Assembly: GCA_024235175.1 (NCBI GenBank)
Contig: JACKMX010000009.1
Coordinates: 32,704-96,703, forward strand
DNA: 64,000 bases
Reading direction: 5' to 3'
Source: Chromatiaceae bacterium
GTDB lineage: Bacteria; Pseudomonadota; Gammaproteobacteria; Chromatiales; Chromatiaceae
Position numbers and translations under genes: made by a program. Positions 1 through 64,000 of the stretch are shown in pieces. The notes beneath the pieces are model-generated. The model made no database searches. It saw only the letters and a list, made by a program, of their open reading frames with translations, and was not told the origin of the DNA. The stretch's first letter is position 1. Every line of letters starts with the position of its first letter.

Positions 1-479
1 ACTACTCTATCTGGCCTGGCTTTGTCGCCATTACGCTGTTGTTCACCAGTTTCGTGGGAGGCTGCGCCGGATCCACCGGCGGCGGTATCAAAGCGATCCG
101 TTTCCTGCTTCTTGTCAAACAGGGGCTGCGTGAGATCAACCGGCTGATACATCCCAATGCGCAGATACCGATTCGCGTCGGCAGCAAGAGTATCGATCCC
201 CGGATTGTGGAGGCGGTGTGGGGATTCTTCGCACTCTACGTTGCCAGCTTTACGTTCATGTACATCGCGCTGGCGATGACCGGGCTCAATCTGATGACCG
301 CTTTCTCCGCGGTGGCCGCGTCGATCAATAATCTTGGGCCCGGACTGGCCGATGTCGCGCTGAATTATGGAGACCTCAACAATCCTGCCAAGTGGGTGCT
401 CTGTTTTGCCATGCTGTTGGGACGCCTGGAGATTTTCACCCTGCTGGTGTTGCTGACCCCGGCCTATTGGCGCAAGTAG
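1..479 (+). CDS. trkH: K+ uptake protein TrkH, C-terminal part (gene starts upstream of window)
   Basis: The frame is open to the window edge. The translation ...LLFTSFVGGCAGSTGGGIKAIRFLLLVKQG... carries the TrkH/KtrB-type GGGIK pore-loop motif, followed by hydrophobic helices and a stop at 477-479. Confidence 0.85.
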   Translation, partial: YSIWPGFVAITLLFTSFVGGCAGSTGGGIKAIRFLLLVKQGLREINRLIHPNAQIPIRVGSKSIDPRIVEAVWGFFALYVASFTFMYIALAMTGLNLMTAFSAVAASINNLGPGLADVALNYGDLNNPAKWVLCFAMLLGRLEIFTLLVLLTPAYWRK

Positions 480-727
480 ATGGGTTTGCGGCCTATAGGG
501 AAACAGCGGGATGGCATCTGCGCTACTGCATAGCGAGCAGCAAACACAACCGTGGAAAACGAGGAGAGTGAAAGGGCAGAACGGTCAGCAGAGGTTGCGG
601 ACTTGTAACTTGGTGGAGCAATGGGCTTAAAGCCCGTTGTGCGCAGGAAAGGTCCACCCGCCCGGACAATGAATAGATCTGGTTCAGTCTGGCAGGGTTC
701 ATCAACAGGATTCCAGGGAGATAAAAA

Positions 728-1990
728 ATGAAACCCAAAACAGCAGAAGGCAGAGAAAAGGATAATTCTGCCTCGACTCAAAACGCTTCAGACATGCGCG
801 CAGAAATGGATCTACTCAGGCAGCGACTGCGCGCGCTTGAGGCAAGCCTGCCGGGGGCAGCTCCCAACCCGCCGCCTGGCCGAAAGGTGGAATCCCGAAC
901 CGCAGCGAACGCGGTTGTGCTTCTGATATCGGTTGCCGTGCTTGCGGTGCTCGTCGGCACGGGGATTGTCTATGGCAAGGATGCATTGAATGCACTGTTT
1001 ATCGACGACAACGGCAATGTCGGAATCGGGACGGAGCATCCGGGTGCGACCTTGGATGTCATGGGAACGATGAATGTAGTCAAAGAGGTCACTTTTGCAG
1101 GGCCTCTAACGGCATTGGGCAGGGTCCAGATCGGCAAAAAAACAGAAGAAGCTGTGCTCGATGTCGCAGGAACTTTAAAGGTCACAGACAATGCGACTGT
1201 CGAAGGCAGCTTAAAGACCGGTGGCAACGTCGGAATCGGATTGGAGCCAACAGGGATAAAGTTGGAGATTCGCCAGAATGAAGCGATAAAAGTAGGCAAT
1301 GCCTACTTGAGCTCCGGAGGCGACTATGCCCACCTGGCCAATAATATGTGGTTTGACGGAACAAAGTGGCAGGAAACTGCCGCCGGTGCGTTGCTGCAGT
1401 TGAGCGGGCAGGAGACAATAATTTTGACGCATGACGGAAAAGGCAGGCACATGGAAATGGTGAAAGTTAACCAGGCTGGTATGACCGTGAACGGGTCTCT
1501 CCAATACCAGGGGGTATATCAACGCAACGACGAACCGGAGACGACCCGGCAGATTTTTCCCAGGTATCATCTTACATTGACCGGCCCGGTCTACCGGGGA
1601 TCATCGAAAAGGATACCGCAAGAAACACTGATAGCGCTCTGCGGCGATGAGGACGGTTGCGAGGTCCGGCTGGGGATGACGAAATGGGACAATGATACAC
1701 AAACAGAGACTGCTTCAAGGTCGTCCCTGTTTTACTACTCGTCCGGGAACGGACATTGGAGAGCCTCAAGCGGCATCGCGGCCTGGGATGCATCAGGTAT
1801 CGATGGAGACGGCAAAACAGCGCACGTACTCGTCCACCCGTGGCGCGTATGCCACTTCACGGATGGCAATTACAGCAAAAATGTAAATAATGGTGACAGC
1901 CAAAAGGGAATGGAGCTCCTGATGTGGGAGGCGGACAAGGGTAAAAATCAGGGTACCAACCGTACGTGTGAACTGACGTTGATAGACTGA
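728..1990 (+). CDS. Membrane-anchored protein with tail-fibre-like GNVGIGT repeats and a Cys-containing C-terminal domain (paralogue of 2131-3129)
   Basis: GGAGAT lies just upstream of the ATG. A charged N-terminus is followed by one TM helix (AANAVVLLISVAVLAVLVGTGIVYG). The motif DDNGNVGIGTEHPGATLDVMG is present. The C-terminal part aligns by eye with the 2131-3129 product (PRYHLTLTG...IPQETLIALCGDEDGCEVRLG...CELTLID*). Confidence 0.7.
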   Translation: MKPKTAEGREKDNSASTQNASDMRAEMDLLRQRLRALEASLPGAAPNPPPGRKVESRTAANAVVLLISVAVLAVLVGTGIVYGKDALNALFIDDNGNVGIGTEHPGATLDVMGTMNVVKEVTFAGPLTALGRVQIGKKTEEAVLDVAGTLKVTDNATVEGSLKTGGNVGIGLEPTGIKLEIRQNEAIKVGNAYLSSGGDYAHLANNMWFDGTKWQETAAGALLQLSGQETIILTHDGKGRHMEMVKVNQAGMTVNGSLQYQGVYQRNDEPETTRQIFPRYHLTLTGPVYRGSSKRIPQETLIALCGDEDGCEVRLGMTKWDNDTQTETASRSSLFYYSSGNGHWRASSGIAAWDASGIDGDGKTAHVLVHPWRVCHFTDGNYSKNVNNGDSQKGMELLMWEADKGKNQGTNRTCELTLID

Positions 1991-2130
1991 GTGGAAGCAC
2001 AGGGTCACCCAAACCCATCGGGCACCAATGACCGATTACTCCTCAACTCAATAGTGTCTCTGCTGAGAGTCGCAGGACTCTGCTCCAACCCGGGCCCCTG
2101 TTTGGTTTCTGTAGCGGACCAAACATCCAC

Positions 2131-3129
2131 TTAGTCGATAATGGTAATATCGCACTGTCTCTGCGGATTTTTGAATCTACCAAAAACGCCATAACCTCCT
2201 GATTTAAGGCGTACAAAGGAACACGAGTCCGGGTCCGTGGGGAGGGGCGCCGGAATCTGCGGTACTGAAACCTTTCCCCAGGTTATTTCTTGGTTTCCGA
2301 CAGCCTGATCCAGGTGAAATAGAAATGTAGACGTTGTGTTTTTCAAATTTAATTGGTGAGTCACCCCGTTTAGCTGGATGTCTTTATCGAAGACCTTGAT
2401 TCGCAGCCTGATGCTGCAACCGTCCGGATCGCCGCAGTGAGAATCCATGATCTCGGGCGGAATCATCATTTGACCCGGTTGTACGTAGGCAGTGATTGTC
2501 TTGTGATACCTGCTTGATACAGGGTAAAGCTTCGGTTCGCCACCGTTGGTCACATGTAGACCGCGGTGCATGAAATCACCGTTGATGTCCAGGGCTGCTT
2601 TGGGTTCCTTTGTCTGAATACCGATTCTCCCCGGTCTGGCACCATCCTGGAGGACGAGATCTACCGGATTTCCATCGTCATACTGATATGTCAGGAGCCT
2701 GGCATAGGAATTCCTGCCCGGCGCCTCCATGAGTATGACGCGCCGCTTCTTTTCACCACCGTCACTAACGATGAAACGCCCGCCCTGTTGCAGTGTACCG
2801 CGCACCTCAAGCGGTTCTTTAGGTTGGATCGAACCCGGCGGGAATGTACCTATTCCGACCTTTCCAAGGACCTGAAGTGATTTCGAGACCCGCGCATCCC
2901 CCTCTATATGTAGCCTGGCTTTCGGATCAGCCGTTCCTATTCCGGCATTGCCCTCAGGGGTGATCACGAGTGCTTCGCCGCTGGTCTCTGCATAGACTTG
3001 TCGCACAGCAATTGGCGCAAGTGTGAGACAACACAAAGAGGCGAGTACGACTCCCCGAAAAAGGCGCCTGGAAGCGCATAGATGCCATTTTCTCGCAGTG
3101 ATAAAGGGGATGTTATTTCCTGCGGTCAT
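2131..3129 (-). CDS. Exported protein with GNAGIGT fibre-like repeats and a Cys-containing C-terminal domain; last gene of the giant-protein operon
   Basis: The ORF runs to 3174, but the Met at 3129 is preceded by GAGGA and gives a signal-peptide-like N-terminus (...RRLFRGVVLASLCCLTLAPIAVRQVYA). Motifs: EGNAGIGTADPKARLHIEGD, SRYHKTITA, CGDPDGCSIRLR, and a terminal CDITIID*. Confidence 0.7.
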   Translation of the reverse strand: MTAGNNIPFITARKWHLCASRRLFRGVVLASLCCLTLAPIAVRQVYAETSGEALVITPEGNAGIGTADPKARLHIEGDARVSKSLQVLGKVGIGTFPPGSIQPKEPLEVRGTLQQGGRFIVSDGGEKKRRVILMEAPGRNSYARLLTYQYDDGNPVDLVLQDGARPGRIGIQTKEPKAALDINGDFMHRGLHVTNGGEPKLYPVSSRYHKTITAYVQPGQMMIPPEIMDSHCGDPDGCSIRLRIKVFDKDIQLNGVTHQLNLKNTTSTFLFHLDQAVGNQEITWGKVSVPQIPAPLPTDPDSCSFVRLKSGGYGVFGRFKNPQRQCDITIID

Positions 3130-3232
3130 TTCCTGTTCCTCTGAGGAAGTGAAAAATATACGAAGTCGCTCCAAGCGGGCTCACATCCGCTGGCCATAAG
3201 TCAAGCTGAACATCCGGACGACAGGATGCATT

Positions 3233-5092
3233 TCAGGGCCCGTCTGTCGTTCTTATCGCCTGCACTTCGAGTGCATGTCCCCGTGGCCAGGAGAAACCGC
3301 GTGTCATACTCGTGCGTCCTGCGCGCACGATCACCCTACCGCTTTCTCCCTCGGGATGAGCATCTGCACTCAGCACCACGCGACGTGCAGCATACGTCCT
3401 GCCTGCCAGCATGGTCAGGGGCCGGATCTCCCGTTCGGATGCGCGGGGAGTGAACTGGTAGATTCCCTGCCGGGCGTAGGCAACAACCCGATCATCGTGG
3501 AAAAGCATGCCATCCGTATCGTAGTCAGCCGGCAGATCCACCGCCCGACAGAGCGAGAATTTCGCTGGACAGAGGTGACCCTTGGTTATCAGATAGGCTC
3601 CGCCCGCGGGATCGAAAAATATTTTACCGGGTCCGGCATCAGGTACTGCAAGAATCCGACGCAGTTTGGCGTCATCACCGGTGCTGCGCCAGTCGATCTC
3701 GACAAGATAGCCGCCCAGCACGGCAAACAGGCGTCCGGTTGCAGGATTGAATCTTGGAGGTGCCCCAATTTTTCCCTCGAACTGAAACAGAAATTCCGGA
3801 GGCCGGAAGATGCCTGAACCGGGGCGATTCTCGGCCACTTGGAATAGCTGAATCCTGCCTTCGTCGCTGGTGTTCGCGGCCATTGCAAGATAATGGATCA
3901 CGCGTCTTTCGACCGTCTCAGTGTGCACGGCGGGGCGGAACAACTCTGCAAACAACATCGTTGCGCCACTCTTTCGATCCGTGAATTCGACTCCGGGGTA
4001 GCTCTCCCCGGTATCTGTCCTGATCCGGCCCAACTCGATCCGCCTGCCCTGGGTTGTGTCGAGACTTCCGAGAATGAAAGCCTGATTTCCGTCCAGACTG
4101 AGCGCGATCGGGGCTATGCTGTCGTAATTCTTTTCCGTAACCCAGATTTTTTCCATTTGAGCGTTGTAACCAACGATCGCACCGGGCTCCCGGGCCTCTC
4201 TGGTGTCGCGGAAGTAAATTGCACCATCGGCACCTGCGGCTGGTGTATTTCCGTTTTGCAGAGCGACCTCTTTAGAGTCTCTTCCGAGACAGCCCTGAAT
4301 CCTGGACAGATAGTCGTAGTCGCACGACATTACCATGCCGGTGCCGACGATGTTCGTCCTGCCCAGATCCGTGCCCGCTGCGAAGCTTCCGCCTGGAAGG
4401 GGGGGAGGGATAGCGACACCGGACACGGCGCCATAGGGTGATACCTTCATAAGCTTGGGCACTCCATCACTCTCGCCGGCAACGATGACTGATGCTCCAT
4501 CGTCATAGGCGTTGGTCAGGAATGTGAGACTGTCCCGAACGAGCAGCGGCGAAGTGGCGTATGCCGGAGGCTCGGTTTCGGGGGCGGACCAGGGGAGCTG
4601 CGGTGCCTCGGGGGTGTCGTAGCGCAATGAAACCCTTGGTCTGTACCGGGCCTCGGCCAGGCCGCCGTAATAGGTCCGGTCCGAAGCCGGTGAGGCTGTC
4701 GTTATTTTTATCTTGAGCGCGCCTCTGGCGAGAGCGTCGCAAGCCTCAGGTCTGAGCTGGATCGCCACGCGACCCAGGGGCCGTTCTTCCACCGTGCCCA
4801 AGCCCATCTGCCTCTCATCGATATAGACATCGAGATCCTGTCCGGTGTGTGGTCCCGGCGTCTCGTCGGCGACAAGGTGCAACTCACACGAATTGATCTT
4901 TGCGTTCGATGGCAGCGGAAGAAGTCCATGCCTGAATTCAAGGGTATGACTGCCTTTGTCGTCATCCGGTGTGATGCGAAATGTCTTGCTGATATCGGAA
5001 TAGAGGTAGACGCGTGTCGCATCGGCTGCAGCGGATTGCACCGACAGGCACAGCAGAAGTATGGCAGAAGCGCCCTGAATTCGTTGCAGCAT
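3233..5092 (-). CDS. Secreted protein of unknown function (possible beta-propeller-like repeats)
   Basis: The long ORF reaches 5227. The internal Met at 5092 is preceded by GAGGAGG and starts a Sec-type signal peptide (MLQRIQGASAILLLCLSVQSAAA). It lies 31 nt after the stop of the upstream gene. I recognise no catalytic motif. Confidence 0.7.
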   Translation of the reverse strand: MLQRIQGASAILLLCLSVQSAAADATRVYLYSDISKTFRITPDDDKGSHTLEFRHGLLPLPSNAKINSCELHLVADETPGPHTGQDLDVYIDERQMGLGTVEERPLGRVAIQLRPEACDALARGALKIKITTASPASDRTYYGGLAEARYRPRVSLRYDTPEAPQLPWSAPETEPPAYATSPLLVRDSLTFLTNAYDDGASVIVAGESDGVPKLMKVSPYGAVSGVAIPPPLPGGSFAAGTDLGRTNIVGTGMVMSCDYDYLSRIQGCLGRDSKEVALQNGNTPAAGADGAIYFRDTREAREPGAIVGYNAQMEKIWVTEKNYDSIAPIALSLDGNQAFILGSLDTTQGRRIELGRIRTDTGESYPGVEFTDRKSGATMLFAELFRPAVHTETVERRVIHYLAMAANTSDEGRIQLFQVAENRPGSGIFRPPEFLFQFEGKIGAPPRFNPATGRLFAVLGGYLVEIDWRSTGDDAKLRRILAVPDAGPGKIFFDPAGGAYLITKGHLCPAKFSLCRAVDLPADYDTDGMLFHDDRVVAYARQGIYQFTPRASEREIRPLTMLAGRTYAARRVVLSADAHPEGESGRVIVRAGRTSMTRGFSWPRGHALEVQAIRTTDGP

Positions 5093-5123
5093 GTCAGGAC
5101 CTCCTCTGGATCGACTTGACACT

Positions 5124-6791
5124 CTATTCACTGACGAATACCTCCAAAGGTTCCCGCCGCCATCGACGTTTGCCTGGCGTATTTGCATGCATGCGCCGTG
5201 CGAACGCACAGCCCCTGAAGGCAACACAGGAGATGTGGTGCGGTGCTATAATCCACTCTTCATCATCGTCGATGCGGTTTGCGTCCAGAGAGAGCCAGGA
5301 GTCTTCGGTGCGGGTCACCCTTTTCAGCCGTGCGCTGACCGGCTGGATACTTTTCTGTCGGGATCCTGTGCCGACCGCCGCCAGGCCAAGGAGCTGGTCT
5401 CCCTTCAACCTGCATATTCCTGACCCGATCGCTCCTTGACACCAGTACCCTGCATCAGCGACCGGTCGTGACTCCCAGGCAGCATTTTTGTCAACTTTGC
5501 GCGACCAGATGTCGCCAAGTGGCGCGCCGTTGATCGTGCGCACGCCGCCAGCAATCCAGACTTCCCCCTGGCGCACGGCGGCGCCGGGCATGCAACGCGC
5601 TCCCCACTTCACTTCTGAGGTGACCGATCGGGCTTCGGCACCCTGTGGCGAAAGGTCGAGAGCAACCGTATCATTCAGCGGGCCGAATTTTCCGAGCCCA
5701 CCCAGAATCCAGGCCTGACGCTCACCGGTGACAACGGCGGCATGGCCCATACGTGCCTCGAATTCACCCGTAACCTGCAACCGTGTCCAGCCAGCGGCCG
5801 GATCGCGTAGATTGAAGCAGAAAACTTCCGCCGATTTCAGGTCCTGATCAACCATACTTCCGCCGATCAGATAGAGGTGATCGCCCAGCCTGATCCCTGG
5901 CGATGTCTCCATGTAATCAGGCAGCGCACCACCAACTTTCTCCCAGTCGACCAGTCCGTCTCTGGACCGGTACAAAGCCAACGCCGATTTTTTATCGCCA
6001 TCGATCAGGATCGCGTAGAGCCAGTCAGCATACGCATCGCCGCTGTCGAACAATACGGCGGGGAATCTTTTTTCCGGCATATCGATCCTGTTCCACCCGG
6101 GTTTCAGAACCTTGACATCAAGCTCCAGCTCGTCAACACGCCCGGAGTCTTCATCGATTGCTTTCAGGATAAATCTTGCGGTCTCGCTGACTTCGACCCG
6201 CATGAAGTTATCGCCACTTTCAGTCACCTGCGTATGCGGGGGCTGATTAATCGTTGTGCGCGCCGAAGACTCCCAACTCAGCAGCACACTCCCTGCGCCG
6301 ATCAGCACATCTGGAGATGCGCGGAAAGAGCCGATCAAATCCTCCCCGAGTTTGCGCACAGCGATCTTTTCCGTATTTTGCTTCACCTCCTGGCCGACCT
6401 GATAATAGGCTTGAACCGAGATCTCAGCCTGCCCCACTTCGGCATTGCACTTGATATTCTCGATGTCGACCGCGATTTCGAGTTCTCCCCCCACCCCAAT
6501 GCCGTCAACACCGTCACCCAGCCAGCCACTACGGCAGCCGTCACTTTCCTCGCCCCGGAAATCTTCGTGCGAACTATGCATACCGGGATAGGAGACCCTG
6601 GCGCGGATTTCGCGGGCATCAGCCTGATCCCGCACCAGGCCCGACTCTCCCACCGGGATCTCCATCTTCAGCCAGACCGGTCCGTCATTGTGGATCCTTA
6701 TCCTGAACGGGATGCGGTTCCGGCTCTGTGCCTGATCGCCGACTATGATGGTTGGCTCTTCGGCCGAGATGCACAGTTGGAACTCACTCAT
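5124..6791 (-). CDS. Kelch-repeat (beta-propeller) protein
   Basis: 555-aa ORF. Its start overlaps the upstream stop by 8 nt. The C-terminal half has repeated Kelch-like blades (LYLIGG...W, AWILGG, VWIAGG with spaced Trp/Gly). There is no signal peptide. Confidence 0.7.
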   Translation of the reverse strand: MSEFQLCISAEEPTIIVGDQAQSRNRIPFRIRIHNDGPVWLKMEIPVGESGLVRDQADAREIRARVSYPGMHSSHEDFRGEESDGCRSGWLGDGVDGIGVGGELEIAVDIENIKCNAEVGQAEISVQAYYQVGQEVKQNTEKIAVRKLGEDLIGSFRASPDVLIGAGSVLLSWESSARTTINQPPHTQVTESGDNFMRVEVSETARFILKAIDEDSGRVDELELDVKVLKPGWNRIDMPEKRFPAVLFDSGDAYADWLYAILIDGDKKSALALYRSRDGLVDWEKVGGALPDYMETSPGIRLGDHLYLIGGSMVDQDLKSAEVFCFNLRDPAAGWTRLQVTGEFEARMGHAAVVTGERQAWILGGLGKFGPLNDTVALDLSPQGAEARSVTSEVKWGARCMPGAAVRQGEVWIAGGVRTINGAPLGDIWSRKVDKNAAWESRPVADAGYWCQGAIGSGICRLKGDQLLGLAAVGTGSRQKSIQPVSARLKRVTRTEDSWLSLDANRIDDDEEWIIAPHHISCVAFRGCAFARRMHANTPGKRRWRREPLEVFVSE

Positions 6792-9700
6792 CCTGCTCTC
6801 CTTTCACCTGTGAGGGAGGGGTTCGCTGCAGACGCAGCCAACCTTCGCTCAATATCTGCTCACTGTCGAACAGCACAGCGTCGCCAACCGATCGCACCGG
6901 TAACCAGTCAATCAGGGGACCGGTGGCGAAAGACCACTTGCCGAAAGCATCCGAAGGACGAGGCATATCGAGCATATCCTTCTCCGCATGCCCTGCTATA
7001 ACCGGGGCGACCCTTATATAGTGATCCCGAAGCTGTGCACTCTCCTGCAAAGCGACCTGCTCCAGCTCAGTATGTGTTTTGGGCAGCAATTCCGTTTTGG
7101 CATGAACCCGCGAACCCGCCTGCATGAGTAGAATCAGAGGTTCCGGCGTACCGTCCAGCTTGACTGACACCGTTTCATCGTAGCGAATTCGCGAATTGGG
7201 ACCGAGCCTCATGGGTGCTCCCGAGCGCGCAATGAGATGATCATCGTATATCACCCCGAGCAGTCCATCGCGGGCTTCGCTGCTGTCCCCGAGGATGACC
7301 TCTGTGCTCTCCTGCCCGATCTCCCCCGTATCGAAACGTGCACTACCACCCGCAATCACACAGCGCCCATGCGGAAGGCCGAAAAGTTCAAGCGACAGTT
7401 GTGCACGAACGACAGCGAGCGGTCGACCGACAAGGACCCCAAGGGAGGGATCTTCACCGGTTGGGCGATCTACGGTACTGGCCAGCACGAAATCGCTCAG
7501 TTCGAGAAATGCCTGTCCCTCGTCCGCACTGAACTCTGTGAGAAGCAGGACAAACTGCCTGAGCACCTCGTCGGCGATGTTTCCGGCCAGGAGCGTCGTA
7601 CCCGGCTTTGGCCGCCATTTGAAGGTGACCCTGGACTGGATCGTCTTCTTACCCGGTGACGGGAGTACGCTTTCGAGCGTCCCCAGCGCCGCACCGTCGA
7701 ACGCGAAGATATCAAAGCTTTTCTGCAAGTAGTTGGGAACAACCCACCCATGTACCGGCGAGGATCCTCTGCCCTCTCTTCCCAACCATGACAATTCAAG
7801 TCTTGCCGGCTGCAGCAGCGCTCGCTCCAATACCAGGTCGTGACCGCCATCCGCAGGTCCGGCGGCGGCTGCAACGGCGACGTTGACACCCTTTGCGGTA
7901 TCCCTGGACAGGACCTGCGTCTGTCGACCGAATGCATCGACAAGATGCAGGGAGTGCAGTCTCAGCCCCCCTTCGCGGAAGGGGTGAAAAGGGAAGTTGG
8001 GCAAGTGGAGGGTGGGCTGTGGCAGACGCCCCAGAGCGTCCCACACTGCCGTATCGATTTCGTCTTTGACAGGATCCACAGGCGGCACGAACAGACCCAG
8101 AGTGGTGCTTTGGAGCAGTTCATTGAAGCCGGCAAACGGTGCGCCAAGGACTCGTGCGGTTTCTATTCTCGAAAACGAAACTTCCTGTCGGTTGCCGGCT
8201 TCGCCGGTGAATCTGTGAAGGTTGGCTGCAAGTTTTTCGCCCGAGATTACCGACAGGGGCACGGCGCCCTGCAGGTAGGCGTGCCGATCAGCGATGCCCG
8301 AATATCCGGCTGGCATCCAGCGCACCTGCCATTTAAGAAAAACCGGCATCCCGGCCGTTGTGTCGCGATCCCAATGCGTTACCGCTCCCGGGTCCGGCGG
8401 GGTACCGGTCCAGCTCATTCTATGTAGATCATGTGCTGCCTCACTGTTAAGGCTTTCGACCAGCCGGCCCAGGAGTTCCCGCTGTTCCATCGTGCTCCCC
8501 GTGCCGATCCAGCCAGTCGCAGTGTGATCAAGACACCTCAGTTCCCGAGCGAGCAGAGTGAGGCAGCCAGCCAGATCCGGTCCGACAAGTGATGGGTCGA
8601 CATTCGCAGCTGGAAGATCCGCTTCAAACCATTTGCGATCAACAGGTCCCAAGAGCTCGAGGCCGGAAATCACATCCCGCAGCATACGGCATCGCAGCAG
8701 CTCAGTCTGGCCTTCATCACGGATTGGCCTTTTCGGCCTGGAACGATCCCGGCGCGTGGGGTCTTGGTCGTCGATTACCACATAAGGATCTTTGGGCGTC
8801 AGGAAATGACCGGCCACCACATCTGTCAAGTCAAGGTCCGGATTGCGTTCGAGTGCAGCGTCCAACTCCATTTTTGTTTTGTCCAGGTCTCGCGCAGCCT
8901 GTAACGCGCTTACCGTGACCAACTCCACTGCGCTAAGCGCTTCTTCGATCACACTCCTGTGCGGACGACTCATCGGGGGGCCAGTCTGGAGGGCAGCCCA
9001 AGCGGACCAGGCCCCAAACAGGCGTTTGCGTGCTCCTTCCAGGTCACGCAGGTGGCGGTCCAGGATCAGCTGTTGTTCATTGAGGTTCATCAGCAGGGAA
9101 GAGAGCCCTGCCGGAAGAGCTCCGCCCTCTGGGTTTTCTGCTCCCTCCTTTCGCCCAATCTGCCATCTTGCCCCACCGGGCAGTGGGCTGAACCTTTGTC
9201 TCAGTATGAGCTCATCGAGCTCCCGCAGTTTTCCAACCTGTCCCGCCTGGTCATGGAAGAAGGCACAGAGCACCCGCTCAAGGTCTGGGTCAGGGTCCTG
9301 CCCTATGCGCAGCGCAGCAACGAAAGCCTCGGCAGCTGATCCGCCGATGGCGATATTCGGCAACTTGGCCGGGGCGCCGCTCATTTTTTTGAGTGTTACA
9401 TCGGCCATAGTGAGCCCGGTCACACCGCCATGGAGGAGAACCCCGTCGGGGGGAGTCTCCCGGTCTATCTGGGGATAGTGCCAGGATAGATTAGCCATCC
9501 TGTCTGCGATCGACGTATCGGAACTCTTGCCTCCTTTTTGTGCGGCGGTCAGCAGGTCGCACGCTGGATCGGAATACCAGCCCGCGACAAGGTAGGAGAG
9601 ACTGGCATCCTCGTGCACACCCGCAAGATCATCGTGGAAACCGAGGATATTGCGACAGGCCGGGTAGTAGTGAGAGAAGGTGAGATCCCCCCAGCCGGAT

Positions 9701-10263
9701 GCGGTAAGCGCGAAGCGGTAGTGCGGATGTGTCTCCTCCCAGACTGGTTTCTCCGACGGCCCGCGATCCTCCAAGCGGGCAGATAGATCGATCGACCGCC
9801 CCACATAACCGCAACGCGCGGTTCCCAGGCCGGGCTGCGGTGCTGCCGATCCCCCGATGAAAGGGAACGGTGTCCCACACTCCTCATGCTTGTCCGACAA
9901 ATAGTCGCTCTCTATCAGCCAGGCCCGGATAGCGGGTTCGCCGGCGGCGTATTGCGACCGGCCGTCGGTCTCGATGCGAAGCACGATCCATCTGTTCGGA
10001 ATGAAAGCCTGCTCGCCTTTTTCATCATCCTCGCCGAAACTCGTGGTCAGTACTGCCTGGGGAAGCGCCCAGTGAAGGTGTATACCCGGCTGGAGCTGGG
10101 GCAAAGGCTCACGCTCGAAGGGCAGAAATTTTTGTGGCTGGCGATACCAGTTCCTGAATCCGTCCTCGGATCGGGGCACCGGCGCGAGATCGGGTGGCCT
10201 GTGCCCCATATCTCCGACCGGCACCGCGAGCAGGTTCATCGGCACGAGAAGGGGTGACTTCAT
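6784..10263 (-). CDS. Giant hypothetical protein (1159 aa), no recognisable domain
   Basis: Uninterrupted 3.5-kb ORF with a 4-nt start/stop overlap with the upstream gene. I found no signal peptide or TM helix. The only loose P-loop-like string is AAQKGGKS. Confidence 0.75.
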   Translation of the reverse strand: MKSPLLVPMNLLAVPVGDMGHRPPDLAPVPRSEDGFRNWYRQPQKFLPFEREPLPQLQPGIHLHWALPQAVLTTSFGEDDEKGEQAFIPNRWIVLRIETDGRSQYAAGEPAIRAWLIESDYLSDKHEECGTPFPFIGGSAAPQPGLGTARCGYVGRSIDLSARLEDRGPSEKPVWEETHPHYRFALTASGWGDLTFSHYYPACRNILGFHDDLAGVHEDASLSYLVAGWYSDPACDLLTAAQKGGKSSDTSIADRMANLSWHYPQIDRETPPDGVLLHGGVTGLTMADVTLKKMSGAPAKLPNIAIGGSAAEAFVAALRIGQDPDPDLERVLCAFFHDQAGQVGKLRELDELILRQRFSPLPGGARWQIGRKEGAENPEGGALPAGLSSLLMNLNEQQLILDRHLRDLEGARKRLFGAWSAWAALQTGPPMSRPHRSVIEEALSAVELVTVSALQAARDLDKTKMELDAALERNPDLDLTDVVAGHFLTPKDPYVVIDDQDPTRRDRSRPKRPIRDEGQTELLRCRMLRDVISGLELLGPVDRKWFEADLPAANVDPSLVGPDLAGCLTLLARELRCLDHTATGWIGTGSTMEQRELLGRLVESLNSEAAHDLHRMSWTGTPPDPGAVTHWDRDTTAGMPVFLKWQVRWMPAGYSGIADRHAYLQGAVPLSVISGEKLAANLHRFTGEAGNRQEVSFSRIETARVLGAPFAGFNELLQSTTLGLFVPPVDPVKDEIDTAVWDALGRLPQPTLHLPNFPFHPFREGGLRLHSLHLVDAFGRQTQVLSRDTAKGVNVAVAAAAGPADGGHDLVLERALLQPARLELSWLGREGRGSSPVHGWVVPNYLQKSFDIFAFDGAALGTLESVLPSPGKKTIQSRVTFKWRPKPGTTLLAGNIADEVLRQFVLLLTEFSADEGQAFLELSDFVLASTVDRPTGEDPSLGVLVGRPLAVVRAQLSLELFGLPHGRCVIAGGSARFDTGEIGQESTEVILGDSSEARDGLLGVIYDDHLIARSGAPMRLGPNSRIRYDETVSVKLDGTPEPLILLMQAGSRVHAKTELLPKTHTELEQVALQESAQLRDHYIRVAPVIAGHAEKDMLDMPRPSDAFGKWSFATGPLIDWLPVRSVGDAVLFDSEQILSEGWLRLQRTPPSQVKGEQDE

Positions 10264-12491
10264 CGGCTGCCCCTCTCTTCAGGAGGCCTGAATATCACTT
10301 TTGTGGGAGACTCAATCATCTGATACGCGAATTCGGCTGAACTCCCCTTGACCCCGGGCATACTGGCCGCAAGCGCGGCGATCTGGACTGCCCGGCTGTT
10401 CCCGCGAACCGGTACGGCGATCGGATTCGTGTATTCTCTTACCCCTTTTTTTTCAATTCGCAGCTTTTTTTTGTACAGGTCATCGTCTTGGAACACGCCA
10501 AAATGGATCGCCTCCGACGGTTGCTTGATCTGGAGCCTGGAGATTTCACCATTATAGATACAGAGCAGCAGGTCGGGGGCAAGTCGATCCATCCTGAGAA
10601 TGGCAAGTTCTTCCGGATTTTCTTTGCCAGCAGTCCATGCGGTGGATTCCAGTCCAATCCACTCCTCGACTGCGTCCGAGCGCAGCAGAAACCCGGTGAT
10701 TGGCCACTTCAGTTCGGCCTTTCCCTTTTCCTTCTTTGCTGGCGTCCCCAAGCCTCGACGCTTATCGGCAGCCGCTTTGGCGTTGGCGCGAAGACCTTCA
10801 GCGATCCGGCATGAAGCCTCGAAAAAGCGTGTCCTCAGGATTTGATCGACCAGTTCATCCGCCTGACTGTTACGTGCAACGCTGCAGGCTCCCTGCAGAA
10901 AGCAGCTGATCCAGTCGGGGTCGAGATAGAAAAAGCGTATGCTTCCACGCTTCAGCATCATCTCGTTAGGTACGAGATAGGATAGTGGTACACCATAGAG
11001 CAATAGAGCCTCACCAAGCCAGTCGTGCAACGTCACTGGCAACTCAGGGGGAAATTCTCCATCCGATTTCGCAGCTGGTGCTGCAGGAATATAGCCAGCC
11101 CGCGCGAGGGCATCTAGGTAATGGTCCGCCAGGCCCCTTTCGCCACTCGTGGGAAGCACGTTCAATAGTTCATCACGGGTCTCATCATCACCGATTTCTT
11201 TGGCGATCGTGCTCGCGTTGGTCCTTTTCAGCCAGGTTCCAAAAGCCTCGCGGTAGCTGCCCAGCGCCTTGCAGAACGCCTGATCCTGAAGGGCAAGCAG
11301 CCGTCCGAGCTCCCAGGCAGCGGCGTAGGAAGCATTGAACATGCCTGTGCCGCGGTCGAATACAAGCGCCGCATCCGCCGTCGAAATGTGGTCGTATGAG
11401 CCTCTCAGGGATTTTCTGACGGGTGAAAGCGGACCGCGATACCAGCTGATCCCTGTCTCACCTGTCCGGAAATGGTGTTCCAGCGGAGCGAAACCCTGCC
11501 CAAGTGCGCCTCGCACCGGCTTATCAATACCCTCGGACAGTTTCGTGGGAATGATGAATGGTTGTTCATCATCGAGCGCCGTCATGAATCCCTTAAAGTC
11601 ATTTCGGCCCTGACAGTGAAATTCCCAGCTGGCCAGGACCAGCAGACGGCACATCTTTCCCTGGCGTGCGTCTGTCCAGTCCTCCACCTTTGCTTCAACA
11701 GAGTCAGCAGCGTCATTCGCATGTGAGTCGAAGAATTCTTCCCATCCCTCGATCGAAACGAGATGGACGGTATTACGTATGCCCCAGTCCTTTTCCCCTT
11801 TCGGCACCTTGGCGGTTTCCGGCATTCTGTTGCAGACCACCACGGAGAAAAACCCGTCTTTGAGAAGTGACCAAGTCTCTTTGCCATCGGTAGAGACTTC
11901 ACGGACATGCGCGAGGTAATCGAGGTCCTGACAACGTGGCATGACCCGGCTGAACAGTTTCACCGGAAGATCGAGGGTTCGGCAGGGATCCGAGGCACTC
12001 TCGTATTCTTCGAGTGTCAAATCCGGCAGGATTATCCTCTCTTCCTGTCCGACTAGATCGCCCACTGTTCCGAACGCCGGCTTGATCATACTGCCGGACT
12101 CACCCCCTTCCCCTTCGCTCAGCAGGATGAGCGCAAGCCAGGGATCCCTTTGGTTCGCATTGGTTACAAATTCCTTCCGTTTCAGAGTGCGCTCCCACGG
12201 CAGTGTGCGGCGATCGAAGACGATATGCGGAAGTACGCCGGCGTAATTGCCGATTCCGCCTGGCGGCGGATAGCAGGAATAGGCCTCATCCCCCGTGAGT
12301 GAGAACCGTGGCGCAGCTACCTGAAACGATTTTTCGGGAGTGTGCATCGTCTCGAGATGCTGCAGGCTGTCAAGATTATCCTCAGGGCCGCCCGCATGCA
12401 GTTCGGGATTTGCCTTCACCGTGTAAGTACCGCTCTCCAGAGCAGGCAGACAGTGATCGTAGAAGGTGATGGTACCATCACCCCGTTTCAT
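10260..12491 (-). CDS. Hypothetical protein (743 aa), no recognisable domain
   Basis: Uninterrupted ORF with 4-nt overlaps at both ends (12488-12491 and 10260-10263). I recognised no known motif. Confidence 0.75.
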   Translation of the reverse strand: MKRGDGTITFYDHCLPALESGTYTVKANPELHAGGPEDNLDSLQHLETMHTPEKSFQVAAPRFSLTGDEAYSCYPPPGGIGNYAGVLPHIVFDRRTLPWERTLKRKEFVTNANQRDPWLALILLSEGEGGESGSMIKPAFGTVGDLVGQEERIILPDLTLEEYESASDPCRTLDLPVKLFSRVMPRCQDLDYLAHVREVSTDGKETWSLLKDGFFSVVVCNRMPETAKVPKGEKDWGIRNTVHLVSIEGWEEFFDSHANDAADSVEAKVEDWTDARQGKMCRLLVLASWEFHCQGRNDFKGFMTALDDEQPFIIPTKLSEGIDKPVRGALGQGFAPLEHHFRTGETGISWYRGPLSPVRKSLRGSYDHISTADAALVFDRGTGMFNASYAAAWELGRLLALQDQAFCKALGSYREAFGTWLKRTNASTIAKEIGDDETRDELLNVLPTSGERGLADHYLDALARAGYIPAAPAAKSDGEFPPELPVTLHDWLGEALLLYGVPLSYLVPNEMMLKRGSIRFFYLDPDWISCFLQGACSVARNSQADELVDQILRTRFFEASCRIAEGLRANAKAAADKRRGLGTPAKKEKGKAELKWPITGFLLRSDAVEEWIGLESTAWTAGKENPEELAILRMDRLAPDLLLCIYNGEISRLQIKQPSEAIHFGVFQDDDLYKKKLRIEKKGVREYTNPIAVPVRGNSRAVQIAALAASMPGVKGSSAEFAYQMIESPTKVIFRPPEERGSR

Positions 12492-15400
12492 GGCGCGCTC
12501 CCTAAAGTGCCGATGCCTGAAGCGGCCTGTAATTCCGACACCAGCGCGGGAGACAGAGTGACTTCGGGTAACCTTGCCTCCGCTGGCTTCCCTGACCTCA
12601 GGACATCGGACAGCTGATCACGCACCCTACTCTGACGCCCGCTATCTCCCAGCAACTGTGACAACTCTTCCCACGAACCTTGCGGCTTTTCCTGGGAAGG
12701 CACTTCAGTGGAGAGGCGAATCTCCTTCGGGATGGAGTCATATTGGAACTCTTCGATCGGGAACGGACCAACCCTGTGTTTGGGAGAGGTTGGTTGCGTA
12801 CGGATGATGACACCCGACAATACATCGCGGATCATCTGCTCTGGATTCTGTCCGGTATCCGCGCTGGTGCTCCATAGCGCAGAGGGAAAGCTTTTTCGGG
12901 TCTCGGATACGACCATGAAGCGTGAGACAACCGAGGAGCCATCCCGGTCAAAGATATCGAGTGCCAGTTTGGATCGAAGCTGACCTTTGCCCATGGGCAG
13001 GACACCGAGCCTGGGCGACCTGTCGGTACAGAACGCTCCAACTGAGATTTCGGTGCAGGGAATCGTCGACTCTGTCTCGATGACGAGTTCGTGAGCGTTC
13101 ATGATGGAGTGGGTCACTTTGCCATTTTCGTCCCGTACCTCACGCACGATGCCCCCGGTGAGGGCGATGGAGCCAAAATTGGGCTGCTTTTCCTGGCGGC
13201 TCTTCTGCTCTGTAGGCAGAAAGCGCTCACACAGATCATTCCAGGAGATCTGGTTTGCGGCCTGAGTCGATTGATTTCCGAATTTGACCGAGAAGGAGAC
13301 GCACCAGTAGGAAATCCTGGCCATGCCGGCAAAGGGCGGACCCCAAACATGCAGGTCGGCGCCGATCTCGAGCTTAAGTCCGCTGCTTGTGGCAGTGACC
13401 TCCTTCCTGAAAGCATTGAAAATGATCGAAATCGAGATCCCGATCCGGGCGTCATAGTGAAACGGTGCCCAGGCAATGAAAAAATCTGCATATGCAAGAA
13501 ATGCAGCGCGTACCGTGGGGATGTTGAATACCGCCTCCATCCGGATCCCCGCCATCATGCAGGACGGTGTGATCGCAAAGTAGGACTCCCCCCGAATGCG
13601 CAGATTCGACGAAAGCCGGCCGCCAATGGAGACACGCTCAACGACGGGATAATGAGCAGGAGGGCGGGCATCGGGATGATAGCCTCCTATCGAGATCACG
13701 AAATCACCCGCATTCGGCCCGCCAAACCAAACGAAGAAAGCGAATCCACCTTCCAGGCGCAGCTTCTCCGAAAAGACGAATGAACCCTTGGTGAGACGGC
13801 CCTCGATACTGAGAACACCGGCTTCGGGGTCCAGCACCGCTCTTATCGCAAGGTTCGCCCGGAAAGCGGGAGTCTTGCCTTCCGGCTGTGAGATTTCCGA
13901 TATTCCCAGAAGCGTAAAGCGCAGGCGATTACCGAAAGCGACAGTCAGAAGCGCGAAGGAGTCCGCAAGTTTGAACGATGTGAAGCGGACGCCGACCGCA
14001 CCCCAGTAGTCGCCGTGCGAAGGCTGGATATATTTCTCAAGATTTTCGCGGACACCGCTCCTTTTTCCGGGTGGTGACATTACAGCCGCGACCAGTGGGA
14101 ACTCCTGAACCTCACGCAGGCCGGGTGTTTCGAGCTTCGAGTTATACCCGCCGCCAAGAGCCACCCCGGTGACGAAAAACGCCGGCGGTCCGCCGAGGAC
14201 GCCGTTGAAGGATCCATAGATGAAAACCGAAGGTGCAGTCTGCCCGCCACCTGTATCTATGGCTGAATAGGCACCGAAGGCTGAAATCTGGAACTTCGAT
14301 GCTTTTATCAGAATATCTCCGACGAAATTACCGGGGCCACGTCGTACCAGTCCTCCGGAAATCCCGAGGGTCGGCGTCGAGACGTCAATTGCCAGGCCGT
14401 CGAGCCCCACCTCAAATCCCTGCATGCTCCGTTCCAGCAGCGAGGTGACCGGAAGGCTGGCATTGAGGCCGTCGAGGTCGAACTTGAACAGACTGCTGCC
14501 CAGCGACGCATCCAGTAGCACACAGACGCGCTCCTCGCGCATTTCGTAGCGCACCTTGCGGAAGGTGAGCGGACCAATGCTGCGTCCGACCGGAGAGTTG
14601 TTGTTTGCCTCCTGTGTCAGTGCATTGCTTTCATCGTCGTTTTGAGTGCCGGTACCCTGACTCTTGCCAGCGGTGCCATCCGAGTCCTGTCGTTCTTCAT
14701 CACCGCCAAGCCGACACTCGAATGGCAGTTCGGTGTCGGTGCCGGTGAGCGCGAAGTTGCCGGTCAGCAAAAAGCCCTTATTGACGGTGAATTCCTCTCC
14801 AGCGAGACTGAGCGGCTTTTGCGGATAGGCGCTGGCAATGGATACGAGAAGGTCTTTCAACTGCAACTCATGAGGTTCGATGATGGAGCCGAGATCACCT
14901 AAACCGCTTGTCGAGATAACAGGCAGTCGGGCCGCCGCTGCCAACCGCCACCGATCATCATTTATCTTCCATGCGAGAAGTCCTGCCGCCTTACCATCTT
15001 CGAGCGCACAATCGAGCGCAACGAGTCTGGAGCTTTTTCCGAACTCAAGCCTCATCGCGGCGCGCGCCACGTCGGGTAGCGCGCTTAACGCGGTAGCGTC
15101 CGCCAAGCCGTATGCTGCCGCCAGATTGGAGAGAGAGAGCAATCGGGCGTCTTCCTGACGCTTAAACAGAGCGGATAAGGTTTTTTCACTCTTTGCGGTT
15201 TCGAACACAAGCTCGAATTCAACCCCGCCAAATTGAATTGATCCGCCAAAACGACCTTTGCCATCCTGCTGGATAAGGATTTCGACAGTTGCGAAGAGGG
15301 CATCATCCGTTTCTGCCCAGAAACGGCCCGCCAGGGTGAACGCAAAGGATTTCGGAGCGGTGCAGTAGGTTGCGCTGAGGGACTCGATATCGAGTGATTC

Positions 15401-17386
15401 CAGCACATCGGGCAGATCGCTCTTGAGGCCGAAACGTTCCTTGAGCTCTGCCTCCAGATCTTTGATGCGGACCGGACTCTCTTTCCCAAGTTCGCCGGCG
15501 AATGTCCATGCCTCTTTCTCATCCTTCGATTTCTGCGCGCCCAGCCGAAGATCGTTATCGCAGAAATCGAACAGAAGCGCCAATGCAATCTCAACCTCCT
15601 CGTCCCTCCCTTGTTTCTCCACGCGGAACTCTTCGATCGCGACCTCCAGTCCGGCGATTATCTCCCAACCGCGGGAAGTTCGTGCGGAAACCCGGTAGCC
15701 GCCGCTTCCCAGAGAGGCGGAGAGGATCACATCGGTTAGCGTTATCGATCGGATTTCATCGGGGAGTTCCACGCCACCCAGCAGGGTATTGGCGATCTCG
15801 CCAACCGGCAGTACTGAATCGGGTGCTGTGGCGGCATAAAGCTTCCAGCTCTCGCTGCTCCTGTAACTGCCGGAAACCACGAAATGGACGTTGCCGATGG
15901 CGAACACTCCCTCGACCGCGAGCATGTGAAATGCACCGTCGGTAACGCTCGCCGCGAGGGACAGGCCATCTATTTTTATCAGCTGCCCGCCGACTTCGAA
16001 GTTGAGGAAATCATCGGATTTGACGGCGATATCCGCGTCGAAGCTCCTGGTCCGCATATTGCCCGCGATGCGCACCACTGTCAGGGCCAGATCCCTCTCG
16101 CCCAAATCCAGGCTCCAACCGAGTTCTGTGCCAAGCTGATTCAGAGACATGTCTGTGTCCGGATCCTTCTCGACGAGAAAACCGAGATCCGGCAAGGCCA
16201 GGGATGTCGTGAAACGGGCATGGCCAAATTCCCAGACCCCTCTTACCTCTCCTGAGATCTGCCGAAAATACGCGTCCCTACCTGAAACGAACGGGCGGAT
16301 CACACTCATGGAGAGTTCCGGTCGAATGGTGATCTTGTCGCCGCAAAGCGGAATGGGTTTCTTCCCGCTGACCGTGGCGCTCATCTCGACAATCTGTGTC
16401 TCCTGTATGTCGACAATCAAAGAGAACCGGGAAAGCGTTACCGAGAGAATGCTGCCCAGGCAATCCTCCGCGAATATCGCGGATGTCGCTTCATACTCTT
16501 GCTTTTTAGAAAGGGTCTCTATCATCTCCCCGAGGGTCGGGAATTCCGTGAACTCAACCCTTAACTCGCGGTAGTACAGATCGAGGCGTGCTCCCCAGGC
16601 AAAATCATGCTGCCCTATAGCAGTCCGCCCCGTTAATAAGAACACCGGCATGTTCGCATCGGGACCATAAAGCTGCTGCTCCAAGCGGAAGCGGCTGATC
16701 TCAAAAGCGAGAGCCCCCCCGGGAAAATCGAGCTTTGCTCCGACCGGAACGTCAAGAGTCGCGCGATATCCCTCGTCATCTTGAAACAACGTGAAATTGG
16801 CTCCCTTCTCCTTCTTGCCAAGCACAAGTCCGACTTCCTCATCGAGGAGATTGAGAAGAGTGCCCGCGGTTACATCGGCTGCGAGACCGCGCGGGAAGGA
16901 GTCCGGCAGGTTGACGAGCGGGGAGACGGGCGTAATGGGGGGCAATGCGCCGCTACGCTCTCCACGCCCGGAGGAGAAAAGCAAACGTCCACCGGCCCCT
17001 CCCAGAAGACCGGAAAAGAAGCCACCATCATCCTCTTCGTCCGGATCATCTTCGAGGGAGACCCGGCGGATCAAAGCCTCGAGCCCAAAATCCGGCGGCA
17101 GTTCTGCGTCGAGAATAAAGCCAATGGAGCTCTCCTCGGCGAAGAACACCGCCTCTACAGTCGTGCCAGACTTGATTGTTTCCCAGTCAACCCGTCCCCG
17201 GATGTGCAAAGTATCATTGCTGGTTGAGAGAAATGCGCATTCCGACAGTGTGACCACGGCAGAGCCAAAGAGTCTCGACACCAGCGCAGCGTTTTCTTCT
17301 GTCAGTGTTGCGGCAGAAAGCTCAAGAGCGTCACCGTTACACCGCGCGGTCCGCAGACTGTCAAAAGGCGGCGGCAAAAGCATCAC
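12488..17386 (-). CDS. Giant hypothetical protein (1632 aa); the Gly/aromatic-rich C-terminal region may be DUF6603-like
   Basis: 4.9-kb uninterrupted ORF with an ATGA overlap with the lipase gene stop. It has acidic low-complexity linkers (DDPDEEDDGG; DEERQDSDGTAGKSQGTGTQNDDESN). C-terminal strings GGPPAFFVTGVALGGGYN and GGYHPDARPPAHYP recall, from memory only, DUF6603-type proteins. Confidence 0.75.
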   Translation of the reverse strand: MMLLPPPFDSLRTARCNGDALELSAATLTEENAALVSRLFGSAVVTLSECAFLSTSNDTLHIRGRVDWETIKSGTTVEAVFFAEESSIGFILDAELPPDFGLEALIRRVSLEDDPDEEDDGGFFSGLLGGAGGRLLFSSGRGERSGALPPITPVSPLVNLPDSFPRGLAADVTAGTLLNLLDEEVGLVLGKKEKGANFTLFQDDEGYRATLDVPVGAKLDFPGGALAFEISRFRLEQQLYGPDANMPVFLLTGRTAIGQHDFAWGARLDLYYRELRVEFTEFPTLGEMIETLSKKQEYEATSAIFAEDCLGSILSVTLSRFSLIVDIQETQIVEMSATVSGKKPIPLCGDKITIRPELSMSVIRPFVSGRDAYFRQISGEVRGVWEFGHARFTTSLALPDLGFLVEKDPDTDMSLNQLGTELGWSLDLGERDLALTVVRIAGNMRTRSFDADIAVKSDDFLNFEVGGQLIKIDGLSLAASVTDGAFHMLAVEGVFAIGNVHFVVSGSYRSSESWKLYAATAPDSVLPVGEIANTLLGGVELPDEIRSITLTDVILSASLGSGGYRVSARTSRGWEIIAGLEVAIEEFRVEKQGRDEEVEIALALLFDFCDNDLRLGAQKSKDEKEAWTFAGELGKESPVRIKDLEAELKERFGLKSDLPDVLESLDIESLSATYCTAPKSFAFTLAGRFWAETDDALFATVEILIQQDGKGRFGGSIQFGGVEFELVFETAKSEKTLSALFKRQEDARLLSLSNLAAAYGLADATALSALPDVARAAMRLEFGKSSRLVALDCALEDGKAAGLLAWKINDDRWRLAAAARLPVISTSGLGDLGSIIEPHELQLKDLLVSIASAYPQKPLSLAGEEFTVNKGFLLTGNFALTGTDTELPFECRLGGDEERQDSDGTAGKSQGTGTQNDDESNALTQEANNNSPVGRSIGPLTFRKVRYEMREERVCVLLDASLGSSLFKFDLDGLNASLPVTSLLERSMQGFEVGLDGLAIDVSTPTLGISGGLVRRGPGNFVGDILIKASKFQISAFGAYSAIDTGGGQTAPSVFIYGSFNGVLGGPPAFFVTGVALGGGYNSKLETPGLREVQEFPLVAAVMSPPGKRSGVRENLEKYIQPSHGDYWGAVGVRFTSFKLADSFALLTVAFGNRLRFTLLGISEISQPEGKTPAFRANLAIRAVLDPEAGVLSIEGRLTKGSFVFSEKLRLEGGFAFFVWFGGPNAGDFVISIGGYHPDARPPAHYPVVERVSIGGRLSSNLRIRGESYFAITPSCMMAGIRMEAVFNIPTVRAAFLAYADFFIAWAPFHYDARIGISISIIFNAFRKEVTATSSGLKLEIGADLHVWGPPFAGMARISYWCVSFSVKFGNQSTQAANQISWNDLCERFLPTEQKSRQEKQPNFGSIALTGGIVREVRDENGKVTHSIMNAHELVIETESTIPCTEISVGAFCTDRSPRLGVLPMGKGQLRSKLALDIFDRDGSSVVSRFMVVSETRKSFPSALWSTSADTGQNPEQMIRDVLSGVIIRTQPTSPKHRVGPFPIEEFQYDSIPKEIRLSTEVPSQEKPQGSWEELSQLLGDSGRQSRVRDQLSDVLRSGKPAEARLPEVTLSPALVSELQAASGIGTLGSAP

Positions 17387-27148: not shown

Positions 27149-27290
27149 CCCTCACCCCAACCCTCTCCCTCACGAGGGAGAGGGGGCTTTTGCGACACCC
27201 TCCTTAGGGGGAGAGGGGGCTTTTGCGACACTCTCTGGAGGAAGAAGGGATAGAGCTTTTCACGACATCTTCTGAGTGAGAGGGAAATTC
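27149..27290. repeat. REP-like element: 9-bp-stem hairpin plus about three degenerate 33-36-bp tandem units
   Basis: CCCTCTCCC-tcacga-GGGAGAGGG spans 27161-27184. The unit GAGAGGGGGCTTTTGCGACAC starts at 27178 and again at 27211, with a degenerate third copy near 27245. A related copy lies at 33718-33773. Confidence 0.7.
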
Positions 27291-27334
27291 AGTTTTCAGA
27301 CAGGTATTGGATAGCATCAGACACCACCGGGTAA

Positions 27335-28858
27335 TTGAACATGACGGGAACGACTGAAACCAGAACGTATGCGGAAAAGGGTGATAGGAAATCCTGCCAT
27401 GGCCGGATGTGGTGTTGGCTGGGTTCTCTGCTGCTGTTGCTTGTTCTTGCCACGGGTGTCTGGCTGGGTATACGTTTCGGTACGGACCGTGCGGTCACCT
27501 ACCAGGATGATGTCGAGCACTTCAAGTATGGTTCCACCGGTGGTGAACGGGAGTCCGGATTCCCTTACTGGATCTGGCGTGCTCTGCCGACGGTATGCGC
27601 AGATTATCTGCCGGGCGAGGGATATGCATCCCTGGGCATGATTTTTGAGAAGGGGAAGGACCTGCCGGTAGGTGTTTCCAAGCGCAGGGTGACGGGTCTT
27701 GATCGGGTGTTTCTCAACTGCGCGGCATGTCATACCAACACCGTGCGTGACACGCCGCAAAGCGAGCCGAGGCTGATTGCCGGCATGCCCTCCAATACGC
27801 TGAACCTGCTGGCGTTCGAAAATTTCTTTTTCGGCTGTGCGGCGGATGCACGCTTTTCACCGGATCAGATTCTTCCGGCCATCGAGGCATTGAATGCGGA
27901 TCTGGATCTGATCGATAGATATCTGGTTTATCCGTTGGCGGTCCTGTTGATGCGCGATCAGGTTCTGATGTTGAAAAAGCGATTCGATTTTGTTGCACAT
28001 CAGCCTGCGTGGGGGCCTGGCCGGGTGGATACCTTCAACTCCGCCAAAGTGATATTCAACTTCCCCCTGGACAAGGCGGCGCCCGAGGAGTTGATCGGAG
28101 CCAGTGATTTCCCCTCGATCTGGAATCAGCGGCGGCGTCAGGGTATGCAGCTGCACTGGGACGGAAACAACACGCGTGTGGAGGAGCGCAACCGCAGCGC
28201 CGCCTTCGGTACAGGAGCCACGCCGCCGACACTGGACAGGGAGAGCATCCGCCGTACCGAAAACTGGTTGCTGGATGCAGCTTCTCCCGCTTGGCCATAT
28301 GGAGCGCTGAATGCCGCGCTTGTGGAGAAGGGCAGCAACATCTATCGACACTACTGCGCAGAATGTCACGGCGCCAGCGGTAAAGATTTCAGCGGTGCCA
28401 GGGTCGGAACCGTAGTTCCGATAAAAGTGATCGGCACCGACCGGGGCCGTCTCGACTCATACACACGGGTCCTGGCACTTAATCAGTCCATGCTTTACGC
28501 CGGATACGGTGATGAACGATTCAGCAACTTCCGTAAGACCAATGGCTACGCCAATATGCCGCTCGATGGCCTCTGGCTGCGGGCACCCTATCTGCACAAT
28601 GGCTCGGTACCCACACTGCGCGATCTGCTGGAACCTGCCGTCCGCAGACCGGTGCAGTTTTACCGCGGTTACGATGTTTACGACCCGGTCAGGGTGGGAT
28701 TTGTCCATAACGTCGCAGCCGAGGGAGAGAGGCGCTTTTTTCTGTACGACACCCAGGTGGCCGGAAACTCCAATCAGGGGCACGAAGGCAGAGCTTACGG
28801 GACCGAGCTGCCGGATGAGGATAAGGAGGCGTTGGTTGAATTTCTGAAAAGCTTCTGA
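27335..28858 (+). CDS. Membrane-anchored di-haem c-type cytochrome, CCP/MauG-like (507 aa)
   Basis: It has an N-terminal TM helix (WLGSLLLLLVLATGVWLGI) and two CxxCH motifs (CAACH, CAECH). LRAPYLHNGSVPTLRDLL matches the conserved C-terminal-haem region of di-haem cytochrome c peroxidase/MauG relatives. Confidence 0.75.
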   Translation: MNMTGTTETRTYAEKGDRKSCHGRMWCWLGSLLLLLVLATGVWLGIRFGTDRAVTYQDDVEHFKYGSTGGERESGFPYWIWRALPTVCADYLPGEGYASLGMIFEKGKDLPVGVSKRRVTGLDRVFLNCAACHTNTVRDTPQSEPRLIAGMPSNTLNLLAFENFFFGCAADARFSPDQILPAIEALNADLDLIDRYLVYPLAVLLMRDQVLMLKKRFDFVAHQPAWGPGRVDTFNSAKVIFNFPLDKAAPEELIGASDFPSIWNQRRRQGMQLHWDGNNTRVEERNRSAAFGTGATPPTLDRESIRRTENWLLDAASPAWPYGALNAALVEKGSNIYRHYCAECHGASGKDFSGARVGTVVPIKVIGTDRGRLDSYTRVLALNQSMLYAGYGDERFSNFRKTNGYANMPLDGLWLRAPYLHNGSVPTLRDLLEPAVRRPVQFYRGYDVYDPVRVGFVHNVAAEGERRFFLYDTQVAGNSNQGHEGRAYGTELPDEDKEALVEFLKSF

Positions 28859-28924
28859 TGCGGGATCTGTCAACCGTGTACGGATTCCCGGGATCAGGAA
28901 ACTTCAGCAAGCCGGAGAGAGAGA

Positions 28925-30367
28925 ATGATCATGGAAAAATCTGGGAAGCGGTGGAAACTCGTGCTCGGTCTGGTTATTGTGCTGGCCGGTATCGGTGGCG
29001 TCACCGCATGGTACAAGTTTTTCCGGGAAGTTCCGGACGGCCCATTTGCCAGCGCAGATGAGCGCTTCATGTATGGCTCCATCGGCGGCGAGAACGCGGC
29101 CGGCATCCCCTATTGGATTTATGCGGTGCTACCGCGCATGTTTCCGGAGTATCTGCCGGGTCCGGGCGGTTATGCGTCACTTGGGATCGCCTGGGAGGAG
29201 GGCCGGGAGATGCCGGTGGGTTTCACCAAGAAAGTGGTTGGCTTTCCCCGGGTAAGCAACACCTGCGCGGTTTGTCATACCGCGTCGTACCGCGCCAGTG
29301 CGGATTCCACACCCAGGTTTGTGGCGGCAGGTCCGGGTCATACTTCCAACGTTCAAGGCTTTTTCCGTTTCCTGCGGGACTGTGTAAACGATCCACGCTT
29401 CAATCCCGATAATCTGCTGGATGAGATAAAGCTGCTTACCGATCTTTCGTTTTTGGATAGGCTGCTTTACCGGTTCATTATCATACCCTTCACCAAAAAG
29501 GCGTTACTGGAACGGAACTTCGACTGGATGGAGCGGGAGGATATGGCAGCCTGGGGCCATGGACGCGACGATGCGATGAACCTGACCAAGTACTTCATGC
29601 TGGAGATGGATGAGGATGGAACCTTTGGCCCGACCGATTTTCCATCCATCTGGAATCTCAAGAAATACCGGCCGGAGCAGGGTATGCGCATGAACTGGGA
29701 CGGCGCCACCTGGAATGCCCGCTCCGTGTTGATTGATTCGGCGCTGGGCATAGTGGCTGAGCCGCAAAACGATTTTCTGGAGCAGATGGATTGGCTTCTT
29801 GAGTACCTTGGCAACCTGCCGCCGCCGAAGTACCCCTTCCCCATCGATGCGGCTCTGGCACTTGAGGGGAGGCCGTTGTTCGAGTCCGAATGTGCGCGCT
29901 GCCACCAGAGTGAACGAACCGGCAAACGGATACCCTTGGCGGAGGTCGGGACCGATGAAAACCGAATTCTGAGCTGGAGTCACGAAGCGGCGAAGGCTGC
30001 GAATAAAAAGGCACTGGAGCTGGGTGTGGAACGGCGCGGCATGATTGAGGATGAACCGCTGGACGGTTATATCGCGGTACATCTGGACGGCATATGGTTG
30101 CGGGCCCCATATCTGCACAATGGTTCGGTACCCACGCTGGCTGATTTGCTGAAACCGGTGTCGGAGCGCCCCGTCTTTTTCTATCGCGGGTATGATCTCT
30201 ATGACCGGGTCAATCTGGGATTTGTGTCGGATGGCGCGGTAGCGGAACGCGTGGGCAACCGTCATGACACGCGGTTGCGGGGAAATGGCAACCAGGGGCA
30301 CGAGTATGGCCTAACACTATCGGCAGCGGAGAAGCTCGCGTTGATCGAGTATCTGAAGACCCTGTAA
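28925..30367 (+). CDS. Membrane-anchored di-haem c-type cytochrome, tandem paralogue of 27335-28858 (480 aa)
   Basis: It has an N-terminal TM helix (WKLVLGLVIVLAGIGGVTAWY), CAVCH and CARCH motifs, and LRAPYLHNGSVPTLADLL. It is collinear with the upstream paralogue over its full length by eye. Confidence 0.75.
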   Translation: MIMEKSGKRWKLVLGLVIVLAGIGGVTAWYKFFREVPDGPFASADERFMYGSIGGENAAGIPYWIYAVLPRMFPEYLPGPGGYASLGIAWEEGREMPVGFTKKVVGFPRVSNTCAVCHTASYRASADSTPRFVAAGPGHTSNVQGFFRFLRDCVNDPRFNPDNLLDEIKLLTDLSFLDRLLYRFIIIPFTKKALLERNFDWMEREDMAAWGHGRDDAMNLTKYFMLEMDEDGTFGPTDFPSIWNLKKYRPEQGMRMNWDGATWNARSVLIDSALGIVAEPQNDFLEQMDWLLEYLGNLPPPKYPFPIDAALALEGRPLFESECARCHQSERTGKRIPLAEVGTDENRILSWSHEAAKAANKKALELGVERRGMIEDEPLDGYIAVHLDGIWLRAPYLHNGSVPTLADLLKPVSERPVFFYRGYDLYDRVNLGFVSDGAVAERVGNRHDTRLRGNGNQGHEYGLTLSAAEKLALIEYLKTL

Positions 30368-30384
30368 GCTGAACGGGACCACCT

Positions 30385-30864
30385 TCAGCCCGATTTTCTG
30401 AATTCGAACGAGATGCTGACCTCTTTGGTCTTCTCCATCACCGCGATGGCCTCCTCCAGGTCGATCTTGTGCGGGTTTTCACTGTCGCTGGCCATAAGCG
30501 CATCGTAGAGTTCACGCTGCTCCAGAATGCGGTGTTCGCTGCTGGCACTCTGCACATATGCAGCCCAGGGTATGAACTTGGTGAGCGGGAAGACCTGATC
30601 CTCCCGCGGTGAAATGTCGATATTGAGACCGGCGATGAACAGCAGATTCCGGTTTTGATAACCTTGCTCTTTACTAAGTGTACGGTAGGTGCGGTCGAAC
30701 TCCACCTGGGTGTTGACCTGAGCCGCCGCCAGAGCGGGTGCGGCGTCGGTCAGAATCCAGGGCATGGGGTTGATCAGATTGTGCTCCAGGTGGCTTTGGT
30801 TTTCTGTCAGCGACAGAGAGGCAGCTTCCTTGCAGCTGCCGCCGGTGGGATTCCCCTGCATCAA
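30385..30864 (-). CDS. Hypothetical protein translationally coupled to the ECF sigma factor (possible atypical anti-sigma partner)
   Basis: Its start overlaps the sigma gene stop by 4 nt. It has no TM helix and no HxxxCxxC zinc motif. Confidence 0.55.
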   Translation of the reverse strand: MMQGNPTGGSCKEAASLSLTENQSHLEHNLINPMPWILTDAAPALAAAQVNTQVEFDRTYRTLSKEQGYQNRNLLFIAGLNIDISPREDQVFPLTKFIPWAAYVQSASSEHRILEQRELYDALMASDSENPHKIDLEEAIAVMEKTKEVSISFEFRKSG

Positions 30865-31397
30865 GTGGCTAGCGCCAGGCGCAGTTTCTGGCGGGCTCTG
30901 AACAGTCGCGTCCCGACACCCGCAGAGCTGATGCCGATCTGCTGAGCGATCTCCTTCTGCGAGTAACCCTCGATCACCTGTTTTATCAGTGGAGTCCGGT
31001 ACTCTTCATCCAGTTCGCCTATCGCCCTGCGCAACACGAAGGCTTCGGTCGAAGTGTCGTAGTTGTTTTCCCGCTCCCCCAACTCCTCCAGCGGAATATC
31101 GGAGTGCTTGGGTTGATAACGCTCGAAGCGGCGGGCATTTTCACGCCGCAGGATAGTCAACAACCAGCCTTTGGCTGCTTCCACATCCTGCAGTCCGTCG
31201 AGGGATTTCCAGGCTCTCAGAGAAGCCTCCTGCACCAGATCCTCAGCGCAGTGTCTGTCACCGGCGAGCCAGTATGCATAACGGCGCATGTCAATTTCAT
31301 GGCGCGCAAACAGCTGCTTGAAAAGGATATGCTTTGTTGAGGTCTCGGGAGTATTGCTTTTAGCCCCCTCATCTTCGGCGAGCGCGTAGTTTTTCAT
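30861..31397 (-). CDS. ECF-type RNA polymerase sigma-70 family factor
   Basis: The region 2 string is ...HCAEDLVQEASLRAWKS.... The region 4 HTH is ...GYSQKEIAQQIGISSAGVGTRLFRARQKLR.... Confidence 0.85.
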   Translation of the reverse strand: MKNYALAEDEGAKSNTPETSTKHILFKQLFARHEIDMRRYAYWLAGDRHCAEDLVQEASLRAWKSLDGLQDVEAAKGWLLTILRRENARRFERYQPKHSDIPLEELGERENNYDTSTEAFVLRRAIGELDEEYRTPLIKQVIEGYSQKEIAQQIGISSAGVGTRLFRARQKLRLALAT

Positions 31398-31611
31398 TGT
31401 TCTATCCTGCGGTTACTGGTTAACGAAGTCGTTTGACAGGTAACCAAGCAGGAGTCGTGCCAAAACTATAACTTATTGTTTTTATTAAATAAATAATTCT
31501 TAACCACGGTATTATCGTAACGAATCGTTATAACAAAACGTTAAAGGCATCGATCTGTTGTCAGGAGCTTCCGGGACGAGCAAAGGACCAAAGGGGATCT
31601 GATGTGTGCCC

Positions 31612-31929
31612 CTAGCCGTCTTCATCCTCGACAATATGGAAAGGATAATAGTAATGATTGATATGTTTTTTGGACGGGTCGACCACCTGCTTTTGAAACA
31701 TATCCTCCATAAGCTTTTCGTTGTATTTCTGCCGCTTCTTTGGGTCTTTGAGTGTGGCATAAGCCTTGTTAATCAGTTTAAACATCTCTTCTGCGTCGAA
31801 TCGATTGCAGACGTCAGGGTGAAATTCTTTGGCTTTTTTGCGGTATGCGGATCTTATCTCTTCCTGGCTGGCGCGAGCCGTTACGCCCAACAGCGCATAA
31901 TAGGTTTTTTTATATTCGTCTAACTTCAC
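31612..31929 (-). CDS. Small J-domain (DnaJ-like) protein
   Basis: YYALLGVTARASQEEIRSAYRKKAKEFHPDV contains the HPD motif. At 105 aa it has no Gly/Phe or zinc-finger region. Confidence 0.8.
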   Translation of the reverse strand: MKLDEYKKTYYALLGVTARASQEEIRSAYRKKAKEFHPDVCNRFDAEEMFKLINKAYATLKDPKKRQKYNEKLMEDMFQKQVVDPSKKHINHYYYPFHIVEDEDG

Positions 31930-32265
31930 TTTATTGCTGTACCTTAACTTCTTTAAGGAAGCCGGATAAATCCACCGAAGGGGCCGCTGGTCAATTCCGC
32001 CCGAGTGAAAAATCTATTTGGCGCCGGGCGATCACATGCGGCCGCTGGCCTTTTTTGATGGAGTTCCACATCCCGATGAAAGTCGCCTCTTCTTATATTG
32101 TCGCGGATATTCCCAGGCCTGCGTAATTCCGGCTCGAACAGCAAGTGCGCGGCAACACAATTCTAGGCCAATGAGGGACTTTAAACAATTGAACACAAAG
32201 CAGTTGAGGGCAGAGTTATGGGGATAAGATTACAGCCCTGTCATCTACAACATTCGGACGGCCGG

Positions 32266-33639
32266 TCAGGGCAGGGTGAGCGCGTATTTCTTGATTTTCC
32301 GGTCAAGTGCGGGGCGTGATATGCCGAGAATGTCGCAGCTTTTCCCTTTGTGACCGCCCGTGTGATTCAGCACCTGCTGTATATGTTCGGCCTCGACCTG
32401 GTTCAATGTTTTCAGTACGGACGCCGCCTGTAAAGAGGCTTCCGGCACTCTGCCGAATGACTCGGCAACGACAGCTGTCTGTTTCATCGGCAGCAGGTCT
32501 GGTGTCAGCACACCGCCTCTGGCCTGCACCAGTGCCTGGGTCAACACATTCTCAAGTTCACGCACGTTTCCTGGCCAGTCGTGCAGCTGAAGGGCGGCAA
32601 TTGTTGCCGCGGTCGGCTGAAGCGGTGGTTTGTGAATTTTGCGGGCGATCCTCTCGATCAGTGCTTTGGCCAGCAAGGGGATATCCTCAAGCCGCTCCCG
32701 CAGGGGTGGCAGTGTGATATTGATCACTTTCAGCCGGTATGCCAGATCCTGCCGGAAACGGCCGGCGGCGGCTTCAGCCAGCAGATCCCTGTTGGTGGCG
32801 CTGAGGATGCGGGCGTTAGTGCTTATCTGTTGTGTGCCGCCAACCCGCTCGAATACCTGTTCCTGCAATGCACGTAAAAGTTTCGCCTGCAGCGGTGCAG
32901 CCAGTTCCCCGATCTCGTCCAGGAACAGGGTGCCGTCCTGGGCCAATTCGAATTTTCCGGGTTTTCTTGCATCGGCGCCGGTAAACGCCCCTTTTTCATG
33001 GCCAAACAGTTCGCTCTCCAGCAAGGTATCAACGATGGCTGCACAGTTGACTGCCACAAACGGCCCCTTGCGTTCAGAGTGGGCATGGATCAGACGCGCC
33101 ACCACCTCCTTCCCGGTTCCGGATTCTCCGCTGATCAGCACGTTTGCGGCACTGCCCGCACAAAGCGCTATCTCTTTGCTAACTTGCAGCATGGCGTCGC
33201 TACGACCGATCAATTCACGCGTTTTTACCGGATCATCCGGGGCTGGCTGAAGCGCCTCCACCTCGCGGGAGAGGCGGCGGGTCTCCATCACACGGTCGAC
33301 CACGATCTGCAATGCATCGGTTTTAATCGGTTTGTGGATAAAGTCGGAGGCACCCTGTTTGATCGCTTCGATAGCAAGCTCCAGGTTGTGTGCGCCGGTC
33401 ATCATCACAACCGCCTGACCCGGTTCCAGTGCCTGGATCCGGTGCAGCAGTTCCAATCCAGTGCCGTCCGGTAATTGCTGATCCAATAGAATCAGATCAA
33501 ATGCGCTCTTATGCAGCTGCGCCATCCCCTCTTTACAGGTCGCCACGCCCATTACAGAGAATCCGTTCTCCTCGAAATGGAGTTGCAGCATCTGGTTCAG
33601 GCCAGTGTCATCTTCGATGATCAGCAGTCGTTTGCTCAT
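32266..33639 (-). CDS. Sigma-54-dependent response regulator (NtrC family)
   Basis: It has a receiver domain (RLLIIEDDTG...), an AAA+ core (GESGTGKEVVARLIH, ESELFGHEKGAFTGA) and a C-terminal Fis-type HTH. The ORF extends to 33705; Met at 33639 is chosen because it immediately precedes the receiver domain. Confidence 0.85.
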   Translation of the reverse strand: MSKRLLIIEDDTGLNQMLQLHFEENGFSVMGVATCKEGMAQLHKSAFDLILLDQQLPDGTGLELLHRIQALEPGQAVVMMTGAHNLELAIEAIKQGASDFIHKPIKTDALQIVVDRVMETRRLSREVEALQPAPDDPVKTRELIGRSDAMLQVSKEIALCAGSAANVLISGESGTGKEVVARLIHAHSERKGPFVAVNCAAIVDTLLESELFGHEKGAFTGADARKPGKFELAQDGTLFLDEIGELAAPLQAKLLRALQEQVFERVGGTQQISTNARILSATNRDLLAEAAAGRFRQDLAYRLKVINITLPPLRERLEDIPLLAKALIERIARKIHKPPLQPTAATIAALQLHDWPGNVRELENVLTQALVQARGGVLTPDLLPMKQTAVVAESFGRVPEASLQAASVLKTLNQVEAEHIQQVLNHTGGHKGKSCDILGISRPALDRKIKKYALTLP

Positions 33640-33717
33640 AGGTTTCAGTATACGTTTTTGGCTTTCCGATGAAAGAGCGGCGGTGCAAAACGGATAGGCC
33701 GGCAACGGGAATTTAAA

Positions 33718-33773
33718 CCCCTCACCCTAACTCTCTCCCTTTTCGGGGAGAGGGAACTTTTACGACACCCCCC
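33718..33773. repeat. Second copy of the REP-like element
   Basis: CCCCTCACCCTAACTCTCTCCC-ttttcg-GGGAGAGGGAACTTTTACGACACCCCCC is collinear with 27149-27200. Confidence 0.65.
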
Positions 33774-33931
33774 AGGTGGGGATATGGATATCTGTCCATC
33801 AACTGTCCGGGAACGACTGCGGCTTTTGTAATCTGCCTGTTGGTACGGCACTTGATGAGACAACAGAAACCGGTGAAACTTGGAGAACCGCTTGATGCCG
33901 ATTCGATGATTCGATTTTCCAGGAGATTCGT

Positions 33932-34249
33932 ATGGACGAAATGACGCGTTTAAAACTTGAAGCAGCCGCTTTCCGGGGACTTGTCGGGCACCTCAGGGAG
34001 CGCACTGACGTACAGAATATCGACATCATGAATCTGGCGGGATTCTGCCGGAACTGTCTGTCAAAATGGTACAAGGCAGCAGCGGAAGAGCTGGCTGTTG
34101 AGCTGTCCAAGGAGGAGGCTCTGGAGGCAATTTATGGCATGCCATACAGTGAATGGAAAATCAGGTATCAGAAAGAGGCAACGCCGGAGCAGATGCAAAA
34201 ATTCGAACAGACCAAGCCGCTGCACGCCAAAATCAGTGGTCATACCTGA
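33932..34249 (+). CDS. DUF1244-family protein
   Basis: The string ...VQNIDIMNLAGFCRNCLSKWY... is characteristic of DUF1244 (about 100 aa). Confidence 0.75.
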   Translation: MDEMTRLKLEAAAFRGLVGHLRERTDVQNIDIMNLAGFCRNCLSKWYKAAAEELAVELSKEEALEAIYGMPYSEWKIRYQKEATPEQMQKFEQTKPLHAKISGHT

Positions 34250-34511
34250 ATGGCACTTAATTTAAGCCGATACGGGTTGTTCCTGAAGGAAATGTCAGTG
34301 GCAGGCGACCCACAGGGATGTGGGAAGGTAGAGCAATGCAGGAGCAATTGCCGAGATGCCACTGTCGAGCCTACGCCGCACATGGACGTGCAAGTGCCGC
34401 GTAAGGCAGGAGCCGTTAGCGGCCATGGATGTATTTACGGCGTTTTACGGAAGAAATGACCTGTGTCGGTAGGTCGACTGGTCGACGATTACCGTTAAGT
34501 AAGTGCCATTC
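34248..34511. mobile_element. MITE-like 264-bp element bounded by perfect 12-bp inverted repeats
   Basis: GAATGGCACTTA at 34248-34259 pairs with TAAGTGCCATTC at 34500-34511. The interior carries three short hairpin motifs of the type CA(G/T)GGA(T/C)GT, at 34312-34324, 34380-34392 and 34423-34435. Confidence 0.45.
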
Positions 34512-34594
34512 TGGTCATAACTGATTTTTTTAACTGTTTTACACTTGGCTCCGCCCTAAACTCCCCGCCTCGGCTTCAGGTTCATATCGCGGTT

Positions 34595-34825
34595 TCAATG
34601 CAGATTCCCGCTTTTTTTCGTGTCGATTTCGGCCATCCGCCTGGCGAAATCCTGCTGACTTAACTCTCCTTTTTCTAGGCGTTGTTTTAAGGAGTTGATG
34701 ATCTGTTCCCTGGTTGCAGGGTTACGGCTCCTGGATTTGGCCCAGGTGATGGCGAAAGCGATGCCACCGAGCGCTGAGCCCCAGAATACCAGCATGGCCC
34801 AGACGCCAAATTCTGACATATCCAT
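34595..34825 (-). CDS. Small membrane protein with SHOCT-like C-terminus
   Basis: It has an N-terminal TM helix (WAMLVFWGSALGGIAFAITW). The C-terminal LEKGELSQQDFARRMAEI resembles the SHOCT motif. Confidence 0.6.
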   Translation of the reverse strand: MDMSEFGVWAMLVFWGSALGGIAFAITWAKSRSRNPATREQIINSLKQRLEKGELSQQDFARRMAEIDTKKSGNLH

Positions 34826-35038
34826 AAGGTTTTCCGCTCCCGTATCTGTGGCCGATCATTATACAACCTGGGCAGCTCTCCCCACTGCCCCTATTTTAGT
34901 CCGTTTTCTTTAGGGTTTTTGTATACTGCTTCGGCTATACTGGCAAAAGTTGTTTGTGTCCAGTGGTTTTCAGTGGAAAAGTGATATGGTGTTTCGTATT
35001 CTTTTGAGGTTCTTCCGTAGATAGAGGGTGTTGTTGGT

Positions 35039-35623
35039 ATGGTGGAGAAAGGCAGCAGCCCCGGCAGTGATGCTGAAGATGCGGTATTGCAACAGCAGTT
35101 TGTACGCGCCGTCACCTCATTTGAGGCGATAATTCTCAGTCAGATAGATATCAAAAATAAACTGGCTGACCGGCTCAACTATAGCATTCGGGCCGGTATC
35201 ATTATTCTCGGCTTCGTCGCTATCTCAATACTGATTCTGCTTCTCACACTCTCCTCGCAGATTAATCGTATCTCCGCTGTCGTCAGTGAAATGAATCAGG
35301 ATTTCTTTGTTGTGGCCGGGGATATGGCACGTATAAACGGTTATATCGCGTCCATGGAACAGCGGGTGGCACTACTGGACAATATCAACGGCCAAACCGC
35401 GATTATGGATGAGGAGATGGCAACTATTGCCACGGATCTCGAGGTGATGCGAGTCTCGGTTGGCGAGATCGGCGGCCATCTCAACCAGATACGGGGCAAT
35501 GTGGGAAATATCGCCGTATCCATGGACAGGATGGATATAGAGGTCATTAACATGGCCCATGAAATGCACCGCATGGGCGGCAGTGCCCGCAGCATAAATA
35601 AAATGATGCCGTTCCTGCCTTAG
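35039..35623 (+). CDS. Membrane-anchored Met-rich coiled-coil protein (paralogue A)
   Basis: It has one TM helix (IIILGFVAISILILLLTL). The C-terminal ~120 aa show periodic Met/Ile/Val, ending ...NKMMPFLP*. Confidence 0.65.
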   Translation: MVEKGSSPGSDAEDAVLQQQFVRAVTSFEAIILSQIDIKNKLADRLNYSIRAGIIILGFVAISILILLLTLSSQINRISAVVSEMNQDFFVVAGDMARINGYIASMEQRVALLDNINGQTAIMDEEMATIATDLEVMRVSVGEIGGHLNQIRGNVGNIAVSMDRMDIEVINMAHEMHRMGGSARSINKMMPFLP

Positions 35624-35646
35624 GCGCGGTTGACGGGAGATCGATT

Positions 35647-36186
35647 GTGGCTGAAGACGTAAGACGCATGGTTGTCGGGGTGGTGGGCCGGCTCGGACGG
35701 GAGACGCAGCTGCACCTGGATGAGCGCTACCGCCATTTCTGGATCACCAACCTGCTCATCGTCATAATCTCCATACTGCTGGTGGTGGTTGCCATCTTTA
35801 ATGTCTATTACATACGGGTTTTATACCAGGATTTGAATGGTATCGTGTTCAATATGGATTCGATGCATGATCATCTGCGCGTGGTAAAGGGCAGCATGGA
35901 TGAGATTACCGAAAGGGTTGAATCCTTCGATCGGCATATGGGCCATATGGATCAGATCAACCAGCACACCGCTTCCATGTCCAAATCCCTGCCGCGAATT
36001 GCCACGGCAATGACTGAAATGTCGGGGGAGGTTCACGCCATAAGAAACGAAATGGGTGTGTTGCGGGGTGCGATGACCAATATCGACCAGCGAGTCAACC
36101 ACATGATCGGCAGTGTTGCCAGTATGCGCGAGAATGTGCACCAGATATCGCGGCCGATGGGTGTAATGAACCCCTTCATGCCTTGA
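35647..36186 (+). CDS. Membrane-anchored Met/His-rich coiled-coil protein (paralogue B)
   Basis: It has a GTG start and one TM helix (LLIVIISILLVVVAIF). The same periodic Met/His-rich C-terminal region ends ...GVMNPFMP*. Confidence 0.65.
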   Translation: MAEDVRRMVVGVVGRLGRETQLHLDERYRHFWITNLLIVIISILLVVVAIFNVYYIRVLYQDLNGIVFNMDSMHDHLRVVKGSMDEITERVESFDRHMGHMDQINQHTASMSKSLPRIATAMTEMSGEVHAIRNEMGVLRGAMTNIDQRVNHMIGSVASMRENVHQISRPMGVMNPFMP

Positions 36187-36193
36187 AAGAGTA

Positions 36194-38020
36194 TTAGTTG
36201 AGGACGCGCCGCTCACTCCTTTTGGAAACGAGCATAAACTCAATTCGCCGATTAGCCCTGCGTCCCTCGGGTGTGTCATTGCTGGCGATCGGGCGGTGAG
36301 GGCCGTATCCCGTGACCACCATCCGTGCTGGATCCACCTTTGCGTTGTGCTGCAGGAAGCGGACTGCAGCCGCAGCGCGTGCAGCGGAGAGTTCCCAGTT
36401 GGAGGGGAACGGCGACTCTCTGCCGACCGGAACAGCGTCGCTGTGGCCCTCCACGCTGATCAGCCTGTCGGGATAGGCGTTGAGCAGCTCCGCCAGCAGC
36501 ATCAGCGCCTTCTTGCCGCTCCGTTTGATGGTAAAGGACGAAATGTTGAACAGCACTTCTGCCGGAACCTGTATAACGGTGCTTTTGTCCTGCAGATACT
36601 GTATCTGCACCCGGTGCTTTTGCAGCTCCTGCTGCAGCTGGGCAAACTGCTCCCGCTCACTGTTTCTCAATGTTTCCAGTTCACTGAAGCGGCGTGCCAG
36701 ATCCTCGTAGTCGGAGGAGACCCGTTGATAACTCGAGCGCAATTCGGCAATGTTTCGTTGGGCAGTGCTGATCTCCTGCTCCTTGAACACTATGGCAGCC
36801 GAGGCGGTATCTATACGCGACTGCAGCAGCTGTTGCTGGGTGTTGGATTGTTTCAGGCGGGAGAGCAGCTCGGAACGTTCCTGCACCGCTGCTTTCTGTT
36901 GCGCTTCCAACATCAACTGGTTTTCGGTCTTTAGATCGACTTCCCTTTTGAGCTGTTCCTGGATTGCCAGACTTGCCAGTAAATCGCTGTTCAGTTTTTT
37001 CTGTGTCACAGTCAGGGTATCAAGCTCGGCCTGTACCTGTGCTCTGGAGGATTTGATCTCCTCGAGGTCGGTATGAAGGCGGTTGCGCTCAGCCAGGGAT
37101 GCCTCCAGTTCGCCGCTGATATGTTCTTTGGCCAACCGTGCTTTCTCCAGGTCCGAACTCAGGCGCTCCCCTGCGGTGAGCGCTTGCTGCAGTTCGTTGC
37201 TGATCCTCTCACGCAGCACTTTGGTTCTGGCAAGGTCGGATGCAAGTTTCTGTTCGTTGCTGAGGGAGGCTTCCAGTTTGTTGCTGATCTGCTCTTTTGA
37301 GCTCTGCAACTGATCGAGTCTCTTCTTTAACGCCTCTCTGGCCCGGGCGGACTCTTCGAGTTGTTTACTGATCTGGTCGGTTGAGGTTTGTAGCTCACTG
37401 AGACTGGTGCTGAGCTGTTGCCTGTTGGGGGGCGAGTTGCTCATTTCACTGTTGATCTTCATTTTTGACTGCTGCAACTGGTCCAGATCCTCGGTCAGGC
37501 GATTTCGTGTGTCTATCCAGGCTGCAAGCTCTCCGATGATCTGTTCCCGTGATATCTGAATCTCTCCCAGCTGCTGAGTCAGTTGATTTCTCTCATCCAT
37601 TGAGCTCGCCAACTCATTTTTGATGTTTTCGCTGGTTTCACTGAGCCGTTCAAACTCCTGCTGCAGCTGTTTGCGGGAAGATTCTGATGCCTTCAGATTG
37701 TCATTCAGCGTGTTACGGGCAGCGATAGTTCCTTTAAGGGTCTGGTCCAGGTTTTTGATATCGGCTTCTGCGCTGCCCAGTTGGAGGCGCAACGACTCGC
37801 CGGTATCACTCAGCTTACTGTTTTCCCCCCGCAATGACTGGACGCTGTTGTTGAGTTCGGAAATCTTATCGCTTAACTGGCTCTGTCTGGCCTCCGCCGA
37901 CTGCTGATAGGTGAGAAGTGCTTTGCGTTCCAGGAAGTAGGCGCCGGCAGCGATGGCCGCGGCAAGTGTTGCGGAGATGCTCCATATCCACAGGCTCAGG
38001 TTTTTATTGTTGTTGCTCAT
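36194..38020 (-). CDS. OmpA/MotB-domain protein with a long repetitive coiled coil
   Basis: The C-terminus is an OmpA-like peptidoglycan-binding domain (VEGHSDAVPVG...NWELSAARAAAAVRFL...RRANRRIEF). It has an N-terminal TM helix (LSLWIWSISATLAAAIAAGAYF). The start at 38020 is preceded by GGAGAGAGG; the ORF is open to 38083. Confidence 0.8.
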   Translation of the reverse strand: MSNNNKNLSLWIWSISATLAAAIAAGAYFLERKALLTYQQSAEARQSQLSDKISELNNSVQSLRGENSKLSDTGESLRLQLGSAEADIKNLDQTLKGTIAARNTLNDNLKASESSRKQLQQEFERLSETSENIKNELASSMDERNQLTQQLGEIQISREQIIGELAAWIDTRNRLTEDLDQLQQSKMKINSEMSNSPPNRQQLSTSLSELQTSTDQISKQLEESARAREALKKRLDQLQSSKEQISNKLEASLSNEQKLASDLARTKVLRERISNELQQALTAGERLSSDLEKARLAKEHISGELEASLAERNRLHTDLEEIKSSRAQVQAELDTLTVTQKKLNSDLLASLAIQEQLKREVDLKTENQLMLEAQQKAAVQERSELLSRLKQSNTQQQLLQSRIDTASAAIVFKEQEISTAQRNIAELRSSYQRVSSDYEDLARRFSELETLRNSEREQFAQLQQELQKHRVQIQYLQDKSTVIQVPAEVLFNISSFTIKRSGKKALMLLAELLNAYPDRLISVEGHSDAVPVGRESPFPSNWELSAARAAAAVRFLQHNAKVDPARMVVTGYGPHRPIASNDTPEGRRANRRIEFMLVSKRSERRVLN

Positions 38021-38257
38021 GGGATATCCTCTCTCCATTTTTCCACAAACAGATTTGGTACAGAGGTAAAGCAGGCGGCGCACCAGAGGTACCGCCAGCC
38101 TCTTTACAGAATAGTGAATTCAACTGTGCTTTTCCAGCGTCAGTGGCTTGGTGGCGGAGAGGAGCAGGGTAACTCCCTGCCTGCTATTATTCAGGCCGAC
38201 ATTACTCCTTCAGGTGGGTGACTCGGTTGCTTCGATGTGTAACGGAATAGCTGGCGA

Positions 38258-38563
38258 ATGAGAGAGCTCTATCAGGCAAAAGACCGAATCGAAGCGCAGC
38301 TGTTGAAAGATTTTCTGGCCAGCTACCATATCCAGACCGTTGTGCACGGCGACTACCTGATCGGCGCTGTGGGGGAGCTGCCGGTACAGCCTTTTCCGGT
38401 GCTCTGGGTGCTGGAAGAGAGGGACTTCGATCGCGCCAGAGAGTTGGTGAAACATTTTCTAACCCAGGAAATGGCCGACGGGGATTGGCAGTGCACCCAG
38501 TGCGGGGAGTGCAATGAGGGGCAGTTCAATCAATGCTGGAACTGCGCCAGGGTGCGCGATTGA
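38258..38563 (+). CDS. DUF2007-like protein with C-terminal zinc ribbon
   Basis: The N-terminal ...AQLLKDFLASYHIQTVVHGD... pattern is DUF2007-like. The C-terminal WQCTQCGECNEGQFNQCWNC is a CxxC...CxxC motif. Confidence 0.65.
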   Translation: MRELYQAKDRIEAQLLKDFLASYHIQTVVHGDYLIGAVGELPVQPFPVLWVLEERDFDRARELVKHFLTQEMADGDWQCTQCGECNEGQFNQCWNCARVRD

Positions 38564-38669
38564 AAACATTTGTGTCGAGGGGCTCAGTCAGGCTCCGGTA
38601 TTGGAAATTATTCACTGTATAAGCCATCCTAAACTTACAGGGTATGGATTTATCTGAAGGGAGTGCGGA

Positions 38670-40796
38670 ATGGGAAAACTATTCAGGATACTCGGTTGGA
38701 GCTTAGGCCTGCTGGTCGTACTGGTGGTGGCGGCGGTATTGATACTGCCGCAGGTGGTCGATCCGAACGACTATAAAGAGGAGATCATTGCCGGAGTTAA
38801 ACAAAGGACGGGGCGCGATCTGACAATAGACGGCCGCATCGATCTCTCTGTATTCCCCTGGTTGGGGGTTGAAACCGGAGCGGTCACGCTGGGCAATGCG
38901 AAGGGCTTCGAGGGGACGGCCTTTGCAGCGGTAAAGGGTGCAGCGGTGCGGGTCAAACTGATGCCGCTGCTGAGCCGCAGGCTGGAGGTGGACACCATCG
39001 GCCTAAAAGGGCTTGAACTGAATCTGACGAGGCTGAAGAACGGCACCGGCAACTGGGATGATCTGGCAGGTAACGGCAAACAGGAAGAGGGTAAGGCCCG
39101 TTCGGTTGATGGTACCCAAAGCATGGACGGAGGGCTTGCCGGTCTCACCATCGGTGGTATCGATATCAGTGATGCCAGGATCTCCTGGGATGATCGCAGC
39201 ACAGGCCGGAAGCTATCGATAGAGCAGTTCCGCCTGCACAGCGGGCCGGTGGTTTCCGGAAAACCTGTTGATCTCAAACTCGGCATGACACTGCAAAACG
39301 AGCAGCCGGCAATCAATGCCAAACTTGAAATGAAAGGTGTAGTGGCATTGAATGAGGCGGCTGGCATCATTGATGTCGGCGGCTTGAAAATTGATCTGGA
39401 TGCCAAAGGAGAAGCGTTGCCGGGCGGTGCTGTCACGGCGGTATTGGAAGCCGCGATCAGCGCCGCGCTGAATGGTTCGCAGGTTGACGTAACCGGGCTC
39501 AGGCTGAGCGCAGGTGAGCTCATGCTGAACGCCAACCTGAAAGGGGAGGGTCTGGACCGGCAGCCTGCATTCAGTGGAGATCTTGATCTGGCCGAATTTG
39601 ATCTGCGCAAATGGATGGCCGGTCATGCGATGGCGCTTCCTCCGATGGCAGACGCAAAAACGTTGACCCGGGTTGGGGCCAGTCTGAAGCTCAACGCCGA
39701 GGGCGGGGCAACGCGTATTAACGATATTGCCGTGCGACTGGATGAGAGCCAGTTAACCGGCAGCGCAACATTGCGCGGCAGCGCGATTGGTTTCAATCTG
39801 AATCTGGATTCGATTGATCTGGACCGCTATCTGCCACCGGCAGAGGAGAGATCCGACAAGCCGGCAGCCCCATCAATGGCAGCCGGCGGTGGTAGCGCTT
39901 CCACGCGTGAAGAGACACTGTTGCCGGTCGAGATCCTGCGTAAGCTGGATCTCGATGGGGTGTTGAGCATCGGACGGCTGACAATCAGCAAACTGCTGGC
40001 AGAGCAGCTTGAGCTGACGCTGAAGGCAAAGGAAGGACAGCTCAATCTTGGCCAGCAAGTGGGGAATTTTTATCAGGGGGGATTCAAAGGGGAGACCAGT
40101 CTGGATGTGCGTGGCAAAACACCGAAAACGAAAATGGATGCGGCCGCAACCGGGATTCAGATCGGACCTCTTTTAAAGGACCTCTCCGGGCAGGAGAAGC
40201 TCACTGGGAAGGGCCGTTTCAGCGCCAATCTCAACACCCAGGGCAACAGTGTCGATGCGCTTAAACGAACCCTTGCGGGCAAGCTCGACTTCAGATTCGA
40301 AGATGGTGCACTCAAGGGGGTGAACGTCGCTAAGGCGATCCGCGAGGCCAAGGCCCGCCTGTCGGGAAAGCCCGTTCCGAAAAGCAACGAACCGGAGCAG
40401 ACCGATTTTTCCGAACTGAGCGGATCGGGTGTGATCACAAACGGGGTTCTCAGCAATCAGGATCTGTCGGCCAAATCGCCATATCTGAGAGTCACTGGCG
40501 CGGGTGAGGTCAATCTGGTTGCTGAAAATCTGGACTACAGGGTCGAAGGGATTGTGGTAAACACCGGCAAAGGGCAGGGCGGCGAAGGTCTGGATGAACT
40601 TCAGGGAGTGGTGATTCCGGTCCATCTGACCGGCCCGTTGGCCTCTCCCGATTACACGATTAACTGGGAAAAGATTCTGTTGGAAAGTCAGAAAGAAAAG
40701 CTCAAGGAGAAAATTCAGGAGAAGCTTGAGGAGAAGCTGAAAGGCAAGGGGCTTCCCGGTGGGCTCCAGGATAAACTGAGGGGGCTATTTAATTGA
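38670..40796 (+). CDS. asmA: AsmA-family outer-membrane assembly protein
   Basis: The N-terminal anchor is MGKLFRILGWSLGLLVVLVVAAVLILPQVVDPNDYKEEI. The C-terminal FEDGALKGVNVAKAIREAKA string is AsmA_2-like. Confidence 0.8.
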   Translation: MGKLFRILGWSLGLLVVLVVAAVLILPQVVDPNDYKEEIIAGVKQRTGRDLTIDGRIDLSVFPWLGVETGAVTLGNAKGFEGTAFAAVKGAAVRVKLMPLLSRRLEVDTIGLKGLELNLTRLKNGTGNWDDLAGNGKQEEGKARSVDGTQSMDGGLAGLTIGGIDISDARISWDDRSTGRKLSIEQFRLHSGPVVSGKPVDLKLGMTLQNEQPAINAKLEMKGVVALNEAAGIIDVGGLKIDLDAKGEALPGGAVTAVLEAAISAALNGSQVDVTGLRLSAGELMLNANLKGEGLDRQPAFSGDLDLAEFDLRKWMAGHAMALPPMADAKTLTRVGASLKLNAEGGATRINDIAVRLDESQLTGSATLRGSAIGFNLNLDSIDLDRYLPPAEERSDKPAAPSMAAGGGSASTREETLLPVEILRKLDLDGVLSIGRLTISKLLAEQLELTLKAKEGQLNLGQQVGNFYQGGFKGETSLDVRGKTPKTKMDAAATGIQIGPLLKDLSGQEKLTGKGRFSANLNTQGNSVDALKRTLAGKLDFRFEDGALKGVNVAKAIREAKARLSGKPVPKSNEPEQTDFSELSGSGVITNGVLSNQDLSAKSPYLRVTGAGEVNLVAENLDYRVEGIVVNTGKGQGGEGLDELQGVVIPVHLTGPLASPDYTINWEKILLESQKEKLKEKIQEKLEEKLKGKGLPGGLQDKLRGLFN

Positions 40797-40997
40797 ATCC
40801 GAAGCACATTATGGCTCTATACACACAAAAGGAGAGTGATAGAATTAGAACTGTTGGTCTGATGTTCTACCAACGGGGACAGTATATAGAGCGGCAGTTG
40901 CCGCAGAATTGGATCGGGTGCTGTGACAGACGGATCACAGACTCCTCTGCGAGTACGGCTTACGGCTCCGGTTACAGAGTTAATGGGTAAGGATAAT

Positions 40998-41261
40998 ATG
41001 ATTAAACACACTTCTACAAAGCTGGCGGTTATGGCTTTGGTGTTGGGATTGGTTTCAGGTTGTGCAACGACCGATCAGATGAAACAGATGCAGGCCGGCA
41101 TTGACCAGGCGCAGGAGCGTGCGGATGCGGCACTTGCGGCAGCGAAGGCAGCTGACTCCAGGGCTTCGGCCGCTATGGATGCAGCCACCGCGGCGCAGAA
41201 TCAGGCGGATGACTGCTCCGAACGTTGCAATCGCATTATGAGTAAAGCCATGTCCAAGTAA
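40998..41261 (+). CDS. Lpp-like alanine-zipper lipoprotein
   Basis: AAGGAT lies upstream of the ATG at 40998. The lipobox is LVLGLVSGC. The mature part is an Ala/Gln-rich helix (QAQERADAALAAAKAADSRASAAMDAATAAQNQA). Confidence 0.75.
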   Translation: MIKHTSTKLAVMALVLGLVSGCATTDQMKQMQAGIDQAQERADAALAAAKAADSRASAAMDAATAAQNQADDCSERCNRIMSKAMSK

Positions 41262-41271
41262 AGGCTTGAAA

Positions 41272-41300
41272 CCGGGGTGGCATGCATTTGGCCGCCCCGG
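41272..41300. terminator. Hairpin between convergent genes (possible bidirectional terminator)
   Basis: CCGGGGTGGC-atgcatttg-GCCGCCCCGG pairs at 9 of 10 positions. There is no clear U-tract. Confidence 0.4.
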
Positions 41301-41332
41301 TCCGTCAATCCTTCACGGACAATAAACCGCAT

Positions 41333-42244
41333 TCAAGGGGAGACAGGCACCGGGATGCCGCTGTGTGTCAATGCGGCATCCATCAAGCTGTCCCAATCTA
41401 TGGCAGGCCGGCGCGAACCCACGGCTGCACTTACTGCTTCCTGCAGCTGGGCGATATCCACGACAGCATTCTGTCGCTGCTCACTGAGCGGCTGATGCGC
41501 CTCGATATGGAGACGCCCGTTCACCCAGCCAAGCTTGTACGGTTGATTGATAATGCGGACCCGGGTATCGATTGGGATGCGCGGAAAGAGTTTCTCTATA
41601 TCCTCGGGATAAAGCCTGATACAACCATGACTGACGCGCATGCCCACACCGAAAGGCTTGTTCGTTCCATGCAGCAGGTAGCCGGGTAAAGCAAGGTAGA
41701 TGGCGTACGCGCCGAGCGGATTGTCGGGACCGGGTGGAACCACCTTAGGCAGAATATCGCCATTTTCCAGGTGCTCAATTCGGATAGATTCTGGCGGTGT
41801 CCAGGTGGGATTTGGCCGCTTTCCGGTAACACGTGTCTCTCCGACGGGGGTCTCCCAGCCTTCGCGTCCTATACCTAATGGATAGGTGATAACCCGGTTC
41901 TCTCCCTTTGGGTAGTAGTACAACCTCAACTCCGCCAGGTTGATGACTATGCCTTCACGTGGGCCCGGGGGCAGCAGAAAGCGGGTCGGCAGCATGATCT
42001 CCAGTCCCTCGCCCGGCAGCCATGGATCGACTCCCGGATTGGCTTCGCTGATCTCCAGGAATCCGAGATCGTTGGCGCGGGCGATATCTGACAGGGTATC
42101 CTCGTAACGGCTGGTAACGCTGGAAATATCACCCACTACGTCTATGCCCGGCAGCGGCATGGGAAACTCACGGGCCACTCCGGTCAGAGGTACAGCCAGG
42201 CAGAACGCGATCAAGCAGGTCGGCAGGATTTTCAATATGTTCAC
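41333..42244 (-). CDS. L,D-transpeptidase (YkuD domain) with LysM-like N-terminal region
   Basis: It has a signal peptide and the catalytic string LHGTNKPFGVGMRVSHGCIRLYPEDI. Confidence 0.85.
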   Translation of the reverse strand: MNILKILPTCLIAFCLAVPLTGVAREFPMPLPGIDVVGDISSVTSRYEDTLSDIARANDLGFLEISEANPGVDPWLPGEGLEIMLPTRFLLPPGPREGIVINLAELRLYYYPKGENRVITYPLGIGREGWETPVGETRVTGKRPNPTWTPPESIRIEHLENGDILPKVVPPGPDNPLGAYAIYLALPGYLLHGTNKPFGVGMRVSHGCIRLYPEDIEKLFPRIPIDTRVRIINQPYKLGWVNGRLHIEAHQPLSEQRQNAVVDIAQLQEAVSAAVGSRRPAIDWDSLMDAALTHSGIPVPVSP

Positions 42245-42301
42245 TCACAGGTTTTTTGCCATATTATCGCATAATCTCATTTACATGATGCCCGGCCACA
42301 G

Positions 42302-43387
42302 ATGCAAGATGGCGTGCTGAGCAGCAAAGAATTTTCCAGGCGCCTGCTGCAGTGGCACCGGTGCGCCGGGCGCAAGGATTTGCCCTGGCAGCGGAGGAAT
42401 TCTTCCGCCTACTCGGTCTGGGTATCCGAGATCATGCTGCAGCAGACTCAGGTTGCCACTGTCATTCCCTACTTCAAACGATTTATGGCCCGTTTTCCCG
42501 ATGTGCTGCAACTGGCAGATGCGGATATGGACCATGTGCTGCATCATTGGTCCGGCCTGGGCTACTACGCCCGCGCCCGTAATCTGCACCGGGCGGCGCA
42601 AATAATCCGGGACGATCACGGTGGGCTTTTTCCGCAGCTGTTCGAGCAGGTGCTTTCATTGCCCGGAGTGGGCCGCTCCACCGCGGGTGCCGTGCTCTCG
42701 CTGGCATTCGGACAGCGGTACCCGATTCTTGACGGCAATGTAAAACGAGTGCTTACCCGTTTTTTTGCGGTGACGGGCTGGCCGGGAGAGACTTCGGTCC
42801 AGCAGCGACTGTGGACGATCGCGGATGAGCTGACACCCAGCCGGAATGCAGGTCTCTTCAATCAGGCGATGATGGATCTGGGTGCCGCTGTCTGCACGCG
42901 GCGGCAGCCCGCCTGCGCCAATTGTCCGCTGTCTGATCATTGCCGGGCTCATGTGGAAGGCAGCGTAGCGGATTACCCCGAAACCAGGGCGCGCAAAAGG
43001 CTGCCGCTGAAAGCGGTGCGCATGCTGCTGCTGCGCAAACGGGAAATGGTACTGCTGGAGCGGCGCCCGCCGACCGGTGTATGGGGCGGTCTATGGAGTT
43101 TTCCCGAGTGTGGAATGAATGCCGACCCGGTTGAGCATTGCGCAACCCGTCTGGGATTGAAGGTGGCGGCACTGCACAATCTGCCGCGCCGTCGCCACAC
43201 CTTCACGCATTTCAATCTTGATATACACCCGCTGGAACTGGAGATTGAAAACAGCGCGGAATCTGTGATGGATGGGATTGGACGAGTCTGGTATAACACC
43301 GCAAAACCTGATCGACTGGGACTGGCTGCACCGGTAGCCCGTTTGATCGATGAATTTCGAGCGTTACCGAAAGGAGATTGTGAATGA
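42302..43387 (+). CDS. mutY: A/G-specific adenine DNA glycosylase MutY
   Basis: It contains ...LPWQ...[15 protein letters not shown]..., an HhH-GPD core, a 4Cys cluster ([17 protein letters not shown]) and a C-terminal NUDIX-like domain. Confidence 0.9.
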
Positions 43388-43653
43388 GCCGAATGGTCAA
43401 CTGTGTGAAGCTTAAGCGTGAAGCGGAAGGGCTTGATCGTCCCACCTACCCCGGCGAGCTGGGTCAGCGCGTGTTTGAAAATGCTTCGAAAGAAGCCTGG
43501 CAGATGTGGCTGAAACACCAGACCATGCTGATCAACGAGTACCGCCTCAGCCCAATGGATCCAAAAGCGCGCAAGTACCTGGAAGAGCAGATGGAACAAT
43601 TTTTCTTTGGCGAGGGCGCAGAGGTGCCGGCACCATTCAATCCCCAGGTCTGA
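43384..43653 (+). CDS. yggX: Fe(2+)-trafficking protein YggX
   Basis: [55 protein letters not shown] is typical of YggX. Its start overlaps the mutY stop by 4 nt, the conserved mutY-yggX pairing. Confidence 0.9.
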
Positions 43654-43716
43654 TTTTCCTCCTTTGCGCTTGACTCAAACCCATCTCCCCGCTTTAATAC
43701 GCCTCTCCTCTCCCGA

Positions 43717-43792
43717 GGCCAGGTAGCTCAGTCGGTAGAGCAGGGGACTGAAAATCCCCGTGTCGGCAGTTCGATTCTGTCCCTGGCCACCA
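43717..43792 (+). tRNA. tRNA-Phe (GAA)
   Basis: 76 nt. The acceptor stem is GGCCAGG/CCTGGCC, with a D-loop AGCTCAGTCGGTAGAGC, an anticodon stem-loop GGGGA-CTGAAAA-TCCCC (anticodon GAA), a T-loop GGTTCGATTC-like sequence and an encoded CCA. It is close to E. coli tRNA-Phe. Confidence 0.95.
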
Positions 43793-43859
43793 TATAAATC
43801 AAATGGTTACGATAAATTCCCTGCTAGTTAGAAAAGCCTTTGCGGGAGTTTTGCGGGAC

Positions 43860-44942
43860 CTAGCTTACGCTTAACCTTCGCAACACCACCAATTCGGGCT
43901 TTCCTTGTCCTCGGTCACTTACACTGTCTGCCGCCTCAATGAGCCTCGAAAGCTCTGCAGCCGAGTAGTGTGTAGTGATCCTTCCTGACCGGTGTCCCAA
44001 TAGGTCTTGACGATCTTCAAAACTTACACCGGCAGCTCGTAAACGGCGACCTAGTGTGTGCTTCAGATCATGCACCCTGACTTGGGATAATCCCGCCCTG
44101 TTCCTTGCGCGAAGCCATGCAGTGTTCAGCATGCGTGTGATCGGCTTACCTCGGTAAGTGAAGACATAGGTGGGGTTTTTCCCTCTTTGGTCATTCACGA
44201 CTGACAAGGCGATTCGATTCATCACGACGAGCCGGTCATCTCCGTTCTTGATATACCAACCTGGAACAATGAATACCGACGTATCCAGTTCTGGTACTTT
44301 TAGTTCCCACTCCCACTGAAGGTTGCAGATCTCGTTGTCGCGGCAACCGGTGTTGACCGCAAACAACGCCATCTGTGCGAGGTGCCGTGGAAGCTCTTTG
44401 AACAATCTATCCTGCTCCCTCCAATTCAGCGGATAGGGTTGCCGCTTGTTGGTGTCGGCAAGCAGCTTGATCTTCGGAGCTGCCAGCAACCAGGTCATGC
44501 CATATTCATCAATCCACTCTGTTGCAGCAAGATTAAGAATACGCCGTACAACCTTCAAACCGTGGTTGATAGTTCCCACGGCAGCACTTTCCCTGCGCCG
44601 ATGATCGATCCATGGCTGTAAAGTCCCAATGTGAAGTCTGTCGAGCTGCGTGCCACCAATCCAGGGCAGCAGGAGCTTCAATCGTCCTATGTCGCTGGAA
44701 ATACTTCGTTTGTGCTGATTTTCCAGTACAAACTTGGCTGCGGCTGTCTCGAAAGTTCTATTAGGTCTTACGCCATAGACTTGAGCTTGCCGGGTCTCTT
44801 CAATCAGTCTTGCGAGGAAGCGCTCGGCTTCCTCAAGTCTATCCGTGCCAGTGCTCTGGCAAACTCGCCGCCCGCCGATGCGTTTGTCGATGTGCCAGAG
44901 GCCGGCGCGCTTGATGAGCCCCGGTATCTTTTTGCGTCCCAT
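43860..44942 (-). CDS. Tyrosine-type site-specific integrase
   Basis: The C-terminal catalytic region is ...VRVHDLKHTLGRRLRAAGV...LLGHRSGRITTHYS (R...HxxR...H...Y signature). It is adjacent to a tRNA gene. Confidence 0.9.
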   Translation of the reverse strand: MGRKKIPGLIKRAGLWHIDKRIGGRRVCQSTGTDRLEEAERFLARLIEETRQAQVYGVRPNRTFETAAAKFVLENQHKRSISSDIGRLKLLLPWIGGTQLDRLHIGTLQPWIDHRRRESAAVGTINHGLKVVRRILNLAATEWIDEYGMTWLLAAPKIKLLADTNKRQPYPLNWREQDRLFKELPRHLAQMALFAVNTGCRDNEICNLQWEWELKVPELDTSVFIVPGWYIKNGDDRLVVMNRIALSVVNDQRGKNPTYVFTYRGKPITRMLNTAWLRARNRAGLSQVRVHDLKHTLGRRLRAAGVSFEDRQDLLGHRSGRITTHYSAAELSRLIEAADSVSDRGQGKPELVVLRRLSVS

Positions 44943-45190
44943 AGTTGGTCTCCTGTTAGTCGACCGGGACGCCCGTTGCGGGATTTATATTGCTCTACCC
45001 AGGCATCCAGTTCAAGCCTATCGAAGGCAATGCCTTGTTCACCGATCGGTATTTGAACCAAATACGGACGAACTTCGCTGTTGAAACGGTTCCTGTCCAT
45101 GCCCGTGTAAAAAGGTGCGTCCCGAAAACGAATAAGTCGGGGTAGGAGGGGAGGGAAGTTGTGCTCCCATTTTTGGGTTTTATCTGACAT
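44804..45190 (-). CDS. Excisionase/AlpA-like DNA-binding protein (tentative)
   Basis: ...RLIRFRDAPFYTGMDRNRFNSEVRPYLVQIPIGEQGIAFDRLELDAWVEQY resembles phage excisionase-type winged HTH proteins. Its 3' 139 nt overlap the integrase 5' end in another frame, so the C-terminal extent is uncertain. Confidence 0.45.
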   Translation of the reverse strand: MSDKTQKWEHNFPPLLPRLIRFRDAPFYTGMDRNRFNSEVRPYLVQIPIGEQGIAFDRLELDAWVEQYKSRNGRPGRLTGDQLWDAKRYRGSSSAPASGTSTNASAGGEFARALARIDLRKPSASSQD

Positions 45191-45550
45191 AACTACTACG
45201 AGCGAACAACGGTTATCCGGCCATTCTTGGAGATACCTTGCAAGCAATGCTTACTGGCAGGCAAACAGGGCAGATGAATGATTCCCCAGAAATTCTTCAT
45301 ACTCGTTCACCCTTGATGTCAGTTCTAGTCTGTCGAATTGCGTCGAGATGTGCAGTTACGAGCCTTACGCATCGCTGTCAAAACATTAGCACGGAGAAAA
45401 ATTGTGGGGCAAAGGTTAAATGTTTAGCACAGCGGTAAATCCAACGGGTTAGTAACCCGTCGGCACGCATGCCGGAGATCGGTGTCCCGGCATAATTGAA
45501 AAAGAACCGTGGTGTGTGTGACCGTGACTGCGCGTAGGCGCTGGGGGGGC

Positions 45551-46366
45551 CTAGATCATCTCGCCCTTGAATACGACGATACCGCAGATCTTGGCATTTT
45601 CATCTATCTCAATGATTCGATCGGGCCAATCGGGGTTGAGTGCCTTGAGGTACTTTCGGCCGCCTTCGATGATCAGTTGCTTGAACATGGCTTCATCGGC
45701 GTCTTCAAGTTTTACGACGACATATTTACCACTCTCAACTACTATTGCCGGGTCAACGAAGATGAGGTCTCCATTGTAGAATTTGGGTTCCATGCTGGCA
45801 CCTTTGACGCGCAGGATGAACGTCCCCTGGCTGCATGGGACGGGGCAGGGCAGGATCTCCTGTGCAACCCGTTGTTCCACAACCTCCGGCACTTCTGATA
45901 TTTCGCAGGCCTGTGCCCATGAGATTAACGGGCAGAGAGTGATGATATCCGCTCCCTTTTCTGCGTTGATCTGAGACGAAATGGGTTTTTTTACTACGGT
46001 ACTGGACGGTTCTTGTTTTTTGAAGGGCAGCATCTGGCCGGACAGATTGATGGCTACTGATTGTTCCCCCGCGTATACGATGCGATTACCTACACGCACT
46101 CGCCGATGAGTGTCTGTTGCTTTGTATACAACTTCATGTGGCTCGTCCATCCAGCCGGTGGGTTTGCCTAATCCCTTTTCCAGTTTTGCGGCCAGTTCAT
46201 TTCCCAGTCCCCGCGGAGTGCCGCTCTGAGTCAGCATCTTTCGCCGAACCTGGCTGAGATAGGACTCGCTGGTACCCGCCAATTCAGCCACCTTGGTTGC
46301 TGAGCCGGCCTCGGCAATAAGAATCTCGAGATTATTTAGACGGACTTGTTCACGTTGTCGTTTCAT
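45551..46366 (-). CDS. CI/LexA-like repressor (XRE HTH plus S24 peptidase domain)
   Basis: The N-terminal HTH is ...AGSATKVAELAGTSESYLSQVRR.... The C-terminal S24 strings are ...LRVKGASMEPKFYNGDLIFVDP... and ...VVVKLEDADEAMFKQL.... Confidence 0.85.
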   Translation of the reverse strand: MKRQREQVRLNNLEILIAEAGSATKVAELAGTSESYLSQVRRKMLTQSGTPRGLGNELAAKLEKGLGKPTGWMDEPHEVVYKATDTHRRVRVGNRIVYAGEQSVAINLSGQMLPFKKQEPSSTVVKKPISSQINAEKGADIITLCPLISWAQACEISEVPEVVEQRVAQEILPCPVPCSQGTFILRVKGASMEPKFYNGDLIFVDPAIVVESGKYVVVKLEDADEAMFKQLIIEGGRKYLKALNPDWPDRIIEIDENAKICGIVVFKGEMI

Positions 46367-46471
46367 AAGCGCTTCTAAGTGACTTGCTTAGCTCAAATTT
46401 AGCAGAATGATAAGAATATTCAAGCGGAATTTGCTTGTTGGGGTTTTTTAGCGCTGCTAGAGTTTAGCACT
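46367..46471. promoter_or_regulatory. Divergent cI/cro-type switch region with repeated TTAGC half-sites
   Basis: This 105-bp AT-rich spacer lies between the divergent repressor and Cro-like genes. TTAGC recurs at about 46388, 46399, 46447 and 46464. Confidence 0.4.
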
Positions 46472-46729
46472 ATGGACCTGAAGCACTTTCTACAATTGGC
46501 ATCGAAACGAGAACGTGCGGCAGTGGCCAGCGCCTGTAATGACTCGGTTCCGTATCTATACCAGATTGCCGGCAAGCACCGCCGGGCAAGCCCACATCTG
46601 GCGACTCAAATCGAGAGAAAGACTCGAATGGTTGCCACTAAAACCAATGGTCGGCTGGAAATGGTGCCTCGTGAAAGCCTCGTTCGCCACCCGGAGATAT
46701 TCACCGGGTTTGAGCCGGAGGACGAGTGA
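46472..46729 (+). CDS. Cro/YdaS-like small HTH regulator
   Basis: It is 85 aa and divergent from the repressor. ...AVASACNDSVPYLYQIAGKHRRASPHLATQIE... resembles YdaS/Cro-type proteins. Confidence 0.65.
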   Translation: MDLKHFLQLASKRERAAVASACNDSVPYLYQIAGKHRRASPHLATQIERKTRMVATKTNGRLEMVPRESLVRHPEIFTGFEPEDE

Positions 46730-48318
46730 TGACTGGCAGTCCTCTGCTTCTTGGTGCCCTTGAATCACCGCCTGAGTTTGAAGGAAATTTAGCGGCCAGC
46801 CGTGGACTCGAGGTCGATATCGCCCGCATCCAGCCTTACGAGCACAACCCAAGACACGCACCCAACCCGGAATATGACCGGATCAGGGATTCGATTCGTA
46901 ACCAGGGGCTAGATCAGCCCCTGGTGATTACTCAGCGGCCAGGAGCAACAGAGTATATCGTTCATGCAGGCGGCAACACCCGGCTGCTGATACTGAAGAA
47001 ACTGTTCGAAGAGACGGGAGATAGCCGTTACGCCCGGGTACCCTGTCTATTCCGTTCCTGGCGCCGGGAGTCGGACGTCCTATTGGCGCATCTGCGGGAG
47101 AATGACCTCCGCGGTAGTCTCGCTTTCATCGACAAGGCACAAGCGGTGTTTGAAACACAACGTTTGCTGGCCGAGGAGCTCGAGCTGGAGGAGGTCACAC
47201 AGCGGCGTCTCGAGACGGAACTGCGCAAAGCGGGCTACCGCATTAGTCAGGGGCGTATCTCCCAGATGGAGTACGCCGTCTTTCGACTGATGCCCTTGAT
47301 CCCCTTGGCTCTGGCACAGGGCATGGGCCGGCCCCAAGTGGAGCGCATCCGAAACCTGGAGCGGGCTGCCGCCAGCGTCTGGCGAGCGCGCTGTTCGGAT
47401 GATGCCGCAGAGTTTGATGATGTGTTTACCGTGTTATGCCACCGCTATGATGGGCCCGACTGGAATACCGACCTCTTGCGCGACGCACTGGAAACCGAGA
47501 TGGCCGAAGCAGCTGAGGTCAGCATCCATACCATCCGTGTGGTCCTCGATGCAGAGTTGGCCGGACGGGGGTTGGTTATCCCGGAGATAGAGCCGGAACC
47601 AGAGTGTAAAACGGCGCCTGAAACCCCACAGGTTAATAACCGCAAACAGAGCGCAACTGATCCAGAAGACGTTGAGGAGATTGACGAATACGAAAACCCC
47701 GGTACCGAATGGGTACCGCCAGACAGGGAACCATCGGATCCGCATGAACCGCTCGATCCTGCTGCGGATCCCGATCTATTGAGCGATCAGCTGGATCCAA
47801 CCTATGCAGAGCACCCCGAACCATTGGGTGACGCACTGCTCACGGATAGAGGCCCCAGCGATCTCAAGTCGTTGCGCGGCCGGGCCTGGACCTTGGCGAC
47901 TCGTCTGGCACAGCGCAACGGTATGGGCGAACTCGTCGAGCCCCTGCCGAGCAAGGGGCTCGGCTTTGTGCTTCGCGATGTGCCCGATCCGGCGCTTGCA
48001 GAACAATTGGATGAAGCGGGTCTCAGTCAGCTTTCCATGCTCTGGTGGCAGCTGGCGGCCTGCGCCGAGCTCACCTATGCACCGCTGGAATCCATACTCC
48101 CGATACTGCCCGCCGATTCCATCCTCCGGCGAGCGCTCGAGGCGCAGGATGGCGATTTGTTATTCAAGAGTATCTGGACGCTGGACCCCGGGCATACCGG
48201 CTACCGTCTCTGGTGGCCACTCAATGACCGGGACTGGCGCGATCTGATTCATCTGATGGATACCTATCGGCGGATCCGAACAACGGCCGCGGACACGGGG
48301 ATTAGGATCTGGGAGTAG
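46729..48318 (+). CDS. ParB-like N-terminal (nuclease/partition) domain protein
   Basis: ...IQPYEHNPRHAPNPEYDRIRDSIRNQGLDQPLVITQRPG...YIVHAGGNTRLLILKKL matches the ParB/Srx-fold boxes. The ATG overlaps the upstream TGA; a GTG at 46726 is also possible. Confidence 0.8.
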   Translation: MTGSPLLLGALESPPEFEGNLAASRGLEVDIARIQPYEHNPRHAPNPEYDRIRDSIRNQGLDQPLVITQRPGATEYIVHAGGNTRLLILKKLFEETGDSRYARVPCLFRSWRRESDVLLAHLRENDLRGSLAFIDKAQAVFETQRLLAEELELEEVTQRRLETELRKAGYRISQGRISQMEYAVFRLMPLIPLALAQGMGRPQVERIRNLERAAASVWRARCSDDAAEFDDVFTVLCHRYDGPDWNTDLLRDALETEMAEAAEVSIHTIRVVLDAELAGRGLVIPEIEPEPECKTAPETPQVNNRKQSATDPEDVEEIDEYENPGTEWVPPDREPSDPHEPLDPAADPDLLSDQLDPTYAEHPEPLGDALLTDRGPSDLKSLRGRAWTLATRLAQRNGMGELVEPLPSKGLGFVLRDVPDPALAEQLDEAGLSQLSMLWWQLAACAELTYAPLESILPILPADSILRRALEAQDGDLLFKSIWTLDPGHTGYRLWWPLNDRDWRDLIHLMDTYRRIRTTAADTGIRIWE

Positions 48319-48323
48319 AGACG

Positions 48324-48929
48324 ATGGAAGGGACCAAGGAGGCCGATCTGGTTGCCGCGGTTTTGATGTACGCCATCCGCTGTCTGGCCGAAGGCGATCA
48401 GGCGGCCCTGCGTAACATGAAATTCGGTCCCTCGGAGATCGAAGCCCTGCGGGAGATGAGTCTTGCAGACCTCTATCGGATCGAGTCACTGCGAGCCCAC
48501 TGCCTGGAGATCGGGCTGAACCGGCAAGTCTACTGGCCGATGATCGATCGTCTGCGCGAGCAGCGGGAATCCGAGGAGACCCTGCGGACATTGATTGCTG
48601 CCGATGCCCCTCATGAGATGGTGCAGGTACTCTATGGGCTGAATGCTCGGGACTATACCCGACTGCGCCGTATCTTGTCGGTAACCCCTTCAGTGGGAAG
48701 ACCTTCGGAGCCGGATGAGAAGAGCTCTCACCGGCTCTGGGATGCCTGGGTACGCCGGGACGATGGAGAGGAGACTGGCTTACTGACCCCGGAGGTCTAT
48801 CTGGAGCTCCAGCGGGAAACACAAGTCCCCCTGCGAGCAATCTGGAGCCTGACCCAGCGTTGGGCACAATATGGCAACCTGACCGGCCAGAATGAGGAAG
48901 AGAACGCGCAAGTCAGTGGCAATGAATGA
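48324..48929 (+). CDS. DUF2857-like island replication-module protein (STY4526-type, from memory)
   Basis: The size, the position after the ParB-like gene, and the string ...AIRCLAEGDQAALRNMKFGPSEIEALR... fit the SPI-7/PAPI-1-type ICE gene order. I could not confirm this by search. Confidence 0.5.
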   Translation: MEGTKEADLVAAVLMYAIRCLAEGDQAALRNMKFGPSEIEALREMSLADLYRIESLRAHCLEIGLNRQVYWPMIDRLREQRESEETLRTLIAADAPHEMVQVLYGLNARDYTRLRRILSVTPSVGRPSEPDEKSSHRLWDAWVRRDDGEETGLLTPEVYLELQRETQVPLRAIWSLTQRWAQYGNLTGQNEEENAQVSGNE

Positions 48930-50178
48930 GCCAGTCCGCTCACAGACACTGGCCCTGGATGCGCTCATCGAGAAGACTGTCGCCCAGGTTGCAGCCTCAG
49001 CTCAGCTTGGACCCGCGGACCAGATGCTTTTTCTCGGCAACCGGCATCATGCTTTTCCCACCGTGGTAATAAAAGATCCGGTCCTGGAACCGGTGGATAA
49101 GCTAGTGTGGATGGTTATCATGTTGGGGGTACAGGAGACTGGAGGCAATACCTCCTTTCCCGGTTACGGCGCCATCGGTAGAATGGCCAACATCGCCTCC
49201 CGCACCACCATTGCCCGGGCCATTGCCATCCTGCGAGCCACCCGTTGGCTGACCCTTTGTCGTCGGGTGCGCACGCTCAGTGGACGATTTTGTGGCAACG
49301 TCTATGCCTTGCACGATGAGCCTCTTCCCCTGGTTGATACTTGTCATCTTGACGCCGACTATTGGGTCTTTCTGCAAAAAGCCGTCGAGCACGCGCATGG
49401 CAGGGTACGGGCCGTTGCCCAGGGTGTCCTATGTTCCATCAACGAGGACGCTGCCAGGGGGCTGAATGTGTTGGATCAGGCACATCCCATCGAACGCCGA
49501 ATCGAATTGGTTGTGGGGTCTCCGGAAGCAGGGAGCCGACGGTTCTTCTCCTTCACCCGCACTGCTGTTCGGCAACTCCGCAAGGAGCTGGTTACGGCTC
49601 AGCAGACAAATTCTGACCATGACCAAAATATGAACATGGACCATGATCAAAATATGAACACGGTGTGTAGTAGTAGTTATATAAATAATAAAAAAACAAC
49701 TACAGAGACAACGGTGTCAAAATTTGACCTGGCAGATGAAGACGGCTGGCCGCTGGTCTACCCAAGACGTCTCAGCGACAGCCACCGTGAGCTCGCCAAC
49801 AGCTACCTGGCATCCCTTGCGCCGGCGCAGCGCCAGCCTGTCCTCGATGAGCTGGAGGGGCGCTTGCAGGCAGAGCAGAAAGGAATGAAGCCGGTCTACG
49901 ACGAGATCAGCTTTCTGATATCGCTCTGTAATCTCACAAAACAGGGGAAGTTTCAGCCCAACCTCGGGATCAAGGTCAGAGCGCATCGCCTGGAGTGCGA
50001 AGCCATCCGGCAACGGGCGCGGGCTGCGGCAGCAATCTCGCCTGAAACCAAGGAGCAGCGGGAAAAACGTCAGGCCGAAGGACAGGCTCGCCTCACTTCC
50101 ATGCGCCGGGCCCTGGGTAAGTCCCACCACCAGGCATTGGCTCCAACTAATGACGACTCCAAGACGCCCTCCGAGTGA
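48922..50178 (+). CDS. STY4528-like island replication protein with winged-HTH (from memory)
   Basis: ...IGRMANIASRTTIARAIAILRATRWLTL... is an HTH. The start ATG overlaps the upstream stop (ATGAATGA); the ORF is open from 48892. Confidence 0.55.
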   Translation: MNEPVRSQTLALDALIEKTVAQVAASAQLGPADQMLFLGNRHHAFPTVVIKDPVLEPVDKLVWMVIMLGVQETGGNTSFPGYGAIGRMANIASRTTIARAIAILRATRWLTLCRRVRTLSGRFCGNVYALHDEPLPLVDTCHLDADYWVFLQKAVEHAHGRVRAVAQGVLCSINEDAARGLNVLDQAHPIERRIELVVGSPEAGSRRFFSFTRTAVRQLRKELVTAQQTNSDHDQNMNMDHDQNMNTVCSSSYINNKKTTTETTVSKFDLADEDGWPLVYPRRLSDSHRELANSYLASLAPAQRQPVLDELEGRLQAEQKGMKPVYDEISFLISLCNLTKQGKFQPNLGIKVRAHRLECEAIRQRARAAAAISPETKEQREKRQAEGQARLTSMRRALGKSHHQALAPTNDDSKTPSE

Positions 50179-50627
50179 TTCCAGTGGAATCAGGTGTCAA
50201 ATATTGAACTCGGTAAAAAACCCAACAGTCTGTGTTCTGGTTTTGGCTTGTTTACAAATCCGGCGCATACGCTCATAGGCCCTACACGAGACGAATCGAG
50301 CCAAGGCCCCATGAACGCGGAAGACCCGATTTATTCTCCGAATATCCCAAGCGACTCTCAAGTATTACCCGCCCCTGAATCGATAGGTCCGCTCGAAACG
50401 CCTTGCCAGTGATTCCAGTGGAATCAGGTGTCAAATATTGAACTCGGTAAAAACCCCAACAGCCGGTGTTCTGGTTTTGCCTTGTTCGTAAATCTGGCAC
50501 ATGCGCTCATAGGCCCTACACGAAACGAATCGAGCTAAGACCCCATGAACGCGGAAGACCCGATTTATTCTCTGAATCCCCAAAACGATTCTCAAGCATT
50601 GCCTGCCCCCGAGGCAGTGGGTCCGCT
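50175..50627. repeat. Tandem ~234-bp duplication carrying a palindrome, promoter region and the 5' end of the downstream gene
   Basis: Copy 1 (50175-50393) and copy 2 (50409-50627) are collinear and mostly identical by eye; the first ~45 nt are identical. Each starts with GATTCCA-g-TGGAATC (50177-50191 and 50411-50425) and contains ATGAACGCGGAAGACCCGATTTATTCT. Confidence 0.85.
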
Positions 50628-51348
50628 ACGTGGCCAGATCTGGTTGACGATTCAGACGCGTCAGGCCCAGCAGCTCGTTCGGGGACGAAGTGGTACCCCC
50701 GATAAGCCGCCGATCATCGGATTGGTGGGATTCGCCGACCGTCTGCGGGTGATCTGGCAGGCGGCACGCAATGACGATCCTTACGCCGACTGGTGGCTGA
50801 TCAAGGTCCATGAAGGCATCGAGGCGACCGGGATGCTGATCCAGCAGCGCCAGCAGGCATTAGCCTCGTTGTTGCAGAAGATGGAATCGATCGAGGTCAC
50901 CACCGCTGCATCCCAGCATCCATTCCGCATGCCGCTTCAGTTTGCCAACCCATATGCATATCAGGGCGCAAAGCATTTGTCGGCCTACGACACCCTGGTG
51001 TGTATGGCATTGACCGCCCACCATATCGGCCTGCTGGACCGCGCAGCCTGCCAGGGGGAACTCAATGTTTGCGCCCGCAAAATCCGATCCCTCTTTGTCA
51101 TTCCGCAGAGTTACCGGTTTCTGGGTGTCGATCGTCCGTTGATCCACCGGGGTACCGCGGAAAGCGAGCGTGCAGGACATCTCATGGGGGAGTTGCCGGC
51201 GGATGTGCTCAGCGGTGAACGCCAGGCGCCATTGGTCCCACGGAAGGTGCGCTTTCCAAATGGGTTTGCCGGCAACAGGTCTTTACATTCCAAACCGTCC
51301 GTCTCGAACCCACACCCACCCGACAGGGAAAACGAGACCAGTCCATGA
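50545..51348 (+). CDS. Hypothetical island protein (possibly PFL_4669-family ICE protein)
   Basis: 267-aa ORF in the ICE-type module. The family call rests only on size and position. Confidence 0.5.
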   Translation: MNAEDPIYSLNPQNDSQALPAPEAVGPLRGQIWLTIQTRQAQQLVRGRSGTPDKPPIIGLVGFADRLRVIWQAARNDDPYADWWLIKVHEGIEATGMLIQQRQQALASLLQKMESIEVTTAASQHPFRMPLQFANPYAYQGAKHLSAYDTLVCMALTAHHIGLLDRAACQGELNVCARKIRSLFVIPQSYRFLGVDRPLIHRGTAESERAGHLMGELPADVLSGERQAPLVPRKVRFPNGFAGNRSLHSKPSVSNPHPPDRENETSP

Positions 51349-51425
51349 GTGTATTTGCACTGGTATGCATCTCCACCGGGACGATAATCCGATACAGATT
51401 CGAGTGCTGACGGGATGTTGAATCC

Positions 51426-51761
51426 ATGGCAAAGACAAAGCCCGGAATGCGCGTTGCCTTGCAACTCGATACCCGTATTGCACTGGAGGCGATCATCCTG
51501 AACCGGCTGCAGCGAATCCCTGCAAACAGGCGTCAGGAGTGGCTGCGCGGACTACTGGTGCAGGGATTTCGTCAGGAGTGCCAGGCACTGCGAGGGACGA
51601 TGGATGAAACACAACAGCCCGCTGCGATGGCTTTTACGCCCCGACTGAAAGGCACGATGACAAGTTCTTCAGACAACCCGATGGCCATACCGAATACGCC
51701 GTCGCCAGCTGCTGGCAGCACCGGCAAACCGTTTGCAGCTTTGGGCAGGGTGATCGGCTAG
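51426..51761 (+). CDS. Hypothetical island protein
   Basis: 111-aa ORF co-oriented with its neighbours. I recognised no motif. Confidence 0.45.
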   Translation: MAKTKPGMRVALQLDTRIALEAIILNRLQRIPANRRQEWLRGLLVQGFRQECQALRGTMDETQQPAAMAFTPRLKGTMTSSSDNPMAIPNTPSPAAGSTGKPFAALGRVIG

Positions 51762-51808
51762 GGCAAGCCCGTGATCGATCACCGGCCAATATAAAGACAG
51801 GAGTTATC

Positions 51809-52825
51809 ATGACAGACGCTTCATCCATTACCCCGGTCGGACTCGATGATGGCTACGCCTACACCAAAGTTGCACTACCGAATGGACGCCTGATCGTTAT
51901 CCCCTCACGTGCCCGGGTGGGACGTTCGGGTGTGACTTGGATCCACCAGGGGCAGCAACGTATTTTTGAGTACGAGACCGAAGGGACGCGCTACTCGGTC
52001 GGTGCCGTGGATGGTGAACCCACCCATTTCGAGGGGTACCCCTTCTCCGGAATGAATCGGGTTATCGTGCAACATGTGCTGCAGCAAGCGGGGCTGGGTG
52101 GGCAATCCCTGCATGCCGTTTCAGGCCTGCCGGTCAGTGCGTTTTATCTTCAGGATGGTAACCAACGGCACAAGACCCTGGAGAAAAAACGAATGAGTCT
52201 CAAGCAATCGGTGCAGCCGATAGACGGACGATTGCCGGCGGGCATCGCCTTTCATGAGGTGATCCCGGAAGCGCTGGCCGCCTGGTACGACGATGTGATC
52301 GTCGAGCAGAAGGGTGGGGCGGCACTCGATGAGGACCGACTCGCCGTTCCCACGGCTATCGTGGACATCGGTGGCCGCACCACCGATTTCGTGGTGGTGA
52401 AGGACCAGGGTGTCATCCACGGTTCATCCGGCTCCCTGCAGTGCGGGATGCTGGATGTGAAACAGCAGGTGGCCAATGGGATCCAGGAACGTTTCGACCT
52501 GGAGACCCTGGGGGAACAGTTGGTGACACGGGCGGTGGAGAAACAGATCGTGCGGCTGCATGGTAAAGACTACGACATCGCACCCCTGGTCAAGTCAGCC
52601 AAACAGCAGGTCGTAGAACGCATTCATGCGGAAACCCGCCGGCAGTTGGGTCTCGGCGTCGAGCTCGATCGCATCCTGTTCGTCGGTGGGGGAACTGTGG
52701 CTCTAGCCGAGGATATCGCCAACTGGTTTCCGAACCAGGTCATCGCCGAGCATCCCGCGTTTGCCAACGCCCGCGGCATGCTGAAATACCTGCGCTATGT
52801 CTGCGAAGCCTCTGATGCGGCTTGA
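51809..52825 (+). CDS. ParM/StbA-family actin-like segregation ATPase
   Basis: The phosphate-1 motif is VGLDDGYAYTKVAL. A later AIVDIGGRTTDFVVV string and a C-terminal FVGGGTVALAE string give the actin-fold signature. Confidence 0.8.
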   Translation: MTDASSITPVGLDDGYAYTKVALPNGRLIVIPSRARVGRSGVTWIHQGQQRIFEYETEGTRYSVGAVDGEPTHFEGYPFSGMNRVIVQHVLQQAGLGGQSLHAVSGLPVSAFYLQDGNQRHKTLEKKRMSLKQSVQPIDGRLPAGIAFHEVIPEALAAWYDDVIVEQKGGAALDEDRLAVPTAIVDIGGRTTDFVVVKDQGVIHGSSGSLQCGMLDVKQQVANGIQERFDLETLGEQLVTRAVEKQIVRLHGKDYDIAPLVKSAKQQVVERIHAETRRQLGLGVELDRILFVGGGTVALAEDIANWFPNQVIAEHPAFANARGMLKYLRYVCEASDAA

Positions 52826-53035
52826 ACGGCAGCAGATGAATATATACGTGGTCACTGCGGACTCAGTGGCAAACAGGCACCTTCGGACCGGGTAACAGGT
52901 GCAGCGATGTAAGTCGCCGGTCCATCTTCAACGAAACGGAAATTAACCTCCGTTTTCACCACTCTGCCGGGTAAGACTTCCCGCCAGGGAGTTGTGCTTA
53001 TTCCGGACCAAACCAACCCCCAAGGAGAAAGCACC

Positions 53036-53440
53036 ATGTCCAACAACGAAAGTCCCAAATATTTCGATCTTCACACCAGCGGTATCGGCTATCTCAACCG
53101 AGTCCGTGAGGTTACGCCTAAGGAGGGTACCCCCTTCCTCAGCGTCACCATCGCTGCGCTTCGCGGCAGTGTCGACAACGCCCAGTACACGCATTTCGAG
53201 TGTCGCGTGTCCGGCATCCAGGCGCAGAAAGTCATACGCCAGGTCCAGCCGGCACTCGAGGGCAAGTTGAAGGTGCTCATCGGGTTCACACTCAGTGACC
53301 TGTATGCGGATACCTTCATCTTTAAGAGCGGTGACAAGACCGGAGAGACCGGTGTCAGCCTCAAGGCCCGACTGTTGCGTGTGTCATGGGCCAAGGTCGA
53401 CGGTCAGCCGTTCTATAAAGAGCAGGAACACGCTGCGTAA
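53036..53440 (+). CDS. DUF3577-like (STY4534-type) island protein
   Basis: AAGGAGA lies upstream of the ATG at 53036. ...YFDLHTSGIGYLNRVREVTPKEGTPFLSVTIAALRG... matches my memory of DUF3577 proteins from ICEs. Confidence 0.6.
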   Translation: MSNNESPKYFDLHTSGIGYLNRVREVTPKEGTPFLSVTIAALRGSVDNAQYTHFECRVSGIQAQKVIRQVQPALEGKLKVLIGFTLSDLYADTFIFKSGDKTGETGVSLKARLLRVSWAKVDGQPFYKEQEHAA

Positions 53441-53539
53441 CTTCACACCCGCCGGATAACCCATTATCCGGCCCACTTCCACCCCTGGGGGATCACTCCC
53501 CCCGGGACTGATCTTCCCTTCATTTTGAGGAGATCAGTC

Positions 53540-54055
53540 ATGACAACCACGGCATCAACCGTAGCGAAGAAAACGAAAGACCGTTTCGATGGTTTTTTAT
53601 TAACTGAACTTAACGACGCGGAGAAGCAATCACTCAAGGCATTGGCGCTGACCCTGTTAGCGGAGCAGCACCAGCCGGGAAAAACGCTGACCAGTCCGGA
53701 GGAGACGCGCAATTATCTGCGTCTGCGACTGGCTGAATACAAGAACGAGGTGTTCGGATGTGTGTACCTCGACAACCGCCATCGGATCATCGACGTCGCC
53801 GAGTTGTTTCACGGCACCATCGATGGTGCTTCGGTTCATCCACGGGTTGTGGTGCAGCAGTCGCTTCAATTGAATGCTGCCGCGATAATTTTTTACCACA
53901 ACCACCCGTCGGGAGTCGCCGAACCCAGCCATGCGGACGAGGCTATAACCCGCAGGTTAAAAGAAGCCCTGGCGCTGGTTGATGTACGGGTGCTTGATCA
54001 TTTCGTGGTTACCGCCGGTGAAAGTGTTTCGTTTGCGGCCCGCGGAATTTTATGA
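53540..54055 (+). CDS. radC: RadC-like JAB-domain protein
   Basis: The JAMM motif is ...[25 protein letters not shown].... GAGGAG lies upstream of the ATG at 53540. Confidence 0.85.
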
Positions 54056-54149
54056 TGGTTCGATAATTTTTACAGACTCTGCCGGGAAAGCACACACTTT
54101 CCCGACAGGGAAGGAGGTGCGACCTGGCGCTAATCCAACAAGGAGATAG

Positions 54150-54581
54150 ATGATGTCAAGCACTTCCAATGAACAGTCTGCCGAATCCTATTTTGGTGAG
54201 GTAATTTCCACCTATACCCGTGCCCAGGCTATCGAAGATGGCGTTCTGGTCGATGCGGGTCCCATGGCAAAGGAAGTTGGATTCACGTTGCCGGTCGCTC
54301 TGACAGCTGCTGTTTGGGCCGATTGTGTAGTTTGGACCGACGACGACAGTCGAAAAATGCCTTTTCAGGATCAGTCCGGGAGACTTTACGACGTGCTGTT
54401 CATGGCATCCTTTGCCATTCGAACCAGTGCGGATTCCGGTGACCGGCTGCTGTATGAACTCTACCGGGTTCCACGTGATGGATACTCGACAGAGGCCAAG
54501 CCGGTGACACTGAAACTAATCATCGGACCGGGTGACCAAGGCGAACCTGTCCTAACTATTCTGTTGCCTGAGGAGAGTTGA
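54150..54581 (+). CDS. Hypothetical island protein
   Basis: 143-aa ORF containing ...YTRAQAIEDGVLVDAG.... It is the last co-oriented gene of the module. Confidence 0.55.
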   Translation: MMSSTSNEQSAESYFGEVISTYTRAQAIEDGVLVDAGPMAKEVGFTLPVALTAAVWADCVVWTDDDSRKMPFQDQSGRLYDVLFMASFAIRTSADSGDRLLYELYRVPRDGYSTEAKPVTLKLIIGPGDQGEPVLTILLPEES

Positions 54582-55101
54582 ACATAGCCGGAATCCTCCG
54601 GCATCTTGCCCCTGGCCACTTGGGACAAAGTGGCACCTCTTTACTCGCTTGGTTTCATCCAGGTGAACACTCCAGGTCTCCCTTTCTACCAATCTATTGT
54701 GTGTAGCAATTGTGTAAAGGTTGTTCTTGTTCGGAAGTTTTTTCTTTGTAGGAGACGGGAAGTCGAGTCCCAGATGACTTGACAGCTGCAGCCAAGGAAT
54801 AGCGAAGTCAATGACTGCAAACGCCTAACTGCGGCCGGTCAGGTTCGCCAAGAATTGCTTTGGCGACAAGACGGCACTTCGGCAAATGCCGCCGTTGGTT
54901 CTGCGCAACGCCGACGGCCGGTATGGATTGTTAACCGGTCGTTGGACCGGTAATCATGTCGAATGGCTGCTTTGATCTTTTCGTTACGGCCGGATCCGAC
55001 ACTTAGCTGCCGATGAGCTGATAGCCAAATTGCCTATTCCGTCTGGGACAAGATAGACTACTCCTCAGAAAAAACTCATTGGGCCACGGAGTTTAGAGAA
55101 G

Positions 55102-58100
55102 TTGACCGGAACAGCATCCAGTCCAGCAGCGAGTGGCCCGGCCGGCTCACATTTTGAAGGGCAGGTCGGCGCTTATTACCTGCTGTCTATGCTGGCGGGC
55201 GCGGAACCGCGCGGACTGCCCGGCACGAATATTGAGCGTGTCGAATTCCAGCGAGCCGCCGAGGGACATCCACTCGATGACGTGATTGTCTATGCCTATG
55301 ACGGACGGTCTGCAGCCGTCCTCGAAATACAAGTAAAACGGGCTATCACATTTACACCGGGAGATACTGTCTTCAAGGCAGTCGCCGACCAGATCGCCGA
55401 AGCCTCTCGAAAACCGGAATTCGATGCCTCCCGGTACGAACTCGCGATTGCCACGTCCCGGTCCTCGCAGAAGATCGACGGTCCGTATCAGGATGTTCTG
55501 ACTTGGGCGCGTCAAATCGGCGATGCAGCGACGTTCGCGGCTCGCATCGAACGAAAAGGTTCGGCGAATGACGACATGCGGCGCTTTGTGAACACATTCA
55601 GGACGCATTTGGGGAATGCCGGCGTCTCGACCGATGACGAGAATGTCTGGCGGCTTCTGCGTCGCCTTCACATCCTCGTCTTTGATTTCACGGCCCCCGG
55701 TTCGGCTTCCAGGGAACTGGCGCTTGAGCGTACCGTCTCCGTGTTGCATAGCGACGACGCATCACGCGGAGCCGAACTGTGGTCTGTTCTGATTGAGACA
55801 GCGATCGAGACCGCTGCCAGCGGTGGTGATCGTAACCGCGAGACCCTTGCAGGCGAACTCGTTCAAAGATCCTTCATATTATCTGGAGAACGCCGCTTCA
55901 GCTCAGCGCGTGCCGCCATTGCGGAAGCATCGCGGCACGCTCTTGACGATATACACGACCGCGTCGGCGATGCGATGCTCACGCGGCATGCTCAGGTCGC
56001 CGAGGTTCGGGAAGCTCTCGATCACGGGCGCTACGTCGAGATACGCGGTGACGCCGGTGTTGGAAAGTCCGGTGTACTGAAGCATTTCGCACGGCAAATC
56101 CAAGACGAAACGCAGGTACTTGTATTGAGTCCGACTCGAACGCTTCCTGGTGGCTGGCTAGCCATGCGCGGAACTCTCGGCTTCGACGGGTCCGCTCGGG
56201 AGCTGCTGTCGGATATGGCGGGCGACGGCGCAGCAATAGTCTTTATCGATAACCTGGACTTCTTTTCCGAAGATAAACGAACGACAGTACGGGATCTTGT
56301 TCGCGAAGCCTCGGAGATACCTGGCGTATCCGTGATTGCAACGGTGCGGCGCGATTTCGGCAAAGATGAACAGAACTGGCTGCCGAAGGAAGCGCTTTCT
56401 CGCCTGGGAAATGCGACTCCAGTCGTAATCCAAGAGCTGGGAGATGCAGAGGTAGACGAATTGCGCTCGCTGGCTCCCGGTCTAATCCCGTTGCTCGCCG
56501 AATCTCACCCGGCACGCGATGTGACACGGAACCTCTTTCGGCTGGATCGCCTTGCAAGCCTCGGCGGCGACGAACCTGTGCCGCGAACTGAATTCGAGAT
56601 GGCACGGCAATGGTGGCTGTCCGCCGACGGTCATCAAGATGCCAAGCACCGCGAGCGCCGCCGGCTGCTAAAGAAGCTTGCCGAACAGGCTATCTCTCAA
56701 GTGGAGCCATTCGACGTGAGCGACGAGCCCGCGCCGGTCGTCGATGCGCTGGTTGCCAGCGAGACGCTGCGTGACCTTGACGGCGACAAGGTCACGTTCC
56801 GTCACGATGTACTGCGTGAATGGGCGATTGCGAACCTGCTGTACGATGATCTGTCGTTGATCTATACGCTACCCCTGCAACATCCTGCGCCGCCAGCGCT
56901 CGCGCGGGGCACCGAACTCGCGGCACGCGCAACCCTTGAGCTTGCCGCTGACAGCGCGGGCTGGCAATCGTTGCTCGAATCGCTCAACCGAGACGGTATT
57001 CACGGCTCGTGGCGCCGCGCCGCGTTGCTCGCGCTCGTGCGTTCCGAGCGTGCTGGCAACCTGCTGCAATCCGCCTCGGCATATCTCTTTTCGGATAACG
57101 CGCGCGTTCTTCGTGAACTTCTCCGGACAGTCATTGCTGTTGAGGTACAACCGGCCAACCCTCTGTTGACTGCCCTGGGCCTTGATCCCGATACGATACC
57201 GGCAGGTCTCAGTTTTCCGACCAGTCCTTCCTGGCTTCGCCTGATCGGCTGGCTGCTTACGCTTGGTGACGCACTTCCCAACGCAGCGATTCCCGATATC
57301 GTAGATCTATACACGACATGGTCGGGCGGGATGTTCGGCCAGGACCCCCTCACACCCTCGGTCCTTCATTCTCTCTATCGCTGGCTGACGGAGATCGAAT
57401 CTGCCCGCGAGGGCAGGACATTCACAGACTTTCGCACACCGTTCGACGGCGAGATCGAGCATGAGCAGCTTCGCACGCTGGAGTCCGAACTTCGAGCCTA
57501 TTTTCTCGTGTTCAGCAACCGCGTCCCGGAACTCGCCGCGCAATATCTTCGAGAACTGGGGCAACGCTGCCATAGCGAGGAAGCAAAATTTGGTGTTGTT
57601 CAGTCCAGTGGCACGCTTGCGCAAGCGGCGCCGCATGAACTCGCGGAACTGACGCTTGCAGCACTCATCCCGGAACCTGATCCTGACGACGGGTATTACC
57701 GTGAGGAATACCGAAAGCCTTTTGACTGGCACGACAGCGACCTCCTTCCAGCGTCCCCGGCGCAAGGACCATTCTTCGCGCTGCTGACGCACGCTCCGGC
57801 AGAAGGGAAGAGAGTTGTCGACCGGCTCGTAGAGCACGCCGTCTTCTTTTATACCGATGGACGTGATCCTGGTGACAACACGATTGATGTAGAACTGAGC
57901 GGTGGCGTGCGCAGCTTTCCCTGGATGCGCACCTATACATGGTCGCGGGAGGGCGCGGGTAAACTGCCTGACTTCTGCGCTCATGGCGCTCGAAGCATGG
58001 GCGCATCACAGGATCGAAGCCGAGGAGGACTTCGAGGCTGTGCTTGCCGACATACTCGGCCCACCGGGCTCTCCGGCCGCCTACTTGCTCGTTGCTGTTG

Positions 58101-60262
58101 ATCTCATACTCTCGCACTGGCCGAAATCCCGCGAGGCAGCTATACCGTTTCTCGCGAGTCCCGAACTCCTGTGTATCGATCGTCAGCGTTTAGTCCACGA
58201 CAACTTAGAGGTTCCCGACATTCTCGGCATTAAGGATCTGCAAAGGGAGCCCAAGGGAACGGTTGATCTGGACAGCCTGAAGAAACGTCATTCAAGGCGT
58301 GCGTCCCTTGACAACGCCCTTTGGCACTACGCGGTCTTCGCCCCTCCTGAACAAAGGGAGATACTGGCCGGACTTCTCCGCCAGTCCGCAGACCGGCTTG
58401 GCCAGCCTGAGGCATCCTCTGACTTAGGCGATCCGGCATTGATGGCCGTACATGCCCTGAATCAGATCGATCCGGCCAACTGGAAAGAAATACCTGTAGA
58501 GCTTGAGGACGGCTCAGTCGGAACCGGACATCAATATATCCCGCCACCTGCTGAGGCTGCGCATTTCGCCGCATTTGAAGAGGATGTCCGGAACAACACC
58601 GAAACGGCGAACATGCAAGCGTATCTGGGGCTTATTCTCGACAACCCCACCCGATCATCGCCGGAAGGCGCTTCCGCGGTTGTACATTGGGCGCAGGACA
58701 ACGAGTCTGCTCCCGAGGATGGTGAAGAAGACACGGCATGGATACGCGAGCAGGCGATTCTGGCGGCTGCAATGAGTGCGATGCGTGACGGGGACGACAC
58801 GCTGAGGCGGGAGAGCGCCGAATGGGCGCAGGGTGTATTCGCGCAAGCCCTTGCGCAAGAAGAGGACCACGTGCATCGGAGCCGTGGCGGGTTACGCTTC
58901 AACCCGCCGGGGATTGCGTTCGTGGGCATGGTTCATGCCGTGAAGCACGGCGTCACGACACTGACTCTCCGGGATCTGCTTGACATTGCGGCCAGCGGCA
59001 ACCCGGCCGCCGCACACGGCCTTCGTGCGTCTGCCGCAGCGGTCGCGGAAATCGACGAACGCCTGCCGCGCGCCTTGGTGCGTTGTGCCTTCGCATCGTG
59101 CGTTCGGCCGAATACGCGCTGGGACGCACCGGAGGACGAAGCAGGAGCATTGTCGAAGCGCCAACGCAAACACATGGACGGCGTCCTCCAGGCCGAAGCG
59201 GACTGGCTCACCGGCACAGGCGATGAACCGGACTGGCCGGAGTTTCCGCCGCAGATGCGACGGACCCGCCGTGTCTTTCGATTACCCGGCGGACGGGCGG
59301 AAGTTTCGCCATCCGTATCGGAACAAGAGCTGCCTGACATATACGTTGACCACCAGGCTGCGGCACTCTGGCTGAATGGAATCGGCAGCCTGTTTGACGT
59401 GACGGCGAATCCCTGGCTGCGCGAGGTTGCGCGCCATTACATGTCATGGACTGCTGGTGCAAACGGTGCGGGACTCGAAGCGCATGAAGAAATCACCGAC
59501 ACGCCTCATGAATGGAACGACGCGTTCCTCCATTTGCTCTCAGTTTCTCTGCCGGGCATGACCATGCCTGAAATACATAAGCAATTCGTAGAGCCGATAT
59601 GCTCTCTCCCAGACAAGCCGTTTTTCGATATTCTCGCGCCGCTTCTGAGAAGAATTGACGAGGTGTACTTCAACGCCTCCATCCTTGACGAATCCGTCGC
59701 GCTGCAGTTGCGCGCCGAATTCGCGGACAGAATGATGCAGGCAAGCGGCTGGCATTACCTAGCCGGAAAACGAGGCGCGTCAGTGGAGGTTCACATAGGT
59801 CCGGCTCTCAGTGCCCTGTTTTTCGGCGAGAGCGGTTTTGTCATCCAGCCCCGGAGCTACCTGCTATCCAAGGCTGTAGACCGCCTTGGTCCGTTCTTGC
59901 CTGTGCTCAGCAAACTCATTAACAACGCTCCATCCCTTCCGGTCGCGACTGTCACAGTCAATCTGCTGGAGGTATCGCCCAGACCGCAGCATCTTGCCTT
60001 CGTCATCGATGCAGCCAAGACGTGGCTGGAAGCCTTTCCGGATGACAGCGACTTCTGGGTCGATTATGGAATCGGGCGTCGGATATGCGTGTGGCTCGAA
60101 GCTATCTTGCAGCAAGACCCGGATCTGCTCGCGAGTACAAGTTCCTTGCACGACAACGTTGATCGAATCCTGTCCGCCCTGGTTAGTCTCGGCATTGCTG
60201 AGGCTCACCGCCTTGAAGAGGCCATGACCACCGCGTCCGCAAAAAGCTCGACGGAAAAGTGA
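55102..60262 (+). pseudogene. Frameshifted giant gene: N-terminal PD-(D/E)xK-like nuclease domain, P-loop NTPase and a long helical C-terminal region (Avs/STAND-like)
   Basis: Two ORFs (55102-58101, TTG start; 57902-60262) overlap by 200 nt in adjacent frames. Protein-like sequence switches frame in the G-rich stretch around 57944-57964. Walker A GDAGVGKS is at 56047-56070 and Walker B-like AIVFIDNLD follows. The N-terminal strings are ...GSHFEGQVGAYYLLSML...LDDVIVYAY...LEIQVKR. Confidence 0.65.
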
Positions 60263-60461
60263 TGCACCAGTCTCTTAACTATCCTAGTGGTCCATCTATA
60301 TATGCCCCTCCCAATTCGTGCTAGCCTAGACTTAGTTGAGCTTGAGTATCCGTAAAGGTCCGATTCTGGCCGATTGCACGCATCCAATATTCCGCCAGAT
60401 TGCGGCCAGTCGATAGTCGGCAACACAATCAGACTCCCATCAACTAAGAAGGAGTCTGACA

Positions 60462-60973
60462 TGGAACCCCATCAAACTTGGGAACCCTGGAACAAAGGTA
60501 AGCTCGTTGGCCAAAAGCCACCACTCAAGCCGGTGGAGTCGACGACTGGCGCGGCAGCCACAGGTCAAGGGGAGTAGCTGTTGCCGGCGGCTTTCGCTTA
60601 ATGCCAGTGCCTCAGTCCAGACCATAGTCCCGTTTCCAGTCGCCGCTCGTCGCACCGGACATGCGGATCTCCCGCATCCGGCGCTCGGACGAGGTGTCAT
60701 GCCTTCGCCCACGGAAGATTACGCGTTCGCACCGACAGCCTTTGCAGCCCTAACGCGTCATAGAGATGCTCATCAGGGTAATGTGCGGTACCCTGACCCG
60801 GCCGCTTGTGTTTCTTGTATAACCATCGGCGCAGCCGTTCGGTCGCATGGCTGTCCACCGCACGGTAGGCTTTGCTGACCGGTCCCAGGGAGAATAAGCT
60901 GGAGAGCACCGTCCGGTACCTCGGGATCGAGGTCGATGACGCACTGGAGATTTCGGAGCAGACCGAGATCTAG
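60462..60973 (+). pseudogene. Remnant of a tyrosine integrase gene (N-terminal ~26 codons and C-terminal ~26 codons only)
   Basis: MEPHQTWEPWNKGKLVGQKPPLKP... starts at 60462 and ...NKLESTVRYLGIEVDDALEISEQTEI* ends at 60973. These are the typical ends of one integrase family. The middle is replaced by antisense group II intron remains. Confidence 0.6.
60560..60909 (-). mobile_element. 3' fragment of a group II intron (C-terminus of the intron-encoded RT/maturase plus a domain V-like hairpin)
   Basis: The minus-strand translation ...FSLGPVSKAYRAVDSHATERLRRWLYKKHKRPGQGTAHYPDEHLYDALGLQRLSVRTRNLPWAKA* is the typical C-terminus of an intron-encoded protein. Downstream lies the hairpin CCGGATGCGG-GAGA-TCCGCAT-GT-CCGG (minus strand, about 60650-60680). 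Confidence 0.6.
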
Positions 60974-61054
60974 CAGGGTGGCCGCGGCCGCACGCAGGCG
61001 CCATGATGAGCTTCGTGCGGCCGCTTTCGGGCACGACGCCGAATGCGTGCAACC

Positions 61055-62664
61055 GGCCGATACTGTTGAAAAACTCGATGAGTGAAGTGCTGTTTTCTGC
61101 CCAGAGAAAGAGCTAAGGGGATGCATTCTTGTTTTCATGTCCCATTATCGCCCTTGATGAGGGTTTATAATGGTTAATCTTCGTGGTTTAGCCCTAAACA
61201 GGCGCAACTACCCTCTGATCGGGTGGTGACTGACCGCATAGCGCCACCATTCTTTTTAAGTTCTGTGCCGTTGCGGTCAACAGAAATTCATCATTGGCCC
61301 CTTTTAATCCGCGAAGCCGTAATCGATCTAGTTTGAAATTACGTTTCATGTGGGCAAACAGCATCTCTACTTTTTTTCGCTCGCAAGATGATTGCTTTTT
61401 AAATCGTTCGGTTTGATTAATCGCCCGAGCTACATCGCGCGAAGCTTCATAAATGCTACGAGTGACTTTTCGAGCCGATGTGTTGGGGCAACAGCAAAGC
61501 TTGTAATCACATTCCTCGCAATCATGTTTGCTGGCACGGTAGTTAATGGTATTGGCTTTTGTAATGCCTTTACGCTGATTTTTAAACGGACGCCGATAAT
61601 GTTGTAATCGTTTACCCGCAGGACATTGATACTGGTCAGCTTCATCCTCCCAGATAAAGTCTGTACGACTGAATGTTCCGTCATCACGCTACGATTTGTC
61701 ACAAACAGGGACGTGTGGCTCGATCCCTTTTTCTTCAACCAGGTAACCTAGCATACTGGCAGTCCCATAAGCGGTGTCACCCATAAGCCGCTTTGGTTTG
61801 AGTTTGCGGTTATCTTCAATGTGCTCTAGCAGCGTCTTTGTACTTTCAACTTCATCGGTACGAAAAGCGGGTGTGGCTTCCACGTTCAGAATGACCCCGT
61901 GTTCCACATCAATCATGTAGTTGGTGGAGTAGGCAAAGAATGCTGGGCTTTTGGCTGCGGTCCATCTTGCCATAGGATCGGTAAGGGAGATGCTCTGAGG
62001 CATATTTATCGTTGGGCCACTGTCCAGTGCTTCCAGGTATTCACGTACGGGACGTGACTGCTGCTTTGCTGGACCCCAGTCGATACGCTCTGTGCCGCGG
62101 ACGGCGCGCTGACGACTGACGTCGGCTTTTACCAGGCTGGCATCAATCGCAAAGCCCTCACCTTTGACTAGACCTTCACCCATGCAGCGTTGAACAACGG
62201 TTTCAAAGACGAAACGGAAAATATCACTCTCTCGATAACGACCATGGCGGTTTTTTGAAAAGGTGGAATGATCTGGAATGCTATCTTCGAGTCCTAAACG
62301 ACAAAACCAGCGGTAGGCTAGATTGAAATTGATTTCCTCACACAGTCGCCGCTCTGAACGGATACCGTAGCAATAGCCAACCAACAACATTCGAATCATT
62401 AATTCTGGATCGATTGATGGCCTGCCTGTATGGCTATAAAAGGAATGAAGGTGTCGGCGTATCTGATCGAAGTCTAGAAACTGATCTATTTGACGAAGAA
62501 GATGGTCGGGCGGAATATGACGTTCAAGGCAAAAATCATAAAACAAGGAGTTTTGTGCTGCGGGTAACTGCCCCATCATGAGTGCGCATCCTCATCGGCG
62601 ATAACACGCAGTAATTATCTCATATGTGCTGCTATCTAGAGGGAGTTTTTCAACAGAATCGGCC
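61055..62664 (-). mobile_element. IS1182/IS5-like insertion sequence, 1610 bp, with 22-bp terminal inverted repeats
   Basis: GGCCGATACTGTTGAAAAACTC (61055-61076) matches the reverse complement of 62643-62664 (GAGTTTTTCAACAGAATCGGCC) at 21 of 22 positions. Confidence 0.75.
61194..62579 (-). pseudogene. IS1182-family transposase interrupted by one in-frame TAG
   Basis: The 296-aa N-terminal ORF (62579-61689) reads ...DHLLRQIDQFLDF...TGRPSIDPELMIRMLLVGYCYGIRSERRLCEE.... After a TAG (plus-strand 61689-61691) the same frame continues for about 165 codons (RDDGTFSRTDFIWEDEADQYQCPAGKRL...LKRMVALCG...) to a stop at 61194-61196. Confidence 0.75.
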
Positions 62665-62984
62665 AGTAGCTGCCGGTCGCCGGGTGTCTGCCGACAGGCA
62701 GCTTAAAACGCATTGCGGACCTTGACTGGGGAAGCGGCAATGCCTGGAATCGATCCGAAGCGGCTGATCAATCATCCCGAAATAAATTCTTAGTGAACTA
62801 TCAATACAATCGCATTTGAAGAATTAACGATAATTGAGTATTCAGTGTCAGCTTTTTTTACAATTCTATGACTGCACTTAAAGAAATGGGTAATTAACCA
62901 CATGATATATATATATAATTCCTTTATTGCATAACTTTTGCATGTTTGTTAGGAGAGTTTTGATCCTGTAGGAGAAAATAACAA

Positions 62985-63626
62985 ATGAATAAACTTGTAA
63001 AGGCTTGTGCTGCAACAATCACAATCTTTGCGTTCTACCTATGTATGGTTTCGGTTTCTTACGCCTTGAGTATTGACTTTGAATCAGATACCGATGGTGA
63101 AGTGATCGATACAAAGTATGCACCAGACATGACGTTAAGCTCTTTTAGTAATACCGAGGGAACTTTGAGCACATTACCTACTGATTCCGGTAACGATGTG
63201 ATTGCTTCTAATTTTGGTTTAACTCTATTTCAAGCTGCAAGAGGAACAGGCGGCACTGAAGGGGTGCTAATAACTTTTGGCGACATCATGTCAAGTGTAA
63301 CGATTACTGGAATCGATACAGGTGGCGATCAAACTGATGATAATGAAACCATGTATTTGTCAGCTTTCAATAGTCTTGGAAACCTTCTCGTCGCACAAGC
63401 ATTCAGTGGGTTATGGGCTCAACCAAATTCTCGCGTTGGAACCTTGACAATAGACGGGATTAAGCACGTAGCGTTCACCTTTGGAAATACTACTAGAGGT
63501 GTTTATGGTATTGATTCAGTCGAGGCCACTGAAATGACAATTCCCGAACCAACGACCCTAGCTTTGATGGGCCTCGGCCTAGCCGGTATCGGCTACCAAC
63601 GGCGACGCAGTAAAAAAGCCGCATAA
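62985..63626 (+). CDS. PEP-CTERM sorting-domain protein
   Basis: It has a signal peptide (AATITIFAFYLCMVSVSYA). The C-terminal IPEPTTLALMGLGLAGIGYQRRRSKK gives the PEP motif, a TM helix and a basic tail. The gene and its leader are visibly AT-rich compared with the rest of the window. Confidence 0.85.
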   Translation: MNKLVKACAATITIFAFYLCMVSVSYALSIDFESDTDGEVIDTKYAPDMTLSSFSNTEGTLSTLPTDSGNDVIASNFGLTLFQAARGTGGTEGVLITFGDIMSSVTITGIDTGGDQTDDNETMYLSAFNSLGNLLVAQAFSGLWAQPNSRVGTLTIDGIKHVAFTFGNTTRGVYGIDSVEATEMTIPEPTTLALMGLGLAGIGYQRRRSKKAA

Positions 63627-63646
63627 GCAGTAATCCGAGACCCACA

Positions 63647-63690
63647 ATAACCCCGTTACGATTCGCCCTGGCGGGGTTTATTAGTGTTTG
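63647..63690 (+). terminator. Possible intrinsic terminator after the PEP-CTERM gene
   Basis: AACCCCG...CGGGGTT stem is followed by TTATTAGTGTTT. The loop is long, so the call is weak. Confidence 0.35.
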
Positions 63691-64000
63691 ATGTAAGTCT
63701 GCAACCGCTGAACAACGGTCTTTCCCCAGGTCGGTGCTGACCGGCAGCAGTGTGTCGTGAACGGCCCTCTGGTAAATCAAAAAGCCGCCACTCGAAGCAT
63801 TTTTCCGGCAACGTCCGGTAAGCGATTCGAAGCAGTCGCAGCTAGCTCTATTCGCCAGCGGCTGCTTTGGTTTAGGTTTGTAGGACAGCAGCGATCACGA
63901 CTCGCTGCCGGGGTTGTCCACCGCCAGCGGCTGCTGTCTAACAAAGCGCCAAGAACGAAACCGCGACGACTGTCGTGAGGGTAACGCTGATCCGCCAGGC

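What the first reader, a model, noticed from the sequence alone, without database searches (positions are those of the whole stretch)
55102..60262. Frameshifted ~1720-codon gene with nuclease-like N-terminus, P-loop NTPase and long helical C-terminus: Avs/STAND-like defence candidate, possibly inactivated
ORFs 55102-58101 and 57902-60262 overlap by 200 nt in adjacent frames. The tail of the first (RSMGASQDRSRGGLRGCACRHTRPTG...) and the head of the second (ACAAFPGCAPIHGRGRARV) look like out-of-frame GC-rich translation. Protein-like sequence passes from ...SFPWMRTYTWSREG to NCLTSALMALEAWAHHRIEAEEDFE across the G-run CGCGGGAGGGCGCGGG (about 57944-57960). This is consistent with a 1-nt insertion or 2-nt deletion. 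The N-terminus (GSHFEGQVGAYYLLSML...LDDVIVYAY...LEIQVKR) has the D...E-x-Q-x-K spacing of PD-(D/E)xK / DUF4297-type nucleases. Walker A GDAGVGKS (56047-56070) and Walker B-like AIVFIDNLD follow. About 1300 aa of helical-repeat-like sequence then complete the gene. Effector nuclease, then NTPase, then a large sensor is the architecture of antiviral STAND (Avs)-type proteins. The gene sits between a mobile island and transposon debris, a typical defence-island context.
Basis: partly seen in the sequence, partly recalled or inferred. Interest (0 to 1): 0.7.

Follow-up and report, generated by a model that had tools for sequence, protein, structure and literature searches.

The report
Frameshifted Avs4-like antiviral STAND nuclease gene
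This is a recently broken copy (two bases missing) of a 1,720-codon bacterial "pattern-recognition" immune gene distantly related to the phage-portal sensor Avs4; the gene family is real and widespread but uncharacterised, and the broken copy itself is an ordinary pseudogene.

Summary
ORFs 55102-58101 and 57902-60262 are two halves of one gene. More than 1,000 homologues exist, and the typical one is a single protein of 1,705-1,730 aa. The best is 91% identical. Against the three closest intact genes, the window lacks 2 nt (AAC TAC became AAAC) at 57962/57963. This lies just 3' of the G-run, not inside it.

No other lesion is present. dN/dS (0.25) matches that of intact pairs, so the break is recent or a sequencing error.

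The protein has four parts:
- An N-terminal module with a predicted PD-(D/E)xK-type core fold, with invariant E19, D59/D60, Q77 and K79.
- A STAND NTPase with Walker A, Walker B, a T-x-R sensor-1-like motif and a conserved RHD motif.
- A winged helix.
- An alpha-solenoid of about 1,100 aa.

The only solved relative by sequence, and the top structural match, is Avs4 (8dgf). A profile-profile comparison gives 99.6% probability, E 2.6e-24, over residues 284-1264. The curated Avs4 models are far from met, and the N-terminal 600 aa match PADLOC candidate PDC-M54A. There is no conserved partner gene. Contexts are integrative or conjugative elements, toxin-antitoxin genes and defence genes.

Verdict: a divergent Avs4-like single-gene defence protein, inactivated here. 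It is a new member of a known kind, of low to moderate interest.

The parts
54986..55101 (+). Leader that travels with the gene. It holds a conserved GGAG Shine-Dalgarno 10 nt before the TTG start. The upstream GTG that gene callers used in the closest relatives is ATT here (55078).
   Evidence: The blastn block shared with L001, L010 and L011 starts at 54986-55006. The TTG and GGAG are conserved in L001, L010 and L011.
55102..57962 (+). In-frame 5' part of the gene (codons 1-953 plus 2 nt). It encodes the nuclease-like effector, the STAND NTPase, the winged helix and the first third of the sensor.
   Evidence: AF2 model: pLDDT 84.4.
55102..55971 (+). N-terminal effector module (aa 1-290). The core (aa 15-118) has an alpha-beta-beta-beta-alpha-beta order, and a helical subdomain follows. 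Invariant residues are E19 (55156-55158), D59-D60 (55276-55281), and Q77 and K79 within E75-K79 (55324-55338); E75 is conserved in at least 90% of sequences.
   Evidence: Invariant columns come, and secondary structure. Q77-V-K79 aligns with Q63-S-K65 of EcAvs4. There is no Pfam hit and no PDB sequence hit. The module matches the N-terminus of PADLOC PDC-M54A.
55985..56436 (+). P-loop NTPase (nucleotide-binding) domain. It carries Walker A GDAGVGKS (56047-56070), Walker B AIVFIDNLD (56233-56259) and a sensor-1-like T414-x-R416 (56341-56349).
   Evidence: Invariant residues are G316, G319-S323, F381, D383, T414 and R416. Pfam hits to AAA_16, nSTAND5 and nSTAND1 fall below threshold. The region aligns with the EcAvs4 NTPase.
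56437..56871 (+). Helical domain and winged helix of the STAND module. The invariant H568-D569 (56803-56808) sits in F-R-H-D-V-L-R-E-W, just after the beta-hairpin wing.
   Evidence: Secondary structure comes and invariant columns. The motif aligns with tHDi.EEWaL of the Avs4 profile. That a conserved WHD histidine sits in the nucleotide pocket of Avs7 is taken from PMC13581612.
56893..57960 (+). Proximal part of the alpha-solenoid sensor (aa 598-953).
   Evidence: The AF2 model is all-helical here. The region is collinear with Avs4 (625-765 against 527-672, and 861 onward against 758 onward).
57961..57964 (+). Frameshift site. Two nucleotides ('CT' of AAC TAC, Asn-Tyr) are missing between 57962 and 57963 relative to all intact relatives.
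57963..58101 (+). Out-of-frame tail of the first ORF, about 46 aberrant codons plus a stop.
   Evidence: No homologue carries this sequence.
57965..60262 (+). Distal sensor in frame +1 (aa 956-1719 of the repaired protein, plus the stop). It is a HEAT/ARM-like alpha-solenoid. Its first roughly 130 residues hold the family's most conserved motif, SALMALEAWAH, which is shared with Avs4.
   Evidence: AF2 pLDDT is 85.8. Foldseek finds only generic solenoids. hhalign homology to Avs4 runs to about aa 1264.
60263..60372 (+). Trailer that travels with the gene. Homology to the other contexts stops sharply at 60372.
   Evidence: There is no attC-like fold and no terminal inverted repeat.

Best explanation
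The region holds one gene for a single-chain antiviral STAND (Avs) protein of about 1,720 aa. It belongs to a divergent, uncharacterised clade related to Avs4.

Inferred mechanism of intact family members, by homology to Avs3, Avs4 and Avs7:
- The resting protein is an autoinhibited monomer.
- The C-terminal alpha-solenoid binds a conserved phage protein.
- Binding lets the nucleotide-bound NTPase domains tetramerise.
- Tetramerisation brings the N-terminal PD-(D/E)xK-type nuclease domains together.
- The nucleases then degrade DNA and abort the infection.

In this window the gene has lost 2 nt in codons 954-955. Translation therefore ends after 953 correct and about 46 aberrant residues, and the distal 764 aa of the sensor are uncoupled. 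The copy is most likely a recent loss-of-function allele carried as cargo at the end of a tRNA-Phe-integrated mobile island.

Shown here: the lesion, the single-gene nature, the homology to Avs4 and the STAND fold, the invariant motif residues and the mobile or defence contexts.

Inferred, not shown: nuclease activity, the oligomerisation mechanism, the anti-phage role, the trigger and the loss of function.
For: Single gene:
- More than 1,000 homologues exist. The typical length is 1,705-1,730 aa at 98-100% coverage, and the best is 91% identical.
- Most copies in 80 species-representative genomes are intact.

Lesion:
- There is a 2-nt gap against L001, L010 and L011.
- The alignment across the junction is GAGNYCLTSAL.

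Recent break:
- dN/dS is 0.25 overall, 0.27 upstream of the break and 0.23 downstream. Intact pairs give 0.20-0.31.
- There is no other stop or indel in 5.2 kb.

STAND/Avs identity:
- The PDB profile search finds only Avs4 8dgf_A (E 1.4e-8, 4 collinear stretches).
- Foldseek gives Avs4 at 8e-17, Avs3 at 6e-13, then Avs5, SAMD9, CED-4 and Apaf-1.
- hhalign against a 5-sequence Avs4 profile gives 99.6%, E 2.6e-24, over 921 columns.
- BLASTP against EcAvs4 gives E 3.8e-6 over 800 aa.
- Intact P0001 hits the PADLOC Avs4 model at 1.8e-8 and PDC-M54A at 1.8e-17.
- A Hymenobacter plasmid protein bridges the two. It has our N-terminal 675 aa (E 2.4e-28) and an Avs4 body (PADLOC Avs4 1e-114).

Effector:
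- E19, D59/D60, Q77 and K79 are invariant, and E75 is conserved in at least 90% of sequences.
- The predicted order of elements is alpha-beta-beta-beta-alpha-beta.
- The QxK motif aligns with Q63-x-K65 of the protein NCBI names 'AVAST type 4 anti-phage nuclease Avs4'.

Context:
- The window carries tRNA-Phe, an integrase, an S24 repressor, AcaB, ParM, DUF3577, RadC and DUF6573 upstream.
- Elsewhere the gene sits in T4SS elements or next to integrases, a TrwC relaxase, AbiEii, HicB, HigB, Hhe and a NACHT protein.
- No partner gene is conserved in 69 loci.

Mechanism of the relatives is taken from PMC13601566 and PMC13581612.
Against: - No experiment exists for any member of this family. Defence, nuclease activity and the trigger all rest on homology.
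- The N-terminal module has no hit in Pfam or among PDB sequences. I could not run a domain-level structural comparison.
- The last roughly 450 aa of the sensor show no specific similarity to Avs4. Foldseek of the C-terminal model returned only karyopherin-like solenoids.
- The curated Avs4 thresholds are far from met: NCBIfam gives 18 bits against a cut-off of 1,500.
- The family is unusually conserved for an immune sensor, at about 55% identity across phyla.
- Without reads, a sequencing or assembly error at 57962 cannot be excluded.
Confidence: 0.8

Rival explanations
1. The gene is intact in the organism, and the 2-nt gap is a sequencing or assembly error.
For: There is only one lesion in 5.2 kb. 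Selection signatures downstream of the break are unchanged (dN/dS 0.23 in the C-part). Several interrupted homologues come from metagenome-assembled genomes, where assembly indel errors cannot be excluded.
Against: The gap is a 2-nt loss inside AAC-TAC, not a length change in a homopolymer. The rest of the 64-kb window carries many long uninterrupted ORFs of 1,632, 1,159, 831, 797, 743 and 708 aa, so the assembly is not indel-ridden. A very recent mutation would give the same dN/dS.
Confidence: 0.2
2. The two ORFs work as a split, two-polypeptide system (nuclease-NTPase plus a separate sensor), or are joined by programmed +1 frameshifting.
For: The ORFs overlap by 200 nt, and a GTG at 57902 opens the second ORF.
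Against: None of the top 120 homologues, and no intact copy in 80 genomes, is split at this point. Interrupted copies elsewhere break at other, unrelated positions. The relatives at 85-93% nucleotide identity read straight through with two extra bases. The break falls in the most conserved sensor motif region, which is shared with Avs4.
Confidence: 0.03
3. The family is a STAND NTPase with a non-defence role, for example a signalling or regulatory ATPase or a maintenance function of the mobile element. The Avs4 resemblance would then reflect only the shared STAND scaffold.
For: Conservation is very high across phyla (about 55% identity) and dN/dS is 0.2-0.3, which is unusual for arms-race sensors. 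Many loci sit inside conjugative or integrative elements. [quoted passage not shown]
Against: Similarity to Avs4 extends well beyond the NTPase into the sensor (to aa 1264) and includes sensor motifs. The N-terminal position holds an invariant E/D/QxK module, as in nuclease-bearing Avs proteins. The same module heads a PADLOC defence candidate and a protein that matches the PADLOC Avs4 model at 1e-114. Neighbours include Hhe, AbiEii, toxin-antitoxin genes and a NACHT protein.
Confidence: 0.1

Closest known systems
Avs4 (AVAST type 4; EcAvs4, PDB 8DGF, phage-portal sensor)
   Same: It has the same single-chain layout and a similar size (1,587 against 1,719 aa): an N-terminal nuclease-type effector with a QxK motif, a STAND NTPase, a winged helix and a long helical sensor. 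It is the only significant PDB sequence hit, the top Foldseek hit and a 99.6% hhalign match over residues 284-1264. Motifs are shared in the sensor (PASPAQGPF..LL against PESPYQTPIYWLL, and SALMALEAW against SIHMALEKF). It is also carried on mobile elements.
   Different: Identity is only about 17-20%. The NCBIfam Avs4 equivalog gives 18 bits against a cut-off of 1,500, and the PADLOC Avs4 model gives only 30 bits, locally. The N-terminal module is about 290 aa, not about 200, and shows no HMMER-detectable similarity to that of EcAvs4. The distal roughly 450 aa of the sensor show no specific similarity. The trigger is unknown.
PADLOC phage-defence candidate PDC-M54A
   Same: It is the best PADLOC match, at E 9e-17 to 2e-17, covering the effector plus NTPase (aa 9-594 against profile positions 10-615). 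The profile length (1,621-1,657) is close to this protein's length.
   Different: Only the N-terminal third matches. The remaining roughly 1,100 aa do not. No conserved partner gene was found for this family in 69 loci. I found no paper describing PDC-M54.
Hymenobacter aerilatus plasmid protein WP_245097727.1 (annotated hypothetical, 1,679 aa)
   Same: It shares the N-terminal effector plus NTPase with this family (24.5% identity over 6-675, E 2.4e-28; family HMM E 2.9e-44).
   Different: Its body is clearly Avs4 (PADLOC Avs4 1.2e-114; 24% identity to EcAvs4 over 900 aa), unlike the window protein. It shows that this effector type combines with Avs4-type bodies.
Other nuclease-bearing Avs families (Avs3 PDB 8DGC; Avs7)
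   Same: They share the STAND core and the effector-NTPase-sensor logic. Foldseek gives E 6e-13 to Avs3. Activation by target-induced tetramerisation of N-terminal nucleases is described in PMC13601566 and PMC13581612.
   Different: SeAvs7 carries a Cap4-type nuclease, and Avs3 and Avs7 detect terminase and major capsid protein rather than portal. No sequence-level similarity was detected outside the NTPase.

Membership tests
STAND NTPase superfamily | P-loop NTPase with Walker A GxxxxGK[ST] and Walker B (hydrophobic strand ending in D) | tested here: met
   GDAGVGKS (aa 316-323) and AIVFIDNLD (378-386) are present, and G316, G319-S323, F381 and D383 are invariant in 59 sequences. The predicted strands lie at 311-316 and 378-382.
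STAND NTPase superfamily | NTPase followed by a helical domain and a winged helix carrying a conserved His that contacts the nucleotide (MHD-like motif) | tested here: met
   The model shows helices at 448-507, then H516-531, H544-552, a beta-hairpin at 556-566 and H569-582. H568-D569 in FRHDVLREW is invariant. It aligns with the HD of the Avs4 profile. Contact with the nucleotide is inferred, not shown.
STAND NTPase superfamily | Structural similarity of the core to solved STAND proteins | tested here: met
   The top Foldseek hits are Avs4, Avs3, Avs5, SAMD9, CED-4 and Apaf-1 (E 8e-17 to 1e-4). Pfam nSTAND5, nSTAND1 and NACHT score only below threshold.
Avs (antiviral STAND) proteins in general | Tripartite single chain: N-terminal effector, STAND NTPase, C-terminal sensor of at least 400 aa made of helical repeats | tested here: met
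   The effector module is aa 1-290, the NTPase and winged helix are aa 295-590, and the alpha-solenoid is aa 598-1719.
Avs (antiviral STAND) proteins in general | Genomic association with defence genes or mobile elements | tested here: met
   The window shows a tRNA-Phe island with an integrase. Homologues sit next to AbiEii, HicB, HigB, Hhe/PDC-S37, a NACHT protein, T4SS genes, a TrwC relaxase and integrases. This is qualitative; I computed no enrichment statistic.
Avs (antiviral STAND) proteins in general | Protection against phage, and cell death on co-expression with a phage protein | not testable with these tools
   This needs plaque assays and trigger screens with an intact homologue.
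Avs4 | Passes the curated Avs4 family model (NCBIfam NF041815 equivalog, cut-off 1,500 bits; PADLOC Avs4 HMM over its full length) | tested here: not met
   NCBIfam gives 18 bits for the first ORF. PADLOC Avs4 gives E 0.059 for the window half and 30 bits, locally (851-1095), for intact P0001. True Avs4 proteins score 382-2,362 bits.
Avs4 | Homology to Avs4 beyond the NTPase, into the sensor | tested here: met
   hhalign gives 99.6%, E 2.6e-24, over 284-1264 against 203-1188. The HMM-to-PDB search finds collinear stretches at 625-765 and 861-1086. The distal roughly 450 aa are not demonstrably homologous.
Avs4 | Sensor binds the phage portal protein | not testable with these tools
   No complex prediction or experiment is available. 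Portal sensing by Avs4 is taken from PMC13581612.
PD-(D/E)xK nuclease superfamily | alpha-beta-beta-beta-alpha-beta core, with an acidic residue at the start of strand 2 and (D/E/Q)xK in strand 3 | tested here: inconclusive
   The predicted elements are H15-32, E43-49, E61-66, E71-79, H89-101 and E111-118. E19, D59/D60, Q77 and K79 are invariant, and E75 is conserved in at least 90% of sequences. No domain-level structural superposition could be run, and there is no Pfam or PDB sequence hit.
   None of 34 N-terminal domains scanned at E up to 10 matched it, and ORF1 gave no hit either.
Integron gene cassette (considered for the 5.4-kb portable block) | An attC site downstream that folds into a stable imperfect hairpin, bounded by RYYYAAC and GTTRRRY | tested here: not met
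   A GTTAAGC follows the block in L001 and L010 but not in the window or L011. The 110-nt trailer folds no better than shuffled sequence on either strand (z 0.2-1.5).

The most novel reading that the evidence does not exclude
The intact family may be a distinct, still unnamed Avs clade that current defence-finding models miss. It would combine an effector module unknown to Pfam with a sensor whose distal third is unrelated to Avs4. It would recognise a phage protein other than the portal, or recognise the portal in a different way. Its unusual cross-phylum conservation (about 55% identity) would reflect a very conserved trigger. The frameshift in this window would be one of many independent losses (about 1 in 9 genomic copies are disrupted), which hints at a fitness cost.
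Probability: 0.35. Interest if true: 0.45.

Novelty: new member of a known kind. Interest (0 to 1): 0.3.

Why it matters
For annotating this genome, the two overlapping ORFs should be merged and flagged as one disrupted gene, an Avs4-like antiviral STAND nuclease pseudogene.

More broadly, the result points to a sizeable and very conserved family. It has more than 1,000 clusters at 90% identity and occurs in at least 163 of 185,579 species representatives. It is found in Pseudomonadota, Acidobacteriota, Nitrospirota, Planctomycetota, Actinomycetota and others.

The Avs4 models of NCBIfam and PADLOC do not recognise the family. Its effector module also has no Pfam entry.

Intact copies exist in isolate genomes, including Pseudomonas taeanensis MS-3, Limnobacter sp. 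MED105, Acidovorax sp. Leaf78 and Neorhizobium petrolearium DSM 26482. Its trigger and nuclease activity are therefore directly testable.

None of this changes the current picture of Avs immunity. It adds one member to it.

Tried and rejected
- **Slip inside the G-run.** Rejected. DNA alignment with three intact relatives puts the 2-nt loss in AAC-TAC, just after the run.
- **Programmed frameshift or split gene.** Rejected. Homologues are never split here, and other disrupted copies break at other places.
- **Conserved partner gene** (PDC-M54 may be a multi-gene candidate, judging by the 'A' suffix of its model name). All-against-all clustering of neighbours in 69 loci found none. The largest cluster (9 loci) is tyrosine integrases. 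A DUF5677 ORF abuts the gene in only 4 loci.
- **Integron cassette or transposon for the portable 5.4-kb block.** There is no attC-like fold and no terminal inverted repeat above shuffles.
- **attR repeat of tRNA-Phe downstream of the gene.** No repeat of 12 nt or more was found.
- **Family assignment of the N-terminal domain.** Pfam at E up to 10 on 34 members, and a PDB sequence profile search, gave nothing meaningful. An exhaustive phmmer search listed only same-family proteins in its top 150, so it said nothing about fusion to other architectures.
- **Full-length Avs4 homologues from the protein database.** A search with a 239-aa EcAvs4 fragment returned only fragments. I took Avs4 sequences from plasmid records instead.
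- **Literature.** Gao et al. 2022 (PMC10028730) is not held. My recollection that Q63A/K65A is the nuclease-dead EcAvs4 mutant is therefore unverified. The supplements of PMC13581612 are not held either, so I could not check whether this clade is among its 589 STAND clades or 684 sensor clusters.

Full report
**Observation**

The window contains ORF 55102-58101 (999 aa, TTG start) and ORF 57902-60262 (786 aa). Both lie on the + strand. The second is in frame +1 relative to the first, and they overlap by 200 nt. Removing one base near 57959 gives an uninterrupted 1,719-aa product.

A search of the 5.8-billion-protein collection with that product gave 1,053 significant hits. The best 120 are almost all single proteins of 1,684-1,750 aa covering 98-100% of the query. 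The closest are 91, 88, 85, 84 and 81% identical.

**The lesion**

All homologues read ...W-S-R-E-G-x-G-N-Y-C-L-T-S-A-L-M-A-L-E-A-W across the junction.

The gene in metagenome contig L001 is 92.9% identical in DNA. There the sequence is GGA AAC TAC TGC CTG, and in L010 it is GGC AAC TAC TGT CTT. The window has GGT AAA CTG CCT G.

The window therefore lacks two bases ('CT' of AAC-TAC) between 57962 and 57963. There is no other stop or indel.

NG86 dN/dS between the window and L001 is 0.25. It is 0.27 upstream of the break and 0.23 downstream. Intact-versus-intact pairs give 0.20-0.31. The break is therefore very recent, or it is an error. The rest of the window has many long intact ORFs, which argues against an indel-prone assembly. 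Only reads can settle this.

The TTG start and a GGAG 10 nt upstream are conserved in the three closest relatives. The upstream GTG that gene callers used in two of them is ATT here.

**Anatomy**

I made two AlphaFold2 models with a 59-sequence alignment. One covers aa 1-953 (pLDDT 84.4) and the other the distal 765 aa (pLDDT 85.8).

- **Effector.** Residues 15-118 form helix-strand-strand-strand-helix-strand. A helical subdomain follows, to about aa 290. E19, D59, D60, Q77 and K79 are invariant in 59 full-length sequences and in 34 N-terminal segments from nine phyla-level groups; E75 is conserved in at least 90% of them. This order of elements and this motif pattern are those of a PD-(D/E)xK core (E in helix 1, D at strand 2, QxK in strand 3). 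That reading is from established knowledge of the fold.
- **NTPase.** Residues about 295-445 form a P-loop domain. It carries Walker A G316-S323, Walker B F381/D383/D386 and T414-x-R416.
- **Winged helix.** A helical bundle follows, then a winged helix that carries invariant H568-D569 (FRHDVLREW).
- **Sensor.** From about aa 598 to the end the protein is an alpha-solenoid.

**What it is related to**

Standard libraries mostly miss it.

- Pfam gives only sub-threshold AAA_16, nSTAND5, nSTAND1 and NACHT hits at the P-loop, and nothing for the second ORF.
- NCBIfam gives nothing real.
- PADLOC gives PDC-M54A (E 9e-17) for aa 9-584 only.

A profile of the family searched against all PDB sequences finds one real hit: Avs4 (8dgf_A, E 1.4e-8). 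Four collinear stretches run from the P-loop into the sensor.

Foldseek of the N-terminal model puts Avs4 first (E 8e-17, more than 900 aligned columns). Avs3, Avs5, SAMD9, CED-4 and Apaf-1 follow.

I retrieved EcAvs4 and four diverse Avs4-like proteins from plasmid records.

- hhalign of the family profile against them gives 99.6% probability, E 2.6e-24, over residues 284-1264 against 203-1188.
- Plain BLASTP against EcAvs4 gives E 3.8e-6 over 800 residues at 20% identity.
- The intact relative P0001 hits the PADLOC Avs4 model at 1.8e-8 in region 851-1095. This is the region the frameshift cuts, which explains why neither half of the window gene scored.
- A Hymenobacter plasmid protein links the groups. 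Its first 680 aa match this family (HMM E 2.9e-44), and its body is Avs4 (PADLOC 1.2e-114).
- Q77-V-K79 aligns with Q63-S-K65 of EcAvs4, which NCBI names an anti-phage nuclease.

The distal sensor model finds only generic HEAT/karyopherin solenoids. The N-terminal 290 aa have no Pfam or PDB sequence match.

**Distribution and context**

A pattern scan of 185,579 species-representative genomes found 163 relatives. They occur in Alpha-, Beta- and Gammaproteobacteria, Acidobacteriota, Nitrospirota, Planctomycetota, Actinomycetota, Myxococcota, Thermodesulfobacteriota, Spirochaetia and Flavobacteriaceae. Isolate genomes are among them. The window's own genome is not in that set; the best match is 62%.

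Most copies are intact. Eight of about 72 complete loci are disrupted, at different positions and often several times.

Clustering of neighbours in 69 loci shows no conserved partner. What recurs is mobility and defence:

- tyrosine integrases in 9 loci;
- a TrwC relaxase, T4SS genes, AbiEii, HicB, HigB and IS elements;
- an Hhe/PDC-S37 helicase-nuclease and a NACHT protein.

In the window the gene is the last cargo of an island that starts at tRNA-Phe (43717-43792). The island carries an integrase, an S24 repressor, DUF2857, AcaB, a ParM-like protein, DUF3577, RadC and DUF6573. A truncated IS5-type transposase follows, and GC drops from 55-60% to 45-49%.

The gene moves with 116 nt upstream and 110 nt downstream as a block (54986-60372). 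Homology to three other contexts ends sharply at its borders. I found no attC-like structure and no terminal repeats.

**Mechanism**

For Avs2, Avs3, Avs4 and Avs7, binding of a phage protein by the sensor drives tetramerisation through the nucleotide-bound NTPase domains. In Avs3, Avs4 and Avs7 this brings the N-terminal nuclease domains together and activates them. Apo Avs7 is autoinhibited (PMC13601566; PMC13581612).

By homology, I infer the same for intact members of this family.

In the window, the 2-nt loss truncates the protein after residue 953 and removes 764 aa of sensor. This includes the SALMALEAW region that is most conserved with Avs4. I infer loss of function.

The trigger is unknown. 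Avs4 senses the portal protein, but the distal sensor here is not demonstrably homologous.

**Comparison and novelty**

The protein meets the tested STAND and general Avs criteria.

It fails the curated Avs4 membership models by a wide margin. I therefore file it as an Avs4-related but distinct clade, not as Avs4.

Its effector plus NTPase is the type found in PADLOC candidate PDC-M54A, for which I found no literature.

A 2026 survey reports 589 STAND clades and 684 sensor clusters. Its tables are not available to me, so the clade may already be catalogued.

The finding is a new member of a known kind. The pseudogene itself is ordinary.

Noticed in passing
window 43717-54581: A genomic island is integrated at tRNA-Phe (43717-43792). 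It carries a tyrosine integrase (43860-44942, -), an S24/LexA-like repressor (45551-46366, -), DUF2857 (48324-48929), an AcaB-like regulator (50545-51348), a ParM-like actin (51809-52825), DUF3577, RadC and DUF6573. No attR repeat of 12 nt or more of the tRNA end was found downstream in the window.
   Followed up: partly
window 54986-60372: The gene plus 116 nt upstream and 110 nt downstream forms a discrete block. Its DNA homology (85-93%) to three unrelated contexts (L001, L010, L011) stops sharply at both ends. In L001 and L010 the block is followed by GTTAAGCG, which resembles an integron core site. However, the trailer does not fold like attC, and there are no terminal inverted repeats. 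How the block moves is unexplained.
   Followed up: partly
window 3233-19206, minus strand: A run of very large co-directional ORFs of unknown function lies here. They are 664, 555 (Kelch repeats), 1,159, 743, 1,632 (DUF6603, E 1e-123) and 607 aa (class 3 lipase domain). Most have no Pfam match. This may be a toxin or secretion-related cluster.
   Followed up: no
window 61000-64000: GC content drops from 55-60% to 45-49% right after the gene's trailer. The stretch holds a truncated IS5-type transposase (DUF772 + DDE_Tnp_1, 61689-62579, -) and a PEP-CTERM protein (62985-63626).
   Followed up: no
L014, L015, L023, L025, L037, L058, L064, L083: About 1 in 9 genomic copies of this family in species-representative genomes are disrupted by stops or frameshifts. 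The lesions sit at different positions, and several copies carry more than one. This suggests recurrent loss, although several of these copies are from metagenome-assembled genomes, where assembly errors cannot be excluded.
   Followed up: partly
L046 2-1057, L052 6683-7975, L059 6488-7957, L068 948-2240: In four betaproteobacterial loci, an ORF of about 430-490 aa abuts or overlaps the start of the Avs4-like gene; the L052 copy, the only one scanned, is a DUF5677 protein. It may be a clade-specific partner.
   Followed up: partly
L096 1400-6439 (Hymenobacter aerilatus plasmid, WP_245097727.1): This protein is annotated 'hypothetical protein'. It combines this family's N-terminal effector plus NTPase with a clear Avs4 body (PADLOC Avs4 1e-114). 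It is evidence that the effector module is exchanged among Avs4-type proteins.
   Followed up: yes
window 55078-55080: At the position where gene callers start the two closest relatives (GTG, giving MGPRSLEK...), the window has ATT. The conserved TTG at 55102, with GGAG 10 nt upstream, is the likelier true start in all of them.
   Followed up: yes
L001 15339-15848: In the closest relative's contig, a short (169 aa) Phage_integrase-family ORF lies 137 nt downstream of the gene. It sits inside a conjugative element that carries DotD, TraI, TcpQ, secretin and TrbI genes.
   Followed up: no
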